64,000 nt of DNA from Terracidiphilus sp. (GCA_049515155.1 JBEKUK010000004.1:24032-88031), one strand, 5' to 3'; shown: positions 1-64,000, numbered from the stretch's first letter. Numbers and translations are program-made. The notes: generated from the letters alone by a model not told the origin.

Positions 1-1
1 T

Positions 2-325
2 CCCCGCTATGTGAAGCCGGAAGACGTGACCACCGAAGATCTGGAACGCGAGAAAGATATCTTTCGCGCACAGGCCGCGGCTACGGGCAAGCCTGCACCT
101 GTGATCGAGCGCATTGTGGATGGCAAGATGGCCAAGTTCTACGAGGAAGTTTGCCTGCTTGAGCAGCCTTTCATCAAGGATCAGGCCGTCAGCATCAAGG
201 AACTGATTGCGCAGAAGGTGGGCAAGCTGGGCGAAAACATCACGGTGCGCCGCTTCGCGCGCTTCAAAGTGGGCGCGTCCGACTGGACCGTGGCGCAGAC
301 CAAGGCCGTGGAAGCGGGCGAGTAG
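2..325 (+). CDS. tsf: Elongation factor Ts, C-terminal fragment (5' end lies outside the window)
   Basis: The frame of ORF 11..325 stays open back to nt 2. The translation PRYVKPEDVTTEDLEREKDIFRAQAAATGKP...DGKMAKFYEEVCLLEQPFIKD matches the conserved C-terminal part of EF-Ts. Stop TAG at 323-325; pyrH lies nearby. Confidence 0.9.
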   Translation, partial: PRYVKPEDVTTEDLEREKDIFRAQAAATGKPAPVIERIVDGKMAKFYEEVCLLEQPFIKDQAVSIKELIAQKVGKLGENITVRRFARFKVGASDWTVAQTKAVEAGE

Positions 326-444
326 CTTAAAGCGGGGACTCAGGGACTGGGACCTGCAGAACTGGGAATGGGACTGGCTCGGGGCTTTGGCTCCGGGCCT
401 TTCTTATTGGGGGACACTTGTTGCAGGCGGTCTCCTGCGAAGCC

Positions 445-1179
445 CTAGAACGACAGCTTGAATGCGACGGATGCGCCGCCCTGTTTCGCGGCGGGACCGG
501 CACCGGCTACGGGTGCGCCCACGGTCCGGTGGCTGCCGAACTCCGTGCCTGCGGAGAACATGACGCCATTGCCTAGGTTGGAATTGGTGAACATGGTGGA
601 AGACGAAAAGTGGGCCGTAGTGTCGTCGAAAATGCTGCCGAACTTGAACGCGTCTTTCGAGGAGAACTTCAGGCCGTTGGCGTAGGCGCCGGGCGCAAGC
701 GCCGTGTTCGGGCGCGCTGTCTGACCAAACGACGGAAGCGCGAAGGGAGAGACGCCAAACCGGTTCTCAGGGTTGGCTCGCCGGCCGCCAAACGCAATCG
801 GAGGTTGGGTGGGGCTTTGGTTTCGACCCACGGCGCTAAAGGGATTCTGGCTGGAGGCTCCGTGCCGGGGCGCTCCAAATTGAATGGATTTGTTGGTGTC
901 GAAGATCTGCCCGGTGAACGATGTGTCGGTCGGCGTGGAGAGGCTGGAGAATCGAGAAATATCACCGAAGGGTGCGATGGGCGTCTGCGTGAAACGCGGC
1001 ACGATTGTGGATGCGGACGATGCAGTAGAGGAAGGCAACGCGGGAACACTGGGAGCGCCGTTGCTTTCCTGAGACCGGAGCGGGCTGATTAAGCCGGCAC
1101 AGCAGAAACCCCCAAGCACCAGGGCAAGCAGCAGGCTCCGCGAAGAAGGGGCCCTTTCGAGTTGATGCCGGCAAGTCAT
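445..1179 (-). CDS. Secreted hypothetical protein, S/T/P/G/F-rich, with an aromatic C-terminus
   Basis: ORF 445..1341 trimmed to the Met at 1179, where MTCRHQLERAPSSRSLLLALVLGGFCCAGLISPLRSQ looks like a signal peptide. The mature part has repeated FG motifs and ends AFKLSF. No family recognised. Confidence 0.5.
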   Translation of the reverse strand: MTCRHQLERAPSSRSLLLALVLGGFCCAGLISPLRSQESNGAPSVPALPSSTASSASTIVPRFTQTPIAPFGDISRFSSLSTPTDTSFTGQIFDTNKSIQFGAPRHGASSQNPFSAVGRNQSPTQPPIAFGGRRANPENRFGVSPFALPSFGQTARPNTALAPGAYANGLKFSSKDAFKFGSIFDDTTAHFSSSTMFTNSNLGNGVMFSAGTEFGSHRTVGAPVAGAGPAAKQGGASVAFKLSF

Positions 1180-1379
1180 GGGAACCCCGTGCAGCGAGAA
1201 TACCCTGATTGCCTGCGCTGCGCCAGTGACAAATCGATGAGATGCCGGGGACTGGTTCAATGTGCGGGGAATTCGCAAAATCTGCCCTGGGAATTTTCGA
1301 AAACAGGCGATTCTCGCCGGTTGGCGCGCACTTCTGTTCAAGGCTGCCTCAGCATCCGTTATGCGATACTCGAAGAGGC

Positions 1380-2084
1380 ATGTACAAGCGCATTGTTCTC
1401 AAGCTTTCGGGCGAAGTTTTGGCAGGCCCGCGCGGTTTTGGCCTGGACTCTGAAAAAGTTACCGCGATTACCGACGAGATTGTCGATGTGCACGCGTTGG
1501 GTGTTGAGATCGGCGTGGTCGTTGGCGGGGGTAATATCTTTCGCGGCGTGGCTAAACAGGCCAGGGAAATGGACCGCGTGAGCGCAGACAACATGGGCAT
1601 GCTTTCCACCGTGATCAACGCCATCGCCATGCAGGACGCGATCGAGCGCCGCGGCGTGCAGTGCCGCGTGATGAGCGCAGTGTTCATGAACCAGGTGGCC
1701 GAGCCGTATATTCGCCGCAGGGCGGTGCGCCATCTCGAAAAGGGCCGCGTGGTCATTTTCGCCGCCGGCATTGGCAATCCATTTTTCTCGTCCGACACGG
1801 CGGCCAGCCTGCGTGCCATGGAGATCAAAGCCGACGTGCTGCTGAAGGCCACCAAGGTCGAAGGGGTTTACAACGCCGATCCGGTACTCGATAAGGACGC
1901 AGTGAAGTATGACGAGATTACCTATATGGAGATACTGCGCCAGGGGCTGAAGGTCATGGATCTGACGGCGGTCAGCCTTTGCAAAGATAACAACCTTCCC
2001 ATGATCATCTTCAACATGAATCACCCCGGGAATATCCGTCGGGTGGTGATGGGCGAGAAGGTTGGCTCGCTGGTGAGGGCGTAG
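1380..2084 (+). CDS. pyrH: Uridylate (UMP) kinase
   Basis: ATG at 1380. [16 protein letters not shown]...[10 protein letters not shown]...[19 protein letters not shown] are typical UMP kinase motifs. Located in the tsf neighbourhood. Confidence 0.93.
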
Positions 2085-2184
2085 CAGCGGCATTCAGCTT
2101 TCAGCTAGGGTTGTACAGGTTGGAAGTTTGAGGGTCATGTCTGGATTCCGGAAGCTCGAAGCCTGAGATGGCGTCTAATTACCA

Positions 2185-3336
2185 GTGGAAATGCGCAAGC
2201 CAGCACGACTGAATGGATTGACGGGGCTGCGCACATTCGCGGCTATCAACATCGTCTTCTTCCATTTCTCGAACCCAAAATGTTTTGGCTGGTTCGCCCC
2301 GGTCGTCAATGCCGGCTACGCGTCCGTGAGTTTTTTCATTCTCTTGTCGGGGTTTGTACTGGCGTACAACTACGCGGGCCGTGCACGCAATGGAGAACTG
2401 AACAAGGGCCGATTCTGGGAAGCGCGGTTCACGCGGCTCTATCCCATCTATTTTTTAAGTTTGCTGTTGAGTTGGCGGATGGTGCCGGTGGAGCACGTCG
2501 CGCATACACACGCCATGTTCTGGACAGGGATGGTGCTGTCGCCGCTGTTGCTGCAAGGCTGGATTCCGGAGATTGCGACGTTTTTGAATACGCCGGCGTG
2601 GACCATGTCTGCCGAGGCTGCTTACTACATGGCTTTCCCGTGGCTCGCCAAAGCGAAGCGGCCGGAGCGGGTGGGTCCGCAACTGGCGAAGATGGCAGTC
2701 GTCTGGGGAATTGGCCTGATTCCTGGCACGCTGTACATTGTGTTCAATCCCGATGGCATTGCGCACCCGGACCGGTGGAGCTATGGGCCGTGGCTCCAGG
2801 TGCTGAAGTACACGCCGTGGCCGCATCTTGCCAGCTTCGTCTTCGGGGTGATGCTGGCGAATCTGGATGAACTTGTGCCGCGTGCCGGGTGGCTCCGGTT
2901 GATGCTGGGCGTGGGGGGATTTGCCGGAACGTTCTTCATCCTTTGGCTTGGCGGGCAGATTCCTTACGCTATCGTTCACGACGGCCTGTTGATGCCGCTT
3001 TTCGGGTGCATCATCCTCGGACTAGCGGGAGAGAACTGGCTGGCGTGGGGTATGGGCTGGCGGCCGCTCGTGTTTGTGGGTGAAGCAAGCTATTGTCTTT
3101 ATCTTCTGCACTTCAATTTGTGGAATCTAATCCATGATTCGCATGTGCTGGAGCGGACAGGCCTGATCCGCTTCGATCCCTGGATCAGTTACGTACTCCT
3201 GATTGCCATGGCATTGCTGGCGCTGCATCTCATCGAGAAGCCCGCACAGCGGCTGCTTCGCAAGTGGATGGGCGTGACCACGGTGGTGAAGGAGCGACGG
3301 ATGGCGATGGCGAGTGCGGATAAAGATGGGCCCTGA
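2185..3336 (+). CDS. Acyltransferase family 3 (OafA-like) integral membrane protein
   Basis: GLTGLRTFAAINIVFFHF near the N-terminus and about 10 hydrophobic segments, the typical acyltransferase_3 layout. The start is GTG 2185 or ATG 2191. Confidence 0.82.
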   Translation: MEMRKPARLNGLTGLRTFAAINIVFFHFSNPKCFGWFAPVVNAGYASVSFFILLSGFVLAYNYAGRARNGELNKGRFWEARFTRLYPIYFLSLLLSWRMVPVEHVAHTHAMFWTGMVLSPLLLQGWIPEIATFLNTPAWTMSAEAAYYMAFPWLAKAKRPERVGPQLAKMAVVWGIGLIPGTLYIVFNPDGIAHPDRWSYGPWLQVLKYTPWPHLASFVFGVMLANLDELVPRAGWLRLMLGVGGFAGTFFILWLGGQIPYAIVHDGLLMPLFGCIILGLAGENWLAWGMGWRPLVFVGEASYCLYLLHFNLWNLIHDSHVLERTGLIRFDPWISYVLLIAMALLALHLIEKPAQRLLRKWMGVTTVVKERRMAMASADKDGP

Positions 3337-3492
3337 ACCGGTCGCGCATTGACGAATGGCCTGGCCATAAATCACCATCGACTTGATTTACAACCGGATG
3401 CGCGGCTCCCACTGTGGAGGGCAGGGAAGAATCCCGCATCGAAAACGGGCACGGCAGTCTCAAATAGAAAAGGGTCAAACCGGGGGAATCTG

Positions 3493-4467
3493 ATGGCAGC
3501 GGTCGAGTTCGGTTTTCTGCATGGACAACTGGAGGAGCGGAAGCGTCGGCTGGAGGAGGCGCTTGTCTTCACACCGCAGAATTCTGACCTGACCGGTTTG
3601 CTGCGCGAAGTCGATTCCGCTCTGGACCGCATGGCCGGCGGCACATACGGTTTGTGCATTGAGTGCCACGACTCGATCGAACGAGATCGCTTGCTCGCTG
3701 ACCCGCTGGTGCAATACTGCCTTGATCACCTGACCCGGAAGGAACGGGCCGCGCTGCAGCGCGATCTCGACCTTGCTTCACAGATGCAGCGCAACCTGCT
3801 GCCGCAAAAGGGCCTGTGTGTGGGTGGCTGGGAGACGAGCTACCACTTCGCGCCCCTTGGAGCGGTCAGCGGCGACTATTGCGACTTGATCCCGTCGGAT
3901 GGACAACTCCTTTTCCTATTGGGCGACGTTTCCGGCAAGGGCGTGGCCGCCTCAATGTTGATGGCACAACTGCATGCCTTATTCCGCAGCCTCAGCCAGA
4001 TGGCTTTACCGCTAGGAGAGATCGTCACGCACGTCAACCGCTTTTTCTGCGAAAGCGTGCTGGCGGGGCAGTACGCGACGCTGGTGTGCGGGCTGGCCAA
4101 GTCGACCGGAGAAGTGGAAATTCACAATGCAGGCCATTGCCCGGCGATCGTTGCCGGGCGCGACGACGTGTACCGAATCGAGTCGACCGGTATGCCGCTG
4201 GGGATGTTCCGGGATACTGAGTTTTGCGCCAAGCGCGTACAGCTCGAACCCGGCGACACGCTTTTCCTTTACACTGACGGCCTCTCCGAGGCCAGCAATG
4301 AGAGCGATGAGTACGGTGTGGATCGCGTCATCTCCCTGGTGCGCAAGCAAGCTACGCGTCAACCGGCCGAATTGATCTCGGCTTGCCTTGACGATGTGCG
4401 TGCCTTCACCAAGGGCGGGCCCGGCTTTGACGATTTGACCGTATTGGCCGTTCGCCGCTGCAATTAG
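3493..4467 (+). CDS. PP2C/SpoIIE-family serine phosphatase with an N-terminal DksA/TraR-type zinc-finger region
   Basis: ATG at 3493. The N-terminus has a coiled-coil plus GTYGLCIECHDSIERDRLLADPLVQYCLDH (CxxC-x17-CxxH). The C-terminus has SGDYCDLIP...FLLGDVSGKGVAASMLMAQL...LYTDGLSE..DDLTVLAV, which are PPM/SpoIIE motifs. Confidence 0.85.
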   Translation: MAAVEFGFLHGQLEERKRRLEEALVFTPQNSDLTGLLREVDSALDRMAGGTYGLCIECHDSIERDRLLADPLVQYCLDHLTRKERAALQRDLDLASQMQRNLLPQKGLCVGGWETSYHFAPLGAVSGDYCDLIPSDGQLLFLLGDVSGKGVAASMLMAQLHALFRSLSQMALPLGEIVTHVNRFFCESVLAGQYATLVCGLAKSTGEVEIHNAGHCPAIVAGRDDVYRIESTGMPLGMFRDTEFCAKRVQLEPGDTLFLYTDGLSEASNESDEYGVDRVISLVRKQATRQPAELISACLDDVRAFTKGGPGFDDLTVLAVRRCN

Positions 4468-4686
4468 CCCCTTTCCGTTCAAAAAAAGAGCCAGGCTGCC
4501 TAAGGGGGCCACGAGGTCTGGGTCTTCATGGCGAAGATCAACACAACCTTCGGGCGGCGCCTGCCCATCATAGACAAAGCTGTAGCGGAAACACCGCGCA
4601 CCACCGGACAGACGAACGGATCAACATGCCGGGACGTCGAAGCCCACATTTAGGCGCACGCTTAACTTTTTCTGAGGAGATGGAAC

Positions 4687-5331
4687 ATGGCGAAGGGTAC
4701 AGCAGTTTTTGGTCTTTATGCCACTCCCAACCTGGCTGAAAACGCGGTCGATCATCTTTTGGCCCTGGGATTCAACAACACAGACATATCCGTTCTACTG
4801 CCTGACGACGAAACATCCCGATCGTTTGCGCACGAGAAGCACACCAAGGCTCCGGAGGGGACGGCGACAGGCGCAACCGCTGGTGGAGTGATTGGCGGTA
4901 CGCTGGGACTGCTTGCCGGCATTGGGATGCTGGCCGTGCCGGGCGTCGGTCCGCTGATTGCTGCGGGCCCGATTGTCGCTGCGTTGGCCGGGGTTGGCGC
5001 CGGGGGGACATTGGGCGGGATCGTTGGCGCCCTTGTCGGGATGGGCATTCCGGAATACGAAGCCAAGCGCTATGAAGGCGCCGTGAAGGGCGGCGGAACG
5101 CTGCTATCGGTCCACTGCGAAACGCGGGAGAAAGCGACAATCGCCACCAAGGCATTGCGCGACACGGGAGCCCGCGACATTGCTTCGTCTGGCGAAGAGA
5201 GCTCGGGGGGCGAAACGGTTGTGGTGGGCGAGAGTGGAGATGAATTGCAACGGGCCTACCGGCGCGACAGCGGATCGCGCAGCACAGGCGAGCCGGTGGA
5301 CGAGTTGGAGAACGCCTACCTTCGCAAGTGA
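4687..5331 (+). CDS. Glycine-zipper membrane/general-stress-like protein
   Basis: GAGGAG RBS 7 nt upstream of the ATG. The N-terminus VFGLYATPNLAENAVDHLLALGF resembles a YflT-like stress domain. The G/A-rich segment GGVIGGTLGLLAGIGMLAVPGVGPLIAAGPIVAALAGVGAGG is followed by GIPEYEAKRYEGAVKGGGTLLSVH. Confidence 0.7.
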   Translation: MAKGTAVFGLYATPNLAENAVDHLLALGFNNTDISVLLPDDETSRSFAHEKHTKAPEGTATGATAGGVIGGTLGLLAGIGMLAVPGVGPLIAAGPIVAALAGVGAGGTLGGIVGALVGMGIPEYEAKRYEGAVKGGGTLLSVHCETREKATIATKALRDTGARDIASSGEESSGGETVVVGESGDELQRAYRRDSGSRSTGEPVDELENAYLRK

Positions 5332-5401
5332 TCTAGGCCGCGTGAGCCGGCGGACCGATTCAGAGTGAGTTATGAAGAGCGCCGGCAATGGCGCGGAAAC
5401 G

Positions 5402-5436
5402 AAAAAGCCCAGCTTCCGAAGCTGGGCTTTTTCGTT
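5402..5436. terminator. Bidirectional intrinsic terminator between convergent genes
   Basis: Stem gcccagctt (5407-5415), loop ccg, stem aagctgggc (5419-5427). An A-run lies on the 5' side and a T-run on the 3' side, so it can terminate both strands. Confidence 0.65.
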
Positions 5437-5450
5437 TCAGTCATTTTCAA

Positions 5451-6662
5451 TTACGGGCTGACAGTTTGAATGGAATGGTTGCCGTGTGGCACCGCGGCCA
5501 GCGCCGTGGGTGTATCCCCCACCGGATAGGGCGTTGACAGGGTGGGTGTCAGCGCGCCCGTGGTGGGGTTGATCTTGAAACCGGAGATTGAATTGCCCAG
5601 AGTGTTGGCCGTGTAAACGAAGCGCCCGAGTGCGGGATCGACAACTACCGCAACCGGGGTTGTATCGGTGTAGTTGAGCTGCGTGCCTGTAACGTTCACA
5701 GCGGCCGAGGGCGTTCCGGTGGTCAGATCGATGACATACGCCGACAGAGTCGAGTCGAGCCGATTGGGGATGTACATGTATTTCCCGCGCGGATCGATAA
5801 CTGCGGCGATCGGTTCGTTTCCGGTCTTGAAGGGGCCATTGATCAGGAAGTTGAGGGTACTGCCGCTCTGAATCGTGTAGCCGATGACTTCGCTGGACGC
5901 GAAGTCGCTGACGTAGACGAAGCGGTTGGTGGGATCGCTGACCAATGCGGACGGCTTGACCCCGGCTTCGTAGGGGCTGTTCGTGGAAGCGGTGAGCGCT
6001 CCACCGGATCCGACTGTGTAACCGAAGACCCATCCGGGATTGGCGGTGCTGGTCGTGGCGCCACCCGGATTATAGGCCGATTGATCGTAGGCCGAGACAA
6101 AGACCGCACCATTGTTGGCGAGGACGTTGACTCCGGTGGGGACGATCGTGTCGGCGGCGAAGCTGGGCAGGCTCAACGTGACCTGAGCCGCGATGGAGCC
6201 GATAGTGCCGCTCGACAGGGAGTACTCCGTGAGAACGGAGGGATTCGGGCCGGAGACGACATACAGGTAGGTTTGGGCCGTATTCACGGCAACCCACACG
6301 GGCGTCGCGCTTGTGGTGACGACGTCTTTTTGACTGAGAATGCCATTACCCGCGATGGCGAAATGGACGATGTTATTGCTGCCCTGGTTGACGACGTAGA
6401 GATTGGAGTAATCGGCGGTGGTCGTCATGGCAACGGGATTCACCCCGCCGCTCGGAATGACTGGCTGGCCGGACCGCAGGGCTCCTGTTTCCGAGTCGGC
6501 ATCGTAGGTCTGGATCTGACCGGCGCTTCCCGATCCCGAGCCTGAAGAATCGGCAACGAAGACGTAGTCGATGGTGACATACGCACAGGACGTCAGGAGT
6601 GAGGCGACCGCGAGGCCAAGAATAGAGACCAGGAAAAGCTGGCTCGTTTTGTTCAACTTCAT
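5451..6662 (-). CDS. Lipoprotein, lactonase-type 7-bladed beta-propeller family (paralogue 1 of 3)
   Basis: Signal peptide with lipobox LLTSC. Repeated blades of the type LYVVNQGSNNIVHFAI, FVYVSDFASSEVIGYTI, YMYIPNRLDSTLSAYVI and FVYTANTLGNSISGFKI. Confidence 0.8.
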   Translation of the reverse strand: MKLNKTSQLFLVSILGLAVASLLTSCAYVTIDYVFVADSSGSGSGSAGQIQTYDADSETGALRSGQPVIPSGGVNPVAMTTTADYSNLYVVNQGSNNIVHFAIAGNGILSQKDVVTTSATPVWVAVNTAQTYLYVVSGPNPSVLTEYSLSSGTIGSIAAQVTLSLPSFAADTIVPTGVNVLANNGAVFVSAYDQSAYNPGGATTSTANPGWVFGYTVGSGGALTASTNSPYEAGVKPSALVSDPTNRFVYVSDFASSEVIGYTIQSGSTLNFLINGPFKTGNEPIAAVIDPRGKYMYIPNRLDSTLSAYVIDLTTGTPSAAVNVTGTQLNYTDTTPVAVVVDPALGRFVYTANTLGNSISGFKINPTTGALTPTLSTPYPVGDTPTALAAVPHGNHSIQTVSP

Positions 6663-6808
6663 GCGCTTCCTTCGTGAAGGGCCGCGTTCTTCAGGCCCAG
6701 GAAAACTCGTTTAGGTTGCCCCGCATTCAATTGTAAAAGCCTGTTACGGGGTGTTGCTCTTGCATCCATTAGGCAGCGCTGGTGTCGGCACTGCCACGCC
6801 AAACCCTG

Positions 6809-8050
6809 TTATTTCGAAGTGCTTGTGCTCCCGTGCGTGATAGCGACGATCGCCGTAGGCAGCGCGTCCACCGTATACGGAGAGTTCTGCGAATTGACGA
6901 GCGTACCGGCAGTGGGGCTTAGCTCAAAGCCTGAAACCGTTCCGTTGGTAATGGTGCCAAGGTAGTTGGCGGAATAGAGAAAGTGGTTCGTTGAAGGATC
7001 GATGCCGATGGCCACGGGTTGATTGCCGGTGGCATAGGTGCCGACAGCCGAGAGCTCTCCGTCGTTGAGCGAATATGCCGCAATCGTGTTGTCGATCGAA
7101 TTGGCAACATAAACAAATGGATATTTCGGATCGGCGACAATGGCGTCAGGCTGATTGCCCGCGGCAAACGGGCTGCCCGCGAGAAACGTGAGCTGGCCGG
7201 CGGAAGCGATGGAATAGCCGAGGACGTTGGCGCTGCCCTTGTCGGTGACATAGAGGTAGGCGCTGGACGGGTCGCTGGTGACAGCGGAAGGATGAACACC
7301 GGCAGGGAAGGGAATGCCGCCGTTGAGCGGTGTCAGGCCGCTATTGGCATTGGCCGCGAAACCGAAGACGTATCCAACATTCGGAGTTACCGACGCGTCG
7401 TAAGCGGTGACGTAGACAAAGGCGCCGGTGGGCGTGACGCCGATGCCCGTAGGCACGATCACGTCGGCCGGGCTCGAGGGCAGGCCTATCGGCCAGTAGG
7501 CGAGGTTTCCATTCGTGAGCGGCGTGCCCAGTGAATCGCTTGGCGGCGATCCGGAACCGACGGTGATCGGAAACACGCCGACCGAACCTGAGCATGGAGC
7601 AGCTGCGGAACAGGCGGCAAGCGGTTGATAGGTGTCGACCACGTAAAGGTTCGTGCCGTTGACGGCGACTGCCATGGGATAGATCCCCGGTGTATTCACG
7701 GTGGCCTGGGGATAGACCTTGCCATCGTTGCCGATCACGAATTGAACGATGGTGTTGTCGTCCTGGTTGACAACGTAAAGGTTCGACTGGTCGGCGGAGA
7801 CAGCTTCGGCCACAGGGTTGCGTCCGCCGGAAGGAAACGGCGAAGTGGGGATGTGGCGCATATATCCCGATTCGGAGTTGATTTCGAGGACATCGATCTC
7901 GCCGTAGTTATTGGTTCCTGCAGCTTTTGAACTGGTTACGAAGACAAAGTCCACCGTCAGCGTGGAGCAAGCGGAAACAAGTCCAGACACCAGAAGGCCA
8001 GCCGCGGAGACCAACAAGAGCTGGCTCGATTTGTTGAACTTCATGCGCAT
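6809..8050 (-). CDS. Lipoprotein, lactonase-type beta-propeller family (paralogue 2 of 3)
   Basis: MKFNKSSQLLLVSAAGLLVSGLVSAC (lipobox). Blades LYVVNQDDNTIVQFVI, YLYVTDKGSANVLGYSI, FVYVANSIDNTIAAYSL and FLYSANYLG..VSGFEL. The start is 8050 or 8044. Confidence 0.8.
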   Translation of the reverse strand: MRMKFNKSSQLLLVSAAGLLVSGLVSACSTLTVDFVFVTSSKAAGTNNYGEIDVLEINSESGYMRHIPTSPFPSGGRNPVAEAVSADQSNLYVVNQDDNTIVQFVIGNDGKVYPQATVNTPGIYPMAVAVNGTNLYVVDTYQPLAACSAAAPCSGSVGVFPITVGSGSPPSDSLGTPLTNGNLAYWPIGLPSSPADVIVPTGIGVTPTGAFVYVTAYDASVTPNVGYVFGFAANANSGLTPLNGGIPFPAGVHPSAVTSDPSSAYLYVTDKGSANVLGYSIASAGQLTFLAGSPFAAGNQPDAIVADPKYPFVYVANSIDNTIAAYSLNDGELSAVGTYATGNQPVAIGIDPSTNHFLYSANYLGTITNGTVSGFELSPTAGTLVNSQNSPYTVDALPTAIVAITHGSTSTSK

Positions 8051-8352
8051 CTTTCGTCAGGGGGCCGATTCATCAAGCCCCGAAAAATCTGGTTTGGAAT
8101 CGAACGAGGGCGGAACGAGTGTTGATCCAGGCCCAGCATCCGGCTACGTTCGTAAAGACTACAAGAAAACATTTGAAACCCGGCCGGGGTGAGCCCGTTG
8201 ACTGTAACCCGGCCCGGTGCGAAGCGAATTGTCGATCGGCGCCTTGAGCTTGATTTCCCGCGTCTTTCCGGATTGGGCTGCGGAGGCTTCAGAACTCACG
8301 AAGAAGTCATCAGCTTGCAGCGGGCCGGCAACACGGCGGGAAACAAGGCGCA

Positions 8353-9669
8353 TCAGTTGGTGCGTCCGTCGACCAGGCACCATGTGGCCGGGCCTTGCAG
8401 CGCATAGGTCTTATTGACGCGCAGGTTGTTCAACACCCCAGAGTTGGGATCAACCACACGGCCTGAGACGGAGGAGTCGTTGTAGTCGGCAGAGTAGATG
8501 AACTGGTCTGAGGGGTCCTCGACGAGGCATTGCGGGCCCGAACCGGATCCGAAAGGCTCACCGGCGATGAAGCTGAGCTGGTGCGTGGAGGGATCGATGA
8601 CATATCCGGCCAGACCACTGTCGCTGTTGGTGCCCTGCACGTTGTTGCCTTGATTGGCAACGTAGAGGAATTTGCCCTTGGATTCAACCAGCAGCACGAT
8701 CGGGTTGGCGAGGGTGGTATCGTCGGGAACAACGCCGCCGGTCTGGGCCTGGAGCGCTCCGCCGGTTCCAACCGTGAAGGGAAGAATCTGGCTTGTTGCA
8801 CCCGTTCCACTAACATCGGTCCCCTCGTTGTCGAGGACGTAAAGATAACCCGAACCCGTACCGAGGGCCGTGCCTTGGAAAATGCCGAGCGGCTGGGCGC
8901 TGTTCTGGTTGATGGTCAACTGGCCGTTCGACGTGCTGTACGTGTAGGGAAAGATCGAATCGCCTGTGGTTGAATTGCCGGCCAGCGTCAGCAGATATCC
9001 CGAAGCGATGTTGAAGTCAATGGGATTGGCCGGGACCGGAAAGTAGGGTAGCGCCGTTCCGTTCGCCGCGGTCACCTGGGCATTCACAATCAGCGAAAGA
9101 CGTCCAGTGGTCTGGTTCACGGTGAAAGCCGTGACGTCGCCGCATGCGGTTGTGCCCGTACCCAGCGCCAATGCGCAAGCGGCGTTGCTGGGCGCGTCGT
9201 GGTCAAGCACGTACAAAAAATTTCCTGAAGAATCGCCGAGAATCCTGAAAGGATTGGTGCCCTGGGTATAGAAGGTTTCCTGCGCGGTGAGAATGCCGTT
9301 GCCACCGACTGCGAACTCCTGAATGTTGGAGTTCTGGCAGGGGTCGGCGGTGGTGCAATCGGCGCCGCCTGAAGAATTGACGCCGCGGTTCAAAACGTAG
9401 ATGAATTTGCTGCCTACGGTGAGAATGGCGCGCACCGGATTGGCTCCGCCAGAAGAAATGGGCAATCCATCGATCGGATTGAGTTTTCCGGTGTTGTGGT
9501 CGATATCGAAGCCGCTGATAATGCCGTTGCCTGAGTTCTGAGACGTCACTGTTCCCGTCACGTACAAATAACCCACTGTGTAACTTTCAACGCAAGACGT
9601 CACGCCGAGGAACACCGCACCGGAAAGGGCGCTCATCAGAAGTGCCTTGCTCAATTTCGTAAACTTCAT
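8353..9669 (-). CDS. Lipoprotein, lactonase-type beta-propeller family (paralogue 3 of 3)
   Basis: MKFTKLSKALLMSALSGAVFLGVTSC (lipobox). Blades IYVLNRGVNSS, FLYVLDHDAPS, YLYVLDNEGTD, FLYVANQGNNV and FIYSADYNDSSVSGRVV. Confidence 0.8.
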   Translation of the reverse strand: MKFTKLSKALLMSALSGAVFLGVTSCVESYTVGYLYVTGTVTSQNSGNGIISGFDIDHNTGKLNPIDGLPISSGGANPVRAILTVGSKFIYVLNRGVNSSGGADCTTADPCQNSNIQEFAVGGNGILTAQETFYTQGTNPFRILGDSSGNFLYVLDHDAPSNAACALALGTGTTACGDVTAFTVNQTTGRLSLIVNAQVTAANGTALPYFPVPANPIDFNIASGYLLTLAGNSTTGDSIFPYTYSTSNGQLTINQNSAQPLGIFQGTALGTGSGYLYVLDNEGTDVSGTGATSQILPFTVGTGGALQAQTGGVVPDDTTLANPIVLLVESKGKFLYVANQGNNVQGTNSDSGLAGYVIDPSTHQLSFIAGEPFGSGSGPQCLVEDPSDQFIYSADYNDSSVSGRVVDPNSGVLNNLRVNKTYALQGPATWCLVDGRTN

Positions 9670-9960
9670 GCGATTCCTTCATCCTGGTCGGGCGTATGCC
9701 GCCAAGTTTGCTAGTTCCACAGCAGAGCTGGGTTGGGATGGGTCCCTGCTGCATTGTAAAAGCCAAGGGGCTGTTGTGCCTAGTTCTCCGCGGGACGAGA
9801 CAAAACAAGCCCTGTTTTCGCATTTCCGCCATCCGGAGTGCCGTGAAGCCGCACCCGGAAGTCTGGACGCATCGATTTCAGGTGCAGTCGGGATTTGGAC
9901 GCCGCAACTCGAACAAATGTCAACACCGCGAGGGCGGAAAGATTGGTTCGGCTGGGCGCT

Positions 9961-12045
9961 CTACCACACGCGGCAGGAATTTGCCGGATACATCGGCTGG
10001 CCTTTCGTGCAGCCAAAGGCCTTGCCGAATTCGTCGAAATTCTGCACGGAGCCGTTGGCGCGCCAGCGGCCGGGTGAGTGTGGGTCGGTGAGTGCGGATT
10101 GACGAGCCGAGGAGTCGGTCTGGTTTTGACACCAGACCTGGCCGAAGCCAAGGAAATAGCGCTGCGCCTCAGTGTAGCCATCGATCTTGTCGTTGATGGA
10201 TTTGCCTTCGGCAGCAAGCGTATCCAGAAGGGCCATCCAGGCAATGCGCAAACCGCCATTGTCGGCCGTATTTTCGCCGAGCGTGAGCTTGCCGTTGAGG
10301 TGTTGGGCGGGCGTTTCACCCTGCGACGGCGCGGCTTCAAATCCGTTGTATTCGTTCACTTCGCAATCGGTGCGTTCGTTGAAGGCCTTGCGGTCTTCGG
10401 CCGTCTGCCATTCGCGCAGATTGCCTTTGCCATCGTACTTCGATCCCTGATCGTCGAATCCGTGCGTCATTTCGTGCCCGATGACGACGCCGATGCCCCC
10501 GAAGTTCACCGCTGGGTCGATGGTGAAGTCGAAGAACGGCGGCTGCAGAATGCCGGCGGGAAAGTTGATGTCGTTGTTCGACGAGGCGTAGTAGGCGTTC
10601 ACGGTGGGAGGAGTCATGCCCCACTCCTTCTCGTCCACCGGCTTACCCAGGTGATTCAGGTTGTAGTCGCGAGAGAATACAACATCGCGGTCGACGTTGC
10701 CGATCAGGTCATCTCGTTTGATTTCGAGCGCCGAGTAATCGCGCCACTTCTCGGGGTAGCCGATTTTGTTGCGGATCATGGAGAGCTTTTCCTCCGCGGC
10801 TTTCTTCGTCGCGTCGCTCATCCAGGGCAGAGTCTTGATGTCGTCGCCAAGGGCCTTTTCAAGAGCTGCGACCAGCGTATCCATGCTGGCTTTTGCTGTG
10901 GGCGGAAAATTCTGTTTCACCCAGTCCTGCCCCACAGCCTCGCCCAGCGCGCGGTCCGTCATCGCTGTACATTCTTTCCAGCGCGGGGTAGGTTCTTTCT
11001 GGCCTTGCAGCGTCTTGCCGAAGAAGGCGAAGTTTTCGTCGTAGAAAGATGTAGGCAGATTTGTGGCTGAACCGTGCAGCGTATGCCAGCGCAGATAGGA
11101 CTTCCACGCATCGACAGGCTCTTTGGCGATGAGATCGTTGAGGCCCTTGAAAAATTCGGGTGTGGCCACGTTGAGGGTGTCGAAGGGGCGCACCTTGATG
11201 TCTTTGAAGTAGATGCTGAAATCAAAACCGGGCGCGAGCTTTTCGAAGTCGGCGACTGAATAGATGTGATAACGCTTTTCCGGATCGCGCATTTCGGTGC
11301 GATCGGTGGAAGCGGTCGCGAGCGCGGTTTCAATCTCCATGACGGCGGCAGCCTCTTTGGCAGCCACGTCCGGCGCGTCGCCGGCAAGCGTGAACATTCT
11401 TGTCACATGCTCGACATATTGCTTGCGGATCTCGGTGAACCGCTTCGTGTCTTTGATGTAGTAGTCGCGATCGGGCAGCGAGAGGCCGCCCTGACTGATT
11501 TCGGCAATCTCTTTGCTCGAGTCTTTTTCATCCTGGCCGACGTTGAAGCGATAGAGAGGCGCGGGGCTGCCTTGGGCGGCAAGTTCGCCGATGAGCATGG
11601 ACAGGTTCTGCGCATCCTTGAGATCGGCGATGCGTTTGAACACGGGGTCAAGCGGTTCCAGGCCCTTTTCATTCACGAGGCCGGTGTTCATGCAGGCGGC
11701 GAAGTAGTCGCCATATTTCTTTTCAAGAGACGTCTTGGGACTCTTCGCGGCAGCGTCGAGCTCCTGCCAGAGCAGGTAGCGATTGCGCTCGCCCAGCAGT
11801 GAGAAAGACCGTGCCCAGCGCACCTGGTCCGGAGGGATGGGGTTGTCCTTGACCCAGTTGCCGCAGGCGTACTGGTAAAAGTCGGTGCAGGGATCGGCAG
11901 TCTTGTCGATGGCGGAAAGATCGAAGCTCTTGATGGCCTGGGGCGGCGCCGGTTTAGATTCGTCGGTCTGCGCGAAGGCTGAGGCTGTTCCCAGCGCGGC
12001 AGTTGCGGACAGAGCCAAAAAACAGACAAAGCGAAGCCATCTCAT
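9961..12045 (-). CDS. M13 family zinc metallopeptidase (PepO / endothelin-converting-enzyme-like)
   Basis: Signal peptide; HEMTHGFDDQG zinc motif; GENTADNGGL; C-terminus ...NSCRVW. All are hallmarks of peptidase family M13. Confidence 0.92.
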   Translation of the reverse strand: MRWLRFVCFLALSATAALGTASAFAQTDESKPAPPQAIKSFDLSAIDKTADPCTDFYQYACGNWVKDNPIPPDQVRWARSFSLLGERNRYLLWQELDAAAKSPKTSLEKKYGDYFAACMNTGLVNEKGLEPLDPVFKRIADLKDAQNLSMLIGELAAQGSPAPLYRFNVGQDEKDSSKEIAEISQGGLSLPDRDYYIKDTKRFTEIRKQYVEHVTRMFTLAGDAPDVAAKEAAAVMEIETALATASTDRTEMRDPEKRYHIYSVADFEKLAPGFDFSIYFKDIKVRPFDTLNVATPEFFKGLNDLIAKEPVDAWKSYLRWHTLHGSATNLPTSFYDENFAFFGKTLQGQKEPTPRWKECTAMTDRALGEAVGQDWVKQNFPPTAKASMDTLVAALEKALGDDIKTLPWMSDATKKAAEEKLSMIRNKIGYPEKWRDYSALEIKRDDLIGNVDRDVVFSRDYNLNHLGKPVDEKEWGMTPPTVNAYYASSNNDINFPAGILQPPFFDFTIDPAVNFGGIGVVIGHEMTHGFDDQGSKYDGKGNLREWQTAEDRKAFNERTDCEVNEYNGFEAAPSQGETPAQHLNGKLTLGENTADNGGLRIAWMALLDTLAAEGKSINDKIDGYTEAQRYFLGFGQVWCQNQTDSSARQSALTDPHSPGRWRANGSVQNFDEFGKAFGCTKGQPMYPANSCRVW

Positions 12046-12251
12046 AGCGATTCCTTTTTGACGGGGTGATGCGTTCTTCGAACGCGCAGCGCCGGTCTGG
12101 CGGCCGATTTGCGAACGACGAGCTCGGGCCTGGGCTGTCTAAGCTGAAAGGCTATCACGGACAAGGAAGGCAGAGCCGAACAAGAATCCCGGATGGTACA
12201 CTTCGCCGGGTCGGAACCGGAAAGTAAACGGACCCGGCGTAAGGAGAGTCT

Positions 12252-12557
12252 ATGCGCATGATCATGCTGGTTCAGTTCCCCGCTGAGCCATTCAACACGC
12301 TGGTTCGGAAAGGTACGCTGGCGGCCAAAATGAAGAAGATTCTGGATGCGATCAAGCCGGAGTCGATCTACTTCACTGAAATCGACGGTCACCGCGGCGC
12401 CATGGCGGTTGTGGACCTTGAGGTTGCTTCCGATGTTGCCAGGCTTGCGGAACCGTGGTTTATTGGCTTCAACGCAAACGTCGAATTCAGGATTGCCATG
12501 ACGCCCGAAGACCTGGGACAGGCAAACCTGGCTGCCCTCGGAAAGAAGTGGAGTTAG
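12252..12557 (+). CDS. Small conserved-looking hypothetical protein (101 aa)
   Basis: GGAGAG RBS upstream of ATG 12252. The composition is balanced and non-repetitive (MIMLVQFPAEPFNTLVRKGTLAAKMKKILDAIKPESIYFTEIDG...). No family firmly recognised. Confidence 0.5.
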   Translation: MRMIMLVQFPAEPFNTLVRKGTLAAKMKKILDAIKPESIYFTEIDGHRGAMAVVDLEVASDVARLAEPWFIGFNANVEFRIAMTPEDLGQANLAALGKKWS

Positions 12558-12641
12558 ATAGAGATCCGGCGGAATCGGCGCACAGGCCGTCGAGAAAATT
12601 TGCTACACTCCGTTCACAACTTACCCCTTGGAGGATGCAGC

Positions 12642-13949
12642 ATGTTTTCTCGACGGAAGCTGTTGGTGACGTTGTGCCTGTTGTCGGGCGTCGCTGGTTT
12701 GCAGGCACAACCGGCGTCAAAGCCTGCGGCTGGACGCACGCTGGTGCGCGCCGCTCACTTGCTCGATGTAAAGTCGGGCAAGCTGCTGGATGGGCAAACC
12801 ATCGTGGTGGCCGGCGAGACGATCGAGTCCATTGGTCCTTCGGCGCAGGTAACAGCGCACGCCGGAGACAAAGTCATCGACCTGGGCGGTATGACGGTGT
12901 TGTCCGGCCTGATTGACGTGCATACGCACCTGACCATGAATACAGACTTCGACCCCTTTCGCGAAGTGACGTCGACGGATGCCAAAGAAGCGATCAATGG
13001 CGTGGTCAACGCACGCAAGACGCTGATGGCGGGCTTCACCACTGCTCGCAACGTGGGAGCGGGCGGGTACACCGATGTTGATTTGCGCGATGCGATCAAC
13101 TCCGGGCAGGTTCCGGGTCCGCATCTGCTGGTGAGCGGGCCGGCGCTCGGCATTACCGGCGGACACTGCGATGACAACCTGCTGCCCTTCAGCTATCACC
13201 AGATAAGTGACGGCGTTGCCGATGGCATCGCCGAAGTGCAGCGCAAGGTGCGGCAGAACATCAAGTACGGCGCCGACGTCATCAAGATCTGCGCCACGGG
13301 CGGCGTGCTTTCGAAAGGCGACGATCCGCAGGCCTCGCAATACACATTGGAAGAGATGCAGGCCATCGTTGCCGATGCGCATCGGCTCGGCCGCAAAGTC
13401 GCAGCGCACGCGCACGGAGCACAAGGCATTCTGTGGGCCACCGAGGCTGGTGTTGATTCGATCGAACACGGCAGCTACATCGACGATGCGGCGATCGCCG
13501 AAATGAAGAAGCGCGGCACCTACCTGGTGCCGACGCTCTATCTGGAAGACTGGATGATTGCGAACGGCAACCTTCCCCCGTTCTACCACCAGAAGATGCT
13601 GGACACGATTGCTGTCGCCAAGGGCAATATCAAGCGTGCCATGCAGGCGGGCGTGAAGATTGCGCTCGGCACCGATGCGGCGGTTTATCCGCACGGGCTG
13701 AATGCGCACGAGCTGGATGTGTACGTAAACCAGTTGGGCATGGCTCCGCTGGCGGCGCTGCAAACGGCGACGGTGAATGCGGCTGATTTGCTGGGTTTGA
13801 CCGCAAAGACCGGCAGTCTGGAACCAGGCAAGTGGGCCGACATTATCGCCGTCGACAAGAACCCTCTCGACGATGTGCGCGTGCTGCAGGACGTGAAGTT
13901 TGTGATGAAGGCCGGCGTGGTCTACAAAGGGGATTCAAAGACAGAGTAA
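12642..13949 (+). CDS. Secreted amidohydrolase family metallo-hydrolase
   Basis: GGAGGA RBS before ATG 12642, then a signal peptide. LIDVHTHL metal-binding HxH motif, plus KICATGGV, AAHAHG and GTDA. This fits the amidohydrolase superfamily (Xaa-Pro dipeptidase / imidazolonepropionase-like). Confidence 0.88.
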   Translation: MFSRRKLLVTLCLLSGVAGLQAQPASKPAAGRTLVRAAHLLDVKSGKLLDGQTIVVAGETIESIGPSAQVTAHAGDKVIDLGGMTVLSGLIDVHTHLTMNTDFDPFREVTSTDAKEAINGVVNARKTLMAGFTTARNVGAGGYTDVDLRDAINSGQVPGPHLLVSGPALGITGGHCDDNLLPFSYHQISDGVADGIAEVQRKVRQNIKYGADVIKICATGGVLSKGDDPQASQYTLEEMQAIVADAHRLGRKVAAHAHGAQGILWATEAGVDSIEHGSYIDDAAIAEMKKRGTYLVPTLYLEDWMIANGNLPPFYHQKMLDTIAVAKGNIKRAMQAGVKIALGTDAAVYPHGLNAHELDVYVNQLGMAPLAALQTATVNAADLLGLTAKTGSLEPGKWADIIAVDKNPLDDVRVLQDVKFVMKAGVVYKGDSKTE

Positions 13950-13950
13950 C

Positions 13951-14062
13951 CGCGAAGCGGGGCAAGGTTCGTGCTTTCCCAGGTCTCAGAATCGAGACCG
14001 GAGGCACCCAGACTTTGTGCTCACACAACACGCAGATTTCGTGCTTCTCCAACACCCGGATT
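13951..14062. repeat. REP/BIME-like intergenic repeat (locus 1)
   Basis: Contains gctttcccaggtctcagaatcgagaccggaggcaccc, the hairpin module shared with loci at 39.8 kb and 63.6-63.8 kb. Starts directly after the amidohydrolase stop codon. Confidence 0.6.
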
Positions 14063-14065
14063 TCA

Positions 14066-14105
14066 AGATAAAAGGCCCGCAGCCTGGATGGCTGCGGGCC
14101 TTCTT
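14066..14105. terminator. Intrinsic terminator (serves the ppiD-like gene on the minus strand; bidirectional geometry)
   Basis: Stem ggcccgcagcc (14074-14084), loop tggat, stem ggctgcgggcc (14090-14100). Flanked by aaaa on the 5' side and ttctt on the 3' side. Confidence 0.65.
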
Positions 14106-14123
14106 GGTGTGCTTTTCCAGTTA

Positions 14124-16094
14124 TTACATGCCCGGGATTTGCGGGCCTTGCTGCGCCTTGGCGTTCAGGCGGATGCGCTTGTTCTTGTCGTAGTCGGCCA
14201 TGATGCCGCTAAGGAAAACGTTGAAGGCGTCTGAGCGGCGCTGTTCAAGAATTTGATCGCGCGTCTGGTCGAAGCTCTTGGCGATCTCGTCGGGCGTCGG
14301 TTCCTGCTTGTCGAGGATTTTGGCCACCACGCCATTCTGCTCGGCAGTGATGGGGCCGCTGATGCTGCCCACGGGAAGATCGAGCAGTTCGGGCGCTACC
14401 TGCGACACCTGGCCCAGCTCCGGAACCTGACCCTCCGGGGTGACAAGGTCGCTGGTCTTCACCGTCGCATTCAGCTCCTTCGCTGCTTTGGCCAGGTCGC
14501 CGCTCGCTTTTGCTTTGTCGGCCAGTTCCTTGGTCTTGGCGGCCACCAGTTGCGGCAGCATCTCCGTGCGATAGTCATCGAGAACGTGCGTCTTCCAATC
14601 GGCAAATGTAGGTGCATGCGCGGCCTGAATCGCGGTGACCTGGAAGATCGCGTACCCTTCGCCGGTCTGCGCGTCCTGGGGCGCATCGCCCTGCTTGACT
14701 GCAAACGCCTTGGTGAGCAACTGCGAGCCGTCGGGCAGCGCGGAGATTGTCCCCTGGCGCGCCACGGGCGGTGTGGTCACCACTTCCAGGTGATGAGCGG
14801 CGGCTGTCTTGGCCAGACCATCTTTGCCGGCCTCAGTGGTAAGCGTGCGCGCAAAGTTTTCTTCCGATGCGGCGGTCTTGTCGCGGATCAGCGTCGCCTG
14901 GATCGTGGGAAGCACTTCGCTGATGTCCTGTTGATGCGCAGGCTTCCGCTCTTCCACCTGGACAACGTGATAGCCAAACTGGCTCTTCACGATCTGCGTG
15001 TCGCCAATGGCCTGGGAGAAGATGGCCTTGTCGAATTCAGGCACCATGGTGCCGTGTTGCGCGAAGGGCAATTCGCCGCCCGAGTCCTTGCTGCCGGGGT
15101 CGTCGGAGTTTTTCTTGGCCAGGTCGGCAAAGTTAGCGCCGCCCTTGATCTGTTTGAGGATGTCTTCGGCCTTGGCCTTGGCCGCCGCGTCGGTCTTGGC
15201 GTCGGCGTTGGGCGCGAGCTTGATGAGAATGTGGCGGGCCCGGGCCTGTTCGGGGGTAGAGTACTCGCTCTTGTGCTGGTTGTAGTAAGCCTGAATCTCC
15301 TGCTGCGTGGGCTGCGGAACGCCTCCAGGAAGTTCGTTGGGCGTAAACGCGAAGTAGGTGATCTGGCGCTGTTCCGGAACCGCAGTAGCATAGCGAGCGG
15401 CATTCTTCTTGAAGAAGGCTTCGAGGTCGCTGTCAGAGGGGTTAATGCCTTTGCGGATATCGTCCGCCGAAACCACGGCGTAGTCGAATTTGACCTTGAT
15501 AGCGCCCTTGCGGAATTCGTCGCGGACTTCTTTGTCGCTGACCGTCACGCCCCCGGTGATGAGCGCCTGGAGCCGGCGCACGACGATGTCGTTCTTCACG
15601 TCCGTTTCAAATTCCGGCACCGACATATTGAAGCGGTTGGCCACCAATGAAGCGTATTGGTCGTCTCCGATGAACTTGCCGTTCGGAAAAAGCACCTGTC
15701 CAGCGGCGCCGGTCTGCAGGTATTGGCGAACATCGTCTTCGGTGGCGCGAATGCCGAGCTGGTTTGCTTCCTCAAGCAGAATTTGCTGCTGAATGAGCTG
15801 CTTGCCGACGCGCTGCTCGAAAAGGCCCAGAATCATGGGGTTATCGGGATAGCGCTGCTGTTGCAGCTGCGCCCGCGCCATCTTGTCCACCTTTTCCTGG
15901 CTTACGGTCGCGCCGGAAGAGAGGAAACGGCTGTACCAATGCGGGTAGATCACGGCATAGGTATCGGCGGAGGTCGCGCTCTGGCCGGTCAAGCCGGGAA
16001 TCAGGTAGACCACCATCGACACGGAGGCCATACCGATGATGACGACGAAAAACGCTTTGACAACGCGGCTGTCTCTTTGCAGGAAACGAATCAT
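14124..16094 (-). CDS. ppiD: Membrane-anchored periplasmic chaperone / parvulin-type peptidyl-prolyl isomerase (PpiD/SurA-like)
   Basis: N-terminal anchor VVKAFFVVIIGMASVSMVVYLI. Parvulin domain ARHILIKL...GGELPFAQHGTMVPEFDKAIF...SQFGYHVVQVE. Confidence 0.82.
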   Translation of the reverse strand: MIRFLQRDSRVVKAFFVVIIGMASVSMVVYLIPGLTGQSATSADTYAVIYPHWYSRFLSSGATVSQEKVDKMARAQLQQQRYPDNPMILGLFEQRVGKQLIQQQILLEEANQLGIRATEDDVRQYLQTGAAGQVLFPNGKFIGDDQYASLVANRFNMSVPEFETDVKNDIVVRRLQALITGGVTVSDKEVRDEFRKGAIKVKFDYAVVSADDIRKGINPSDSDLEAFFKKNAARYATAVPEQRQITYFAFTPNELPGGVPQPTQQEIQAYYNQHKSEYSTPEQARARHILIKLAPNADAKTDAAAKAKAEDILKQIKGGANFADLAKKNSDDPGSKDSGGELPFAQHGTMVPEFDKAIFSQAIGDTQIVKSQFGYHVVQVEERKPAHQQDISEVLPTIQATLIRDKTAASEENFARTLTTEAGKDGLAKTAAAHHLEVVTTPPVARQGTISALPDGSQLLTKAFAVKQGDAPQDAQTGEGYAIFQVTAIQAAHAPTFADWKTHVLDDYRTEMLPQLVAAKTKELADKAKASGDLAKAAKELNATVKTSDLVTPEGQVPELGQVSQVAPELLDLPVGSISGPITAEQNGVVAKILDKQEPTPDEIAKSFDQTRDQILEQRRSDAFNVFLSGIMADYDKNKRIRLNAKAQQGPQIPGM

Positions 16095-16356
16095 GGATGG
16101 ATCTGAACCTTCTGCTCTCTACGCGCCGGCGTGGCGTACTCAACCTCGGCCTGCACAGGCCATTGAAGGCCCAGGCTCGAAGGCAAATATCAGTCACACA
16201 GGGGCAATTCTCGCGCGATATTCGACGGGCGCGAGTCTACGCCATTATAGACGACCCGAGGAGGGAAGAGACAGGGTTGGCAATTCCCGGCCGGAAACAA
16301 AACGGGCATCCCGATCGCCGGGATGCCCGCTGGACCTCGCTTCAGCCGCAAGGGCT

Positions 16357-17685
16357 TTAGCGCCAGTAGTACTCGCCCCCGACGAGGTAGTAAGGCCGGT
16401 AGTAGACCGGGCCGTATGGGTACGGCCCGGAACCGGCATAGTAGGCCGCGCCATAAGGAGAAGGTCCGCGACGATAGAGATTCGGCCCTCCCTGGTAAAG
16501 TCCCTCAGCCAAACGGGCCGCTTCCTGCGAACTGACTGGATCGACGGTTACAGGCGTGTTGATGTGGAAGGTGACCAGCGCTTCAGCCGGAATCCAGGCA
16601 CGAGGACCGCTGGAAGCCGCGGAAGCTCCAACGCCTGCCGCGACACCGGCGCCCGCACCCACTGCGCATCCCACACCGCGGCCCACGGCGCAACCGATGA
16701 TGGTGCCCAGAATTCCGCCACCGACGGCGTTGCCGACGGTCTGATTTGCCTTGTTCGGTCCCTTCACCTTGAACTGATCGGTATCCAGGTCATAGCTGTG
16801 GCCGCCCAGGTCGAGAGAGGTAAGCCGGAGTGCCAGTTCCGCGCTACCGCCCAGGTCGCCGGCCTTCTTGCTTTCGGTCACTACACCGTGGACCGTCGCA
16901 CCCTTGGGAATCGCCAGAACTCCCCCGATCGCTACATCGCGAATCACGGTGAATTGGACCGAAGTTCCGTCTTTAGCGCGCTTGTTGTCGAGCGCTTCGC
17001 TGGTGCGCAGCTGCAACAGGGTTCCCTGGGGAATAGTTACCGGCCCGGTCGGCTCTTGATATCGCGGCTGTGGCGGGGGCCCTTGAGCATATTGGCCCTG
17101 TTGGGGCGGATATTGAGGAGGATAGGGCTGCTGTGGAGCATACGGCGGCCGCGCCGGAGGATAATAGGGTGCGGGCGGCTGAGCCTGTGCCTGGTTGGGG
17201 TACTGGCCCTGACCCTGGTCTGGGTACTGCTGCTGCTGGGGCGGCGCCTGGGCGGTCATTTGACCGTCGGATTGGGCCGGAGCGGCGTCGTCGGGCTGGT
17301 TTTGATCCTGCGGCGGTGGGCCTGCCTGGGCATCTTGCGGGTTGCCGACAGCCAGGTTGTTATTCACCTTGGTGACGCCGGGAACATGGGCAGCGATCGA
17401 TTCGGCCAAATTCTTTGAGGCATCGGTCGAAACCGTTCCCGAGAGCGAAACGGCGCCCTGAATTGTAGCGGCCGTAATCAGGTCGTCTTTCAACGCCGCG
17501 GAGGCATCGAGTGCGTGGACCACGTCCATCTCGATTTGCCCATCGGTGCGCTGGCCGGCCGGAGCCGAAGGGGAACCAGTATCGGGGGCCTGACTTTGCG
17601 CCGCTGCAATGCCGCCAGCGAGCAGCAGCCCGGTCAAGGCCAACCCCACGGGAATCATGCTCTTCATGATGAATTGTCGCTTCAT
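16357..17685 (-). CDS. BON-domain secreted protein with a P/Q-rich linker, glycine zipper and Tyr-rich tail
   Basis: Signal peptide. BON-like segment VVHALDASAALKDDLITAATIQGAVSLSGTVSTDASKNLAESIAAHVPGVTKVNNNLAV, followed by a P/Q/Y low-complexity stretch of about 100 aa. The start is 17685 or 17667. Confidence 0.72.
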   Translation of the reverse strand: MKRQFIMKSMIPVGLALTGLLLAGGIAAAQSQAPDTGSPSAPAGQRTDGQIEMDVVHALDASAALKDDLITAATIQGAVSLSGTVSTDASKNLAESIAAHVPGVTKVNNNLAVGNPQDAQAGPPPQDQNQPDDAAPAQSDGQMTAQAPPQQQQYPDQGQGQYPNQAQAQPPAPYYPPARPPYAPQQPYPPQYPPQQGQYAQGPPPQPRYQEPTGPVTIPQGTLLQLRTSEALDNKRAKDGTSVQFTVIRDVAIGGVLAIPKGATVHGVVTESKKAGDLGGSAELALRLTSLDLGGHSYDLDTDQFKVKGPNKANQTVGNAVGGGILGTIIGCAVGRGVGCAVGAGAGVAAGVGASAASSGPRAWIPAEALVTFHINTPVTVDPVSSQEAARLAEGLYQGGPNLYRRGPSPYGAAYYAGSGPYPYGPVYYRPYYLVGGEYYWR

Positions 17686-17933
17686 TGCTGAATTCTCCTC
17701 TGCCTGAGGTGATGCTCCCTATTTTCATCCTGCCGCAAAGCGTTTAACCGCTTAGACGGCATGCACAAGGAGCTGTCATCTCTTCCAACCCCTGCCGCGG
17801 GAAAAAGTTCCGCGCTATTAGACTGGATGCGCGACCCCCGCTCTGGGTAGCGTGAATCAGATCCCGCGGCGGTGTCCATCCCCAAAACGAATCAATTCGC
17901 GCAATGGAACATCCGAGGTTCACAGAGGTGAAT

Positions 17934-18401
17934 ATGGCTGAACGGCTGAATTACGCCAAGGCGTTTCCTGAGGGCATCCACGCGGTTCTAAACCTGGAAA
18001 AGACGATTCGCGCGAGCGGGTTGGAGAGCTCGTTGCTCGGACTGGTAAAGACGCGGGCCTCGCAGATGAATGGTTGTGCCTATTGCATCGATATGCACAC
18101 CAAGGATGCGCGCGCCGAAGGAGAAACCGAGCAACGGCTCTATGCACTTTCAGCATGGCGCGACACGCCTTTCTTTACGCCGCGCGAGCGCGCAGCCCTT
18201 GCGTGGACCGAGACGCTGACCAATATTCAGCAAGGGCACGCTTCCGACGAAGAATATGCTGCGGTGCGAAGCCAGTTCGACGAAGCCGGGCTTGTCCGCC
18301 TTACGCTGGCGATCACACAAATCAACACGTGGAACCGCATTGCCATCGGGTTTCGCGCTGAACCGGGAATCTATCAACCCACGGCGCATGGGAAGGCGTG
18401 A
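17934..18401 (+). CDS. Carboxymuconolactone decarboxylase family (AhpD-like) protein
   Basis: MAERLNYAK...LVKTRASQMNGCAYCIDMHTKDAR...ERLYALSAWRDTPFFTPRERAALAWTE. This is the CMD-family CxxC signature. Confidence 0.88.
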   Translation: MAERLNYAKAFPEGIHAVLNLEKTIRASGLESSLLGLVKTRASQMNGCAYCIDMHTKDARAEGETEQRLYALSAWRDTPFFTPRERAALAWTETLTNIQQGHASDEEYAAVRSQFDEAGLVRLTLAITQINTWNRIAIGFRAEPGIYQPTAHGKA

Positions 18402-18416
18402 GGCCAAGCCAAAAGC

Positions 18417-19148
18417 CTAAAAGAGCAGCTCACCGGCTTCTTCGCGGATGGCCGCCAGCAGCGTTTTAAGGAGCGCGACCTTCGGCTTGGCCAGGCGCCG
18501 GGAGCTTTCCAGGCGAAGTTTTGCAGGTAGCGTGGCGATGGCTTTTTCGAGAACTGAAACCACGCTGGAGAACGTGGGGAAGCGTGTATCGCGGCCGACT
18601 TTGCAGATGGCCCGCAGCGCACCTACCGCCCCGAGCTGCTCCAGAATGTCTGCGTCGCGCAGCAGGATGGCTTCCAATTCAATCGGCTCATCTTGAGGCT
18701 GATGGGTGCGAATAGCCGCCACGACGGCTTCGATCTTTTCCGAGGGAAAGCTCCAGGACAAAAGCAGTTCGCGGGTGCGGGCAATCGTGTAAGGGACATG
18801 GTCCCAGCGCGCCAGCTGGTCGGGGTCCGAGGGACGGTGACCGAGGAAGACGCCCAGGTCGTGCATCCAGGCTGCGGCGAACACAACGTCGTCGTCGAAT
18901 TCGAGGCCCGCGCCGACCAGGCAAGCCTGCGCGTACAGGCGCGGCTGGTGTCCAAACTTCTCCTCGGGTAAGGCCTCGGCGCGAATGTAGGCGGCCACCG
19001 AAGCTCGCCAGCCAACCTGCGCCTCAGAAGCCTTGACACTTTTCGCCATTTTCCTCGACTCACTTTCTCTCTTCAGACTGAGCAAGAATACCGCGCGGCT
19101 GGAATCCGCGGCCAGGAACTCAGGAGTTCGGATTGGCGGCTGGGACAC
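18417..19148 (-). CDS. HD-domain phosphohydrolase-like protein
   Basis: AAWMHDLGVF (HD motif) and LLRDADILEQLGAVGALR are typical of HD superfamily proteins. The start is uncertain (19148 or 19049). Confidence 0.68.
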   Translation of the reverse strand: MSQPPIRTPEFLAADSSRAVFLLSLKRESESRKMAKSVKASEAQVGWRASVAAYIRAEALPEEKFGHQPRLYAQACLVGAGLEFDDDVVFAAAWMHDLGVFLGHRPSDPDQLARWDHVPYTIARTRELLLSWSFPSEKIEAVVAAIRTHQPQDEPIELEAILLRDADILEQLGAVGALRAICKVGRDTRFPTFSSVVSVLEKAIATLPAKLRLESSRRLAKPKVALLKTLLAAIREEAGELLF

Positions 19149-19383
19149 GTATTGTTATTGAGTACCCTCGTTCTCAGATGGCCTTGAACGGTTTGCCCAT
19201 CGGGCCCGCAATGGTTAGCCTTGGAGAACACTCTTCTTCGGGTTTTCCTGGCTGAATGGAATGAAGGCTTTCCGGACGACGCAAGAACGGCGGGAAGACG
19301 GTTCCGAGAAAGAGCGGGCCTCGTGGAGAATTCTTAATCGCGTCATACGGCCATCGATACATGAGAAAAGAGATTGATCCCCT

Positions 19384-20814
19384 ATGTCGAATCCAGTTTT
19401 AATCTGCGTGATCGGATCCGGGTATGTTGGCCTGGTTGCCGCCGTCTGCTTTGCAGAGATGGGCCACTCGGTCATCTGCGTGGATAACGACGAAGCCAAG
19501 GTCAAAATGCTCCGCGAAGGCGGCGTTCCGATTTTTGAAGACCAGCTTCCAGAGTTGCTTGCGCGCCATCGTGGCCATGGCGTCCAGTTCACGAACGATC
19601 TGTCCTTCGCTGTGCACAAATGCGAAGCTGTCTTCATTGCCGTAGGAACGCCGCAGGGCGACGCCGGCGCGGCTGACCTGTCCTATGTTGAGGCCGTGGT
19701 CTCTGAGATTGCCCGCCACATTCACTCCTACAAAGTGATCGTGGAGAAGAGCACGGTTCCGGTCTACACGAACGAGTGGATTCAGCGCGTGCTGCATCGC
19801 CACGGCGTGGATCCGAAAAGCTTTGACGTTGTGTCGAACCCTGAATTTCTGCGCGAAGGCACGGCCATCTCCGATTTTCTGCACCCGGACCGCATTGTCG
19901 TGGGCGCCAACTCCGATCGCGCCGCCGAGTTGCTGCGCCGGATCTACGAGCCGCTGAGCTCGGGCAGCTACTACGAGAAGCCCGGAGCGCTGGCAGGCGT
20001 ATGCAGCGCGAAGAACCCGGCGAAGATCGTGATCACCTCAGCCCAGAGCGCCGAAATCATCAAGCATGCTTCGAACGCCTTCCTGGCGCTGAAAATTTCA
20101 TTCATCAACGCGGTCGCGAATCTTGCCGAGGCCGTTGACGCGGACATCGAACACATTGCCGAAGGCATGGGTCTCGACAGTCGCATTGGACCGAAATTCC
20201 TGCGCGCCGGCCTCGGCTACGGCGGAAGCTGCTTCCCTAAAGATGTGGCCGCGTTTCACTGGGTGGCTCAGCAGCATGGCGTCAACTTCCAATTGCTCGA
20301 GGAGATTCGCAAGATCAATGAAACGCAGCGCGATATTTTCTTCAACAAGGTTCTCTCGGCTTTGTGGACACTGCGTGGCAAAAAGCTCGCCGCGCTGGGC
20401 CTGTCATTCAAGGGAGACACGGACGACATTCGCGACTCGCCGGCAATCGCGGTGATCCGCAAGCTCCTCGAGGCAGGCGCCACGATTACAGCCTTCGATC
20501 CCGCGGCCAACGAGCGCGCCATGGCTGTGCTTCCCGCATCAGACAAGATGCACTACGCCACGGGAATCTACGAAGCCGCCAAAGAGGCCGATGCCGTGTT
20601 GATTCTGACCGACTGGAAGCAGTTTGCACAGCTCGACCTGGTGAAGCTGAATCAGGTAGTCAAATTCCCCATCGTGATCGACGGCCGCAATCTCTACAAG
20701 CCGGAACGGATGCAGGAGCACGGCTTTACGTACGTGAGTGTGGGCCGCCCGCCCCAGTATCATGCGCAGCAGGGGAAGCCGCGCAGTGTACGGGCGGTGG
20801 GTGTGCCGGGCTAA
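19384..20814 (+). CDS. ugd: UDP-glucose 6-dehydrogenase
   Basis: ICVIGSGYVGLVAAVCFAEMGHSVICVD Rossmann motif; GYGGSCFPKDV catalytic Cys motif; full length of 476 aa. Confidence 0.93.
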   Translation: MSNPVLICVIGSGYVGLVAAVCFAEMGHSVICVDNDEAKVKMLREGGVPIFEDQLPELLARHRGHGVQFTNDLSFAVHKCEAVFIAVGTPQGDAGAADLSYVEAVVSEIARHIHSYKVIVEKSTVPVYTNEWIQRVLHRHGVDPKSFDVVSNPEFLREGTAISDFLHPDRIVVGANSDRAAELLRRIYEPLSSGSYYEKPGALAGVCSAKNPAKIVITSAQSAEIIKHASNAFLALKISFINAVANLAEAVDADIEHIAEGMGLDSRIGPKFLRAGLGYGGSCFPKDVAAFHWVAQQHGVNFQLLEEIRKINETQRDIFFNKVLSALWTLRGKKLAALGLSFKGDTDDIRDSPAIAVIRKLLEAGATITAFDPAANERAMAVLPASDKMHYATGIYEAAKEADAVLILTDWKQFAQLDLVKLNQVVKFPIVIDGRNLYKPERMQEHGFTYVSVGRPPQYHAQQGKPRSVRAVGVPG

Positions 20815-20860
20815 GCAGTTGGCGGCAGTTTTTTCATTTCATATTTTGGAAGATTGAGGG

Positions 20861-21808
20861 ATGCGCATGCACGTTCTGGTTACCGGTGCGGCCGGCTTTT
20901 TGGGCTCACACCTTACTGACCGGCTCTTGTCGGAGGGACACTCTGTTCTCGGAGTCGACAATCTCGCCACCGGCGATAGGGAGAATCTTGCTCATCTTGC
21001 ACACGAGCCGCGCTTCCGGTTTGAAGAGCGGGATATTTGCGAAGCTTTCGATCCGGGCTCCGTCGATTACGTTTTTAATTTCGCATCTCCCGCCAGCCCG
21101 CCGGAATATCTTCGCTTGGCCATTGAGACCTTGCGCGTAGGGTCGGTGGGAACAGAGAACGCACTCGAAATCGCGCACAAATACGGCGCGGGATTTCTGC
21201 ATGCGTCGACTTCGGAGTGCTACGGCGACCCGCTCGTGCATCCGCAGACCGAAGAGTACTGGGGCAACGTGAATCCGGTCGGCCCGCGCTCCGTGTATGA
21301 CGAGGCCAAGCGTTATGCCGAGGCGCTGGTGATGGCCTATCACCGCTCGCGCGGCGTCAATACGCACCTGGTCCGCATCTTCAACACCTATGGGCCGCGC
21401 CTCCACCCCAGCGACGGCCGCGTGATTTCAAACTTCATGATGCAGGCGCTCGAAGGCGAGCCGCTCACCATTTACGGCAATGGAAAGCAGACACGCAGTT
21501 TCTGTTACGTCGACGATTTGATCGAAGGCATTCTGCGCCTCTCGCGCTCCGATGAGCATTTGCCGGTCAACATCGGCAATCCGGATGAATTCACGATTCT
21601 GGAATGCGCGCAAGCCGTCCTCGAAGTGACTGGATCGCGCAGCGAGCTAGTGTTCAAACCGCTATCTGAAGACGATCCGACCCGTCGCAAGCCCAACATT
21701 GCCAAGGCCCGCACCCTGCTCGGCTGGGAACCCCGCATCCCGCTGCGCGAAGGCCTTGCCAAATCCCTGCCTTACTTCCAAAGCAAATTACAAGTTCGGC
21801 AATCGTAG
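20861..21808 (+). CDS. uxs: UDP-glucuronate decarboxylase (UDP-xylose synthase), SDR family
   Basis: [23 protein letters not shown] and YDEAKR (YxxxK). Sits immediately downstream of ugd. Confidence 0.9.
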
Positions 21809-22037
21809 AGGCTCCCGCCATTACCCGAACGTGCGACGCAGCCCTGTGCCTGCGGCCGCCGCGCCGCCAGTTGTCGACTTTGCCTCCCGATGTGTAGAGT
21901 TCTATGCGGGCTTTGCCGGAAGCATTTCCGAATCGCGAAGAACGAGCCAAAGCGATTTTCTTCGGCAGTGGGGCAGCCTGGGTGCGTGGTTGTACGTCGA
22001 TCTATTCAGAGACCCCAGGCTGGAATGGTGAGGTGTA

Positions 22038-25000
22038 ATGCGCAGGCTGATTCTTCTCGGGCTGATGGCCTTTTTGGTGCTGCCCGCCGAGGCCGCCAAA
22101 CGCATCACCGTGCAGCAACTGGAACAGGCCCTCGCGGAAGAAACAGCGTCTCATCGCGCCGATGCCGAAGTCGTCCATCGGCTGGCTGAGGTTGAACTCT
22201 CGCAGCGCCTGACCGATGAGACCCTGGATCGCTTTGTGCGTAAACTCCCGCTGGGGCCAAGAACCGCTCTGGCGCTGGAGATGCTTGCCGACCAATCGGC
22301 ATTTCTTGACCCGCCGCCCAGCGAGTTGCCGGCCACGGAAAACCCCGACACCGCCACCCAGCAGCGCATGATGGACATGGCGCGCGGCTATGTGGTGAGC
22401 ATCTGGCCGCATCTGCCGGACTTCTTTGTCAGCCGGACTACGGCGCGTTTCAACGATGCGCCCCAGGTGGTGCACGAGGGCGACTGGCCGGTTCGCCTGG
22501 GCCTGCACCTGGTGGGCACAGCCACGCGCAACGTCACTTATCGCGATGGAAAAGAGACGCAGGATCAGGCAACGGAAACCGCTGCATCCGGCGCCACGAC
22601 GGCCGTTCCCGCCGAGCAGCAGGAACGCGGCATGGCGGCGTGGGGAACCTTCGGCCCTGAACTGACAATCGTACTCACGGATACGGCCAAAGGCACGGTG
22701 AAGTGGAGCCATTGGGAACGCAGCGCCAACGGACTGTCCGCCGTGTACAGCTACTCCGTGCCCAAGGCGGCATCGCGCTTTGAGGTGAGCTATTGCTGCC
22801 TTCGCGAAGACGCGCCCAGCCAGCGGCGCGAGTTGCGCTACGGCGGGCCAGGCCGCGCTCAACAAACGGGAGTTGCTACCGCGCCGGCCACGGCCAAAGT
22901 CTTTCGCGCGACGCCCGGCTACCACGGTGAAATCGCAGTTGACCCCAATACGGGCGCGATTCTTCGCGTGACCCTCGAGGCTGAGTTGAAGAACGACGAC
23001 CCCATTACCCGCGCGGCCACAGTCGTCGATTATGGCCCGGTCATGATCGGGGATCGGAAGTACATTTTTCCGACGCGCAGCCTTGCGTTTTCGATGGAGC
23101 AACCGGCTCAGAACGGAAAGAGCCAGGACACGCCCGTTCTGCTGATCAACCAGACCCAGTTCACGCACTATCACCGCCTGGGAAGCAGCATTCGTCTGCT
23201 GACGAATGAGGCCGCCGCCGAAGCCGGCGCGAGCGGAACTCCGGCCACGGACAGTTCCACTGCGACAAATTCCGCTCCGGCCACCCAGTCGCCCGTAGCT
23301 GCGTCCACCGGGGCGCCAGCCGAAACAACCGCGACACCACCGCCCACGACCACCGCCGCAGCCGCGCCTGTTGCGCCGGAGCCACCAATGGCCGCGCCCG
23401 CTCCTCATGCCGATGCTGCCGGCACTGAAATGAGCATTACGGCCGCTGCCGGAGTTCCGGACGATTCCGCCAACCCGGTCAACCCGTCGGCAGGCGACTT
23501 CCAACTCAAAGTGACTTCCCGCCTGGTCGACGTGGGCGTGGTGGTAAACGACAAGAAAGGTCATCCGATCACAGATCTGAAGGCTGAGGATTTTGAGATC
23601 TACGACAACGGCCGCAAGCAGGAGCTTCGTTTCTTCAACGAATTCTCCAGCAACCCGGCCGCTCCGGTTGCGGATACAAAGCCGGATCGCAGTTTCACCA
23701 ACCGCGCGCCCGACGCAACGTCCACCGCGTCCACGGGAGCGGGTGCCACCGTCGTGTTAATTGACGAGTCGCACATCGCCTGGCCTGACATGGCTCATGC
23801 GCGTCAGGAGATTCTGCGCTTTATCGCGACGCTCGCACCCAGCGAACGTGTGGGCATTTATACCATGACCGCTCTCGGCTTCCGCGTGCTTCAGGAAATC
23901 ACCACCGATCACGCCGCGCTGACAGCGAAGCTGAATGCGTGGATGCCGACGGCACGGTCCGCCTCGCTTGCGCAGGAAGAGGAAACACGCAATCGCCAGT
24001 CGTTCAACGAAGTGCACTCGACGGCGGATCTGAATTCAGTGAACGGAAACTTTAACGACGTGCCCGATGCGCAGCAAACCGTCGATCCCATCCTGCGCAC
24101 TATGGGCAGCAATCCCGGCCGCGCTTCGCTCATCATTTTGCGCATGGTGGCGCGCCATCTCTCGGCTGTCCCCGGACACAAGAATCTCGTCTGGGTTTCT
24201 TCCGACAATGTCTTTGCCGACTGGCGCAGCAACCAGGTTGCCATCGATAAGAGCCCCAAGGAAGTCGACTCCTTCGCCATGCACGCGCAGGAAGCGATGA
24301 ACGACGCACATGCGGCCGTCTACCCCATGGACGTCTCCCAACTCGAGGCGCAGACCGTTTCGGCCGATATTCGCACGCGCAATGTGGAACTGACGCAAGC
24401 CGCCGCGGATACGGCAAGCTTGAACGGTGGTTCGTCCACCGGCACTCTGGCGCCGGGGCGCATTACGGCGGAGATGCAGCAGGACATGCACCCCATACAG
24501 GGACCGGTCCGCATGGTGGCCGATGCCACGGGAGGCCGCGTGATTCGCCGCGCCGGCGACCTGGCTGCCGCGCTGAATGGAATCGTCGAAGATGGCCACG
24601 CCACGTACATGGTCAGCTTTTCTCCGCGCGATGCGGCCGACGATCAGTACCACACCATTACGGTCAAGCTCGCGGGCAAGCACAAAGACGTTTCTCTGCG
24701 TTATCGAACGGGATATCTTTACGCGAAGGAACCAGTCTCTCTCAAAGACCGCTTCCAGCAGGCTGTTTGGCGGCCCGTGGATGTGGGCGAGATTGCCGTC
24801 ACGGCCGATACCGCCCCGGCTGCATCGCACGCCGAACTCAAGCTTGGCATCACGGCCGCGGATCTGGGTCTCCGCCAGCAGGCGGGCCTCTGGATGGATA
24901 AGCTCGACATCTTCTTCATCCAGCGCGACGATGCTGGGATCAAAGCACAGGTGGAGGGACAAACCCTGGGGTTGCGCCTGAAGCCGGCGACGTACCAAAG

Positions 25001-25145
25001 CCTCCTCTCCTCCGGCATTCCCTTCGAACATGAGGTGTCGATGCAGAAAGGCATGGGCTCGCTGCGGGTTCTGGTTGTGGACGAGAACTCGGGCCGCATG
25101 GGGTCGGTAACCATCCCGGCCAACGCCCTGGAGGCCGCAAAATGA
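22038..25145 (+). CDS. Secreted 1035-aa protein: unassigned N-terminal module plus a VWFA-related acidobacterial-type domain
   Basis: Signal peptide MRRLILLGLMAFLVLPAEA. The N module is paralogous to the next two genes. An A/P/T-rich linker follows, then FQLKVTSRLVDVGVVVNDKKGHPITDLKAEDFEIYDNGRKQELRFF...VVLIDES. From memory this resembles TIGR03436-type VWFA-related domains. Confidence 0.85.
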   Translation: MRRLILLGLMAFLVLPAEAAKRITVQQLEQALAEETASHRADAEVVHRLAEVELSQRLTDETLDRFVRKLPLGPRTALALEMLADQSAFLDPPPSELPATENPDTATQQRMMDMARGYVVSIWPHLPDFFVSRTTARFNDAPQVVHEGDWPVRLGLHLVGTATRNVTYRDGKETQDQATETAASGATTAVPAEQQERGMAAWGTFGPELTIVLTDTAKGTVKWSHWERSANGLSAVYSYSVPKAASRFEVSYCCLREDAPSQRRELRYGGPGRAQQTGVATAPATAKVFRATPGYHGEIAVDPNTGAILRVTLEAELKNDDPITRAATVVDYGPVMIGDRKYIFPTRSLAFSMEQPAQNGKSQDTPVLLINQTQFTHYHRLGSSIRLLTNEAAAEAGASGTPATDSSTATNSAPATQSPVAASTGAPAETTATPPPTTTAAAAPVAPEPPMAAPAPHADAAGTEMSITAAAGVPDDSANPVNPSAGDFQLKVTSRLVDVGVVVNDKKGHPITDLKAEDFEIYDNGRKQELRFFNEFSSNPAAPVADTKPDRSFTNRAPDATSTASTGAGATVVLIDESHIAWPDMAHARQEILRFIATLAPSERVGIYTMTALGFRVLQEITTDHAALTAKLNAWMPTARSASLAQEEETRNRQSFNEVHSTADLNSVNGNFNDVPDAQQTVDPILRTMGSNPGRASLIILRMVARHLSAVPGHKNLVWVSSDNVFADWRSNQVAIDKSPKEVDSFAMHAQEAMNDAHAAVYPMDVSQLEAQTVSADIRTRNVELTQAAADTASLNGGSSTGTLAPGRITAEMQQDMHPIQGPVRMVADATGGRVIRRAGDLAAALNGIVEDGHATYMVSFSPRDAADDQYHTITVKLAGKHKDVSLRYRTGYLYAKEPVSLKDRFQQAVWRPVDVGEIAVTADTAPAASHAELKLGITAADLGLRQQAGLWMDKLDIFFIQRDDAGIKAQVEGQTLGLRLKPATYQSLLSSGIPFEHEVSMQKGMGSLRVLVVDENSGRMGSVTIPANALEAAK

Positions 25146-25294
25146 GGCCAGGATTGCGAGGACCGGATGGGGTACCGAAGTTTTTCCGGGAAGAGTAGAA
25201 TCAGGCCGACTCAGCGTCGACATAAACGCCGTAACCGGCACTTTTTTCCAAAGTCCAATGGACGTTCTGGCGTCAACTTAAGAGGAGTAAGAAG

Positions 25295-26482
25295 ATGAAA
25301 CGGATGGGATGGATTCTCGTTCTTCTCATGGCGGCTTCGCCCGCCTGGGCAGCCAAAAACATCACAGTGCAACAGCTCAAAGATTTGCTTACAGCCGATC
25401 AGCAGGCCAAGAAGGCCGATGCCGAAGTGGCCAATGAACTAAAAGAAGTGGCACTCACCGAGGAACTGACCACAACGGTCATGAACAGCCTGAGTTCGGT
25501 CCTGCCGGGTCAGGCCACGCTCGAACAGATTTACGTGCTCGAGGCCAAGAGCGCTATTCTCGCGCCGCCCGCCTCTGACATTCCAACCACGGCGGCGCCC
25601 GATGCGGCTGGGCAAAAGGCCATCCTCGACAAGGCCATGGATTATGCCTCCAAGACCTACGCGGCTTTGCCCACGGTGACGGCTACCAAAACCACCATCC
25701 GTTTCCAGGATAATGTTTCCGCGATGGCCGCAAGTTCAGGTATGCACTCGGGCGCCACCGGCGACTCATCCACCGACCCCAATCTCGCCGGCGGAACGCA
25801 ATTCATCCACTACATCAATACTAGCCAGACGCCGGTCAACATCCATAGCGGAATTGAGGACAATCCGCTTGTGAAAGACAAAACGCGCTGGGGAGCCAAT
25901 GGCTATATCGCGCTGCTTGGCCAGGGGCCAATTTTGAGCACGGTGCTGCAGGAAGCGAATGCGGCCGGAAAGTTCACGTTCGTTCGCTGGGAAACGGTCA
26001 CGGGCAAGAACACCGCCGTATTCTCCTACTCAGTCGATAAGAAAAAATCGCACTACGCGGTGAATTACTGCTGCTTCCCGCAACTCGAGCAGGCTGGCGT
26101 CGCCACGTTCACCTCGGCTTCGGCCGGCAGCGCGAAAGGTTCGGGTGGCGGCGGCGCAAAGGGGAATTTCCAGACCAACACCACCTTCGATAATTACAAG
26201 GCCACCGTCCCTTATCACGGCGAAATCTTTGTCGATCCTGACTCCGGCATCGTTCTGCGCCTTGTTACCATCGCCGAATTCAAGAACTCCGATGTCGTGC
26301 ACGTTGAAGATCAACGCATCGATTTCCTTCCGGTTGACGTCGGCGGCAAATCTCTGGTTCTCCCATCCAAGGCGATCGTCAACACTGAGGTCGTGCCCAA
26401 CGGCGACTCAGGCGGCGGAAAGTTCATCCTTCGCCACACCCTGTTCACATCCGAATACAAGGGCTACCAGGCCGGCAGCTAG
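25295..26482 (+). CDS. Secreted protein, stand-alone copy of the unassigned module (paralogue 2)
   Basis: AGAGGAG RBS; signal peptide ...ASPAWA. Collinear motifs with 22038..25145: AAKNITVQQLKDLL, PPASDIPTTAAPDAAGQKAILDKAMDY, FSYSVDKKKSHYAVNYCCFP and PYHGEIFVDPDSGIVLRL. Confidence 0.8.
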   Translation: MKRMGWILVLLMAASPAWAAKNITVQQLKDLLTADQQAKKADAEVANELKEVALTEELTTTVMNSLSSVLPGQATLEQIYVLEAKSAILAPPASDIPTTAAPDAAGQKAILDKAMDYASKTYAALPTVTATKTTIRFQDNVSAMAASSGMHSGATGDSSTDPNLAGGTQFIHYINTSQTPVNIHSGIEDNPLVKDKTRWGANGYIALLGQGPILSTVLQEANAAGKFTFVRWETVTGKNTAVFSYSVDKKKSHYAVNYCCFPQLEQAGVATFTSASAGSAKGSGGGGAKGNFQTNTTFDNYKATVPYHGEIFVDPDSGIVLRLVTIAEFKNSDVVHVEDQRIDFLPVDVGGKSLVLPSKAIVNTEVVPNGDSGGGKFILRHTLFTSEYKGYQAGS

Positions 26483-26611
26483 CGCGAACGCGCCAAGCTT
26501 CCCGGCGGCTCGAAAGTCAGGGCCGCCGGCAGCGTTTCGGCGATTGAACAACTGAAGCAGCCACCGCCTCTCGCAGAGTTGCGCGCCTCGGGAAGCCGCT
26601 CGAATACGCGA

Positions 26612-26870
26612 GTTTTTTTGTGCGCCAGTTTGCATGCAATTTTGCGTCGTTGGCGCAAAATTCAACTAGCAAGCTTCGGAAAGGGGTGTTGCTGCGCAGT
26701 CATCGCTTCCATAACCGGGCAGAAAGGGGCAACATCGTCCCGTAACCCCTTATCAGTCTAGATTCTGCAAATAACTCCTTTGGAATCTAGAATTTAGACG
26801 GGCTGCTCCGTTCTATCTATCTGAAAACAAAGAAGTTCTTTACAGAAATACCCTTTTTTTCTTTTTTTTG
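26612..26870 (+). repeat. Intergenic element of about 250 bp, copy 1 (inverted partner at 46187..46428)
   Basis: Shares long identical runs with the reverse complement of 46187..46428. These include the 30-mer tctagattctgcaaataactcctttggaat (26757-26786 = rc of 46274-46303), tttgcatgcaattt, gttggcgca and ttctttacagaaa. It ends in a T-rich tract, ccctttttttctttttttt. Confidence 0.78.
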
Positions 26871-27114
26871 AAAACAGAAAGAACGGCTCTTCACAGTCGG
26901 CATTCGAGCAACAGAGAAAATGGGCCTCGCGAAATCCCGCATCGCCAGAAGCGAAACTCCCGCACAATTCTTCGCACGACACTGATCCCAGTCACACCCT
27001 GATTTCCTTTTGACCCGTAGACTTTCGTTAACTGCAGCCTCGATGTGTTGGAATGGCCGGTCGCGAAACCGGATCGCGGATGGAAAGTTTCCGCCAGGTT
27101 GCTGGGAGAAAAAC

Positions 27115-28326
27115 ATGAAACGCTCGTTATGCCTTTTGCTTGCATGTTCTCTGGTCGCGCCGCTGTGGGCAGCGAAGAAAACAACAGTTCAGGAACTGAA
27201 AGACACGCTTGCCGCGCTCAACCAGGAAAAGAAGACCGATGAGGAAGTGGCAACGCGTTTGAAAGACATTGACCTCGGCGAAGAGTTGACCAGCGCAACC
27301 CTCAAGTTGCTTGCTCCTCTCATTCCGGGGCCGCTCTCGCAGGAACAGATGAACATTCTTGAAGGCCGCAGCGCCCTTCTGTCGCCACCAGCATCGGATC
27401 TTCCCACCTCACCTGCGCCCGACGCAGCGATGCAAAAGGCCATCCTCACCAGGGCCACCGACTACGCCAATAAGGTCTATGCGCAGAACCCGCGTTTCAT
27501 GGTGAAAAAAGTCACAGCCCGTTACCAGGACGGCGTACAGGGCATCCGCACCAACTCCGGGATGACTTCGAACGTCGGTCAGGCAGACCGCGCCTGGGAG
27601 CTGCCCAGCATGTACATGCGGTTCTATGGCAGCCATCTGGATGAAGTTGAAACCGATCATGGCGTTGAGAAACGGCCTGTTGAAAAGACGAAGGTGCCGT
27701 GGGGACAAAATGGCCAGGTATCGGAAGGCGGCCCAGGGCCGAATTTGAGCGTCATCCTGCAACAGGCCGAGGACAGTGGCAAGCTGAGCTGGCTCCGCTG
27801 GGAATCGATTGCCGGCAAGCCCTTCGCAGTTTTCTCCTTCGCCATCGATAAGAAAAAGTCGAATTACGTCGTGAACTATTGCTGTTTTCCGGTCACTGGC
27901 GATACGGGCCGCATGGGCTATGAAGGCACCGGAGCCAACTTCCAAACCGCAACCGATTGGAAGGACTTCAAAGCAACCGTTTCCTATCGCGGAGAGCTTT
28001 TCATCGACCCCGATACCGGCGTCATCGTGCGACTGATCACGCAGGCCGGACTGAAGCCGACCGACTTTGTGCACCAGGAAGACATGCGCATCGATTACGC
28101 ACCGCTGGTGATCGACGGAAGGGAACGCATGCTACCAGCCGATAGCTTTACCATCACCGAGGTGGTGCCGAACGGCGACAACTACGCGGCACGCTACTCC
28201 ATTCGCCACACAGTATTCGTTGCCACCTACCAGGACTACCAACTAGCCGACTCGGTAAATCCCGGTAAAATAGCTGGGCCTGGATTCGGCTCGCAAATTC
28301 TACAGAGAGCAGTTTGCGCAACATGA
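27115..28326 (+). CDS. Secreted protein, stand-alone copy of the unassigned module (paralogue 3)
   Basis: ATG at 27115; signal peptide MKRSLCLLLACSLVAPLWA. Motifs AKKTTVQELKDTL, PPASDLPTSPAPDAAMQKAILTRATDY, FSFAIDKKKSNYVVNYCCFP and SYRGELFIDPDTGVIVRL. Confidence 0.8.
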   Translation: MKRSLCLLLACSLVAPLWAAKKTTVQELKDTLAALNQEKKTDEEVATRLKDIDLGEELTSATLKLLAPLIPGPLSQEQMNILEGRSALLSPPASDLPTSPAPDAAMQKAILTRATDYANKVYAQNPRFMVKKVTARYQDGVQGIRTNSGMTSNVGQADRAWELPSMYMRFYGSHLDEVETDHGVEKRPVEKTKVPWGQNGQVSEGGPGPNLSVILQQAEDSGKLSWLRWESIAGKPFAVFSFAIDKKKSNYVVNYCCFPVTGDTGRMGYEGTGANFQTATDWKDFKATVSYRGELFIDPDTGVIVRLITQAGLKPTDFVHQEDMRIDYAPLVIDGRERMLPADSFTITEVVPNGDNYAARYSIRHTVFVATYQDYQLADSVNPGKIAGPGFGSQILQRAVCAT

Positions 28327-28405
28327 CGCGCGTACCCTTCTGCGTAACGGCGACAAGGACTTTTTCCTGTTCCCGAGTCCGATCCTCTGTTAATCTTGGC
28401 GCAAC

Positions 28406-29722
28406 ATGGCCCGGCTTCCTTCTCTTTTTTTAGGATCCACGTTGATCCTGTCCCTTCAGCTTGCCGCTTCCGGTCAGCAATTCAAACCAAAATCCATCCA
28501 GTTCAAGGGCGATCCGGAGTTTAGCGATCAGGAGCTTCTCGATGCAGCAGGCCTTCAGCCAGGCAAAATCCTGACCTCCGCCGAGATGGCCGATCACTCC
28601 AAGCGCCTTATGGATTCCGGCGTCTTCGATAATCTCACCTACAAGTTCGACGGACAGGACCTGGTCTATACGCTGACGCCCGCCGAGCATCTTTATCCAA
28701 TCCGGCTTGAGAACCTGCCGCTCGATGCTGGACCGGAACTCGATGCGAAGCTGCACCAAAAACTCCCGCTCTATCATGGCAAAGTTCCTTCCGAGGGCAC
28801 GCTCCTGGATGACGTACGCGCCGCGCTCGCGGAGATTGTCGCTGCGCAGGGCGCGCAGATTTCGATCACCGCTACGCCTTTCGGGCAAGCGAACTCGCGC
28901 AACATCAAGGCAATGAGTTTCTCCATCGCCTCACCTCCGGTCCATACCATCGTGATTCATATCGAGGGTGTTGCTGCAGCAGACGAGGGCAAGGTGAGGG
29001 CACTCCTCGCGGAAAGTGCCAAAATCCCTTTCGACAGCGAACATGCGAGCGGAAATCTGGAACAGTCAATCGGGTCCTTTTACGTGGACAAAGGATACGC
29101 GGGAGCCAAAGTGTCGGCGGCGCGCGTGGGCGACCTTCGCGTTGAACCGGGGGAACTCATCGTGCCGTACTCCATCAACATTGAACAGGGACCGCCATAC
29201 AAATTGGGAACCGTTCACCTGCCGGAGGGTACTCTTATGGCTCAGGACGAGGCGGACAGGCTTCTCGCTCCCACACCCGGGGGACCCGTCGACGGCGTTC
29301 GCGTGCGCAATCTGTGGGGGATTCTTTCCAGGCGATATCGCGCCAAGGGCTACCTCGACTGCAAAATCGACCCCCATCCTGCGCTCGACACCGAGGCAGG
29401 AGTCGTCAATTACACCGTGGACGTGACTCCAGGAGCTGTTTATCATCTGGGCTTTGTGAAATTCGACAATGTCGGCGATCAGCTGCGCAACTTGCTGATC
29501 AAGAACTGGCAGCTGCTCCCAGGGGATCCGTTCGATGAGTCGTATGTCTCCGACTTCATCATGAAGGCGCAAAAATCTGACCCCGTTTTAATGAGAACCC
29601 TCGCCGGTGTTCGTTCAAAGCTCGACGTGACGGCCGATCCCCAAACCCACGAAGTCAACGTGGTTCTCCGGCTGGAGAAGCCGCAGCCAGTGGCCGGGGC
29701 GGGCAGCGTACATTCGCAGTAA
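28406..29722 (+). CDS. Secreted POTRA-repeat protein with no recognisable beta-barrel
   Basis: Signal peptide, then IQFKGDPEFSDQELLDAAGLQPGKILTSAEMADHSKRLMDSGVFDNLTYKFDGQDLVYTL (POTRA-like). Later repeats follow, e.g. YHLGFVKFDNVGDQLRNLLIKNWQLLPGDPFDESYV. The protein ends at 438 aa with no Omp85-type barrel. Confidence 0.72.
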   Translation: MARLPSLFLGSTLILSLQLAASGQQFKPKSIQFKGDPEFSDQELLDAAGLQPGKILTSAEMADHSKRLMDSGVFDNLTYKFDGQDLVYTLTPAEHLYPIRLENLPLDAGPELDAKLHQKLPLYHGKVPSEGTLLDDVRAALAEIVAAQGAQISITATPFGQANSRNIKAMSFSIASPPVHTIVIHIEGVAAADEGKVRALLAESAKIPFDSEHASGNLEQSIGSFYVDKGYAGAKVSAARVGDLRVEPGELIVPYSINIEQGPPYKLGTVHLPEGTLMAQDEADRLLAPTPGGPVDGVRVRNLWGILSRRYRAKGYLDCKIDPHPALDTEAGVVNYTVDVTPGAVYHLGFVKFDNVGDQLRNLLIKNWQLLPGDPFDESYVSDFIMKAQKSDPVLMRTLAGVRSKLDVTADPQTHEVNVVLRLEKPQPVAGAGSVHSQ

Positions 29723-29770
29723 ACCGATACAGTCGGCTGTTTGTGTCCGTTTCTGTACTAAGCTCGTCTC

Positions 29771-30367
29771 ATGCTTCCCCAAGTTATGCAACACATGTTT
29801 CAGTTGCCGCTTCCTGTGCTCGAGAAGCTGGCGCGGCCGGTCGTTGTCTACCTCGTCCTGGTCGTGCTCTTGCGCATCTTCGGCAAACGCGAATTGGCGC
29901 AGCTTAATCCCTTCGACCTCGTGGTGCTTCTGTCGCTCTCAAATACAGTGCAGAACGCGATCATCGGTGACGACAATTCGGTGACCGGAGGCATCATCGG
30001 AGCCTTCGGGCTACTCGCCATCAACTGGATTGTGGTCAGGATCCTTTTCCGGTCGGGGCGGTTGACCCGAATGTTGGAGGGGCGCTCTGCTGTGCTGATT
30101 CGCAATGGCCAGCTCGATGCGAAGGCCATCAATCGCGAAGCACTCACCCGGGAAGAGTTGCTTTCCGTAATTCATCGCCAGGGCTTTGAGGGGTTTCACC
30201 AGGTGCGTTGCTGCGAACTGGAGCCGAATGGCACCTTCTATGTGGAAGCGTTCGAACCCTCTGTCGACGACAAGCGCCACACAGAGTTGATTGCACGACT
30301 GGAATCGCTTACTCGCGAAGTCGCTGCGCTCCATCTCAGAACAGGCACCCCCCTCGAGGGCCAATAA
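29771..30367 (+). CDS. DUF421 (YetF-like) membrane protein
   Basis: RIFGKRELAQLNPFDLVVLLSLSNTVQNAIIGDDNSVTGG is the characteristic DUF421 core. Confidence 0.8.
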   Translation: MLPQVMQHMFQLPLPVLEKLARPVVVYLVLVVLLRIFGKRELAQLNPFDLVVLLSLSNTVQNAIIGDDNSVTGGIIGAFGLLAINWIVVRILFRSGRLTRMLEGRSAVLIRNGQLDAKAINREALTREELLSVIHRQGFEGFHQVRCCELEPNGTFYVEAFEPSVDDKRHTELIARLESLTREVAALHLRTGTPLEGQ

Positions 30368-30416
30368 CCCGATATTGCTGGCCGCAAAGAATGAGAATAT
30401 TTCTGTTGCGGATATA

Positions 30417-30432
30417 TCCGCAGTGGATATAT
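30417..30432. promoter_or_regulatory. Candidate PadR operator (perfect 16-bp palindrome)
   Basis: tgcggatatatccgca is its own reverse complement. It lies 10 nt upstream of the PadR ATG and is followed by a partial repeat, gtggatatat. Confidence 0.4.
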
Positions 30433-30441
30433 AGTGCATTC

Positions 30442-30825
30442 ATGGCAACCATAGTTCCGCAAAGAACGCCCCCCACGTCTGCCGTATTCGCCATCCTGCT
30501 TTCCCTTGCGGAAGAATCCGAACCGGGCTCCCGTAACGGCAGGCGCTCCGCGAACGGCAAGCACGGATATCAGATCATGAAGGATGTGCGGATGCCTGCC
30601 GGCGGCAGCGTCAAGATGGGCCCTGGCACGCTCTACGGCTCGCTCGACCGCATGATGCGCGACGGCCTGGTGGAAGAAACCGGCATGACTGACGACGAGC
30701 GTCGCCGCTACTACCGGTTGACGCGTCTGGGCGAATCCGTTTTGGCCTCGGAACTGAACCGCCTCGATGCCGCCGTCAGCTCGGCTCGTTCTCTGGGTCT
30801 TCTTCCGCAAGGAGGCCGATCATGA
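30442..30825 (+). CDS. PadR family transcriptional regulator
   Basis: HGYQIMKDV...GPGTLYGSLDRMMRDGLVEE......RRRYYRLTRLGESVL is the PadR winged-helix signature. Confidence 0.88.
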   Translation: MATIVPQRTPPTSAVFAILLSLAEESEPGSRNGRRSANGKHGYQIMKDVRMPAGGSVKMGPGTLYGSLDRMMRDGLVEETGMTDDERRRYYRLTRLGESVLASELNRLDAAVSSARSLGLLPQGGRS

Positions 30826-31637
30826 AACCACTCAAGACACAAGACGAACGTCTCATCAGGGCTTACAGTCGGGCACTTCATTTGTATCCAGCGGGGTTTC
30901 GGAAACGCAATGCAGAGGCAATGCTGCGGACGTTCCGCGATGCGGTCGAAGACGACGATCTTGTACGCCGTGACCTGGTTGCGCTCACAGTAACGGATCT
31001 TTGCATTTCACTGGTCAAGGAGCATCTCGCCATGCTGCGCGATACGTTTGCCCGTCCGGTTCTTGTCTATAACGCGGTTGTATTGGCCGCTCTCTCCACC
31101 GGCCTCGCGCTGGCGCTCTACGCGATTCCACAGCAGGTTCTGCGCCAGGGCGCCAACGACCCGCAGATCCAGATGTCGACAGATTTGGCGGCTATCCTTA
31201 ACCGATATGGCGTCACAGACGGGTTGCACCAGGGCGCGCTTCTTCAGAGCGGCGGGGTTGTCGACATGGGCCAAAGCCTTTCGCCCTTCCTCATCGTGTA
31301 CGACGATCAAGGCCATGCACTCGGCTCCAACGCCCAACTCAACGGCCAGACGCCGGCGCCACCCCAAGGCGTCTTCGACTTTGTTCGCAGCCATGGGGAG
31401 GAACGGGTCACGTGGGAGCCGATTCCGCATTCCCACGCAGTGCGTATCGCGGCAGTTGTCGAACGCGTCAACGGACCTCAGCCCGGATTTGTGCTGGCGG
31501 GTCGCAGCATGCGGGAAGTCGAAGCGCGCATTGCGCAAGTCAGCCAGATGGCCCGTTTCACCTGGTTCGGTATGCTGGGAGTTATTGCGCTTGGGACGGC
31601 AATGTTCGGTTGGTACACGCGGCCCCGGGCGGAGTAG
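30822..31637 (+). CDS. PadR-coupled membrane protein with a permease-prefix-like N-terminus
   Basis: ATGA overlap with the padR stop. The N-terminus YSRALHLYPAGFRKRNAEAMLRTFRD resembles the prefix seen on PadR-linked acidobacterial permeases (from memory). There are two hydrophobic segments but no FtsX-type body. Confidence 0.62.
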   Translation: MKPLKTQDERLIRAYSRALHLYPAGFRKRNAEAMLRTFRDAVEDDDLVRRDLVALTVTDLCISLVKEHLAMLRDTFARPVLVYNAVVLAALSTGLALALYAIPQQVLRQGANDPQIQMSTDLAAILNRYGVTDGLHQGALLQSGGVVDMGQSLSPFLIVYDDQGHALGSNAQLNGQTPAPPQGVFDFVRSHGEERVTWEPIPHSHAVRIAAVVERVNGPQPGFVLAGRSMREVEARIAQVSQMARFTWFGMLGVIALGTAMFGWYTRPRAE

Positions 31638-31642
31638 CGGAC

Positions 31643-32032
31643 CTATCGAAGCATCTCCAACCTGGCCCCGACTGGCATTTTCGCCCAGATCTTGTCTGTC
31701 GTCCAAGCCGGGGCGTCCAGGTTTATGGCCAACGCAAGGCAGGCACGATCTCCGAGAGAAATATCAGGGCAGCGTTTCGCCAAAGCGGCAACCTGCTCCG
31801 CTTCGCCCTCGCCGAAGGGTACAACCGCGACTCCGGGCAATATAGCCTTCAATTTCTGCGGCGACATGATTGGGCTTTTCTGGCTGAGCTTCACCAGGAC
31901 TTCGCACAAGTTTACGGCGCTGATCGATATCGACAACAACGACGAAACGATAGCCTCATGAACTTTGGCGCCGCCAGGCTCGCCATACACCATCGCGAGA
32001 ACCGCCGAAGAGTCGAGCACGATGCTAGTCAT
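31643..32032 (-). CDS. vapC: PIN-domain toxin (VapC family)
   Basis: MTSIVLDSSAVLA (acidic residue 1), NLCEV, and GDRACLALA (later acidic residues). About 129 aa, overlapping the antitoxin gene by 8 nt. Confidence 0.85.
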   Translation of the reverse strand: MTSIVLDSSAVLAMVYGEPGGAKVHEAIVSSLLSISISAVNLCEVLVKLSQKSPIMSPQKLKAILPGVAVVPFGEGEAEQVAALAKRCPDISLGDRACLALAINLDAPAWTTDKIWAKMPVGARLEMLR

Positions 32033-32285
32033 TGTCGGGCTGTTCGCGGCGCGCCTCTTCACGACGTTCCTCCAGGAACTCGTCGAGAAGGCCGTCAAGG
32101 CTTCCGCGTTCTGCGATGATCGAATCCCTGATTTCTTTGAGAGCCATCTGCATGCTCAAGATTTCAATGTGGCTGTCCTTCACGATGACGGTCAAACGGT
32201 CTCCAGTCTTGAGATCGAACTGATTGCGTATGCTGGCCGGAAGAACGATTCTGCCGCTTTCCCCGAGAACTACCGTATCGGTCAT
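32025..32285 (-). CDS. vapB: AbrB/SpoVT-type antitoxin (VapB family)
   Basis: MTDTVVLGESGRIVLPASIRNQFDLKTGDRLTVIV is a swapped-hairpin AbrB-like fold motif. The tail is acidic, and the gene sits directly upstream of vapC. Confidence 0.8.
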   Translation of the reverse strand: MTDTVVLGESGRIVLPASIRNQFDLKTGDRLTVIVKDSHIEILSMQMALKEIRDSIIAERGSLDGLLDEFLEERREEARREQPDND

Positions 32286-32445
32286 ATTTTGCCACTCCAG
32301 CATCATTATGGCATATTCCGAAAGCCATGGCATATTTGAGGGATCTGGCGCCCGCAATTTATTCCTATTTTCAGTTTGGAGATGAAGATCTACGCAAATC
32401 CGGCAAGAATGGCGGCGAATCTGCGCCCGCCTCGACGGACAGTCC

Positions 32446-33996
32446 TCACTCCCACTCGATGGTGCCGGGGGGTTTTGAGGTGATGTCGTAGACGACGCGG
32501 TTGATGCCGCGGACCTCGTTGACGATGCGGCTGGAGATGCGCTTGAGGACCTCGTAGGGGAGCGGCGTCCAGTCGGCGGTCATGCCGTCTTCGGAATGGA
32601 CGGCCCGGACGGCGCAAGTGTAGGCGTAAGTCCGCTGGTCGCCCATTACGCCCACCGTCATTACGGGGAGCAGCACAGCGAAGCTCTGCCAGATTTTGTT
32701 GTAGAGGCCGGCAGCCTTGATTTCCGCGACCACGATCTCGTCGGCCTCTTGCAGCAGGGCGACGCGGTCGGCGGTCACTTCGCCGAGGATGCGGACAGCA
32801 AGGCCGGGGCCGGGAAATGGCTGACGTCCGAGAACGTCTTCAGGCATGCCGAGGTCCCGTCCGATGCGGCGCACTTCGTCTTTGAAGAGATCGCGCAGCG
32901 GCTCAATGAGTTTCAGTTTCATGCCCAGCGGTAATCCGCCCACGTTGTGGTGGCTTTTGATGGTCTGGCTCGGCCCTTTAACGCTGCTCGACTCGATTAC
33001 GTCGGGGTAGAGGGTGCCTTGAACGAGCCAGTCGACGCCGCCGGTATCTTTAGCGATGCGCTGAGCTTCGTCGTCGAAGACTGCGATGAACTCTGCGCCA
33101 ATGCGCTTGCGCTTGGTTTCAGGATCGGTAACGCCGGCCAGTTGCGCCAGGAAGCGCTGGCCGGCATCGACGGCCACGATATTCAGGCCGAGCTTCTCGC
33201 GCAGGTTCTTCTGGACGCTGGCAAATTCGTTTTTGCGCAGTACGCCGTTGTTTACGAAGATGCAGGTGAGCTGGCTGCCGATGGCCTTGTGGACCAGCAT
33301 GGCCGCAACCGACGAGTCTACGCCGCCGGAGAGCCCGCAGATCACGTGCCCGGCGCCGACTTTGGCGCGAATCGCTTCTACTGTGGTCTGTATGAAATGC
33401 GCCGGCGTCCAATCGCCGGATGCGCCGCAGATGTTGAAGACAAAGTTGCGGATCAGTTGCGGGCCAAGTGGGGTGTGGTGCACCTCGGGGTGAAACTGCA
33501 CGGCCCAGATGCGGCGCTGTTCGTCGGCGATACCGGCGAGCGCGTTCGAGGTGATAGCCGTGCGATGGAAGCCGACGGGCAGAGTTTCGGCTTCGTCGCC
33601 ATGACTCATCCACACCTGCATGGTGGTGGGCAAGCCGGCAAAGAGCGCGCACGAAGCGTCTTCAATGGTTACCTGCGCATGGCCGTACTCGCGCAGCACG
33701 CCTGGCTTCACCTTGCCGCCAAGGTGATGCACGATGAAGTGCAGTCCGTAGCAGATGCCGAGCACGGGTACGCCGAGGTGCAGGATTGCCGTATCCGCGT
33801 CGGGCGCATCGGCGTCGTAGACCGACGACGGCCCCCCCGAGAGAATCACGCCGATTGGATTGTGGCTTCGGATGTCTTCGAGCGGAGCAGTGCAGGGAAG
33901 CACCACCGAGAAGACGTTTTGCTCACGGATGCGGCGCGCAATCAGCTGCGTGTACTGCGAGCCAAAGTCGAGAATGACGATTGTCTGGGTGTGCAC
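32446..33996 (-). CDS. guaA: GMP synthase (glutamine-hydrolysing)
   Basis: [20 protein letters not shown]; GICYG glutamine amidotransferase site; [15 protein letters not shown]-loop; C-terminus PPGTIEWE. Confidence 0.96.
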
Positions 33997-34029
33997 TCTC
34001 TAGTGTGGCAGGGCCGCGCAGGGCGTGGC

Positions 34030-34130
34030 AAGCACCTGCGGTGCGGCAGACGCTCGCTCTTCGCTCGCAAGGACATTTGGGCTTGCCCCGGTCCGCAAAT
34101 ACGAGGCACCTGGAGCACCAATTTCCAGCC
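34030..34130. repeat. REP/BIME-like intergenic repeat (locus 2, partly degenerate)
   Basis: cacctgcggtgcggcagacgctcgctcttcgctcgca matches the module ccacctgcggtggggcagacgctcgct....cgctcgca seen at 49.8 kb and 63.6-63.8 kb. Confidence 0.5.
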
Positions 34131-34155
34131 TGCCCAAAGGGCTGAAGAGGCGGGT

Positions 34156-35172
34156 TCATTCGCCGGAGAAGGGATTTGTCTCGTGCGGCTTCAGGGCTGT
34201 CGGGTCGGGAGCAGCATTCGGCTCGTGGACGGCGCGGTTGGGGACGGGCGCATCTTCGGTGCCGCCAAAAGTCCGGAAGACCCGGTTCGGGTCGCCTGGC
34301 AAAAGGTGATTCTGTTCCAGGCTCAGACGCACACGGCGGCGGAATTCACGGACCGGGGCGTATTGCTGGTTGGCCAGCGTCTTGAAGACGACGGGGAAGA
34401 TCATTTCGGAGCCTTTGACTGCGTCGACGCCGAGAATCTGTGGGTCTGCGACAAAAACGGACTTGAATTGATCGCTGCTGCGAATCTCCATCGCTGTTGC
34501 TTTGAGCAGCTTCATTACTTCGTCGGGATTAGCTGAGAAGTCGACGCTGACGTTGATGGTGGCGACCGAGTAGCCAACGCTGAGATTGGCTACGGTTGTG
34601 ATCTGCGAGTTGGGAATGACGTAAAGCGTACCGTCACCATCGCGCACGGTGGTTTTGCGGAGGGTCATTCCCTCCACGGCGCCAGTCAGGCCAGCTACGC
34701 GAACCGTGTCGCCAACGTTGAACTGGTCTTCAATCAGGATGAGCACGCCGTTGAGCATGTCTTTGACAATGTTCTGGGCGGCGAGGCCGATGGCAATGCC
34801 GGCGACACCGGCCGAGGCGAGGAGGGGAGCCAGGTTGACCCCCAGGGCGGCGAGGAACTGCAAACCGGCAATGAGCCCGATAATTGCCAGGCCGGTGGTG
34901 CGGATGACGCCGGAAAGAGTGCGCACCTGACCCACCCGCTCAGGCGCGGCTGCATGGCGCTCGGCCGCGCGCACCATATTCGTGGTAATCATGCGCAATA
35001 ACCTGCTCAGGATAAAGGCGATAAGAGCAACTACGAGCAGGTGTGGCACTTTGGTGCGAATGAACTCTTGAGTGTCGTAAATCCACTCATCAAGAACTTT
35101 GCCGAGAAATCGGCCTTCGGCAAACAGGCCCGATCTCGATGCAACCAAAACTGCACTTAAAAAAGGGTGCAT
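34156..35172 (-). CDS. Mechanosensitive ion channel family protein (MscS-like)
   Basis: TM helices followed by LILIEDQFNVGDTVRVAGLTGAVEGMTLRKTTVRDGDGTLYVIPNSQI, the MscS beta-domain signature. Confidence 0.88.
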   Translation of the reverse strand: MHPFLSAVLVASRSGLFAEGRFLGKVLDEWIYDTQEFIRTKVPHLLVVALIAFILSRLLRMITTNMVRAAERHAAAPERVGQVRTLSGVIRTTGLAIIGLIAGLQFLAALGVNLAPLLASAGVAGIAIGLAAQNIVKDMLNGVLILIEDQFNVGDTVRVAGLTGAVEGMTLRKTTVRDGDGTLYVIPNSQITTVANLSVGYSVATINVSVDFSANPDEVMKLLKATAMEIRSSDQFKSVFVADPQILGVDAVKGSEMIFPVVFKTLANQQYAPVREFRRRVRLSLEQNHLLPGDPNRVFRTFGGTEDAPVPNRAVHEPNAAPDPTALKPHETNPFSGE

Positions 35173-35331
35173 CCTAAACTCCTGTTTCTAGACTAGACTG
35201 TGCGCAGGCAGAGCCAGGCTGTATTCACACCGGCGCAGGGGCTGGAGAGCGTGAGGCCTGGCTGGTGGCAACGGTGGCGTTCTGCAGGACAAAATCCAAA
35301 TCCGGCACCGGTGCACCTCAGGAGTTTTTCG

Positions 35332-35796
35332 ATGCAGCCGATTCGTGATCCTTTCCCCGACATGGGCCAAATACGGACGGCGAGACGTGCCGCCCACAGA
35401 CCGGCGAAGGTTTTTCTGGTAATCGGTTTGCTTTGCGTGTCGTCGATGTTGGCAGGCGCCCAGAACAATACTCAAACTCCTCTGTCGCCACCACCTCCCA
35501 GGCCTACGGGTGTGCTTTTGCCGGAGGTCAACCGCTTGCCGGACGCGAACCAGCAGATGGAGATGCGGGAGCAGCAAAGCAAATCGCAGAACTATGCAGC
35601 CGCGAACGCCTTGCGCAAAAAGCAGATCGCAGACGATACGGAAAAGCTGGTCAAACTGACCGCCGATTTGAAGGTTGAGGTCGACAAGGCAAGCAAGGAC
35701 ACGCTCTCGTTATCTGTGATCCGCAAGGCCGATGAAATTGAGCGTCTGGCGCATAACATCAAGGAAAAAATGAAGCTGACGCCGGGCCCGGGTTGA
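35332..35796 (+). CDS. Small signal-anchored protein, tandem family member 1 of 4
   Basis: AGGAG RBS before ATG 35332. Basic N-terminus plus hydrophobic segment VFLVIGLLCVSSMLAGAQ, then a Q/N/P linker. Conserved tail AAANALRKKQIADDTEKLVKLTADLKVEVDKASKDTLSLSVIRKADEIERLAHNIKEKMKL. Confidence 0.72.
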   Translation: MQPIRDPFPDMGQIRTARRAAHRPAKVFLVIGLLCVSSMLAGAQNNTQTPLSPPPPRPTGVLLPEVNRLPDANQQMEMREQQSKSQNYAAANALRKKQIADDTEKLVKLTADLKVEVDKASKDTLSLSVIRKADEIERLAHNIKEKMKLTPGPG

Positions 35797-35851
35797 TCGT
35801 CATTGTCGTTTTCTAAAGCCATCATCACGCAATGGATGCAAGGAGGATTCC

Positions 35852-36271
35852 GTGCAGCAAAGCAAAACGCGAACGCGATGGGCGAAGCGGAACTCGGGAT
35901 TAACGGCGTTCCTCATTGCCGGGGGTGTCCTGCTGGCTGCCGGGCAAAATCAACAGAACGGCCAGCAATCGAGCAACAGCCAGCCGCCGGGCCAACCCAG
36001 CCCGGATCGAGCCTGGACCGCCAGCGGGCCGGTAGCCTTCACGCCGAATCAAGCTGATAGACAGAATTTCGATGCCGCCAATCTGGAGCGCAGAAAACAG
36101 CTTGCGGATGACAGTGCGAAGCTGCTCAAGCTGGCTACGGATCTGAAAACCGAGGTCGACAAAACGACCAAGGATACGCTCTCGCTCAGCGTTATCCGCA
36201 AGGCGGATGAGATCGAAAAACTGGCCCACAGTGTGAAAGAGAAGATGAGACTCACCGCGGGGGCGAACTGA
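35852..36271 (+). CDS. Small signal-anchored protein, tandem family member 2 of 4
   Basis: AGGAGG RBS 5 nt before GTG 35852. Tail DAANLERRKQLADDSAKLLKLATDLKTEVDKTTKDTLSLSVIRKADEIEKLAHSVKEKMRL closely matches member 1. Confidence 0.75.
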   Translation: MQQSKTRTRWAKRNSGLTAFLIAGGVLLAAGQNQQNGQQSSNSQPPGQPSPDRAWTASGPVAFTPNQADRQNFDAANLERRKQLADDSAKLLKLATDLKTEVDKTTKDTLSLSVIRKADEIEKLAHSVKEKMRLTAGAN

Positions 36272-36304
36272 GGGCGATTTGCCCGCTGCACGGTTAGGAT
36301 TGCC

Positions 36305-36766
36305 ATGCGCGATTGGCGAAACATACATCGGGGTTCTGCTTCAGGCGAGCGCAAGGCTGCTCGCATTCTGCGAAAGCCGCGAAGGTCCCTGCTCGCTGCC
36401 GTCCTTTTTGTCGTTGGGGCTCTTGCGGCGGTTGGGCAGAATCCCGCCACACCGGGCGGGGCGCTACGCACGGATCGTATCGACCTTCCGACACCAATCA
36501 ACCAGCCGCCCGATGCCGTTGAGCAAACGAGAATTATGGATCGGGCTTCGAAAACAAAAACTTACGCTGCGGCCAATGCCGAACGCAGGAGACGCATTAC
36601 TGAAGGCACGGCGAAGCTGCTCAAACTCGCCGGAGAACTTAAATCGGAATTGAGAAGAGCTACGGACGAACCTCTTTTTCCCGACCTGGTTCGCAAACTG
36701 GACGAGATGGAAACCACGGCACACAACGTGAAGGAAGAAATGGAGCTCACCGTCCGCGCCAACTGA
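36305..36766 (+). CDS. Small signal-anchored protein, tandem family member 3 of 4
   Basis: Anchor SLLAAVLFVVGALAAVGQ. Tail AAANAERRRRITEGTAKLLKLAGELKSELRRATDEPLFPDLVRKLDEMETTAHNVKEEMEL is a more diverged version of the family tail. Confidence 0.68.
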   Translation: MRDWRNIHRGSASGERKAARILRKPRRSLLAAVLFVVGALAAVGQNPATPGGALRTDRIDLPTPINQPPDAVEQTRIMDRASKTKTYAAANAERRRRITEGTAKLLKLAGELKSELRRATDEPLFPDLVRKLDEMETTAHNVKEEMELTVRAN

Positions 36767-36810
36767 TCCGCTGGACACGAACAGTATTTGCTTCACAATT
36801 GAGACCAAGG

Positions 36811-37272
36811 ATGATGCTTTCATTTCTGATCCGATCGTCATCGAAAGGCTCGAGCCTGGGGCGAAATCCGGGTGCGCTTGTGCTCGTGATTGCGATGGGT
36901 TTTGCGTTTTATCCGATCGCGGTGGGCGGCAGGCAAGTGCAGCGTAACCCAGTCTTCCAGCTACCCGGCTCCACCGCTCCGGGGACTTTAGAAGATCCCA
37001 ACGGAGACAACGACGTCGATGCGGAGCGCCTGCTCAACGTGCTGAATGCCGAGCGCCAAAAGTCGATGGTTTCCGATACCGATAAGCTACTCCGCCTGGT
37101 GAACAACCTGAATGGTGAGATCGAGCGCAACGACCCGGGTGTGCTTTCGTCCAATCAGTTGCGCAAAGTTGCAGAGATCGAAAAGCTGGCGCACACCATC
37201 AAAGACAAGATGAGTTATTCCGTGCGGGGTACGGCTCCCTATCGGCCTCCCCCACCGCTGCTCAAGCGATAA
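36811..37272 (+). CDS. Small signal-anchored protein, tandem family member 4 of 4
   Basis: Anchor ALVLVIAMGFAFYPIAVGG. Tail LNAERQKSMVSDTDKLLRLVNNLNGEIERNDPGVLSSNQLRKVAEIEKLAHTIKDKM. The start is uncertain (TTG 36799, ATG 36811 or 36814). Confidence 0.65.
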   Translation: MMLSFLIRSSSKGSSLGRNPGALVLVIAMGFAFYPIAVGGRQVQRNPVFQLPGSTAPGTLEDPNGDNDVDAERLLNVLNAERQKSMVSDTDKLLRLVNNLNGEIERNDPGVLSSNQLRKVAEIEKLAHTIKDKMSYSVRGTAPYRPPPPLLKR

Positions 37273-37484
37273 TGTTGCGGGTCTAGCGATTGTCGCGGTA
37301 CTGGGGCAAGGCCGGCACTTTTCGATTCCGGATCGGATTGCTACAATCAGTTTGGCTTTTTTGAAATAGACGGTGTTTTGGGGCGGAAACAAGCCCAAAT
37401 ACCACGTGCAAGGGGCTTGAGGGGATCCTGGCGAGTGTCATGTGCCGGATTCGCAAGGGCCTGTGGAACTAAGGTTTTTGGAGA

Positions 37485-39695
37485 ATGACGGGAATGGAAC
37501 TGGCCATTTCGAGTGTGCGCATGCACGAGCCAACAGTGGGCGGTCTCGGCCCGGAGCAACTGGTTCATATGTACCGGCTGATGTATCTCTCCCGCGCCGT
37601 GGACGACCGTGAGATTCTCCTCAAACGCCAGCAGAAAGTTTTCTTTCAGGTTTCCGGGGCCGGGCACGAGGCGCTTCAGGTGGGCGCGGCTCTTGCGCTT
37701 CGACCTGGCTACGACTGGTTTTTCCCATATTACCGCGATCGCGCGTTGTGTCTGACCCTGGGCGTGACGCCGACGGAAATGCTTTTGCAGGCGGTTGGCG
37801 CCTCGGGCGACCCGGCCAGCGGTGGCCGCCAGATGCCGACCCACTGGAGCAGCCGCCCGCTGCACATTGTGAGTACATCGTCGTCGACCACGACCCAGTT
37901 GCTGCATGCGGTGGGGTGTGCCGAGGCCGGCCGCTACTTCAGCCATCATCCGGAAGCGGCCGCTAAGGCCGATGGAGACTACCGAGCATTTCACGATGTT
38001 GAGTTTCATGGCGACGAGGTCGTCTTCACCTCGCTCGGCGAAGGCTCCACGTCGCAAGGCGAGTTCTGGGAGGCGATCAACACTGCTTCGAATAGGAGAC
38101 TTCCGGTCGTCTTCTGCGTGGAAGACAACGGCTACGCCATCAGCGTTCCGGTTGAAGTAAACACGCCGGGCGGGAACATTTCCAGGCTGGTTGCCAATTT
38201 TCCCAACTTCTATTTTGCTGAGATCGACGGAACCGACCCGGAAGCCAGCCTGCGTGCGTTTCAAGAAGCTGTGGCGCATTGCCGCGCGGGGCTTGGACCG
38301 GCCTTTGTCCATGGGCATGTAGTGCGGCCCTATTCGCACTCGCTTTCAGATGATGACAAGCTTTACCGCTCGAGTGCGGAGCGCGAAGCAGACGCCATGC
38401 GCGACCCGCTGGCGAAGATGCAGATGCGGTTGCTGCGCGAAGGGATTCTGACCGACGAGCAGATCAACGCCCTGGAAAAAGAATTGGATCATGAGGCCGA
38501 AGAAGCGGCCACGCGCGCACTTGAAGATCCGTTGCCCAAAGTGGAGAGCATTCCGCTGCATGTTTACTCTGAGGACCTTGATCCGGCCAGTTCGCTTTTT
38601 GCGACAGAAGAGGTTGAGACGCCGGGTAGCTCGTCCGCTGGTGGAGGCAAGACCGGCCGCGAAAAGGGAAGTACTCCCCGGACCATGGCCGACCTGATCA
38701 ATGCCTGCCTTCACGACGAGATGCGCCGCGATCCGCGCATTGTTGTTTATGGTGAAGACGTCGCCGACGCGAGCCGCGAGACCGCGCTGTCTGAGGTGAA
38801 GGGCAAGGGCGGGGTTTTCAAATTGACGGCTGGATTGCAGGCTGAATTCGGTTCCGAACGCGTATTCAATTCGCCGCTCGCTGAGGCCAACATCGTGGGC
38901 AGGGCCGTGGGGTACGCAACGCGGGGCATGAAGCCGGTTGTGGAGATCCAGTTCTTCGACTACATCTGGCCCGCGATGCACCAGATCCACAATGAATTGG
39001 CGCTTATGCGTTGGCGTTCCAACGGCGCGTGGGCCGCACCCACTGTGATCCGCGTGCCCATCGGCGGCTATCTCACAGGCGGCGCCATTTATCACTCGCA
39101 GTGCGGCGAGAGCATCTTCACGCATATTCCGGGACTGCGCGTGGTTTTCCCCTCGAGTGCGCTGGATGCGAATGGTCTCTTGCGTACGGCAATTCGTTGC
39201 GACGACCCGGTTTTGTTCCTGGAGCACAAGCGTCTCTATCGCGAGACCTATGGCCGCGCGCCTTACCCTGGGCCGGATTTTGCTATTCCATTCGGCAAAG
39301 CCAGGATCGTTCGGCCAGGAACTCACATCACGCTGGTCACCTATGGCGCGATTGTTCCGCGCGCTATGCAGGCTGCGCAAAAGGCGCAGGCGCAGGGGAT
39401 CGACGTGGAGGTGCTCGATCTGCGCACGCTGAGTCCCTACGACTGGGAAGCGATTGCGAAATCGGTTCGCAAGACGAGCCGCGTAATCGTAGCTCATGAA
39501 GACATGATCAGTTGGGGTTATGGAGCCGAGATCGCAGCGCGCATTGCCGACGAGTTGTTTGAGCATCTCGATGCTCCAGTGCGCCGGGTGGGCGCGATGG
39601 ATACGTTTGTGGCTTACCAGCCTGTGCTCGAGGACGCGATTCTGCCTCAACCCGAAACGATTCTGAAGGCGATTGCGGATTTGCAGGCCTATTGA
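37485..39695 (+). CDS. Fused alpha/beta E1 component of a 2-oxoacid (branched-chain-type) dehydrogenase, TPP-dependent
   Basis: The N half has the E1-alpha TPP motif [36 protein letters not shown]. The C half is E1-beta/transketolase-like: [41 protein letters not shown]. Confidence 0.88.
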
Positions 39696-39696
39696 G

Positions 39697-39815
39697 TCGT
39701 TGAGCTTCGGTGGTTTCCCACAGAATTCACGATGAAACTGTGAAATGGATGGGGTACCCGGCTCGCAGAAGGGTTATGCTTTCCCGGTCTCAAACACGAG
39801 ACCGGGGGCACCCAG
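39697..39815. repeat. REP/BIME-like intergenic repeat (locus 3)
   Basis: tttcccacagaattcacgatgaaactgtgaaa compares with tttcccaccaatttcacgatgagactgtgaaa at 63743. gctttcccggtctcaaacacgagaccgggggcaccc is the hairpin module. Starts 1 nt after the E1 stop codon. Confidence 0.62.
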
Positions 39816-39934
39816 GTGATCGCTGTCCCCAACAGAAAACGGCTGCTTTCCAAGTACAATGTTGGAATGAGGTTTTCCATTTCATTCCGGTGGAACGACG
39901 CAAGGCGCGCACGTCGTGATGCGGGCCAGCCGGC

Positions 39935-41830
39935 ATGAAGAACTTCCTGCGCCTGCTGCGCTACGGGCTCCCTTACACGCTGGAGTGGATTCCGGGCGTG
40001 TTATTGCTGGCGATTGTGGGTGGGCTGGACTCGTTTCGAACTCTGCTGTTTCAACCTATCTTTGACCAGGTAATGCGGCCCGACGCGCCCGAAGGGCCGA
40101 TTCTGCTGGGGTTGAAAAACAGCCGATGGCAATTCGATCTGCGCGCGTTGGTGCCGCACTTTCTGCACATGCATAATGCCTGGGTTGTGGTTGCGTTTGC
40201 GCTCGTGGTCTCCACGCTTCTGAAGGGCCTTGCGGATTATCTGGGCACGTATCTGGTCAGCTACGCAGGTTTTGGGCTGATCACCGATTTGCGTAATCAC
40301 CTTTACGAAGCGACCCTGCGGCGCTCGTCGAGCTTCTTTCACAAGCACGCAACCGGCACAATTCTTTCCACGCTGATTAACGACGTGGACAAGGTGCAAT
40401 TTGCGGTCAGTTCGGTGATCGGGGAATTCCTACAACAATTCTTTACGTTTCTGGTCGGCGTTGTGCTGGTGGTGAAGCTGGGCGGGCAACTGAGCTGGGC
40501 CCTGGTGTTGTTTATCCCCGTCGTCATCACCTCATCGCGAAGGATTGGACGCGAGGTGCGGTCGAGAACTCGCTCGGGCCAGGATAAGCTCGCCGAGATC
40601 CAGAACATTCTGCATGAGACGGTCACCGGCAACCGCATTGTGAAGGCCTTCAGCACCGAGCTGTGGGAGGTGCTTCGCTTCAAGAAAGCGGCCGGCAGGC
40701 TCTTCCGCGCCAACCTGCGCAGTGTACGCATTCAGTCGATCAGCTCTCCGCTAATGGATACAGTGGGTGCGATTGCCATCGCGATGTTTCTGTTCATCGG
40801 CCGCAACGAGATTCTGCACGGCCGCATGACGATGGGCATGTTTGGCGCATTCATTATTCTGCTCTTCAAGCTCTACGATCCGGTGCGTAAGTTTGCGTAC
40901 TTCTATAACTTCTTCCAGCAGGCGATGGGCGCGTCGTCTTCGATCTTCGGTTTCTTCGACACCGAAGACGACGTCAAGGAAATGCACCACGCGGCCAGCC
41001 TCAAGGGATTTGCGCAGACTCTGCGGTTTGAAGACGTGGGTTTTTCTTATTCGACAGAGGAGGGCGAGCACCAGATTCTGCACAACGTGGATCTGGAAGT
41101 TCGCGCCGGCGAGTTGCTGGCGCTGGTTGGCCCAAGCGGCGCGGGCAAGTCCACGCTCGTGAATTTAATTCCGCGATTCTTTGATGTCACATCGGGCAGC
41201 ATCAAGATCGATGGTCAGGATATTCGCGAGCTCACTTTGGCCTCTTTGCGCCGCCAGGTGGCCCAGGTAACTCAGGAGACGATCCTGTTCAACGACACGG
41301 TGCGTAACAACATTGCGTACGGTCAACCAGATGTGAAGGCATCCCTGGTTCAGCAGGCCGCGAAAAATGCGTTGGCCCACGACTTTATCTTGCGCATGCC
41401 CCAACAATACGACACGGTGATCGGCGAAAAGGGCTTTCGGCTATCCGGCGGGGAACGCCAGCGGCTGGCCATTGCGCGGGCAATTCTCAAAGACGCGCCC
41501 ATTCTGATTCTGGATGAAGCGACCTCTGCGCTTGACGCCGAGAGTGAGTCGCTCGTGCAGACGGCACTCGCCAACCTGATGCAGGGCCGGACCGTAGTGG
41601 TCATCGCGCATCGCCTATCTACCATTCGCCGCGCCAACCGCATCGCCGTTCTCGAAGATGGCCGCATCACGGCCGTCGGCTCTCACGACGAACTTCTGAT
41701 TTCGTCGCCAACGTACCAACGCCTTTACCATCTTCAGTTCAGAGATATGCCCGAGGCCGAGGCCAATCTCCCGCTGGTGGAGGAACCACCCGAGCTCGCT
41801 TCGGCGCTCGTGCAAGGCCCGCAGGAGTAG
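39935..41830 (+). CDS. ABC transporter, fused permease/ATPase (MsbA-like exporter)
   Basis: Six-TM N-terminal half. Walker A GPSGAGKST, signature LSGGERQR and Walker B ILILDEATSALD. Confidence 0.9.
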   Translation: MKNFLRLLRYGLPYTLEWIPGVLLLAIVGGLDSFRTLLFQPIFDQVMRPDAPEGPILLGLKNSRWQFDLRALVPHFLHMHNAWVVVAFALVVSTLLKGLADYLGTYLVSYAGFGLITDLRNHLYEATLRRSSSFFHKHATGTILSTLINDVDKVQFAVSSVIGEFLQQFFTFLVGVVLVVKLGGQLSWALVLFIPVVITSSRRIGREVRSRTRSGQDKLAEIQNILHETVTGNRIVKAFSTELWEVLRFKKAAGRLFRANLRSVRIQSISSPLMDTVGAIAIAMFLFIGRNEILHGRMTMGMFGAFIILLFKLYDPVRKFAYFYNFFQQAMGASSSIFGFFDTEDDVKEMHHAASLKGFAQTLRFEDVGFSYSTEEGEHQILHNVDLEVRAGELLALVGPSGAGKSTLVNLIPRFFDVTSGSIKIDGQDIRELTLASLRRQVAQVTQETILFNDTVRNNIAYGQPDVKASLVQQAAKNALAHDFILRMPQQYDTVIGEKGFRLSGGERQRLAIARAILKDAPILILDEATSALDAESESLVQTALANLMQGRTVVVIAHRLSTIRRANRIAVLEDGRITAVGSHDELLISSPTYQRLYHLQFRDMPEAEANLPLVEEPPELASALVQGPQE

Positions 41831-41837
41831 CAAGAAG

Positions 41838-42731
41838 ATGGCAATTTATTCGATGACGGGATATGCGCGCGTTCAGGTGCGCGTGCAAGACCAGTTGAGT
41901 TACACCCTCAGTCTCAAGAGCGTGAATCATCGATTTCTCGACGTGCAGTTGCGCATTCCCAACGGGTTGGACGCGCTGGAGATTGAACTGCGCAAGGCCA
42001 TCAAAGATGCGCTGGTGCGTGGACATGTGGATCTCACGATTTCGGTCGATCGCAGTTCGCAGCAGAAGTCGGGTTTCAATCTTGACCTGGTGTCTGGCTA
42101 TCTTGCCGCGTTTGAAGCGGCGCGCACAGAGTTCAGACTTGAAGGCGAGCCCGATCTGAATGTCATCCTGCGGCTGCCCGGTGCTCTACAGACCGAGAAT
42201 CGCGCAGATGAGGATTTGACTGCCCTGGCCGACAGTGTCCGCGCGCAGATTGGCCCGCTGCTTCAGGAATTGAAGACCATGCGGTCGCGTGAGGGCGAAG
42301 CCCTTGCTGAAATCCTGAACAGTACGCTTGACCGGCTGACCGAGGCCACCAACGGCGTCGCCGAACTACGCCCAGAGATCGAGCAGCGCTTTCAGGACCG
42401 GCTCGCGCAGCGCCTGTTGGCGGCAACCGGCCCCGAGTTCAATCGCCAGCGCCTGCTGGAGGAAGTGGCCGTCATCGTGGAACGCAGCGACGTGTCGGAG
42501 GAGTTGGCGCGCATGCATGCTCACGTCGGGCACTTCCGGGAACTGCTCGCGGCCGGCGGCGAAGTAGGCAAGAAGCTCGACTTTCTGCTCCAGGAGATGA
42601 ATCGCGAAGCCAACACCATGCTTTCGAAGACCGGCGGCGTGGGTGGCAAAGGCACGCGCATGACCGAGTTGGGACTGGCGATGAAAGCCGAGATAGAGAA
42701 GGCGCGCGAACAGATCCAGAACGTGGAATAA
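41838..42731 (+). CDS. yicC: YicC/YloC family stress-induced protein
   Basis: MTGYARV..., and C-terminal EELARMHAHV..F......GKKLDFLLQEMNREANTMLSK is the YicC signature. Precedes gmk, as is commonly seen. Confidence 0.88.
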   Translation: MAIYSMTGYARVQVRVQDQLSYTLSLKSVNHRFLDVQLRIPNGLDALEIELRKAIKDALVRGHVDLTISVDRSSQQKSGFNLDLVSGYLAAFEAARTEFRLEGEPDLNVILRLPGALQTENRADEDLTALADSVRAQIGPLLQELKTMRSREGEALAEILNSTLDRLTEATNGVAELRPEIEQRFQDRLAQRLLAATGPEFNRQRLLEEVAVIVERSDVSEELARMHAHVGHFRELLAAGGEVGKKLDFLLQEMNREANTMLSKTGGVGGKGTRMTELGLAMKAEIEKAREQIQNVE

Positions 42732-42826
42732 ACCAGGGATCAGGTGTAAGAGATCAGGGGTCAGGGACTAAGGGATTAGGGACTCAGGCGAAACACGAGC
42801 GAATCGACTCGCTCTTAAGGACAAAC

Positions 42827-43567
42827 GTGGCAGGAATTCTTTTCATTATTTCGGCGCCGTCGGGATCAGGGAAAAGCACCCTCGTCAGCGAGCTGCGCAA
42901 GCAGGTAAGCGGGGTGGATTTCGCCATTAGCTGGACGACGCGCGCCCCGCGCGGTTCCGAAGAAAACGGCCGCGAGTACAACTTCACCACGCGCGAAGAG
43001 TTCGAACGCATGATCGCGGCCGATGTCTTTCTCGAGCATGCCGAGGTTTTTGGGCAGTTTTACGGTACCGCGCGGCAGTCTTTGAGCGAGGCGCGTTCCG
43101 CGGGTCACGATCTGCTGCTCGACATCGACGTGCAGGGCGCAGCGCAGGTCCGGAGCAAAATGCCTGAAGCCGTGAGCATCTTCGTTTTGCCGCCGAACCC
43201 CAAGGTTTTGCGGACCAGGTTGCGGAATCGGAGCCGAGCTGAGGGGGTGGTGAACGAGGCCGAACTCTACAGGCGCTTGTCTGAAGCCAGCCAGGAGATT
43301 GAGAATTATCGCCAGTACGGCTATATTTTGGTCAACGACATCCTCGATCGGGCGGTGGCACAATTGGAGGCGATTGTGCTGGCGGAGCGGTTCTATCGGA
43401 ACGGCGAAGCCATTGCTTACCGGTCGCGCCGGGTGTTGGAGGTCGCCGCGGCCTGTTTGCAACATAATTCGCAGGATCGGCTCAAACCTGTGCTGGAGGC
43501 TTTCGGGATCGACGGAACCTCTGGCCAGCAGCAACTTCCCTTTGGAGATGATCCGGATGACGATTGA
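42827..43567 (+). CDS. gmk: Guanylate kinase (with a C-terminal extension of about 45-55 aa)
   Basis: GTG start. ISAPSGSGKSTL P-loop, TTRAPRGSEENGREYNF, and EHAEVFGQFYGT. Confidence 0.92.
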   Translation: MAGILFIISAPSGSGKSTLVSELRKQVSGVDFAISWTTRAPRGSEENGREYNFTTREEFERMIAADVFLEHAEVFGQFYGTARQSLSEARSAGHDLLLDIDVQGAAQVRSKMPEAVSIFVLPPNPKVLRTRLRNRSRAEGVVNEAELYRRLSEASQEIENYRQYGYILVNDILDRAVAQLEAIVLAERFYRNGEAIAYRSRRVLEVAAACLQHNSQDRLKPVLEAFGIDGTSGQQQLPFGDDPDDD

Positions 43568-43787
43568 GACCCAGTTCGACTCGAATTACCGCAAGGTACT
43601 GGTAGCCGCACGACGGGCCCGGCAGTTGCAGGGCGGATCGCACGCCCTGGTTGCCAGCCAATCCAACAAAGTTTGCCGTATCGCCCAGGACGAGATTAAC
43701 GCGGGCAAAATCTCCTATGTCAAGACTGCGACCGAGGTGCAAAAGCCGTTGATTGAAGGCCCGGCGGTTCCCATTCTGCTGAGCTGA
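43557..43787 (+). CDS. rpoZ: DNA-directed RNA polymerase subunit omega
   Basis: NYRKVLVAARRARQLQGG is the omega-subunit core motif. The start is 43557 or 43548, and it overlaps the gmk 3' end. Confidence 0.85.
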   Translation: MTIETQFDSNYRKVLVAARRARQLQGGSHALVASQSNKVCRIAQDEINAGKISYVKTATEVQKPLIEGPAVPILLS

Positions 43788-43852
43788 ACGGGCGCACCAC
43801 GCCCCGCGGGCTTCGGCGCCCCGTGCGTCGAGGACTGTTCTACAATCGAGCG

Positions 43853-45166
43853 ATGAGGGTTACTGTCGGCGTGAGCGGCGGAATTGCCGCCTACAAAGCG
43901 GCGGAGTTGGTGCGTGCGCTGCAGCGCCAGGGTCTTGAAGTCCACGTCGTTATGACCGCCGCTGCGTGCAAGTTTATCCAGCCGCTGACCTTCTCTTCAC
44001 TCACGGGCTACAAAGTCGTTACGAGCCTTTGGGACGAGGCAGACTCTTCCGCAACTCCCGCGGAACAGAACGGCATCGAGCACATCGACGAAGCGTTGTC
44101 GACGGATGCTTTGGTGGTGGCTCCGGCCACTGCAAACATTCTGGCCAAATTCGCCAACGGCATCGCCGACGATTTCCTGAGCACGATGTATCTGGCAACG
44201 CGCGCCCCTGTCTTGGTGGCTCCAGCCATGAATGTGAACATGTGGGAGCATCCCGCGACGCAGGCCAACCTTGAAACGCTTCGCCGCCGTGGCGTGCAGA
44301 TCATCGAGCCTGGAACGGGTGCGCTGGCCTGCGGCATGGTGGGGGCCGGACGCATGGCAGAGCCCGAAGCGATCGCCCACACGGTGTTCAGCGCCATGGG
44401 GCATCGTCATGACCTGGCCGGTGAGATTGTGCTCGTCACTGCCGGGGGAACGCGCGAGGCGTTGGATCCTGTCCGGTTTATCGGCAACCGTTCCAGCGGA
44501 AAAATGGGCTATGCGCTGGCCGATGCGGCGCGAAGCCGAGGCGCCAAGGTGATTCTGATCAGCGGGCCCTCGGCGTTGCATCCGCCGGCACATTGCGAGT
44601 TGGTCAAAGTGACGACTGCCGAAGAGATGAAGGAGTCCGTTCTTGCGCGGTTGCATGAAGCCACACTGGTGATCAAGGCGGCCGCGGTGGCCGATTATCG
44701 CCCTGTTGCCGTTTCCGATCAGAAGCTGAAGCGCACCGGTCCGATTACGCTGGAATTGGCTCCCACAGAAGACATTCTCGCCGAGGTTGTGCGGCGACGG
44801 CGTCCCGGCCAACTGATCGTTGGCTTCGCCGCGGAGACAGAGAATCGTATGGAGAATGGGCGCTCCAAGCTTCTGCGCAAAGGCGCGGACGCGATTATCG
44901 TCAATACCGTAACCGGCGATGGTGTGGGAATCGAAGCCGATTCGAACGCGGCGACATTTCTCACGTTGACGACGTCCATCGAACTCCACGAGATGCCTAA
45001 ACGCCAGCTTGCCGACCGTATTCTCGATGAGATTCTTACGTTGCGCCGGCCGCGCCCCGTGGTGCTTGAACTCGATGAGCATGCCGATGAGCGAATGCGC
45101 CAGGATGAAGTGCTGGCCGAAGCAGCGAACGCTTCCGCCAACCACCGCCCCATGATCGTGGAATAA
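43853..45166 (+). CDS. coaBC: Bifunctional phosphopantothenoylcysteine decarboxylase / phosphopantothenate-cysteine ligase
   Basis: VGVSGGIAAYKAAELVRAL, PAMNVNMWEHPATQ, and ITNRSSGKMG-like FIGNRSSGKMGYALA. Confidence 0.94.
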   Translation: MRVTVGVSGGIAAYKAAELVRALQRQGLEVHVVMTAAACKFIQPLTFSSLTGYKVVTSLWDEADSSATPAEQNGIEHIDEALSTDALVVAPATANILAKFANGIADDFLSTMYLATRAPVLVAPAMNVNMWEHPATQANLETLRRRGVQIIEPGTGALACGMVGAGRMAEPEAIAHTVFSAMGHRHDLAGEIVLVTAGGTREALDPVRFIGNRSSGKMGYALADAARSRGAKVILISGPSALHPPAHCELVKVTTAEEMKESVLARLHEATLVIKAAAVADYRPVAVSDQKLKRTGPITLELAPTEDILAEVVRRRRPGQLIVGFAAETENRMENGRSKLLRKGADAIIVNTVTGDGVGIEADSNAATFLTLTTSIELHEMPKRQLADRILDEILTLRRPRPVVLELDEHADERMRQDEVLAEAANASANHRPMIVE

Positions 45167-45191
45167 TGCATCCGTCTTCGGAGTAGAGACG

Positions 45192-46097
45192 TTGGCGCAA
45201 TCGTTCAACACGGCAACCCGCGAAGCACTCGAGGCGCGCCTCCGTTTCTATCGCGACCTGGGGTTGACGGAATTCTACCGGCGGCCCGTCGATCCTGCTC
45301 TGCTTGCTCAACTCCAAGCAATCTCTGTTTCGTCCATTGACTCCATGTCGCCTGAGAGTGATCCCGCGCCTGGCTCGCCGCTTCCGACTTTGGCGGCGAG
45401 GACGGAAGATGAGGAGACGCAAACCTTTTCCACTCGCCCGTCAACGGCACCGGAGGAACAAGCCATCGCTGCTCGCAAGTCAATTGCAACTCCACCGCTG
45501 GAACAGACCAGCGTCCCCGTGTCGGAACGTCCGGCCTTTCTGCAGATCATTCGCGAAGATATTGGCGATTGCACCCGCTGCGAGTTGCACAAGGGCCGGC
45601 ACAAGATTGTTTTTGGCGACGGATCGCCTGCCGCGCGCCTGATGTTTATAGGTGAGGGGCCTGGGGCGGACGAAGACGCGCAGGGCATCCCTTTTGTCGG
45701 CAAGGCGGGACAGTTGCTCAACAACATGATTACGGCGATGGGTCTGAAGCGCGAAGAGGTCTACATTGCCAACGTGGTGAAGTGCCGCCCGCCCGGGAAT
45801 CGCACCCCGGAGCCTGAGGAAGGCAATACCTGCTCGCAGTTCCTCTTCCGGCAGATCGATGTGATTCGGCCACAGGTGCTTGTAGCGCTGGGGGCAACGG
45901 CGGCGACATATCTGCTTGGGTCGCGCCAGCCTTTAGCCGGTGTGCGGGGCCGGGTGCACACGTTTCGCGGCAGCCAGTTAATCATCACCTATCATCCGGC
46001 GTATCTACTGCGTGATCCGCGGCAGAAGAAAGAAGCCTGGGCCGATCTACAGATCGCCATGCGCGAGCTGGGTTTGAAGCCGCCCGCGAAGGCTTAG
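45192..46097 (+). CDS. Uracil-DNA glycosylase, family 4, with an N-terminal extension
   Basis: CTRCELHKGRHKIVFGDGSPAARLMFIGEGPGADEDAQGIPFVGKAGQLL...VKCRPPGNR are family-4 UDG Fe-S and active-site motifs. The start codon is uncertain (TTG 45192). Confidence 0.86.
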   Translation: MAQSFNTATREALEARLRFYRDLGLTEFYRRPVDPALLAQLQAISVSSIDSMSPESDPAPGSPLPTLAARTEDEETQTFSTRPSTAPEEQAIAARKSIATPPLEQTSVPVSERPAFLQIIREDIGDCTRCELHKGRHKIVFGDGSPAARLMFIGEGPGADEDAQGIPFVGKAGQLLNNMITAMGLKREEVYIANVVKCRPPGNRTPEPEEGNTCSQFLFRQIDVIRPQVLVALGATAATYLLGSRQPLAGVRGRVHTFRGSQLIITYHPAYLLRDPRQKKEAWADLQIAMRELGLKPPAKA

Positions 46098-46186
46098 AGC
46101 GATTCCGGAACATTTTTGGGTTGAGATTCGTCCGGCTACCTGTTGGTCGCGGCGCTTTTGCAGCCTAGTGCCGCTGCTTTTCGCGA

Positions 46187-46428
46187 AAATAAAAAAATAA
46201 AAAAAAGGGGGTTTCTGTAAAGAAATCCTTTTGTTTCAGTCGGATAGAGGACGCTATTCCCTCCAAATTCCTCATTCCAAAGGAGTTATTTGCAGAATCT
46301 AGACAGATAAGGACTTACGGGCCCTTTTTGCCCCGAGATTCTGTGAGTGACCCCCTTTTAGCAATCGATCTAGATCGATTGTGCGCCAACAAGCCGAAAT
46401 TGCATGCAAATCGAAAGCTGCAAAAAGG
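46187..46428 (-). repeat. Intergenic element of about 250 bp, copy 2 (inverted relative to 26612..26870)
   Basis: Its reverse complement aligns by eye along nearly the whole length of copy 1 (identical 30-mer, TTGCATGCAA palindrome, T-rich end). It lies between the convergent 3' ends of the UDG and ppgK-like genes. Confidence 0.78.
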
Positions 46429-46453
46429 ATGAACACTTCGGGGTGCGTTGCTG

Positions 46454-47230
46454 TCAGGCCTGGTCTTTCCAGAGATAGACGCCGCCCAGCAGGCCGCTTT
46501 CGTTGGAGACAATCTCGACATTCTTGGGTGGCGTGAAATCGAACTTCTTGGTATTGCCGCCGCCTAGATAGAGATGGTCCCAGTTGAAAAGGGCTTCGGT
46601 GGTCTTGATGGCTTCCTGCAAGAGCTTGTTCCACTCTTTTTTTCCGAATTTATCCAGGCCACGGCGGCCGAGGTAATCCTCGTAGGTCATGCCCTTTTTA
46701 CGCCAGATGTGGTGGCCGATCTCGAGCCCCGGGCAAAGATGGCCGTTGGTGAAGAGCGCGCCACCGAGGCCGGTGCCGAGCGTCAGGACCAACTCGACGC
46801 CGTCGCCCTTGATGGCGCCGTAGCCGGCGACATCGGCGTCATTGCCCACGCGCGCGGGCTTCTTCCAGCGCTTTTCCAATTCCGCCTGCAGGGGAAATCC
46901 ACCTGCCCACAGCGGATGCAGGTTGAAGGCGCCGAAGGTGCAGCCGTGCTTGACGACACCGGGGAATCCGACCGAGACGCGATCGAAATTGCCCATCAGC
47001 TTGCGCAGCTCGTCGAGGCCTTTGAGAACGGCGTTGGGCGTCGGGACTTCCGGTGTGACTACGCGCTGGCGCTCGCTCACTGGTTTTCCCCTGGCGTCAA
47101 GCAGCATGGCCTTGAGGCCCGAGCCGCCGATATCAATGGTCATCGTAATGGGGGGCTTGGCGCTGGATAAGGGAATGGGTGCAACAACGACAGGAGCGGG
47201 AGCGGGCGCGGATTCGGCTTTGGGTGTCAT
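46454..47230 (-). CDS. ppgK: ROK family polyphosphate/ATP glucokinase-like protein
   Basis: IDIGGSGLK, GFPGVV, GNDADVAGYG, LTLGTGLGGALF and LEIGHH. The start is taken at Met 47230, because the longer ORF would run into the divergent priA start. Confidence 0.83.
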   Translation of the reverse strand: MTPKAESAPAPAPVVVAPIPLSSAKPPITMTIDIGGSGLKAMLLDARGKPVSERQRVVTPEVPTPNAVLKGLDELRKLMGNFDRVSVGFPGVVKHGCTFGAFNLHPLWAGGFPLQAELEKRWKKPARVGNDADVAGYGAIKGDGVELVLTLGTGLGGALFTNGHLCPGLEIGHHIWRKKGMTYEDYLGRRGLDKFGKKEWNKLLQEAIKTTEALFNWDHLYLGGGNTKKFDFTPPKNVEIVSNESGLLGGVYLWKDQA

Positions 47231-47339
47231 CAGCAATGAATTGTAATCCGTGGGGCCGGGGTTGCGAGTGATCCCAGTTCCCCGATATCCACAGTCCGTC
47301 TTCGCACTGCCGAATCCCCTACACTGAGGGTTGCCCACG

Positions 47340-49781
47340 ATGCCCGACTGCTGCGAAGTCGCGTTGCCCGTTCCTTTAGACCGCTTGTTCACCTATGCCG
47401 TTGGGGAAGGGCAGAATCCGCCGCGCGGGGCGCGCGTTATTGTGCCGTTCCGCAACGAGAAGCTGATCGGCGTGGTGGTGACGCTGAACGTTGCGGCTCC
47501 GCCCGATGTCGAGGTTCGGCAGATCGAGACAGTCCTTGACGACGAACCGCTTCTCAGCGAGCAACTGCTGAGCCTAGCGGAGTGGATGGCCGGCTACTAC
47601 CTGGCGCCGCTGGGCGAGGTGTTGCGCGGCATGTTGCCGTTGATGGCAGAGGTGCGGCGGACCGTTTTTTATCGCATCACCGACCTGGGCCGCGATGTGC
47701 TGGCCAAGCGCCTTGAGGACGAACACGGGGATCGGCAGGACATGGAGCATCGCGTATTGACGCGACTGTCTACGGGAGAGCCGGTGAAAGTTTCCACATT
47801 GCGGACAGCGACGGCGGCGACGCTGCCTCAGCTTGGGGCACTCGTTCGCCGCAAGTGGATTGCTCGCGAAACCGCTGCGGCGGAACGCGACGCGAGCCGT
47901 ACCGAGCGCTTCGTTGTTCTGGTGCCCGAAGCTCGCTTGCCAAAGCTCACCGACAAGCAGCAGGAGATTCTGGCGGAGTTGGCGGCCAACGACGGTGAAC
48001 TTGCGCTGGCTGAGCTACGGGCGCGGGAATTGTCCTCTTCCACGCTACAGACACTGGTACGGCGCGGTCTGGTGCGCATCGACGAGCGCCCGCGCGTCTT
48101 TCGACTCGGCGGTATTCGGCCAACCGCCGAAGCGATTCGACTGAGTGAGCCACAGACCGAGGCACTGGCTTCGATTGCCGGCGCGCTAGGGGGCTTTCGA
48201 CCGTTTCTTCTCCACGGCGTAACGGGATCGGGGAAGACAGCGGTTTACCTAGCTGCGATGCAGCGCGCGCTTGACCGCGGCCTTGCCTCAATTTTGCTGG
48301 TGCCCGAAATCGGCCTCACTCCGCAAAGCGCAGGTCTTCTGGACAGAGCATTTGGACGGCGCGTGGCGCTGCTTCACTCCGCGCTCACACCGGAGGAACG
48401 CAGCGAGCAGTGGCGGCGCATCCGCAGCGGGGATGCGCCGATTGTTGTGGGGACGCGCAGTGCCATCTTCGCTCCGACGCCGAATCTGGGCTTGATTCTT
48501 GTGGATGAGGAACACGACCAGAGTTACAAGCAGGAAGAGACGCCGCGCTACAACGCGCGCGATGTGGCGGTGATGCGCGCCAAGCTTGCGGGAGCGGTGG
48601 TGGTGATGGGCTCGGCAACGCCGGCGCTGGAGACGTGGCAGAACTCGGTGCGCGGCAAATATGCGCGGATCGAGATGCGCGATCGCGTGATGAATCGCCC
48701 GCTGCCCGAGGTGGAGCTCATCGACATGCGCAGCGAGTTTCAGCAGACGGGCCAGGATTCACTTTTCTCTCGTGCGTTGATTGAGCAGACACACGCAGCA
48801 TTGGAGCGTGGGGAGCAGGCACTGATTTTGTTGAACAGGCGCGGGTATTCGTTTGCGGTAATGTGCCGTGCCTGCGGCGAGAAGCTGGAGTGCCAGAACT
48901 GCGCGATCTCGCTGACGCATCACAAGCCCCCGGCCGAGGACGCGGGCGTTGCGCGTGAAGGGCAGCGGCTGGAGTGCCATTATTGCGGCTATCGGCGTAC
49001 GGTTCCCGCACGATGCCCGAAATGCGAGAGCGAGCATCTCTACTACCTGGGCGCCGGGTCGGAACAGGGCGAAGAGCGGCTGGCGGAGATTTTTCCCGGA
49101 GCGCGCATCGGGCGCATGGATCGCGATACGGTGCGCGGACGTTTCGATCTGGAACGGCTGCTGGCGCGATTGCATTCCGGCGAAATCAATCTGCTGGTGG
49201 GAACACAGATGATTGCGAAGGGCCACGACATTCACGGCGTGACGCTAGTGGGCGTGGTGGGCTGCGATCACTCGCTCTCCATGCCGGATTTCCGTGCGGC
49301 CGAACGCGTGTTTCAGCTGATGACACAGGTTTCGGGGCGCGCGGGCCGCGGCGACTTGCCGGGGCGCGTGGTGGTGCAGACCTACTATCCCGATCACTAT
49401 GCGATTCTGGCAGCGAGCAAGCATGACTACGCGAGTTTTGTGGAGCGCGAGCTGAAGTTCCGGCGCTGGATGCATTACCCGCCGTTCGGCGTGCTCGCCA
49501 ACGTGCTGGTGCAATCGCAGAAGTTAGAAGAGGCGGCGGCGTGGTCGGGCGAGATCGGCAAATGGTTCCAGAAGACGGCGCCCGAAGGTGTGCGCGTGCT
49601 GGGGCCGTGCACGGCGCCGATTGCGCGGATCAAAGGGACGTATCGGTTCCATTTGATTCTCAAAGCCTCGTCGCGCAAGGCATTGAACGCGGCTTTGCGC
49701 GGAATGCTTGGGCATGCGGACGGGGCGGGCGTTCCGCGGCGGAATCTAGTGGTCGATGTGGATGCGCTGCGGCTGATGTAA
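47340..49781 (+). CDS. priA: Primosomal protein N' (replication restart helicase PriA)
   Basis: CEVALPVPLDRLFTY; Walker A GVTGSGKT; DEEHD box; Cys-rich zinc region CRACGEKLECQNC...CHYCG...CPKC. Confidence 0.94.
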   Translation: MPDCCEVALPVPLDRLFTYAVGEGQNPPRGARVIVPFRNEKLIGVVVTLNVAAPPDVEVRQIETVLDDEPLLSEQLLSLAEWMAGYYLAPLGEVLRGMLPLMAEVRRTVFYRITDLGRDVLAKRLEDEHGDRQDMEHRVLTRLSTGEPVKVSTLRTATAATLPQLGALVRRKWIARETAAAERDASRTERFVVLVPEARLPKLTDKQQEILAELAANDGELALAELRARELSSSTLQTLVRRGLVRIDERPRVFRLGGIRPTAEAIRLSEPQTEALASIAGALGGFRPFLLHGVTGSGKTAVYLAAMQRALDRGLASILLVPEIGLTPQSAGLLDRAFGRRVALLHSALTPEERSEQWRRIRSGDAPIVVGTRSAIFAPTPNLGLILVDEEHDQSYKQEETPRYNARDVAVMRAKLAGAVVVMGSATPALETWQNSVRGKYARIEMRDRVMNRPLPEVELIDMRSEFQQTGQDSLFSRALIEQTHAALERGEQALILLNRRGYSFAVMCRACGEKLECQNCAISLTHHKPPAEDAGVAREGQRLECHYCGYRRTVPARCPKCESEHLYYLGAGSEQGEERLAEIFPGARIGRMDRDTVRGRFDLERLLARLHSGEINLLVGTQMIAKGHDIHGVTLVGVVGCDHSLSMPDFRAAERVFQLMTQVSGRAGRGDLPGRVVVQTYYPDHYAILAASKHDYASFVERELKFRRWMHYPPFGVLANVLVQSQKLEEAAAWSGEIGKWFQKTAPEGVRVLGPCTAPIARIKGTYRFHLILKASSRKALNAALRGMLGHADGAGVPRRNLVVDVDALRLM

Positions 49782-50009
49782 CCACCTGCGGTGGGGCAGA
49801 CGCTCGCTGTTCGCTCGCAGGGGGTTTGTGCTTTCCCACCTTTGCGCGAGAGGAAAGGACACGGCCGTTCGAGCCCGGGCCTGAAGGCCGCATTCTTTGG
49901 GGCATTTTTTCAGGGGGTTGAAACCCCCTGCTCCCTCCGATGTCTTTCAGGAGGTTGAAAATCCCTGCTCCCTCCGATGTCTTCTGCGAGCGTCTTTCCC
50001 ACCGCATGT
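49782..50009. repeat. MITE-like REP composite with inverted termini (locus 4)
   Basis: The left end ccacctgcggtggggcagacgctcgc (49782-49807) and right end gcgagcgtctttcccaccgcatgtgg (49984-50009) are near reverse complements. The unit fills the whole gap between the priA stop and the M50 protease stop. Confidence 0.6.
49911..49984. repeat. Tandem duplication of a 37-nt hairpin unit
   Basis: Unit 1 is cagggggttgaaaccccctgctccctccgatgtcttt (49911-49947). Unit 2 is caggaggttgaaaatccctgctccctccgatgtcttc (49948-49984). They are directly adjacent with no spacer. Confidence 0.85.
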
Positions 50010-50011
50010 GG

Positions 50012-51109
50012 CTAGGGGGCGGAGCGGAAGGGGTCGATGTGGAAGAAGTGCATGAGGGAATTGTCGTGGAAGGGGGTGGGGGTGAAGGTGAGCAGAAAGA
50101 TGATCACGGCGACTACGGCAAGACCGACGCGGCGCTCGCTGAGCGCGGGTGTGACGGAGACCTTGGGATGGCGCATGGCGGGAATCATGAGGAAGATGCC
50201 CCAGAGGATCCAGCCGACCCAGTAGAGCGTTCCGAGAATGAAGAGCAGGATAGGGAGGAAGTTGGTGACAACTTTGTGGGCTTTGGGCGAGACGGAGTAG
50301 AGGATATGTCCGCCGTCGAGTTGGCCGCCGGGAATGAGATTGAGCGAGGTAATGAAGAGGCCGATCCAGCCGGCGACGAGGACGGGGTGCGGCGCAATGT
50401 GATCGAAGGAAGGAATGGAAGGATCCCATTGCACCAGGATGCCGTGGATGAGGCGAATCGAAAGCGGTTCACTGCCGAAGACGACGATTGCGGAGGGCGC
50501 GTTAGCCGAGGTGTGGAAGCTGAGAGCGAAGCCGACAGCGACGGCGATGGTGGAGGCGATGTAGCCGGCGAGGGGTCCGTAGAAGCCGACGTCCATGAGG
50601 GCATCGCGATTGGGAATGCGATTGCGGATCTGGATGACGGCGCCGGCCGTGCCGCTGAGGGTGGGAGCGGGCAGAACCCAGGGAAGCGTGGCGCGAATTT
50701 TGTGATGGAGGCAGGCGAAGTAGTGACCGAACTCATGGATGAGGAGGATGCCGAGCAGAGAAAAGGAGAAGGCCCAGCCGGTCTTGAACATTTCGGGGTG
50801 ATCGGCGAGCCAGCCCCAGGGCCAGAGGTCGCTGTCGCGCACAACGGGCGGCAGGCCTTCAAGGAAGTTCTGCATGAAGCGAGCGCCGTTGGCGGTTGTG
50901 GTGAGAACGCTGATGCCGAGCAGAAGCAGGGGCAGGCCGTATTCGCGGAAACGCGAGCGCGCGGGAGCTTTCGTCCGTGTAGCGGGGGCGACGGCGAGGA
51001 GGTTTTCAGGCGACGAACCGGGCCTGGGCCGCACAAGAGCACCCTCACCTGAATGTTGGATGGCGGGCGCGTCGACCGATACGGTTGGCTCAGCTATGCG
51101 GTGCGGCAC
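50012..51109 (-). CDS. Site-2 protease family (peptidase M50) membrane metalloprotease
   Basis: LLIHEFGHYFA HExxH motif within a multi-TM protein, and NLIPGGQLDGGH second motif. The annotated start overlaps the HU gene 3' end, so the true start may be an internal alternative codon. Confidence 0.83.
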   Translation of the reverse strand: MPHRIAEPTVSVDAPAIQHSGEGALVRPRPGSSPENLLAVAPATRTKAPARSRFREYGLPLLLLGISVLTTTANGARFMQNFLEGLPPVVRDSDLWPWGWLADHPEMFKTGWAFSFSLLGILLIHEFGHYFACLHHKIRATLPWVLPAPTLSGTAGAVIQIRNRIPNRDALMDVGFYGPLAGYIASTIAVAVGFALSFHTSANAPSAIVVFGSEPLSIRLIHGILVQWDPSIPSFDHIAPHPVLVAGWIGLFITSLNLIPGGQLDGGHILYSVSPKAHKVVTNFLPILLFILGTLYWVGWILWGIFLMIPAMRHPKVSVTPALSERRVGLAVVAVIIFLLTFTPTPFHDNSLMHFFHIDPFRSAP

Positions 51110-51380
51110 CGTTGTCCAATGAGTGCAATTCTTTGCCCGGTTTGAAGCGAACAGCTTTACCCGGGGTTATGCTCACTTCGGTGCCGGTGCGGGGATTGCG
51201 ACCGATACCTGTTTTGCGGGCACGAACGCTAAAAACGCCGAATCCGCGCAATTCGATGCGCTCGCCGGCCGCGAGGGCCTGTTTCAGGCCTTCGAAGACC
51301 GTATCCACCGCAGCCTCCGCCTTGGTTCGCGGCAGGCCCGTGCGCTCGATTACGTGATGGACGATGTCCTGTTTGATCAA
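51090..51380 (-). CDS. HU/IHF family DNA-binding protein
   Basis: MIKQDIVHHVIERTGLPRTKAEAAVDTVFEGLKQALAAGERIELRGFGVFSVRARKTGIGRNPRTGTEVSITPGKAVRFKPGKEL is a full-length HU/IHF fold signature. Confidence 0.92.
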   Translation of the reverse strand: MIKQDIVHHVIERTGLPRTKAEAAVDTVFEGLKQALAAGERIELRGFGVFSVRARKTGIGRNPRTGTEVSITPGKAVRFKPGKELHSLDNGAAPHS

Positions 51381-51664
51381 AGGGGTGACCTCGCTGGCGC
51401 GACTGGAATGACTGTACTACGACTTACGGTGTTGATGCTACAGGTTTTGCTGGGATTTAGGAATAGTCCAAAAGTGGAAATCGGCATTTTTCGAGGGAAC
51501 GAATGGGCGGCGACGTGCCGCCGGTCACACCTATTGAGTCAAAAGCCTGAAAATTGTTGTGGATGATTGTCAATCGGAGGGCGGCTTCCGTAGAATCAAC
51601 GAAAACCTTTCCGCCGCCGTCAAATTTTGCCGGACAGGAAACGGCAAATCAATTCAGGGGTACC

Positions 51665-52219
51665 ATGTCCATACAAAGTGACCGTTGGATCCGGGAGCAA
51701 GCGCTCAAGCACCGGATGATTGAGCCTTTCAGCGAAAAGCAGGTGCGCGAGGGCGTTATCTCCTACGGTCTTTCTTCTTATGGGTATGACCTTCGAGTTT
51801 CAGACGAATTTAAAATATTCACCAATGTGAACAGCGCAATCATCGATCCCAAAGCCTTTGACGAGCGGTCGTTCGTTTCAGTGCAGGCGGACTCGGTGAT
51901 TGTTCCCCCGAATTCCTTCGCGTTGGCACGCTCTATTGAATACTTTCGTATTCCCAGGGATGTACTGACGATCTGCGTTGGAAAGTCGACCTATGCGCGT
52001 TGCGGGATCATTGTGAACGTGACGCCATTCGAGCCGGAGTGGGAGGGTTTTGTGACCCTTGAGATTTCAAATACCACGCCGTTACCGGCCAAGGTCTATG
52101 CCAACGAGGGGTTGTGCCAGATTTTGTTCTTTCGTTCCGATGAAGTTTGCGAAATAAGCTACGCGGACAGGAAAGGCAAGTACCAGAATCAGCAGGGAAT
52201 CGTGCTTCCCAAACTTTAG
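51665..52219 (+). CDS. dcd: dCTP deaminase
   Basis: MSIQSDRWI...MIEPF......[14 protein letters not shown]...[10 protein letters not shown]...EPEWEG..TLEISN are canonical Dcd motifs. Confidence 0.94.
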
Positions 52220-52373
52220 CGTTTGAAGGCTGGGGAAGGCCGCTGGGACTTGTGCTTCAATTCGGTGAAAACGGAATGCGTTGCCAGGCTCTATCCCTGA
52301 CGGCGTGAAAAATCGGCAAAGCCCATACATGGAATTGGGAAGGGACGATTTTTCCATGCGCAACACCGGGGCC

Positions 52374-53042
52374 ATGAACATCGGATTAGTTTCGGATCAT
52401 CCTATCCGTCTTGAAGGTCTGACTACAGTTTTTGATTTGCCGGAAGAGAATGGCGAATCCGCCTTGTTTCCCGTCGCCGGCACTTTGTCCGACCTGCTCA
52501 CACGCACAGACATCGATTATCTTGTCCTGGATATGCAGGCTGCAGACGGCGGTGTCGCGCTGCTCGATTCGGTCCGCCGGGTTCGTCCTTCGCTGCACGT
52601 AATCGTGATTGGCCCGGAAGGGCAGGACGAGGTGGTGCTGGAATCGATCATCGCGGGCGCGCGGGCATATCTGGACGTGAATGCGGACGCATCCACGGTT
52701 CGGCACGCGCTCGAAACCGTGACAAGCGGCTCGATCTGGGCATCGCGTCGGTTGCTTTCGAAGCTGGTGGACAGGCTCCTTAAAGCGCCGGACTCTGCGC
52801 CGACCGTCGCGCCACACCTGACGACCCGCGAAAATGAGGTGCTCGAATTGATCCTGCTGGCGCGTTCCAATCGGGAGATTGCGCACCAGCTCGGCATTGA
52901 AGAGCGCACGGTGAAGGCCCATGTAGGAAGGCTGATGCGGAAGACGGGCGCCGACAACCGTGTTGAGCTGACCATGCGCGCGCTGAACCACGCCCACGCC
53001 CACCGTAATGGACACCATTTCGGGCACGCCTCCTGGAATTGA
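52374..53042 (+). CDS. LuxR/NarL-family regulator with an atypical receiver-like N-terminal domain
   Basis: C-terminal HTH LTTRENEVLELILLARSNREIAHQLGIEERTVKAHVGRLMRKTG. The N-terminal REC-like fold has SD instead of the DD pair and no obvious conserved Lys. The start is 52374 or 52356. Confidence 0.8.
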   Translation: MNIGLVSDHPIRLEGLTTVFDLPEENGESALFPVAGTLSDLLTRTDIDYLVLDMQAADGGVALLDSVRRVRPSLHVIVIGPEGQDEVVLESIIAGARAYLDVNADASTVRHALETVTSGSIWASRRLLSKLVDRLLKAPDSAPTVAPHLTTRENEVLELILLARSNREIAHQLGIEERTVKAHVGRLMRKTGADNRVELTMRALNHAHAHRNGHHFGHASWN

Positions 53043-53168
53043 GCACGACTGCAGGGGTGGCAACTGGCGGGGGCAAATGTTTACTAGTGCGATACCGACA
53101 CGGTTACTTTCAGCTACACGCCTTCAGTTATCTTGATGATGTTGAAAAATGGCCGGAAACTCATTCAT

Positions 53169-53244
53169 AGAAACAACGCAGATCTGGGGAAGGAGTTCCC
53201 ACGCTTCATGTTTTCCATGGAGTGAGGGAACTCCTCTTTTTTTT
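53169..53244 (+). ncRNA. Candidate small RNA / terminator-bearing module, copy 1
   Basis: Conserved 5' segment agaaacaacgcagatctgggg, then a 10-bp hairpin (aggagttccc at 53191-53200 pairs with gggaactcct at 53226-53235) and a run of 8 T. It has the same architecture and 29 identical nt as the copy at 53429. Confidence 0.35.
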
Positions 53245-53428
53245 GTTTCTGACAACCGGCTCGTCACGTTCTCCACTTCATCGACAATCTATTGAACGCG
53301 CCTTCGGCCCCGGGGCTTGGATTATGTCGAATGCGATTTTTACTAGACAGTAAACACCGCGCATTACTTTGAACCAGTACCCTTCGGTGACGTTGTCATA
53401 AAGTGGTCGTGGTTGCAAACTAATCCTC

Positions 53429-53507
53429 AGAAACAACGCAGATCTGGGGAAGGAGTTTCCAGGCATCCTGTGATCCAGGGGCTCGGAAACTCCTCTTTTT
53501 CTGTTTT
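53429..53507 (+). ncRNA. Candidate small RNA / terminator-bearing module, copy 2
   Basis: agaaacaacgcagatctgggg, then a hairpin (aggagtttcc at 53451-53460 pairs with ggaaactcct at 53485-53494) and a T-rich tail. One stem pair is C:G in copy 1 and T:A here, which is a compensatory change. Confidence 0.35.
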
Positions 53508-53777
53508 GGGATCCAGGGCGAGCGGTCGTCCTTCCATTTTCCGGAACGCCGCACATGCGGATCGACTCACTGCTCTTTTGGGGACGGTCGCAGGGAAAAT
53601 CTTTGCATTGACGAGGCGGATTCTGCTGAAGCGCTGTGTCGGTGCGGCGAGTCGGGGTAGTGGGGCTTGATGCTGTACCCTGTTTCAGGATCAGCTCTGC
53701 AAAGCCGCGTTGGACTGCGCGTCGAATAGACTCATCCCAGCGCCGGCACTCGGCAGCGAAACGAAAGGAATCTTCCT

Positions 53778-54467
53778 ATGAAAAGAAAAATCGCCAGCGT
53801 CTGCTTCTCGGTTGTTTTTCTATGCACAGCTTCCTGGGCCTCGACCCGCGAAGATCTCCAGGCTCGCGTCGATTCAGCCAAAACAGTTCTGGACCAGATC
53901 ATGAACGCGAAAGACGCCACAATTCCGTTGAACATTTTGCAACAGGCCACGTGTGTGGGAGTGGTTCCAGGGCTGATCAAGGGCGCATTCCTGGTGGGCG
54001 CGCAGTACGGGCAAGGCGTGGTGACGTGCCGGACGGGACATGGATGGAGCGCGCCGGTATTCATCCGCATGGCGGGCGGTTCGTTTGGCTTCCAGATCGG
54101 CGGGCAATCGACCGACCTGATTCTGGTTGCGGTGAACGATCGCGGCTTCCAGGATTTGCTGAAGAACAAGTTCAAGATTGGCGGAGACGCTTCGGCGGCC
54201 GCGGGTCCGGTGGGGCGCAACGGAAGCGCGGCGACAGACTGGAAGATGAACGCTGAGCTTTTGAGCTATTCTCGCAATAAAGGGTTGTTCGCTGGAATTG
54301 ACCTGGATGGAACGAGCGTGAGCCAGAACTCCGAGGACACCGAGCTTTATTACGGGCAGGCGCATCGGTTTGAGACGGTGCTCAAGGGCGAGGTAGATGT
54401 TCCGCCGGGTGCAGTTGAGTTTGTGCGTGACGTGGCTCAGACTTTTGTGCGTGCAAAGAACCAGTAG
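53778..54467 (+). CDS. SYLF (DUF500 / Ysc84-like) lipid-binding domain protein, secreted
   Basis: Signal peptide. IPLNILQQATCVGVVPGLIKGAFLVGAQYGQGVVTCR...WSAPVFIRMAGGSFGFQIGGQSTDLILV...KFKIGGDASAAAGPVGR is the SYLF domain signature. Confidence 0.85.
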   Translation: MKRKIASVCFSVVFLCTASWASTREDLQARVDSAKTVLDQIMNAKDATIPLNILQQATCVGVVPGLIKGAFLVGAQYGQGVVTCRTGHGWSAPVFIRMAGGSFGFQIGGQSTDLILVAVNDRGFQDLLKNKFKIGGDASAAAGPVGRNGSAATDWKMNAELLSYSRNKGLFAGIDLDGTSVSQNSEDTELYYGQAHRFETVLKGEVDVPPGAVEFVRDVAQTFVRAKNQ

Positions 54468-54491
54468 CTTTACCCTCGGGGGAGGGTGAGA

Positions 54492-54527
54492 GGGGGCGGC
54501 GGATATCTGCCGTCCCCTTTCGTGTTT
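54492..54527 (+). terminator. Candidate intrinsic terminator after the SYLF gene
   Basis: Stem gggggcggc (54492-54500), loop ggatatct, stem gccgtcccc (54509-54517) with one bulge, then tttcgtgttt. Confidence 0.45.
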
Positions 54528-54596
54528 AAGATTGCGGACCAGCGAACGGGATCATTCCGTCTTCGGCCAGAGCTAAACTGGTGTTTGCCTTCCACA

Positions 54597-55499
54597 ATGA
54601 GGGAAAACCTTGAATATTGGCTGGTGATGGCCCTAGCACGCGCGCTGGGGTGGATGCCTCGCGGATTGGCGCGCCTGCTGGCCGATTTTCTTGCCTTTTC
54701 GGTCTATCATGCGCTGAGCCGTCTGCGCAGAGTGGGGGAACGCAATCTGGAACTGGCGTTACCCGAGCTGAAATCTCCAGAACAGCGAGCGGAGATCCTG
54801 CGGGGAGTCTATCGGCACCTTGGGTGGCAACTGGTGGAGTTTTGCCGGATGGCGCGCTACACGCCTGAGAACACGAAGAACTGGATCCGCACCGAGGGAC
54901 TGGAGCACTACCTGGCGGCGCAGGCACGCGGCAAAGGGGTGCTGATCGTGACCGGGCATCTGGGCGCGTGGGAATTGTCAAGCTTTTACCATTCGCTGAT
55001 GGGCTATCCGATGGGAATGGTAATTCGGCGGCTCGATAATCGACGCCTGGACGAATATGTAAACGCCATTCGCTGTATGCATGGAAACCGTGTGCTGCAC
55101 AAAGACGATTTCGCACGTGGGCTTTTGACAGCGATGCGAGGGGGAGAGACAGTGGGGATTCTGATGGACACCAACATGCGGCCTCCGCAGGGGGTGTTCG
55201 TGGAGTTCTTCGGGCATCAGGCATGCACGGCATCCGGACTGGCTCGAGTGGCGCTGAAGACGGGCGCGGCGGTGCTGCCGGGGTTCATGGTGTGGGAAAC
55301 GGCAGAAAAAAAGTATGTGCTGCGGTTTGGGCCGGAGCTTGGCTTTGCGCAGAGCGGCGATGCAGAAGCGGATGCGCTGGCTGCGACGCAGATGTGTGCT
55401 GCGGCCACGGAAGATTGGATCCGGCGCTATCCTGACCAGTGGCTGTGGATTCATCGGCGGTGGAAGACGCGGCCGGCAGGCGAGCCGGCGCTATATTGA
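54597..55499 (+). CDS. Lipid A biosynthesis (LpxL/HtrB-type) lysophospholipid acyltransferase family protein
   Basis: N-terminal anchor; [12 protein letters not shown] (HX4D-type region of the LpxL family); ending [14 protein letters not shown], which is typical of the lauroyl/myristoyl acyltransferase family. Confidence 0.8.
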
Positions 55500-55519
55500 A
55501 AGCGGACATCGAGGTGGGC

Positions 55520-56563
55520 ATGAAATTGGGCGAGCTGATCGAAGCGCTGGGCGGCGAACTTCTGCAGGGAAGTCCGGAGTTTGTGGCTCGCGGCGTGAAT
55601 TCGGCCGTTTTCGCCGGCCCTGCGGAGATTGTGTTTGCGGAAGATGCGGCCTCTGGCGAACAAGCGTTTGCGAGTGGCAGCGAGGTGATTGTTCTTCGAT
55701 CCGCGAGCGCGGAAAACCTTGCGAGATTTTCCGGCAAGAAGGTGATCGTCACCACCCAGCCCCGGTTGTGGTTTGCGCGTGCGGGGAAGCTGTTGAGGCC
55801 CGCTCCAGCCGCGATGGGTGTGCATGCGACCGCGGTTGTCGGCGCGGATGTCGAGCTTGGCGAGGGTGTTTCGATCGGGCCAGGCGCGGTGATTGGCGAC
55901 AATGCGCGGATTGGGTCAGGAAGCCGCATCGAGGCGGGCGCGGTGATTGGCGAAGGTGTTCGCATGGGCAAGGTCTGCCGCATTTATCCGCGTGCGGTGC
56001 TCTATGCGGGGACGATGCTGGGAAACCGCGTTGTGGTTCATGCAGGCGCGGTGCTTGGCGCGGACGGATTTGGGTATGTGCGCGACGCCGAATCCGGGGC
56101 TTACACGCAATTTCCGCAACAGGGAACGCTGGTGATTGAGGACGACGTGGAGATTGGCGCCAACTCGACGATCGATCGCGGTGCGCTGGAAGAGACGCGG
56201 GTGCGGCGCGGGACGAAGATCGATAACCTGGTGCACATCGGACACAACTGCGATATTGGCGAAGACGTCGTCCTGGTGATGGGAACCGGGATCTCCGGTT
56301 CAAGCAGCGTGGGCAAAGGTGCGGTACTCGCGGGTCAGGTGGGCATTGGGGATCATGCACACGTGGGGCCGGGAGTGATTCTGGGCGGGCAGGCGGGTGT
56401 GTTGAGCGGCAAGACCGTCACCAACGATGGTTTGAAGCCGGGGACGGTGCTGTGGGGCACGCCGGCGCGGCCGTTGCCGCAGGTGTTGCGCGAGATTGCG
56501 ATTGTGGGGCGAATGGCGAAGCGATCACGCAAGACCTCAGCGATCGACAAGAACGGCGAGTGA
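55520..56563 (+). CDS. lpxD: UDP-3-O-acylglucosamine N-acyltransferase
   Basis: [15 protein letters not shown]-terminal domain; long left-handed beta-helix hexapeptide repeats; FGY...G......[20 protein letters not shown] core. Confidence 0.92.
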
Positions 56564-56581
56564 AGGCGGAGACAACGAGGG

Positions 56582-57241
56582 ATGGCCATCATCGTCGTGG
56601 GTGGAAGCAGTCGTGGGTCGGGCAAGACTTCGCTTGTCTGCGGGCTGATTTCGGCTCTCAAGGAATTTAGCTGGAACGCAGTGAAAATCACCACGCTGGA
56701 ACCTGCGCCCGGAACTCATTCGACGCTACGTCCAATACCGCAGCAAGCTCCTGACAGCTCTACAGTGCATTCGCAGGACAACAGGCTCTGGGAAGAGACG
56801 CGTGCCGGAGAGGAGAACGACACCGAGCGCTATCTGGCGGCCGGCGCGGCACGATCGTTTCTCGCCATTCCATCGACGACCGGCGATCCACCGACGCCAA
56901 GGCTCGGTGATCTGCTCAATGAATTGTGGCCGCATTTCGGGCGAGGCAGCAGCTTTATCTTCGAATCGAATAGCGTGGTGCATCACGTTCACCCCAACGT
57001 TTGCCTGATGATTCACTCAACCTCCAAGCGTGCGCTGCGTTTGCCGGATCGCGAACCTTCGTTTGTGGCGGCGGTTAGCCATGCAGATGCAATGGTGGCC
57101 GTTGCTGAGCGAGAGGAACTAATTCCGCACGGCATCAGTTTGCCGAGTCACGAGCCAATTCCGGTGTTTTATCTGACCGATCTTGGCAAGGTTTCCTTCG
57201 AGATGCTGGAGTGGGTGCGGCTGAACCTGCGACATGGTTGA
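56582..57241 (+). CDS. P-loop NTPase-like hypothetical protein (MobB-like Walker A)
   Basis: MAIIVVGGSSRGSGKTSLVCGLISALK has a Walker-A-like SGKT at the extreme N-terminus. The remainder has no family I can recognise. It starts 19 nt after the lpxD stop codon. Confidence 0.58.
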   Translation: MAIIVVGGSSRGSGKTSLVCGLISALKEFSWNAVKITTLEPAPGTHSTLRPIPQQAPDSSTVHSQDNRLWEETRAGEENDTERYLAAGAARSFLAIPSTTGDPPTPRLGDLLNELWPHFGRGSSFIFESNSVVHHVHPNVCLMIHSTSKRALRLPDREPSFVAAVSHADAMVAVAEREELIPHGISLPSHEPIPVFYLTDLGKVSFEMLEWVRLNLRHG

Positions 57242-57554
57242 AGCGAAGGCGCAATCTTCAGGTTCGAGACGATCTCGCGCAATCGAGGAGATTTCAAGCC
57301 GGCCCTCCGGGACGGCAAGACCACCACGGGTTTCACCCGTGGCTATCGTCATGCTCTCCCTCCGGATGAATCTTTCGGGATTGAGCCGTATACAGCGCTA
57401 GACCACGGGTGCCTACTGTCCGCGGGAGCAAACATGTTCTCGAAGCGGTTCGCCGGGCGTCTCGTTATCTTACAAAGCGCCCGATTCGAGCTTTTCCCGC
57501 TACCGTTTGAATCAGATTTGGGCTCGGAAACGAATGCGATAGGAGTGGAATTTG

Positions 57555-57632
57555 GCTTTCTGTAAAAAAGTCGCCTTTTTTCAATAAGATAGATAGGGGT
57601 TAGCGGGGTGGTCTTCCCCGATCCCCTGCCGT
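57555..57632 (-). repeat. Possible degenerate, internally deleted third copy of the 250-bp element
   Basis: The reverse complement, cggcaggggatcggggaagaccaccccgctaacccctatctatcttattgaaaaaaggcgacttttttacagaaagcc, resembles two parts of copy 1: gggcagaaaggggcaacatcgtcccgtaaccccttatc, and (after the region absent here) ctatctatctgaaaacaaagaagttctttacagaaataccc. The central 30-mer region is absent. Confidence 0.3.
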
Positions 57633-57895
57633 CGGACGGACGCTGGCTTTTCGCTTGCAGGAGATTTGTGGTGTTCCATTCATTCCGCAGTGAGAATTTG
57701 GCATAACTGGGGCGCCGGGCAGCGGGCTGAGAGATGTCTGCACAGGTGCAGCAGGTTAGCGCCCGCTTCGCGGGCATTGCGAGTTAGCGAGTTCGCGGCG
57801 AGGTGGTTGACCCAGTGCATCGGCAGGGTGAAAGAGTGGACCTCATGTCGTCTGGGGTACGCGCCCGAGGGGAACAGGCGTGAAGATGAGTACAT

Positions 57896-58117
57896 TTACT
57901 TTTCGGTGGGGAAGGGTTCGGGTTTGAGGGAGCCGTCCCGCTGCTTGAGGAGGATCTGCACTTTTCCTTCAGCGGCGTCGAGTTCCTGCTTGCAGAGGGC
58001 GGAGAGCCCAACGCCCTCTTCGAAGAGCTTGATGGACTTTTCGAGGGGCAGATCGCCTTTTTCGAGTTGATCGACGATGGTTTCGAGCTTCTTCAACGAA
58101 TCTTCAAACGTGGGCAT
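57896..58117 (-). CDS. xseB: Exodeoxyribonuclease VII small subunit
   Basis: MPTFEDSLKKLETIVDQLEKGDLPLEKSIKLFEEGVGLSALCKQEL is the canonical XseB sequence. Confidence 0.9.
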   Translation of the reverse strand: MPTFEDSLKKLETIVDQLEKGDLPLEKSIKLFEEGVGLSALCKQELDAAEGKVQILLKQRDGSLKPEPFPTEK

Positions 58118-58339
58118 CAGCTGGCTCCGATGGTGTATTCGAGCAGCAAAGCATTTTGGCTCCGCAACGACGGGGAGGCCATTACGGCCACGCGACTGTG
58201 TGAATCATATCCGAATGGTGCGCCAACTTTGCGGCAACTGGTTTCCGGGAAGTGAGCGCCGTCCCTATGGGGCTGGATATGAATTGTTGGTTCCGCTTAC
58301 CCCACGCTGAAGCGCGGGGCTAATAAACACTGCGCCTAC

Positions 58340-58420
58340 GGCGCGAGCGACGGGCAGGCTCCGGGGCACCCAGCGGAATGCGCGATTTAGGCTTCCCAGT
58401 TTCCGGAATCGAGACCCTTC
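58340..58420. repeat. Degenerate REP-like remnant (locus 5)
   Basis: gcgagcgacgggcaggctccggggcaccc and ggcttcccagtttccggaatcgagaccc resemble decayed copies of the REP modules. Confidence 0.3.
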
Positions 58421-58453
58421 GACATGCTCAGGGCCGGCTTTGGGGCATTGAAG

Positions 58454-60331
58454 TTACTCCGCTGTGCAGGTTTCGGGCTTGGGCAAGACGTTGGCGATGA
58501 CTTCGGCAGCGACGGCATAGCGTCCGAATGGAGCGCTGACCTGAACGCCCTGCACGAGGGGGCGCACCGCTTCGAGCATCTCCTGGGCGATTATGACGCC
58601 TTCCTTGCGGGCGGCGTCGGGGGTGTCGGCCTGGGCCATGCGCAGCATGATCTCTTCAGGCATGGAGACGCGCAGATCGTTCTTCATAAACTCGGCATTG
58701 CGCAGGCTGGTGAGCGGCCAGATGCCGGCGATGACCGGGATGCGGAATTCGCGAATGCGCTCGAGGAAGACTTCAAGCAGGCGCAGGTCGAAGACGGGCT
58801 GGGTGATGGCGTACTCGGCGCCGGCCTCAACTTTGTAGCGGAAGCGGCGGAGTTCGTTCTCGATGTCGGGCACGCCGGGATTGGCGGCTACACCGATGGT
58901 GAGGTTGGTGCTGGCGCCGATGGAGTTGGCGCCGATGTCGAGTCCGTGATTGAGCCGGTGCACGATGTTGACGAGACCGATGGCATCGACGTCAAACACG
59001 GCAGTTGCATCCGGATAGTTGCCGAGTTTGGGCGGATCGCCGGTGAGGCAGAGGATATTGTGCAGTCCGATGGAGGAGGCTCCGAGCAAATCGGATTGAA
59101 TGGACAAAATATTGCGGTCGCGGCAGGTGTAATGAAGGATGGTTTCGATGGAGGTGTGCTGCTGGATCTGGATGCAGAGGCTTTGCGCGCTCATACGGGC
59201 AGAGGCGCGCGGCGAATCGGGGACATTGATGGCATTGACGCCGAGGCCGGCGAGGAGGCGCGCGCCGTCGATTTCCCTGGCACAGTTAATGCCCTTGGGG
59301 GGCACGATTTCGACGAGGGTGACGAATTCGCCGTTTTCGATGCGCGATCCGATGAGGGAACGGCGGCCGAGCGGTGCAGGCGGCGTTTCGGTATTCAAAA
59401 CGGGCGTTGCACCGGCGCTTTCGACGCGGCTTTGCGCATCGATGGCGCGCATGGCCGAGCGCATGGCGCGAATGTGATTCGGCGTGGTTCCGCAGCAGCC
59501 GCCCACGATCTGGGCACCGGCGGCGATGGCCTTGCGAGCGAAGCTGGCCATGTATTCCGGCGAACAGAGGTAGATGTTGCGCCCTTCGACAGCACGGGGC
59601 ATGCCGGCATTGGGCATGGCGGCGAGGGGAAGGTTGGTGGCTTTGCGCATGGCTTCAAGCGCGGTGAGGACGGTGGCCGGTCCGGTGGAGCAGTTGACGC
59701 CGATGGCACCCGCGCCCCATTCGGTGAGGAGGGCGGCGGCTTGCTCGGGAGACGAACCATCGAGGCAGTTGCTTTCGTCGTCGACGGTGACCATGACAAG
59801 GACGGGAAGTTCGGGAGCCATTTCGCGCGCGGCGACGAGGGCTTCGCGGGCTTCATTGAGGGCAGGCATGGTCTCGATGATGAGCATGTCTGCGCCGGCG
59901 CCGGCGAGGGCGCTGATCTGCTCGGCGAAGGCGGCGCGGGCTTCATCGAGGCCGGTTTTTCCGAGGGGTTCGAGACGGACGCCTATGGGACCGACGGAAC
60001 CGGCGACCCAGGCATCGGCGGCTTGCTTGTCTTTGAGGTGGTCGACGGCCTGGCGGGCCAGGCGGACGCCGGCGGCATTGATCTCGGCGACTTTTTCGGC
60101 AAGGCCGTGGCGAGTGAGACGAAAGCGATTGGCGCCGAAGGTATTGGTCTCGAGGATTTCCGCGCCGGCCTGGAGGTAATCCTCATGAATGGAGAGGATC
60201 AGACCGGGGTCAGAGAGGTTGAGCTCGTCGTAACAGCGATTGATGAAAATGCCGCGGCTATAGAGGACAGTTCCCATGGCGCCGTCGGCAAGAACCGAAC
60301 GGTTGGCAAAGATGTCGGCGAATTGGGTCAT
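58454..60331 (-). CDS. Bifunctional homocysteine S-methyltransferase / 5,10-methylenetetrahydrofolate reductase
   Basis: GGAGGA RBS before ATG 60331. The N half, ADGAMGTVLY...ILETNTFGAN...GVNC, is the homocysteine-binding (Hcy S-methyltransferase) domain. The C half, FVTLVEIVPPKG...LHYTCRDRN...CLTGDPP, is MTHFR-like. Confidence 0.87.
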   Translation of the reverse strand: MTQFADIFANRSVLADGAMGTVLYSRGIFINRCYDELNLSDPGLILSIHEDYLQAGAEILETNTFGANRFRLTRHGLAEKVAEINAAGVRLARQAVDHLKDKQAADAWVAGSVGPIGVRLEPLGKTGLDEARAAFAEQISALAGAGADMLIIETMPALNEAREALVAAREMAPELPVLVMVTVDDESNCLDGSSPEQAAALLTEWGAGAIGVNCSTGPATVLTALEAMRKATNLPLAAMPNAGMPRAVEGRNIYLCSPEYMASFARKAIAAGAQIVGGCCGTTPNHIRAMRSAMRAIDAQSRVESAGATPVLNTETPPAPLGRRSLIGSRIENGEFVTLVEIVPPKGINCAREIDGARLLAGLGVNAINVPDSPRASARMSAQSLCIQIQQHTSIETILHYTCRDRNILSIQSDLLGASSIGLHNILCLTGDPPKLGNYPDATAVFDVDAIGLVNIVHRLNHGLDIGANSIGASTNLTIGVAANPGVPDIENELRRFRYKVEAGAEYAITQPVFDLRLLEVFLERIREFRIPVIAGIWPLTSLRNAEFMKNDLRVSMPEEIMLRMAQADTPDAARKEGVIIAQEMLEAVRPLVQGVQVSAPFGRYAVAAEVIANVLPKPETCTAE

Positions 60332-60545
60332 GCTTCCTCCATGGTAAGGCCACGGGAAGGGAAGTGGGTCGGCACAGGTCCGCTTTGTTATACTTCGGGA
60401 GTTATAAGCTTGGTAGAAACCGGTTTCAACGCGGCGCGCTTTTCGGGGTGCGGCGCTGTTTTTGCACTGTCTTGCGGGCCGGTATCGACACCAAAAATGA
60501 TTCATGCAGCGGCACGTTCCGCGTTCATCAACGAGGTAAGGGATT

Positions 60546-62006
60546 TTGAATAAGAGAAGTCTTTGGATGTGCGCGGCCGCGGCGCTCGTTGTGGCTGCGA
60601 CGCTGGCCGGCTGCGGCGGCACCACCTATTTTGCGGGCAGGAATCTGCCACCCAGCGGACTGACGAACCGAGTGATGATTGCAGTGCAAAATCCCAGCGC
60701 ATTCGCCAAGGGATCGATGACCTTCGTCGACGCTTACTACGATGTGCGGAGCGGATACAGCGGCAAACCGGCGAGCTACTCGATTTCAGGCTATTCGGGC
60801 GCGCTGCCTTTGACGATTCAGAATATGCCGGAAGAGCAAGCTGGTTATGTTTATGGGTCGGGCGATGGCAGCTTTACGCCGGTCAGCTATGCCAAGGAAG
60901 ACACAAGCGGAGCTGTGAGCGGATTGAATGCGCTTTCATCGAGCATTTTTGTGACGCGCAGCCAGAATTACGTATTTGCTGCGAGTCAGGGCTCGCATGT
61001 TTTTACGATCGTGGACCGGACGGTGAATGGGAGCTACGCGCTGGGCTTGCCCGGGGTTTACAGGACGAGCACGAATCCGGGCGGCACGATGGCGATTGCC
61101 TTCGTCGAGAACTCGAATTATGCCTACTATCCGGTGAAGCTTTCGGCTACGCAGACGACGAATTTCTCGGGCGGGCCTGGCACGTGGCCCAAGGCGGCGG
61201 TTGATTGCGAGCCACAGTCGGCGCCGGCGTGGTGTCTTTTCCAGATGCAGAGCCCGGACAGCGTGGATGCGGCGGGATTTCATTATGGGGCTCCGTTATC
61301 GTTCGATCGGCCGGTGAAGGCGGTGTTTTCAAAGGACGGTGGAACGGCTTATGTGCTGAACTGCGGGCCGGAGTGCGGTGGGTCGATTGCGTCGGTTACG
61401 CCGGTGCCCGTGGCTCCGATGATTTTTGCGGTGGGACAGGGGTCAGGACTTTTACCGACCAACGCCTCGCTTGCAGCGTCGACACTGGCGATTCCAGGCG
61501 GGGCTAGCAATGCGCTTGTCGATTCCTCCACGATGTATGTTGTTGGACAGCAGCCTCAGTCGATCGGCGGACAGACCCTCTATGGGGGCAACCTGACGGT
61601 GGTGAACCTGAGCAATTTCACGGTGACGAGTTCCGTGGCGATCAGCGACGGGCAACCGGGGGCTCCGAGCCGAATGCTCGAGGCCGACAACGATACCCTG
61701 TGGATCGCCATGACAAAATGCAACAACGGCGTGCGCGCGGCGACGGGGCAGGCTTATGGCTGCTTAACCATGTACAACACGTCGACGAACTCGGTTACGA
61801 TGCTTGAGCCGTATCTTGGCGACGCAACCGGCATTGCGGCGGTGACGGGGCTGAACAAGATCTACACCGCCGAGGGTGGACAGGTGTATATCTACAAGAC
61901 TGCCGATGGAACCGCGCTGGACAACCAGTTCGTGACGGTGACGGGAACTGCGTACGACGTGGCGTATATGGATGCGACGACGGACGCGAACAACACCGTT
62001 TACTGA
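60546..62006 (+). CDS. Lipoprotein, putative beta-propeller (YncE/YVTN-like)
   Basis: Lipobox VAATLAGC. Repeated strands of the type YVFAASQGSHVFTIVD, AYVLNCGPECGG, MYVVGQQP, LWIAMTKCNNG and IYTAEGGQVYIY. The start is TTG 60546 or ATG 60567. Confidence 0.68.
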   Translation: MNKRSLWMCAAAALVVAATLAGCGGTTYFAGRNLPPSGLTNRVMIAVQNPSAFAKGSMTFVDAYYDVRSGYSGKPASYSISGYSGALPLTIQNMPEEQAGYVYGSGDGSFTPVSYAKEDTSGAVSGLNALSSSIFVTRSQNYVFAASQGSHVFTIVDRTVNGSYALGLPGVYRTSTNPGGTMAIAFVENSNYAYYPVKLSATQTTNFSGGPGTWPKAAVDCEPQSAPAWCLFQMQSPDSVDAAGFHYGAPLSFDRPVKAVFSKDGGTAYVLNCGPECGGSIASVTPVPVAPMIFAVGQGSGLLPTNASLAASTLAIPGGASNALVDSSTMYVVGQQPQSIGGQTLYGGNLTVVNLSNFTVTSSVAISDGQPGAPSRMLEADNDTLWIAMTKCNNGVRAATGQAYGCLTMYNTSTNSVTMLEPYLGDATGIAAVTGLNKIYTAEGGQVYIYKTADGTALDNQFVTVTGTAYDVAYMDATTDANNTVY

Positions 62007-62009
62007 GCC

Positions 62010-62753
62010 ATGGAAGCCGCCGCCGATCGCTCCCACGAATCTGATGCGGTAGATATTCTTGCGATCGCCGCGCACCGCGACGATGTGGAACAGACCTGCG
62101 GTGGAACGCTGCTCCGGATGGCTTCGCGCGGGCTGCGTACGGGCATCCTCGATCTGACTCAAGGGGAAGCAGGCACGCGGGGCAGCGCCGCAGAACGGGC
62201 GCAGGAAGCGGCGGAGGCAGCGCGGTTGCTGGGCGTGAGCTGGCGTCAGGCGCTGGATCTTCCCGACGGCGCAATCGAGAACACTTTCGAGAATCGAGTG
62301 AAGATTGCACGAGTGCTGCGGGTATTGCGGCCGCGCGTGGTGATTTTGCCTTACTGGCAGGGACGGCATCCCGATCACGCTACGACCGGGACGCTGGGGT
62401 ACGATGCGTGCTTTGTTTCAGGTCTTGCGAAGGTCGACACCGGAGCTCTGCCGCATCGACCTTTCAAGATTGTGTACGCGAGCCTGTATGCGGATGTGCG
62501 GCCATCGTTCGTCGTGGACATTACGCCGTTCATCGAACAGCGACATAACGCGCTCATGGCGTACAAGTCGCAGTATGCGAATCAGACAGCGGGGACCGGT
62601 CTGTTTGTTCCGGAGGAAGAGATTCGCGAGCGCACGTTTGCGGAGGCGCGGCACTACGGCCTGTTGGCGGGCGCTCGTTACGGCGAGCCGTTTGTGCAAA
62701 GGGAAGTGGGGCTGGTGGACGATTTGACGCTGGTGCCGGTTCAATCGATCTGA
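62010..62753 (+). CDS. bshB1: PIG-L/LmbE family deacetylase, BshB1-like
   Basis: VDILAIAAHRDDVEQTCGGTLLR, GILDLTQGEAGTRG and GRHPDHATTG resemble the bacillithiol-pathway deacetylase BshB1 (recognised from memory, not searched). Confidence 0.75.
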   Translation: MEAAADRSHESDAVDILAIAAHRDDVEQTCGGTLLRMASRGLRTGILDLTQGEAGTRGSAAERAQEAAEAARLLGVSWRQALDLPDGAIENTFENRVKIARVLRVLRPRVVILPYWQGRHPDHATTGTLGYDACFVSGLAKVDTGALPHRPFKIVYASLYADVRPSFVVDITPFIEQRHNALMAYKSQYANQTAGTGLFVPEEEIRERTFAEARHYGLLAGARYGEPFVQREVGLVDDLTLVPVQSI

Positions 62754-62868
62754 TTTTTGGCTGCGGCCGGCCCACTCGATGTGTATAACCATTCATGATC
62801 GAAACTAAAAGAATAATAAGTTTGTGTTATGAACGCTTTGTTGAGGACACTGTGTGTAGAGGTGTTCG

Positions 62869-63636
62869 ATGACCCAGACTTGGGACGCGCAGGCCTATGG
62901 GGAAAATGGCTCATTTGTGCATGAACTTGCCAGCGGTGTGGTCGATTGGCTGGCAGCGCAGCCGGGAGAAGAAATACTCGACCTGGGCTGCGGCGATGGA
63001 CAGCTGAGTGTGCGATTGGCTGCGGGCGGAGCCAAGGTCCGGGGCGTGGATGCTTCGGCGGGGATGGTGGAGTCGGCGCGTTCACGGGGCGTTGCCGCCG
63101 AGCAGGGGAGTGCCGAGGCGCTGCCGTTTGGCGAGGCGCGGTTTGACGCCGTGTTTTCGAATGCCGTTCTGCATTGGGTACGCGATCAAGACGCGATGAT
63201 GCGCGAAGTGCACCGTGTGCTCCGGCCCGGTGGGCGGTTTGTGGCCGAGATGGGCGGCTACGGCAATGTAGCGGCTATTCTCGTGGGTCTGACGGCCGTG
63301 CTGGCGCGCCATGGTTATGAAAACCTGGAAGACGGTGTGAACTACTATCCCACCGCCGAGGCCTATACGCGCCGGCTCAACCGGCACGGATTTCAGGTGC
63401 AGCGGATCGCGCTGATTCCGCGTCCCACGCCGCTGGCGAAAGGCGGGATGAAGGGCTGGCTGCGGACGTTTCGCAGCGGCGTGCTGGCGGGGCTACCGGA
63501 GGGGATTCGCGAGACCGTGGTGGACGAGACGACGGCGCCGCTGGCGACGGCTTTGCGCGACGAGGAAGGGAACTGGATCGCCGATTATGTGCGCTTGCGC
63601 TTCGTAGCCACCTGCGGTGGGGCAGGCGCTCTCTAA
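62869..63636 (+). CDS. Class I SAM-dependent methyltransferase (Tam/trans-aconitate-methyltransferase-like)
   Basis: WDAQAYGENGSFV, ILDLGCGDGQLS (motif I), FDAVFSNAVLHWV and LRPGGRFV. The last 9-10 codons and the stop lie inside a REP element. Confidence 0.85.
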   Translation: MTQTWDAQAYGENGSFVHELASGVVDWLAAQPGEEILDLGCGDGQLSVRLAAGGAKVRGVDASAGMVESARSRGVAAEQGSAEALPFGEARFDAVFSNAVLHWVRDQDAMMREVHRVLRPGGRFVAEMGGYGNVAAILVGLTAVLARHGYENLEDGVNYYPTAEAYTRRLNRHGFQVQRIALIPRPTPLAKGGMKGWLRTFRSGVLAGLPEGIRETVVDETTAPLATALRDEEGNWIADYVRLRFVATCGGAGAL

Positions 63637-63860
63637 TCGCTCGCAGGAAGGGAGTGCTTTCCCAGGTCTGAGAATCCAGACCTGGGGCACCCGCCACCTG
63701 CGGTGGGGCAGACGCTCGCTAGCCGCTCGCATGAGGGAGTGCTTTCCCACCAATTTCACGATGAGACTGTGAAACCACCTCGGTGGGGCAGGCGCTCGCT
63801 GTTCGCTCGCAAAGGGGGTAGGGCTTTCCCAGGTCTGAGAATCCAATCCTGGGCACCCGG
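63608..63860. repeat. REP/BIME-like array (locus 6): three direct copies of module A interleaved with hairpin modules
   Basis: ccacctgcggtggggcag(a/g)cgctc occurs at about 63609, 63693 and, with one mismatch (ccacctcggtgg), at about 63775. The hairpin cccaggtctg-agaatc-cagacctggg is at 63661-63686, with a second, imperfect copy at about 63828-63853. tttcccaccaatttcacgatgagactgtgaaa is at 63743-63774. Confidence 0.72.
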
Positions 63861-63885
63861 CAATGCGCTGGGAGGCTATTCGGCT

Positions 63886-64000
63886 GCGAGGATTCCTGAG
63901 CGGAAGAGTAGACCGGCCACTGCGCCGCCGAGGGTTGGAAAGACCAGGAAGACCCACAGTTGTTGAATTGCCAAGCCGCCGACGAAGACCGCGGGGCCGA
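63886..64000 (-). CDS. aqpZ: Aquaporin/MIP family channel, C-terminal fragment (5' end outside the window)
   Basis: Reverse-strand translation GPAVFVGGLAIQQLWVFLVFPTLGGAVAGLLFRSGILAAE* matches the conserved last TM helix of AqpZ-type channels. Stop codon (TAG on the minus strand) at 63886-63888. This ORF is not in the track because its start lies outside the window. Confidence 0.7.

Follow-up and report, generated by a model that had tools for sequence, protein, structure and literature searches.

Proteins of the LolA/LolB fold have 11–13 antiparallel strands that make up an incomplete beta-barrel or a curved sheet, plus an N-terminal helix and lid helices; the corresponding Pfam clan comprises LolA, LolB, LppX_LprAFG, MucB_RseB, DUF1329 and LolA_like. 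RseB/MucB and LprG/LppX are LolA-fold lipid or glycolipid binders that act via a protein partner. In them, the coupling of a lipid-sensing or lipid-carrying domain to protein docking has a precedent. Two further systems are relevant here: canonical VWA domains, which are defined by a MIDAS motif (DxSxS...T...D), and Omp85/BamA proteins, in which POTRA repeats precede a C-terminal 16-strand Bac_surface_Ag barrel. LolA3 has been described as 13 antiparallel strands in a sheet that shapes a hydrophobic groove, together with a basal helix (PMC13103446). The proteins of structures 4Z48, 3BK5 and 3BUU are periplasmic members of the LolA superfamily of mostly unknown function, and the DUF1329 member AmeB is located in a monoterpene (RND) efflux cluster, with a transposon insertion in AmeB reducing growth on monoterpenes (PMC6394551).

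A module shared by three paralogous genes

The window (the whole stretch of DNA analysed, 64,000 nt) contains three same-strand ORFs, A, B and C (Table 1), the products of which have one collinear module of ~385 aa in common, as the preliminary description had claimed. Formal alignment and BLASTP showed 31% identity between modules A and B (E=3e-47) and 44% between modules B and C (E=1e-119), the similarity extending beyond the signal peptide and low-complexity parts, and tblastn detected exactly three copies in the window. All the collinear motifs previously listed were recovered in the window copies (ITVQQL/TTVQEL; DAEV/DEEV; PPxSxxP...PDxA..Q; ...V(S/N)YCC; Y(H/R)GE..(V/I)DP..G.I.R), as were the signal peptides ending in AAK (AEA/AK, AWA/AK and LWA/AK, with a slash at the end of the peptide). 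The signal peptide of A, as read from the sequence, has a basic n-region, a hydrophobic core and an A-x-A site, and the three proteins are probably Sec-exported through type I signal peptides without a lipobox. Gene C has a probable ATG start preceded by GGGAG; the mechanical ORF opens at TTG 27010. A terminator-like hairpin past the stop codon of B suggests that A–B and C–POTRA are separate transcription units, but this is weak evidence, because the hairpin comes from a consensus scan only, with 12 sites found versus 9.0 expected from shuffles.

Table 1. Features of the module locus; positions are counted from the first nucleotide of the window.
Feature	Position	Strand	Basis
Gene A, 1035 aa: signal peptide, module, A/P/T-rich linker, TIGR03436, C-terminal extension	22038..25145	+	single ORF
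Signal peptide of A, residues 1-19, ...LPAEA/AK; type I, without lipobox Cys	22038..22094	+	
Module copy A, residues 20-385	22095..23192	+	alignment, BLASTP
CC pair of A, residues 253-254	22794-22799	+	
A/P/T-rich low-complexity linker of A, residues 386-485	23193..23492	+	
TIGR03436 acidobact_VWFA domain of A, residues 490-893	23505..24716	+	NCBIfam
C-terminal extension of A, ~140 aa, W.DKLD...NSGR.GS.T.P	24717..25142	+	conservation, 40 fused homologues
Gene B, 395 aa, stand-alone module	25295..26482	+	ORF, alignment, BLASTP
Parts of B: signal peptide 1-19, helical N-domain ~21-95, helix 104-124, beta domain 128-393			AlphaFold
CC pair of B, residues 259-260	26069-26074	+	
Terminator-like hairpin and T-run, 115 nt past B stop	26598..26620	+	consensus scan
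Gene C, 403 aa, stand-alone module	27115..28326	+	ORF, alignment, BLASTP
CC pair of C, residues 256-257	27880-27885	+	
POTRA-only, BamA-like exported protein, 438 aa, facultative neighbour	28406..29722	+	Pfam POTRA 4.9e-17, POTRA_2

By sequence, the module is a large family without a family name. It comprises at least 2285 clusters at 50% identity at E<=1e-3 (770 at E<=1e-30), its members are all annotated 'hypothetical', and the sources naming an organism gave Terracidiphilus, Acidobacteriaceae or Acidobacteriota, and nothing else. The module matched no Pfam, NCBIfam or PADLOC model, even at lax E-values, with E<=1 allowed for Pfam and NCBIfam, and had no sequence relative among PDB chains; LolA-clan Pfam families were absent from the weak matches of 61 module members at E<=10, and the PADLOC defence-system models did not match A, B, C or the POTRA protein.

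Conservation of the locus extends to related Acidobacteriaceae, with one to five module copies at the orthologous position, and copy C is kept in the orthologues (60–84% identity). An independent module triplet was found at an unrelated locus (L082). Solitary and tandem copies at other sites lie among unrelated genes, and no conserved transporter, Lol or Lpt gene was found adjacent to the module loci.

Fusion to a VWFA-related domain

The TIGR03436 family has no experimentally known function and was not mentioned in the literature searched. The domain behind the linker of A had been recognised as the VWFA-related acidobacterial type, and it scored 192.4 bits against TIGR03436 (cut-off 81.25), covering profile positions 3–321 of 324. 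The C-terminal half of A is therefore a bona fide member of TIGR03436, of which the module is not part. The subgroup of A is module-fused, has an extra C-terminal domain beyond the TIGR03436 match and lacks a conserved DxSxS: in A, the MIDAS-like stretch is LIDESHI (D-E-S-H-I in place of DxSxS), and, in 40 relatives, the positions past the Asp of the conserved 'LLID' are only 20–50% conserved, in agreement with the degenerate MIDAS first reported. The assignment of A to the canonical VWA domains (PF00092 etc.) was rejected, since its MIDAS-like stretch departs from the motif and Pfam VWA models gave no match to the protein at E<=1.

Of 45 orthologous module–VWFA junctions in genome loci, 43 are in frame and free of stop codons, and a linker gap of 250–440 nt is kept in the orthologues of A. 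The best 150 representatives of the family comprised 86 modules alone, 51 module–VWFA, 4 VWFA–module and 9 module–module architectures, so that the two domains are fused in both orders. The closest relatives of the VWFA part of A, labelled 'VWFA-related protein' by JGI, are all truncated gene calls of fusions. The view that these genes are not random hypotheticals is thus borne out, as they are real conserved genes linked to the VWFA-related domain by fusion. The idea of a dedicated system holds for the module together with this domain only, because the neighbours of the other copies are unrelated; the POTRA neighbour, also cited in its favour, is a weak argument (see below). A module–TPR fusion (P0243) was also observed.

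Predicted fold and conserved residues

AlphaFold was run independently on full-length B (12 sequences; pTM 0.73) and on B residues 96–395 (61 sequences; pLDDT 79, pTM 0.79), and predicted, in order, a signal peptide, a small helical domain, a long helix and a ~13-stranded antiparallel sheet with an internal helix. With both models, the high-probability Foldseek matches were LolA-superfamily proteins only. The six best matches (probabilities 0.95–0.99, E-values 5.6e-4 to 1.4e-2) all belonged to this superfamily; 3BUU gave a probability of 0.99 (E=5.6e-4), 9TP6 (LolA3) 0.99, 4Z48 (DUF1329) 0.98 and 3BK5 0.97, and LprG, LolA and MucB ranked next. The models suggest, with moderate support, that the beta domain most resembles the LolA superfamily, but in fold class only and not as a close structural homologue, because the TM-scores against these structures are low (0.29–0.44; rmsd 8.5–12.5 A). 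The module had been described as unplaceable, and this stands for its sequence, but not for its predicted fold.

The LolA_like/DUF1329 proteins (3BUU NE2245, 4Z48, 3BK5 and Porphyromonas gingivalis LolA3) are, like the module, exported, and they have an N-terminal helix followed by a ~13-strand antiparallel sheet with an internal helix, an arrangement that agrees with the order of elements predicted for the module. However, there is no detectable sequence or profile similarity between them, and the module differs in its additional N-domain, which is helical and ~75 aa long, and in having a conserved Cys site, three hypervariable loops, an obligate-looking partnership with the VWFA-related domain and tandem paralogue arrays. 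RseB/MucB and LprG/LppX combine a LolA-type fold with a second domain or partner, as is predicted here, but they were lower-ranked matches (6JAU MucB; 3MH8/3MHA LprG; probabilities 0.3–0.66), and the module shares with them no sequence similarity, anti-sigma gene, lipoprotein context or lipobox.

Module segments are of almost fixed length outside three hypervariable loops, at positions 260–307 (7 to 61 residues, sd 12), 139–172 (sd 7.2) and 357–380 (sd 6.9), one of which starts directly past the CC pair. The conserved scaffold residues are W232-E233, Y307-(H/R)308-G309, D314-P315 and R322. At position 308 the family has H, R, Q or K, and gene C has Arg, Asn and Arg in place of the otherwise conserved His172, His253 and His308. 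The variation at position 308 and the H-to-R replacements of copy C at 172 and 308 would suit a cationic or hydrogen-bonding role, favouring binding over catalysis. The CC pair had been reported as invariant. This holds for the window's three copies, but family-wide only 294 of 372 module instances have it (CC only, 171; CC+C356, 123), and a further 60 have C356 only.

Possible functions of the module

We propose, tentatively and with a probability of about 0.45, that this is a paralogue-diversified, LolA-like extracytoplasmic binding module working with the VWFA-related domain. The mature module would consist of the small helical N-domain and an open beta-sheet or half-barrel of the LolA-superfamily type, with the long helix, ~13 antiparallel strands and an internal 'lid' helix. 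The scaffold would be rigid, bearing the conserved residues and a thiol site (Cys259/260 and/or Cys356), and the three loops would set specificity, which would explain the diverged tandem paralogues with variable copy number. The candidate ligand would be hydrophobic or amphipathic, and probably anionic; lipids, lipidated molecules and acidic glycolipids or polymers are examples. The VWFA-related domain would more likely serve for protein docking than as a metal-dependent adhesin, because its MIDAS is degenerate, and the two domains would work together in cis in protein A, the partnership with B and C being probably in trans. The low TM-scores, the missing sequence or profile link to the LolA clan, the lack of a conserved transporter, Lol or Lpt gene nearby and the unrelated surroundings of solitary copies speak against this reading.

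The near-obligatory Cys site has no counterpart in known LolA-like carriers and could reflect a different chemistry. Cys is present at 259/260 or at 356 in 361 of the 372 instances (97%), and six of the 11 instances without either site are one half of a module–module fusion. CC+C356 occurs in 33 of 40 module–VWFA proteins, and the CC pair provides the sole Cys residues of proteins A and B. The number of Cys is odd (1 or 3) in most exported members, which does not fit a purely structural disulfide. All these observations, and the conserved polar residues E233, H172, H253, H308, D314 and R322, would also fit a reading in which the LolA likeness is incidental and the module is a thiol-dependent domain (an enzyme, a redox, metal or cofactor site, or a site of covalent attachment or intermolecular disulfide formation), with Cys259/260/356 and conserved His, Glu, Asp and Arg as a putative active site. 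We nevertheless consider this unlikely, as neither Foldseek nor the sequence searches matched any Cys enzyme fold, adjacent Cys residues on the predicted beta strand would face opposite sides, and Arg, Gln or Lys can replace His at the conserved positions; copy C lacks all three His and is nevertheless conserved.

VWA-type domains are commonly adhesive, and the proteins could instead be a paralogue-expanded surface family, secreted or surface-exposed and structural or adhesive, the VWFA-related domain and the module binding matrix, exopolysaccharide or cells, with no role as a small-ligand carrier. The variable copy number and tandem arrays, the A/P/T-rich linker, typical of extracellular multidomain proteins, and the module–TPR fusion are compatible with such a role, as are two gene contexts: a UDP-glucose dehydrogenase and a UDP-glucuronate-decarboxylase-like epimerase are encoded directly upstream in the conserved locus, and two solitary copies adjoin PMT_2 glycosyltransferases. 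However, the sugar-nucleotide genes belong to a long housekeeping synteny block extending to GuaA, so their adjacency need not be functional. Furthermore, the degenerate MIDAS, the C-termini, without a visible surface anchoring or sorting signal, and the best structural matches, which are periplasmic carriers rather than adhesins, make such a role improbable.

The POTRA gene starts 80 nt past C and is followed by YetF. Its product aligns to BamA residues 7–353 (PDB chains), i.e. POTRA1-5, and to positions 4–357 of 741 of the BamA model (64.8 bits, cut-off 297). It was rejected as a full Omp85/BamA protein, since the match ends at position 357 and the 16-strand barrel is lacking, and the likeness to BamA/Omp85 concerns this neighbour only, which occurs facultatively in the locus and does not belong to the module. 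Of 43 right-bounded orthologous arrays, 23 contain the gene; it lies within the module array in three loci (L038, L043 and L078), is missing in the closest relative (L015) and was never found beside module copies outside the syntenic locus. The proximity of this barrel-less gene, its position inside some arrays and the porins and other outer-membrane barrels in the Foldseek lists would fit a split Omp85-type or two-partner system, in which the beta domain would be the membrane barrel and the POTRA-only protein its periplasmic half, but this is largely refuted by the absence of the gene from 20 of the 43 arrays and from all non-syntenic copies, the low scores of the barrel matches (probability <=0.1, TM <=0.17, versus probabilities of 0.95–0.99 for LolA-type matches), the lack of a Bac_surface_Ag (Omp85) Pfam match and of a C-terminal aromatic beta-signal (B ends in ...YQAGS and C in ...VCAT), and the N-terminal, C-terminal or tandem positions of the module in soluble-looking fusions.

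It is conceivable, albeit a long shot, that the module and the VWFA-related domain, with the barrel-less POTRA protein where present, form an unrecognised Acidobacteria-specific envelope system, in which paralogue-specific LolA-like receptors would capture distinct lipidated or anionic cargo at the thiol site, perhaps covalently or through redox chemistry, and VWFA docking would hand it over. If this is true, the trafficking or assembly route would be new rather than a Lol variant.

No long-standing question is resolved by these findings. The Acidobacteriota, which rank with the most abundant bacteria of soils, have a cell envelope whose biology is largely uncharted. A large unnamed family, without a Pfam or NCBIfam model, is now defined, its LolA-like fold is a testable hypothesis, and gene fusion links it to TIGR03436, a paralogue-rich acidobacterial domain. 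These results give both families a first functional handle, and the Cys259/260/356 site, R322, H/R308 and the loops are concrete targets.

Paralogy and extent of the module family

Residues 1–385 of the A protein were collinear with the full-length B and C proteins in the MAFFT alignment, with 80 invariant columns spread from end to end. BLASTP gave identities of 31% for A and B (E=3e-47) and 44% for B and C (E=1e-119), and tblastn located three copies of the module in the window (GC content ~59%), those of A, B and C only. The proposal in the preliminary description that one module is used three times is thus borne out, far beyond chance, and every shared motif quoted there was found in all three proteins. 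Their N-termini are type I signal peptides without a lipobox, in which a basic n-region leads into a hydrophobic core and then an A-x-A|AK site.

The A, B and C proteins had no Pfam match at E≤1, and 61 family members scanned at E≤10 matched neither the LolA clan nor any other recurrent family; weak matches to DUF7283 and PorA in a few of these members were set aside as noise. PDB sequence and profile searches with the module yielded nothing meaningful, and PADLOC was negative for the module proteins. A word-indexed search with B returned at least 1330 matches, "hypothetical" throughout and from Terracidiphilus where the source named an organism. An exhaustive profile search of 1.84 billion representatives matched 2285 clusters at E≤1e-3, of which 770 reached E≤1e-30, and cluster look-ups for divergent representatives gave no protein names, only unnamed or "hypothetical" entries. 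The 79 genome loci recovered all came from MAGs of Acidobacteriaceae, Terracidiphilus or Acidobacteriota and from the cultured Occallatibacter savannae AB23. By sequence, the module is an unnamed family.

Fusions with the VWFA-related domain

TIGR03436 (acidobact_VWFA), matched in A at 192.4 bits (cut-off 81.25), was the sole NCBIfam match in the three proteins. An additional domain of ~140 aa, C-terminal to this match, is conserved in 40 fused relatives, which keep the Asp of "LLID" and not the following DxSxS positions; the MIDAS of A had been correctly recognised as degenerate. When the VWFA half of A was compared with PDB sequences, nothing better than a chance match (E=0.7) emerged.

Among the best 150 representatives, 86 consisted of the module alone (one of them, P0243, also has a C-terminal TPR region), 51 were module-VWFA, nine module-module and four VWFA-module, the last order being exemplified by P0341 (several sources) and a fuller cluster member, P0386 (979 aa). 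At the genome loci, 43 of 45 module-VWFA junctions keep one reading frame uninterrupted by a stop codon, and the nearest relatives of the VWFA half of A were, without exception, fusions. Database entries of ~585 aa resembling stand-alone VWFA proteins were rejected, since they lack a signal peptide and begin within the linker or module, and are therefore truncated or frameshifted fusion calls. That the module and the VWFA-related domain may be functional partners is indicated most strongly here by their fusion in either order. The literature searched contained no mention of TIGR03436 or "VWFA-related" together with Acidobacteria, and this recurrent partnership is new.

Genomic context of the module genes

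The orthologous locus has the order HD, UDP-glucose dehydrogenase, UXS-like epimerase, zero to three module-VWFA genes, one to four module genes, POTRA (facultative), YetF, PadR, p271 and GuaA. Right-bounded orthologous arrays contain one to five module copies, and 23 of 43 such arrays include the POTRA gene. The closest relative (locus L015), in which B is 88% identical, lacks this gene, which also adjoins none of the 28 non-syntenic module copies. The dehydrogenase/epimerase pair keeps the same position in many related loci. Since housekeeping genes are part of this long synteny block, the position of the sugar-nucleotide genes or of POTRA next to the modules says little about function. The POTRA protein is exported and has BamA-like POTRA repeats only, without a beta-barrel; it aligns to BamA residues 7–353, contains Cys319 as its only cysteine and, though facultative, is conserved at the orthologous locus. 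POTRA proteins without a barrel are in themselves unusual.

In several MAGs there are two separate arrays (L012 and L037 in one MAG, for example). A further triplet of A-type modules (L082), independent of the one in the window, lacking VWFA and 36–39% identical to module A, lies in an unrelated locus flanked by DUF507 genes and an MgsA-like ATPase; the module has thus been amplified in tandem more than once. Solitary copies had no conserved operon partner, their neighbours including GH3, AIM24, an AI-2E transporter, Ppx, PMT_2, FG-GAP, ankyrin and two-component system genes, among others. The PMT_2-type (ArnT/dolichyl-phosphate-mannose-like) glycosyltransferases flank solitary modules at two otherwise different loci, which may be a coincidence or a hint of glycosylation or of a lipid-linked sugar ligand.

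The B-C spacer is unusually long (633 nt, vs 212 nt in L015), and part of the excess is an intergenic repeat of ~146 nt with a second copy in the window (80% identical). The 40-nt core of the repeat (CCTTATC.GTCTAGATTCTGCAAATAACTCCTTTGGAAT), nearly identical between the copies, holds a 9-bp inverted repeat, and a long T-run forms the end of the repeat; each copy is located 3' of a gene with the same orientation. The RNA fold z-score of the repeat was -2.1. The spacer and repeat had no match in Rfam, the repeat was absent from 83 related loci searched, and a promoter and terminator scan gave counts at the level expected from shuffled sequence.

Coordinates of features in the window, in related loci and in the A and B proteins
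Feature	Position	Strand	Remarks
UDP-glucose dehydrogenase, UDP-glucuronate-decarboxylase-like epimerase	19384-21808	+	directly upstream of A
A	22038-25145	+	ORF, 1035 aa
B	25295-26482	+	ORF, 395 aa
C	ATG 27115	+	403 aa; GGGAG ahead of ATG; mechanical ORF begins at TTG 27010
Intergenic repeat	26726-26869	+	B-C spacer
Intergenic repeat	46334-46191	-	second copy
Inverted-repeat arm TCTAGATTC	26757-26765		in repeat core
Inverted-repeat arm GAATCTAGA	26783-26791		in repeat core
POTRA gene	28406-29722	+	438 aa
PIN-domain toxin, MazE/AbrB-type antitoxin pair	31643-32357	-	inserted between p271 gene and GuaA
Acido-Lenti-1 sRNA motif (Rfam RF01687)	58300-58345	+	39.9 bits, gathering score 37; immediately upstream of the two large ORFs
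Large ORF	58424-60553		no Pfam match
Large ORF	60546-62006		no Pfam match
L082 module triplet	5477-9128		contig_38028, ENA ERZ25039590
PMT_2, L021	7804-9870
PMT_2, L076	11466-13490
TIGR03436 match	A 490-893
Signal peptide	B 1-19		models
Helical domain	B ~21-95		models
Pro-rich connector	B, helical domain to long helix		models
Long helix	B 104-124		models
~13-15 antiparallel strands	B 128-393		models
Internal helix among strands	B 214-224		models
Low-confidence loop	B 145-168		models
Low-confidence loop	B 263-296		models
Variable loop	139-172 (B numbering)		sd 7.2
Variable loop	260-307 (B numbering)		directly after CC pair; 7-61 residues, sd 12
Variable loop	357-380 (B numbering)		sd 6.9

Predicted fold, conserved residues and putative role

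Models of full-length B (12 sequences; pLDDT 73, pTM 0.73) and of its residues 96–395 (61 diverse sequences; pLDDT 79, pTM 0.79) had the same layout. With both, the high-probability Foldseek matches in the PDB belonged to a single class, LolA-type: 3BUU (LolA-superfamily NE2245; E 5.6e-4, probability 0.99), 4Z48 (DUF1329; 2.4e-3, 0.98), 9TP6 (LolA3; 4.4e-3, 0.99) and 3BK5 (LolA-like; 1.4e-2, 0.97), followed at lower probability by LprG, LolA and MucB. Since the TM-scores of the LolA-type matches were only 0.29–0.44, we consider this fold class likely, not established; the predicted fold gives moderate support for the module as a divergent, elaborated LolA-superfamily member. In LolA3, a 13-strand sheet is combined with a basal helix and a hydrophobic groove, and the LolA/LolB signature residues are missing (PMC13103446). 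4Z48, 3BK5 and 3BUU are LolA-superfamily members from the periplasm, with functions that are mostly unknown; AmeB, a DUF1329 member, is encoded in an RND efflux cluster for monoterpenes, and its disruption by a transposon lowered growth on monoterpenes (PMC6394551).

We put at about 0.45 the probability that the module is exported to bind a ligand in a LolA-like manner, with a VWFA-related domain that lacks a MIDAS serving as its docking domain in cis or in trans. The ligand would be hydrophobic or amphipathic and possibly anionic; ligand, location and partnership in trans are what we infer. The analysis shows directly the export signals, the paralogy, the fusions, the synteny, the Cys pattern and the variability of the loops.

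Conserved residues were evaluated in 372 module instances (B numbering). W232, E233, V242, Y307, G309, P315, G318, R322 and P357 were identical in at least 90%, and H172, H253, H308, D314, C259 and C260 in 75–90%. The CC pair was the only Cys site in 171 instances, accompanied by Cys356 in 123 and replaced by Cys356 alone in 60; seven had one Cys at 259/260 and 11 had neither site, with six of the latter forming one half of a module-module protein. Neither A nor B has any Cys outside the CC pair. Because most members carry one, two (adjacent) or three Cys, the pattern, unlike that of an ordinary structural disulfide, suggests a functional thiol site. The module could accordingly be a thiol-dependent domain, whether enzyme or redox, metal or covalent-attachment site, a reading that we regard as rather unlikely. 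R, Q and K also occur at position 308, and C has Arg, Asn and Arg at 172, 253 and 308, so that cationic or H-bonding roles are more likely for these positions than metal ligation or catalysis. It is also rather unlikely that the paralogues form a surface or adhesive family. A split Omp85, with the POTRA protein and the module as its barrel, is essentially rejected, since porin matches were of low probability (<0.25 in Foldseek, as for PsbO), the module lacks a beta-signal and the POTRA gene is facultative.

Segment lengths are almost fixed outside three loops. As regards the LolA-like binding module, tandem paralogues whose rigid scaffold carries hypervariable loops would be expected if a binding module were diversifying its specificity.
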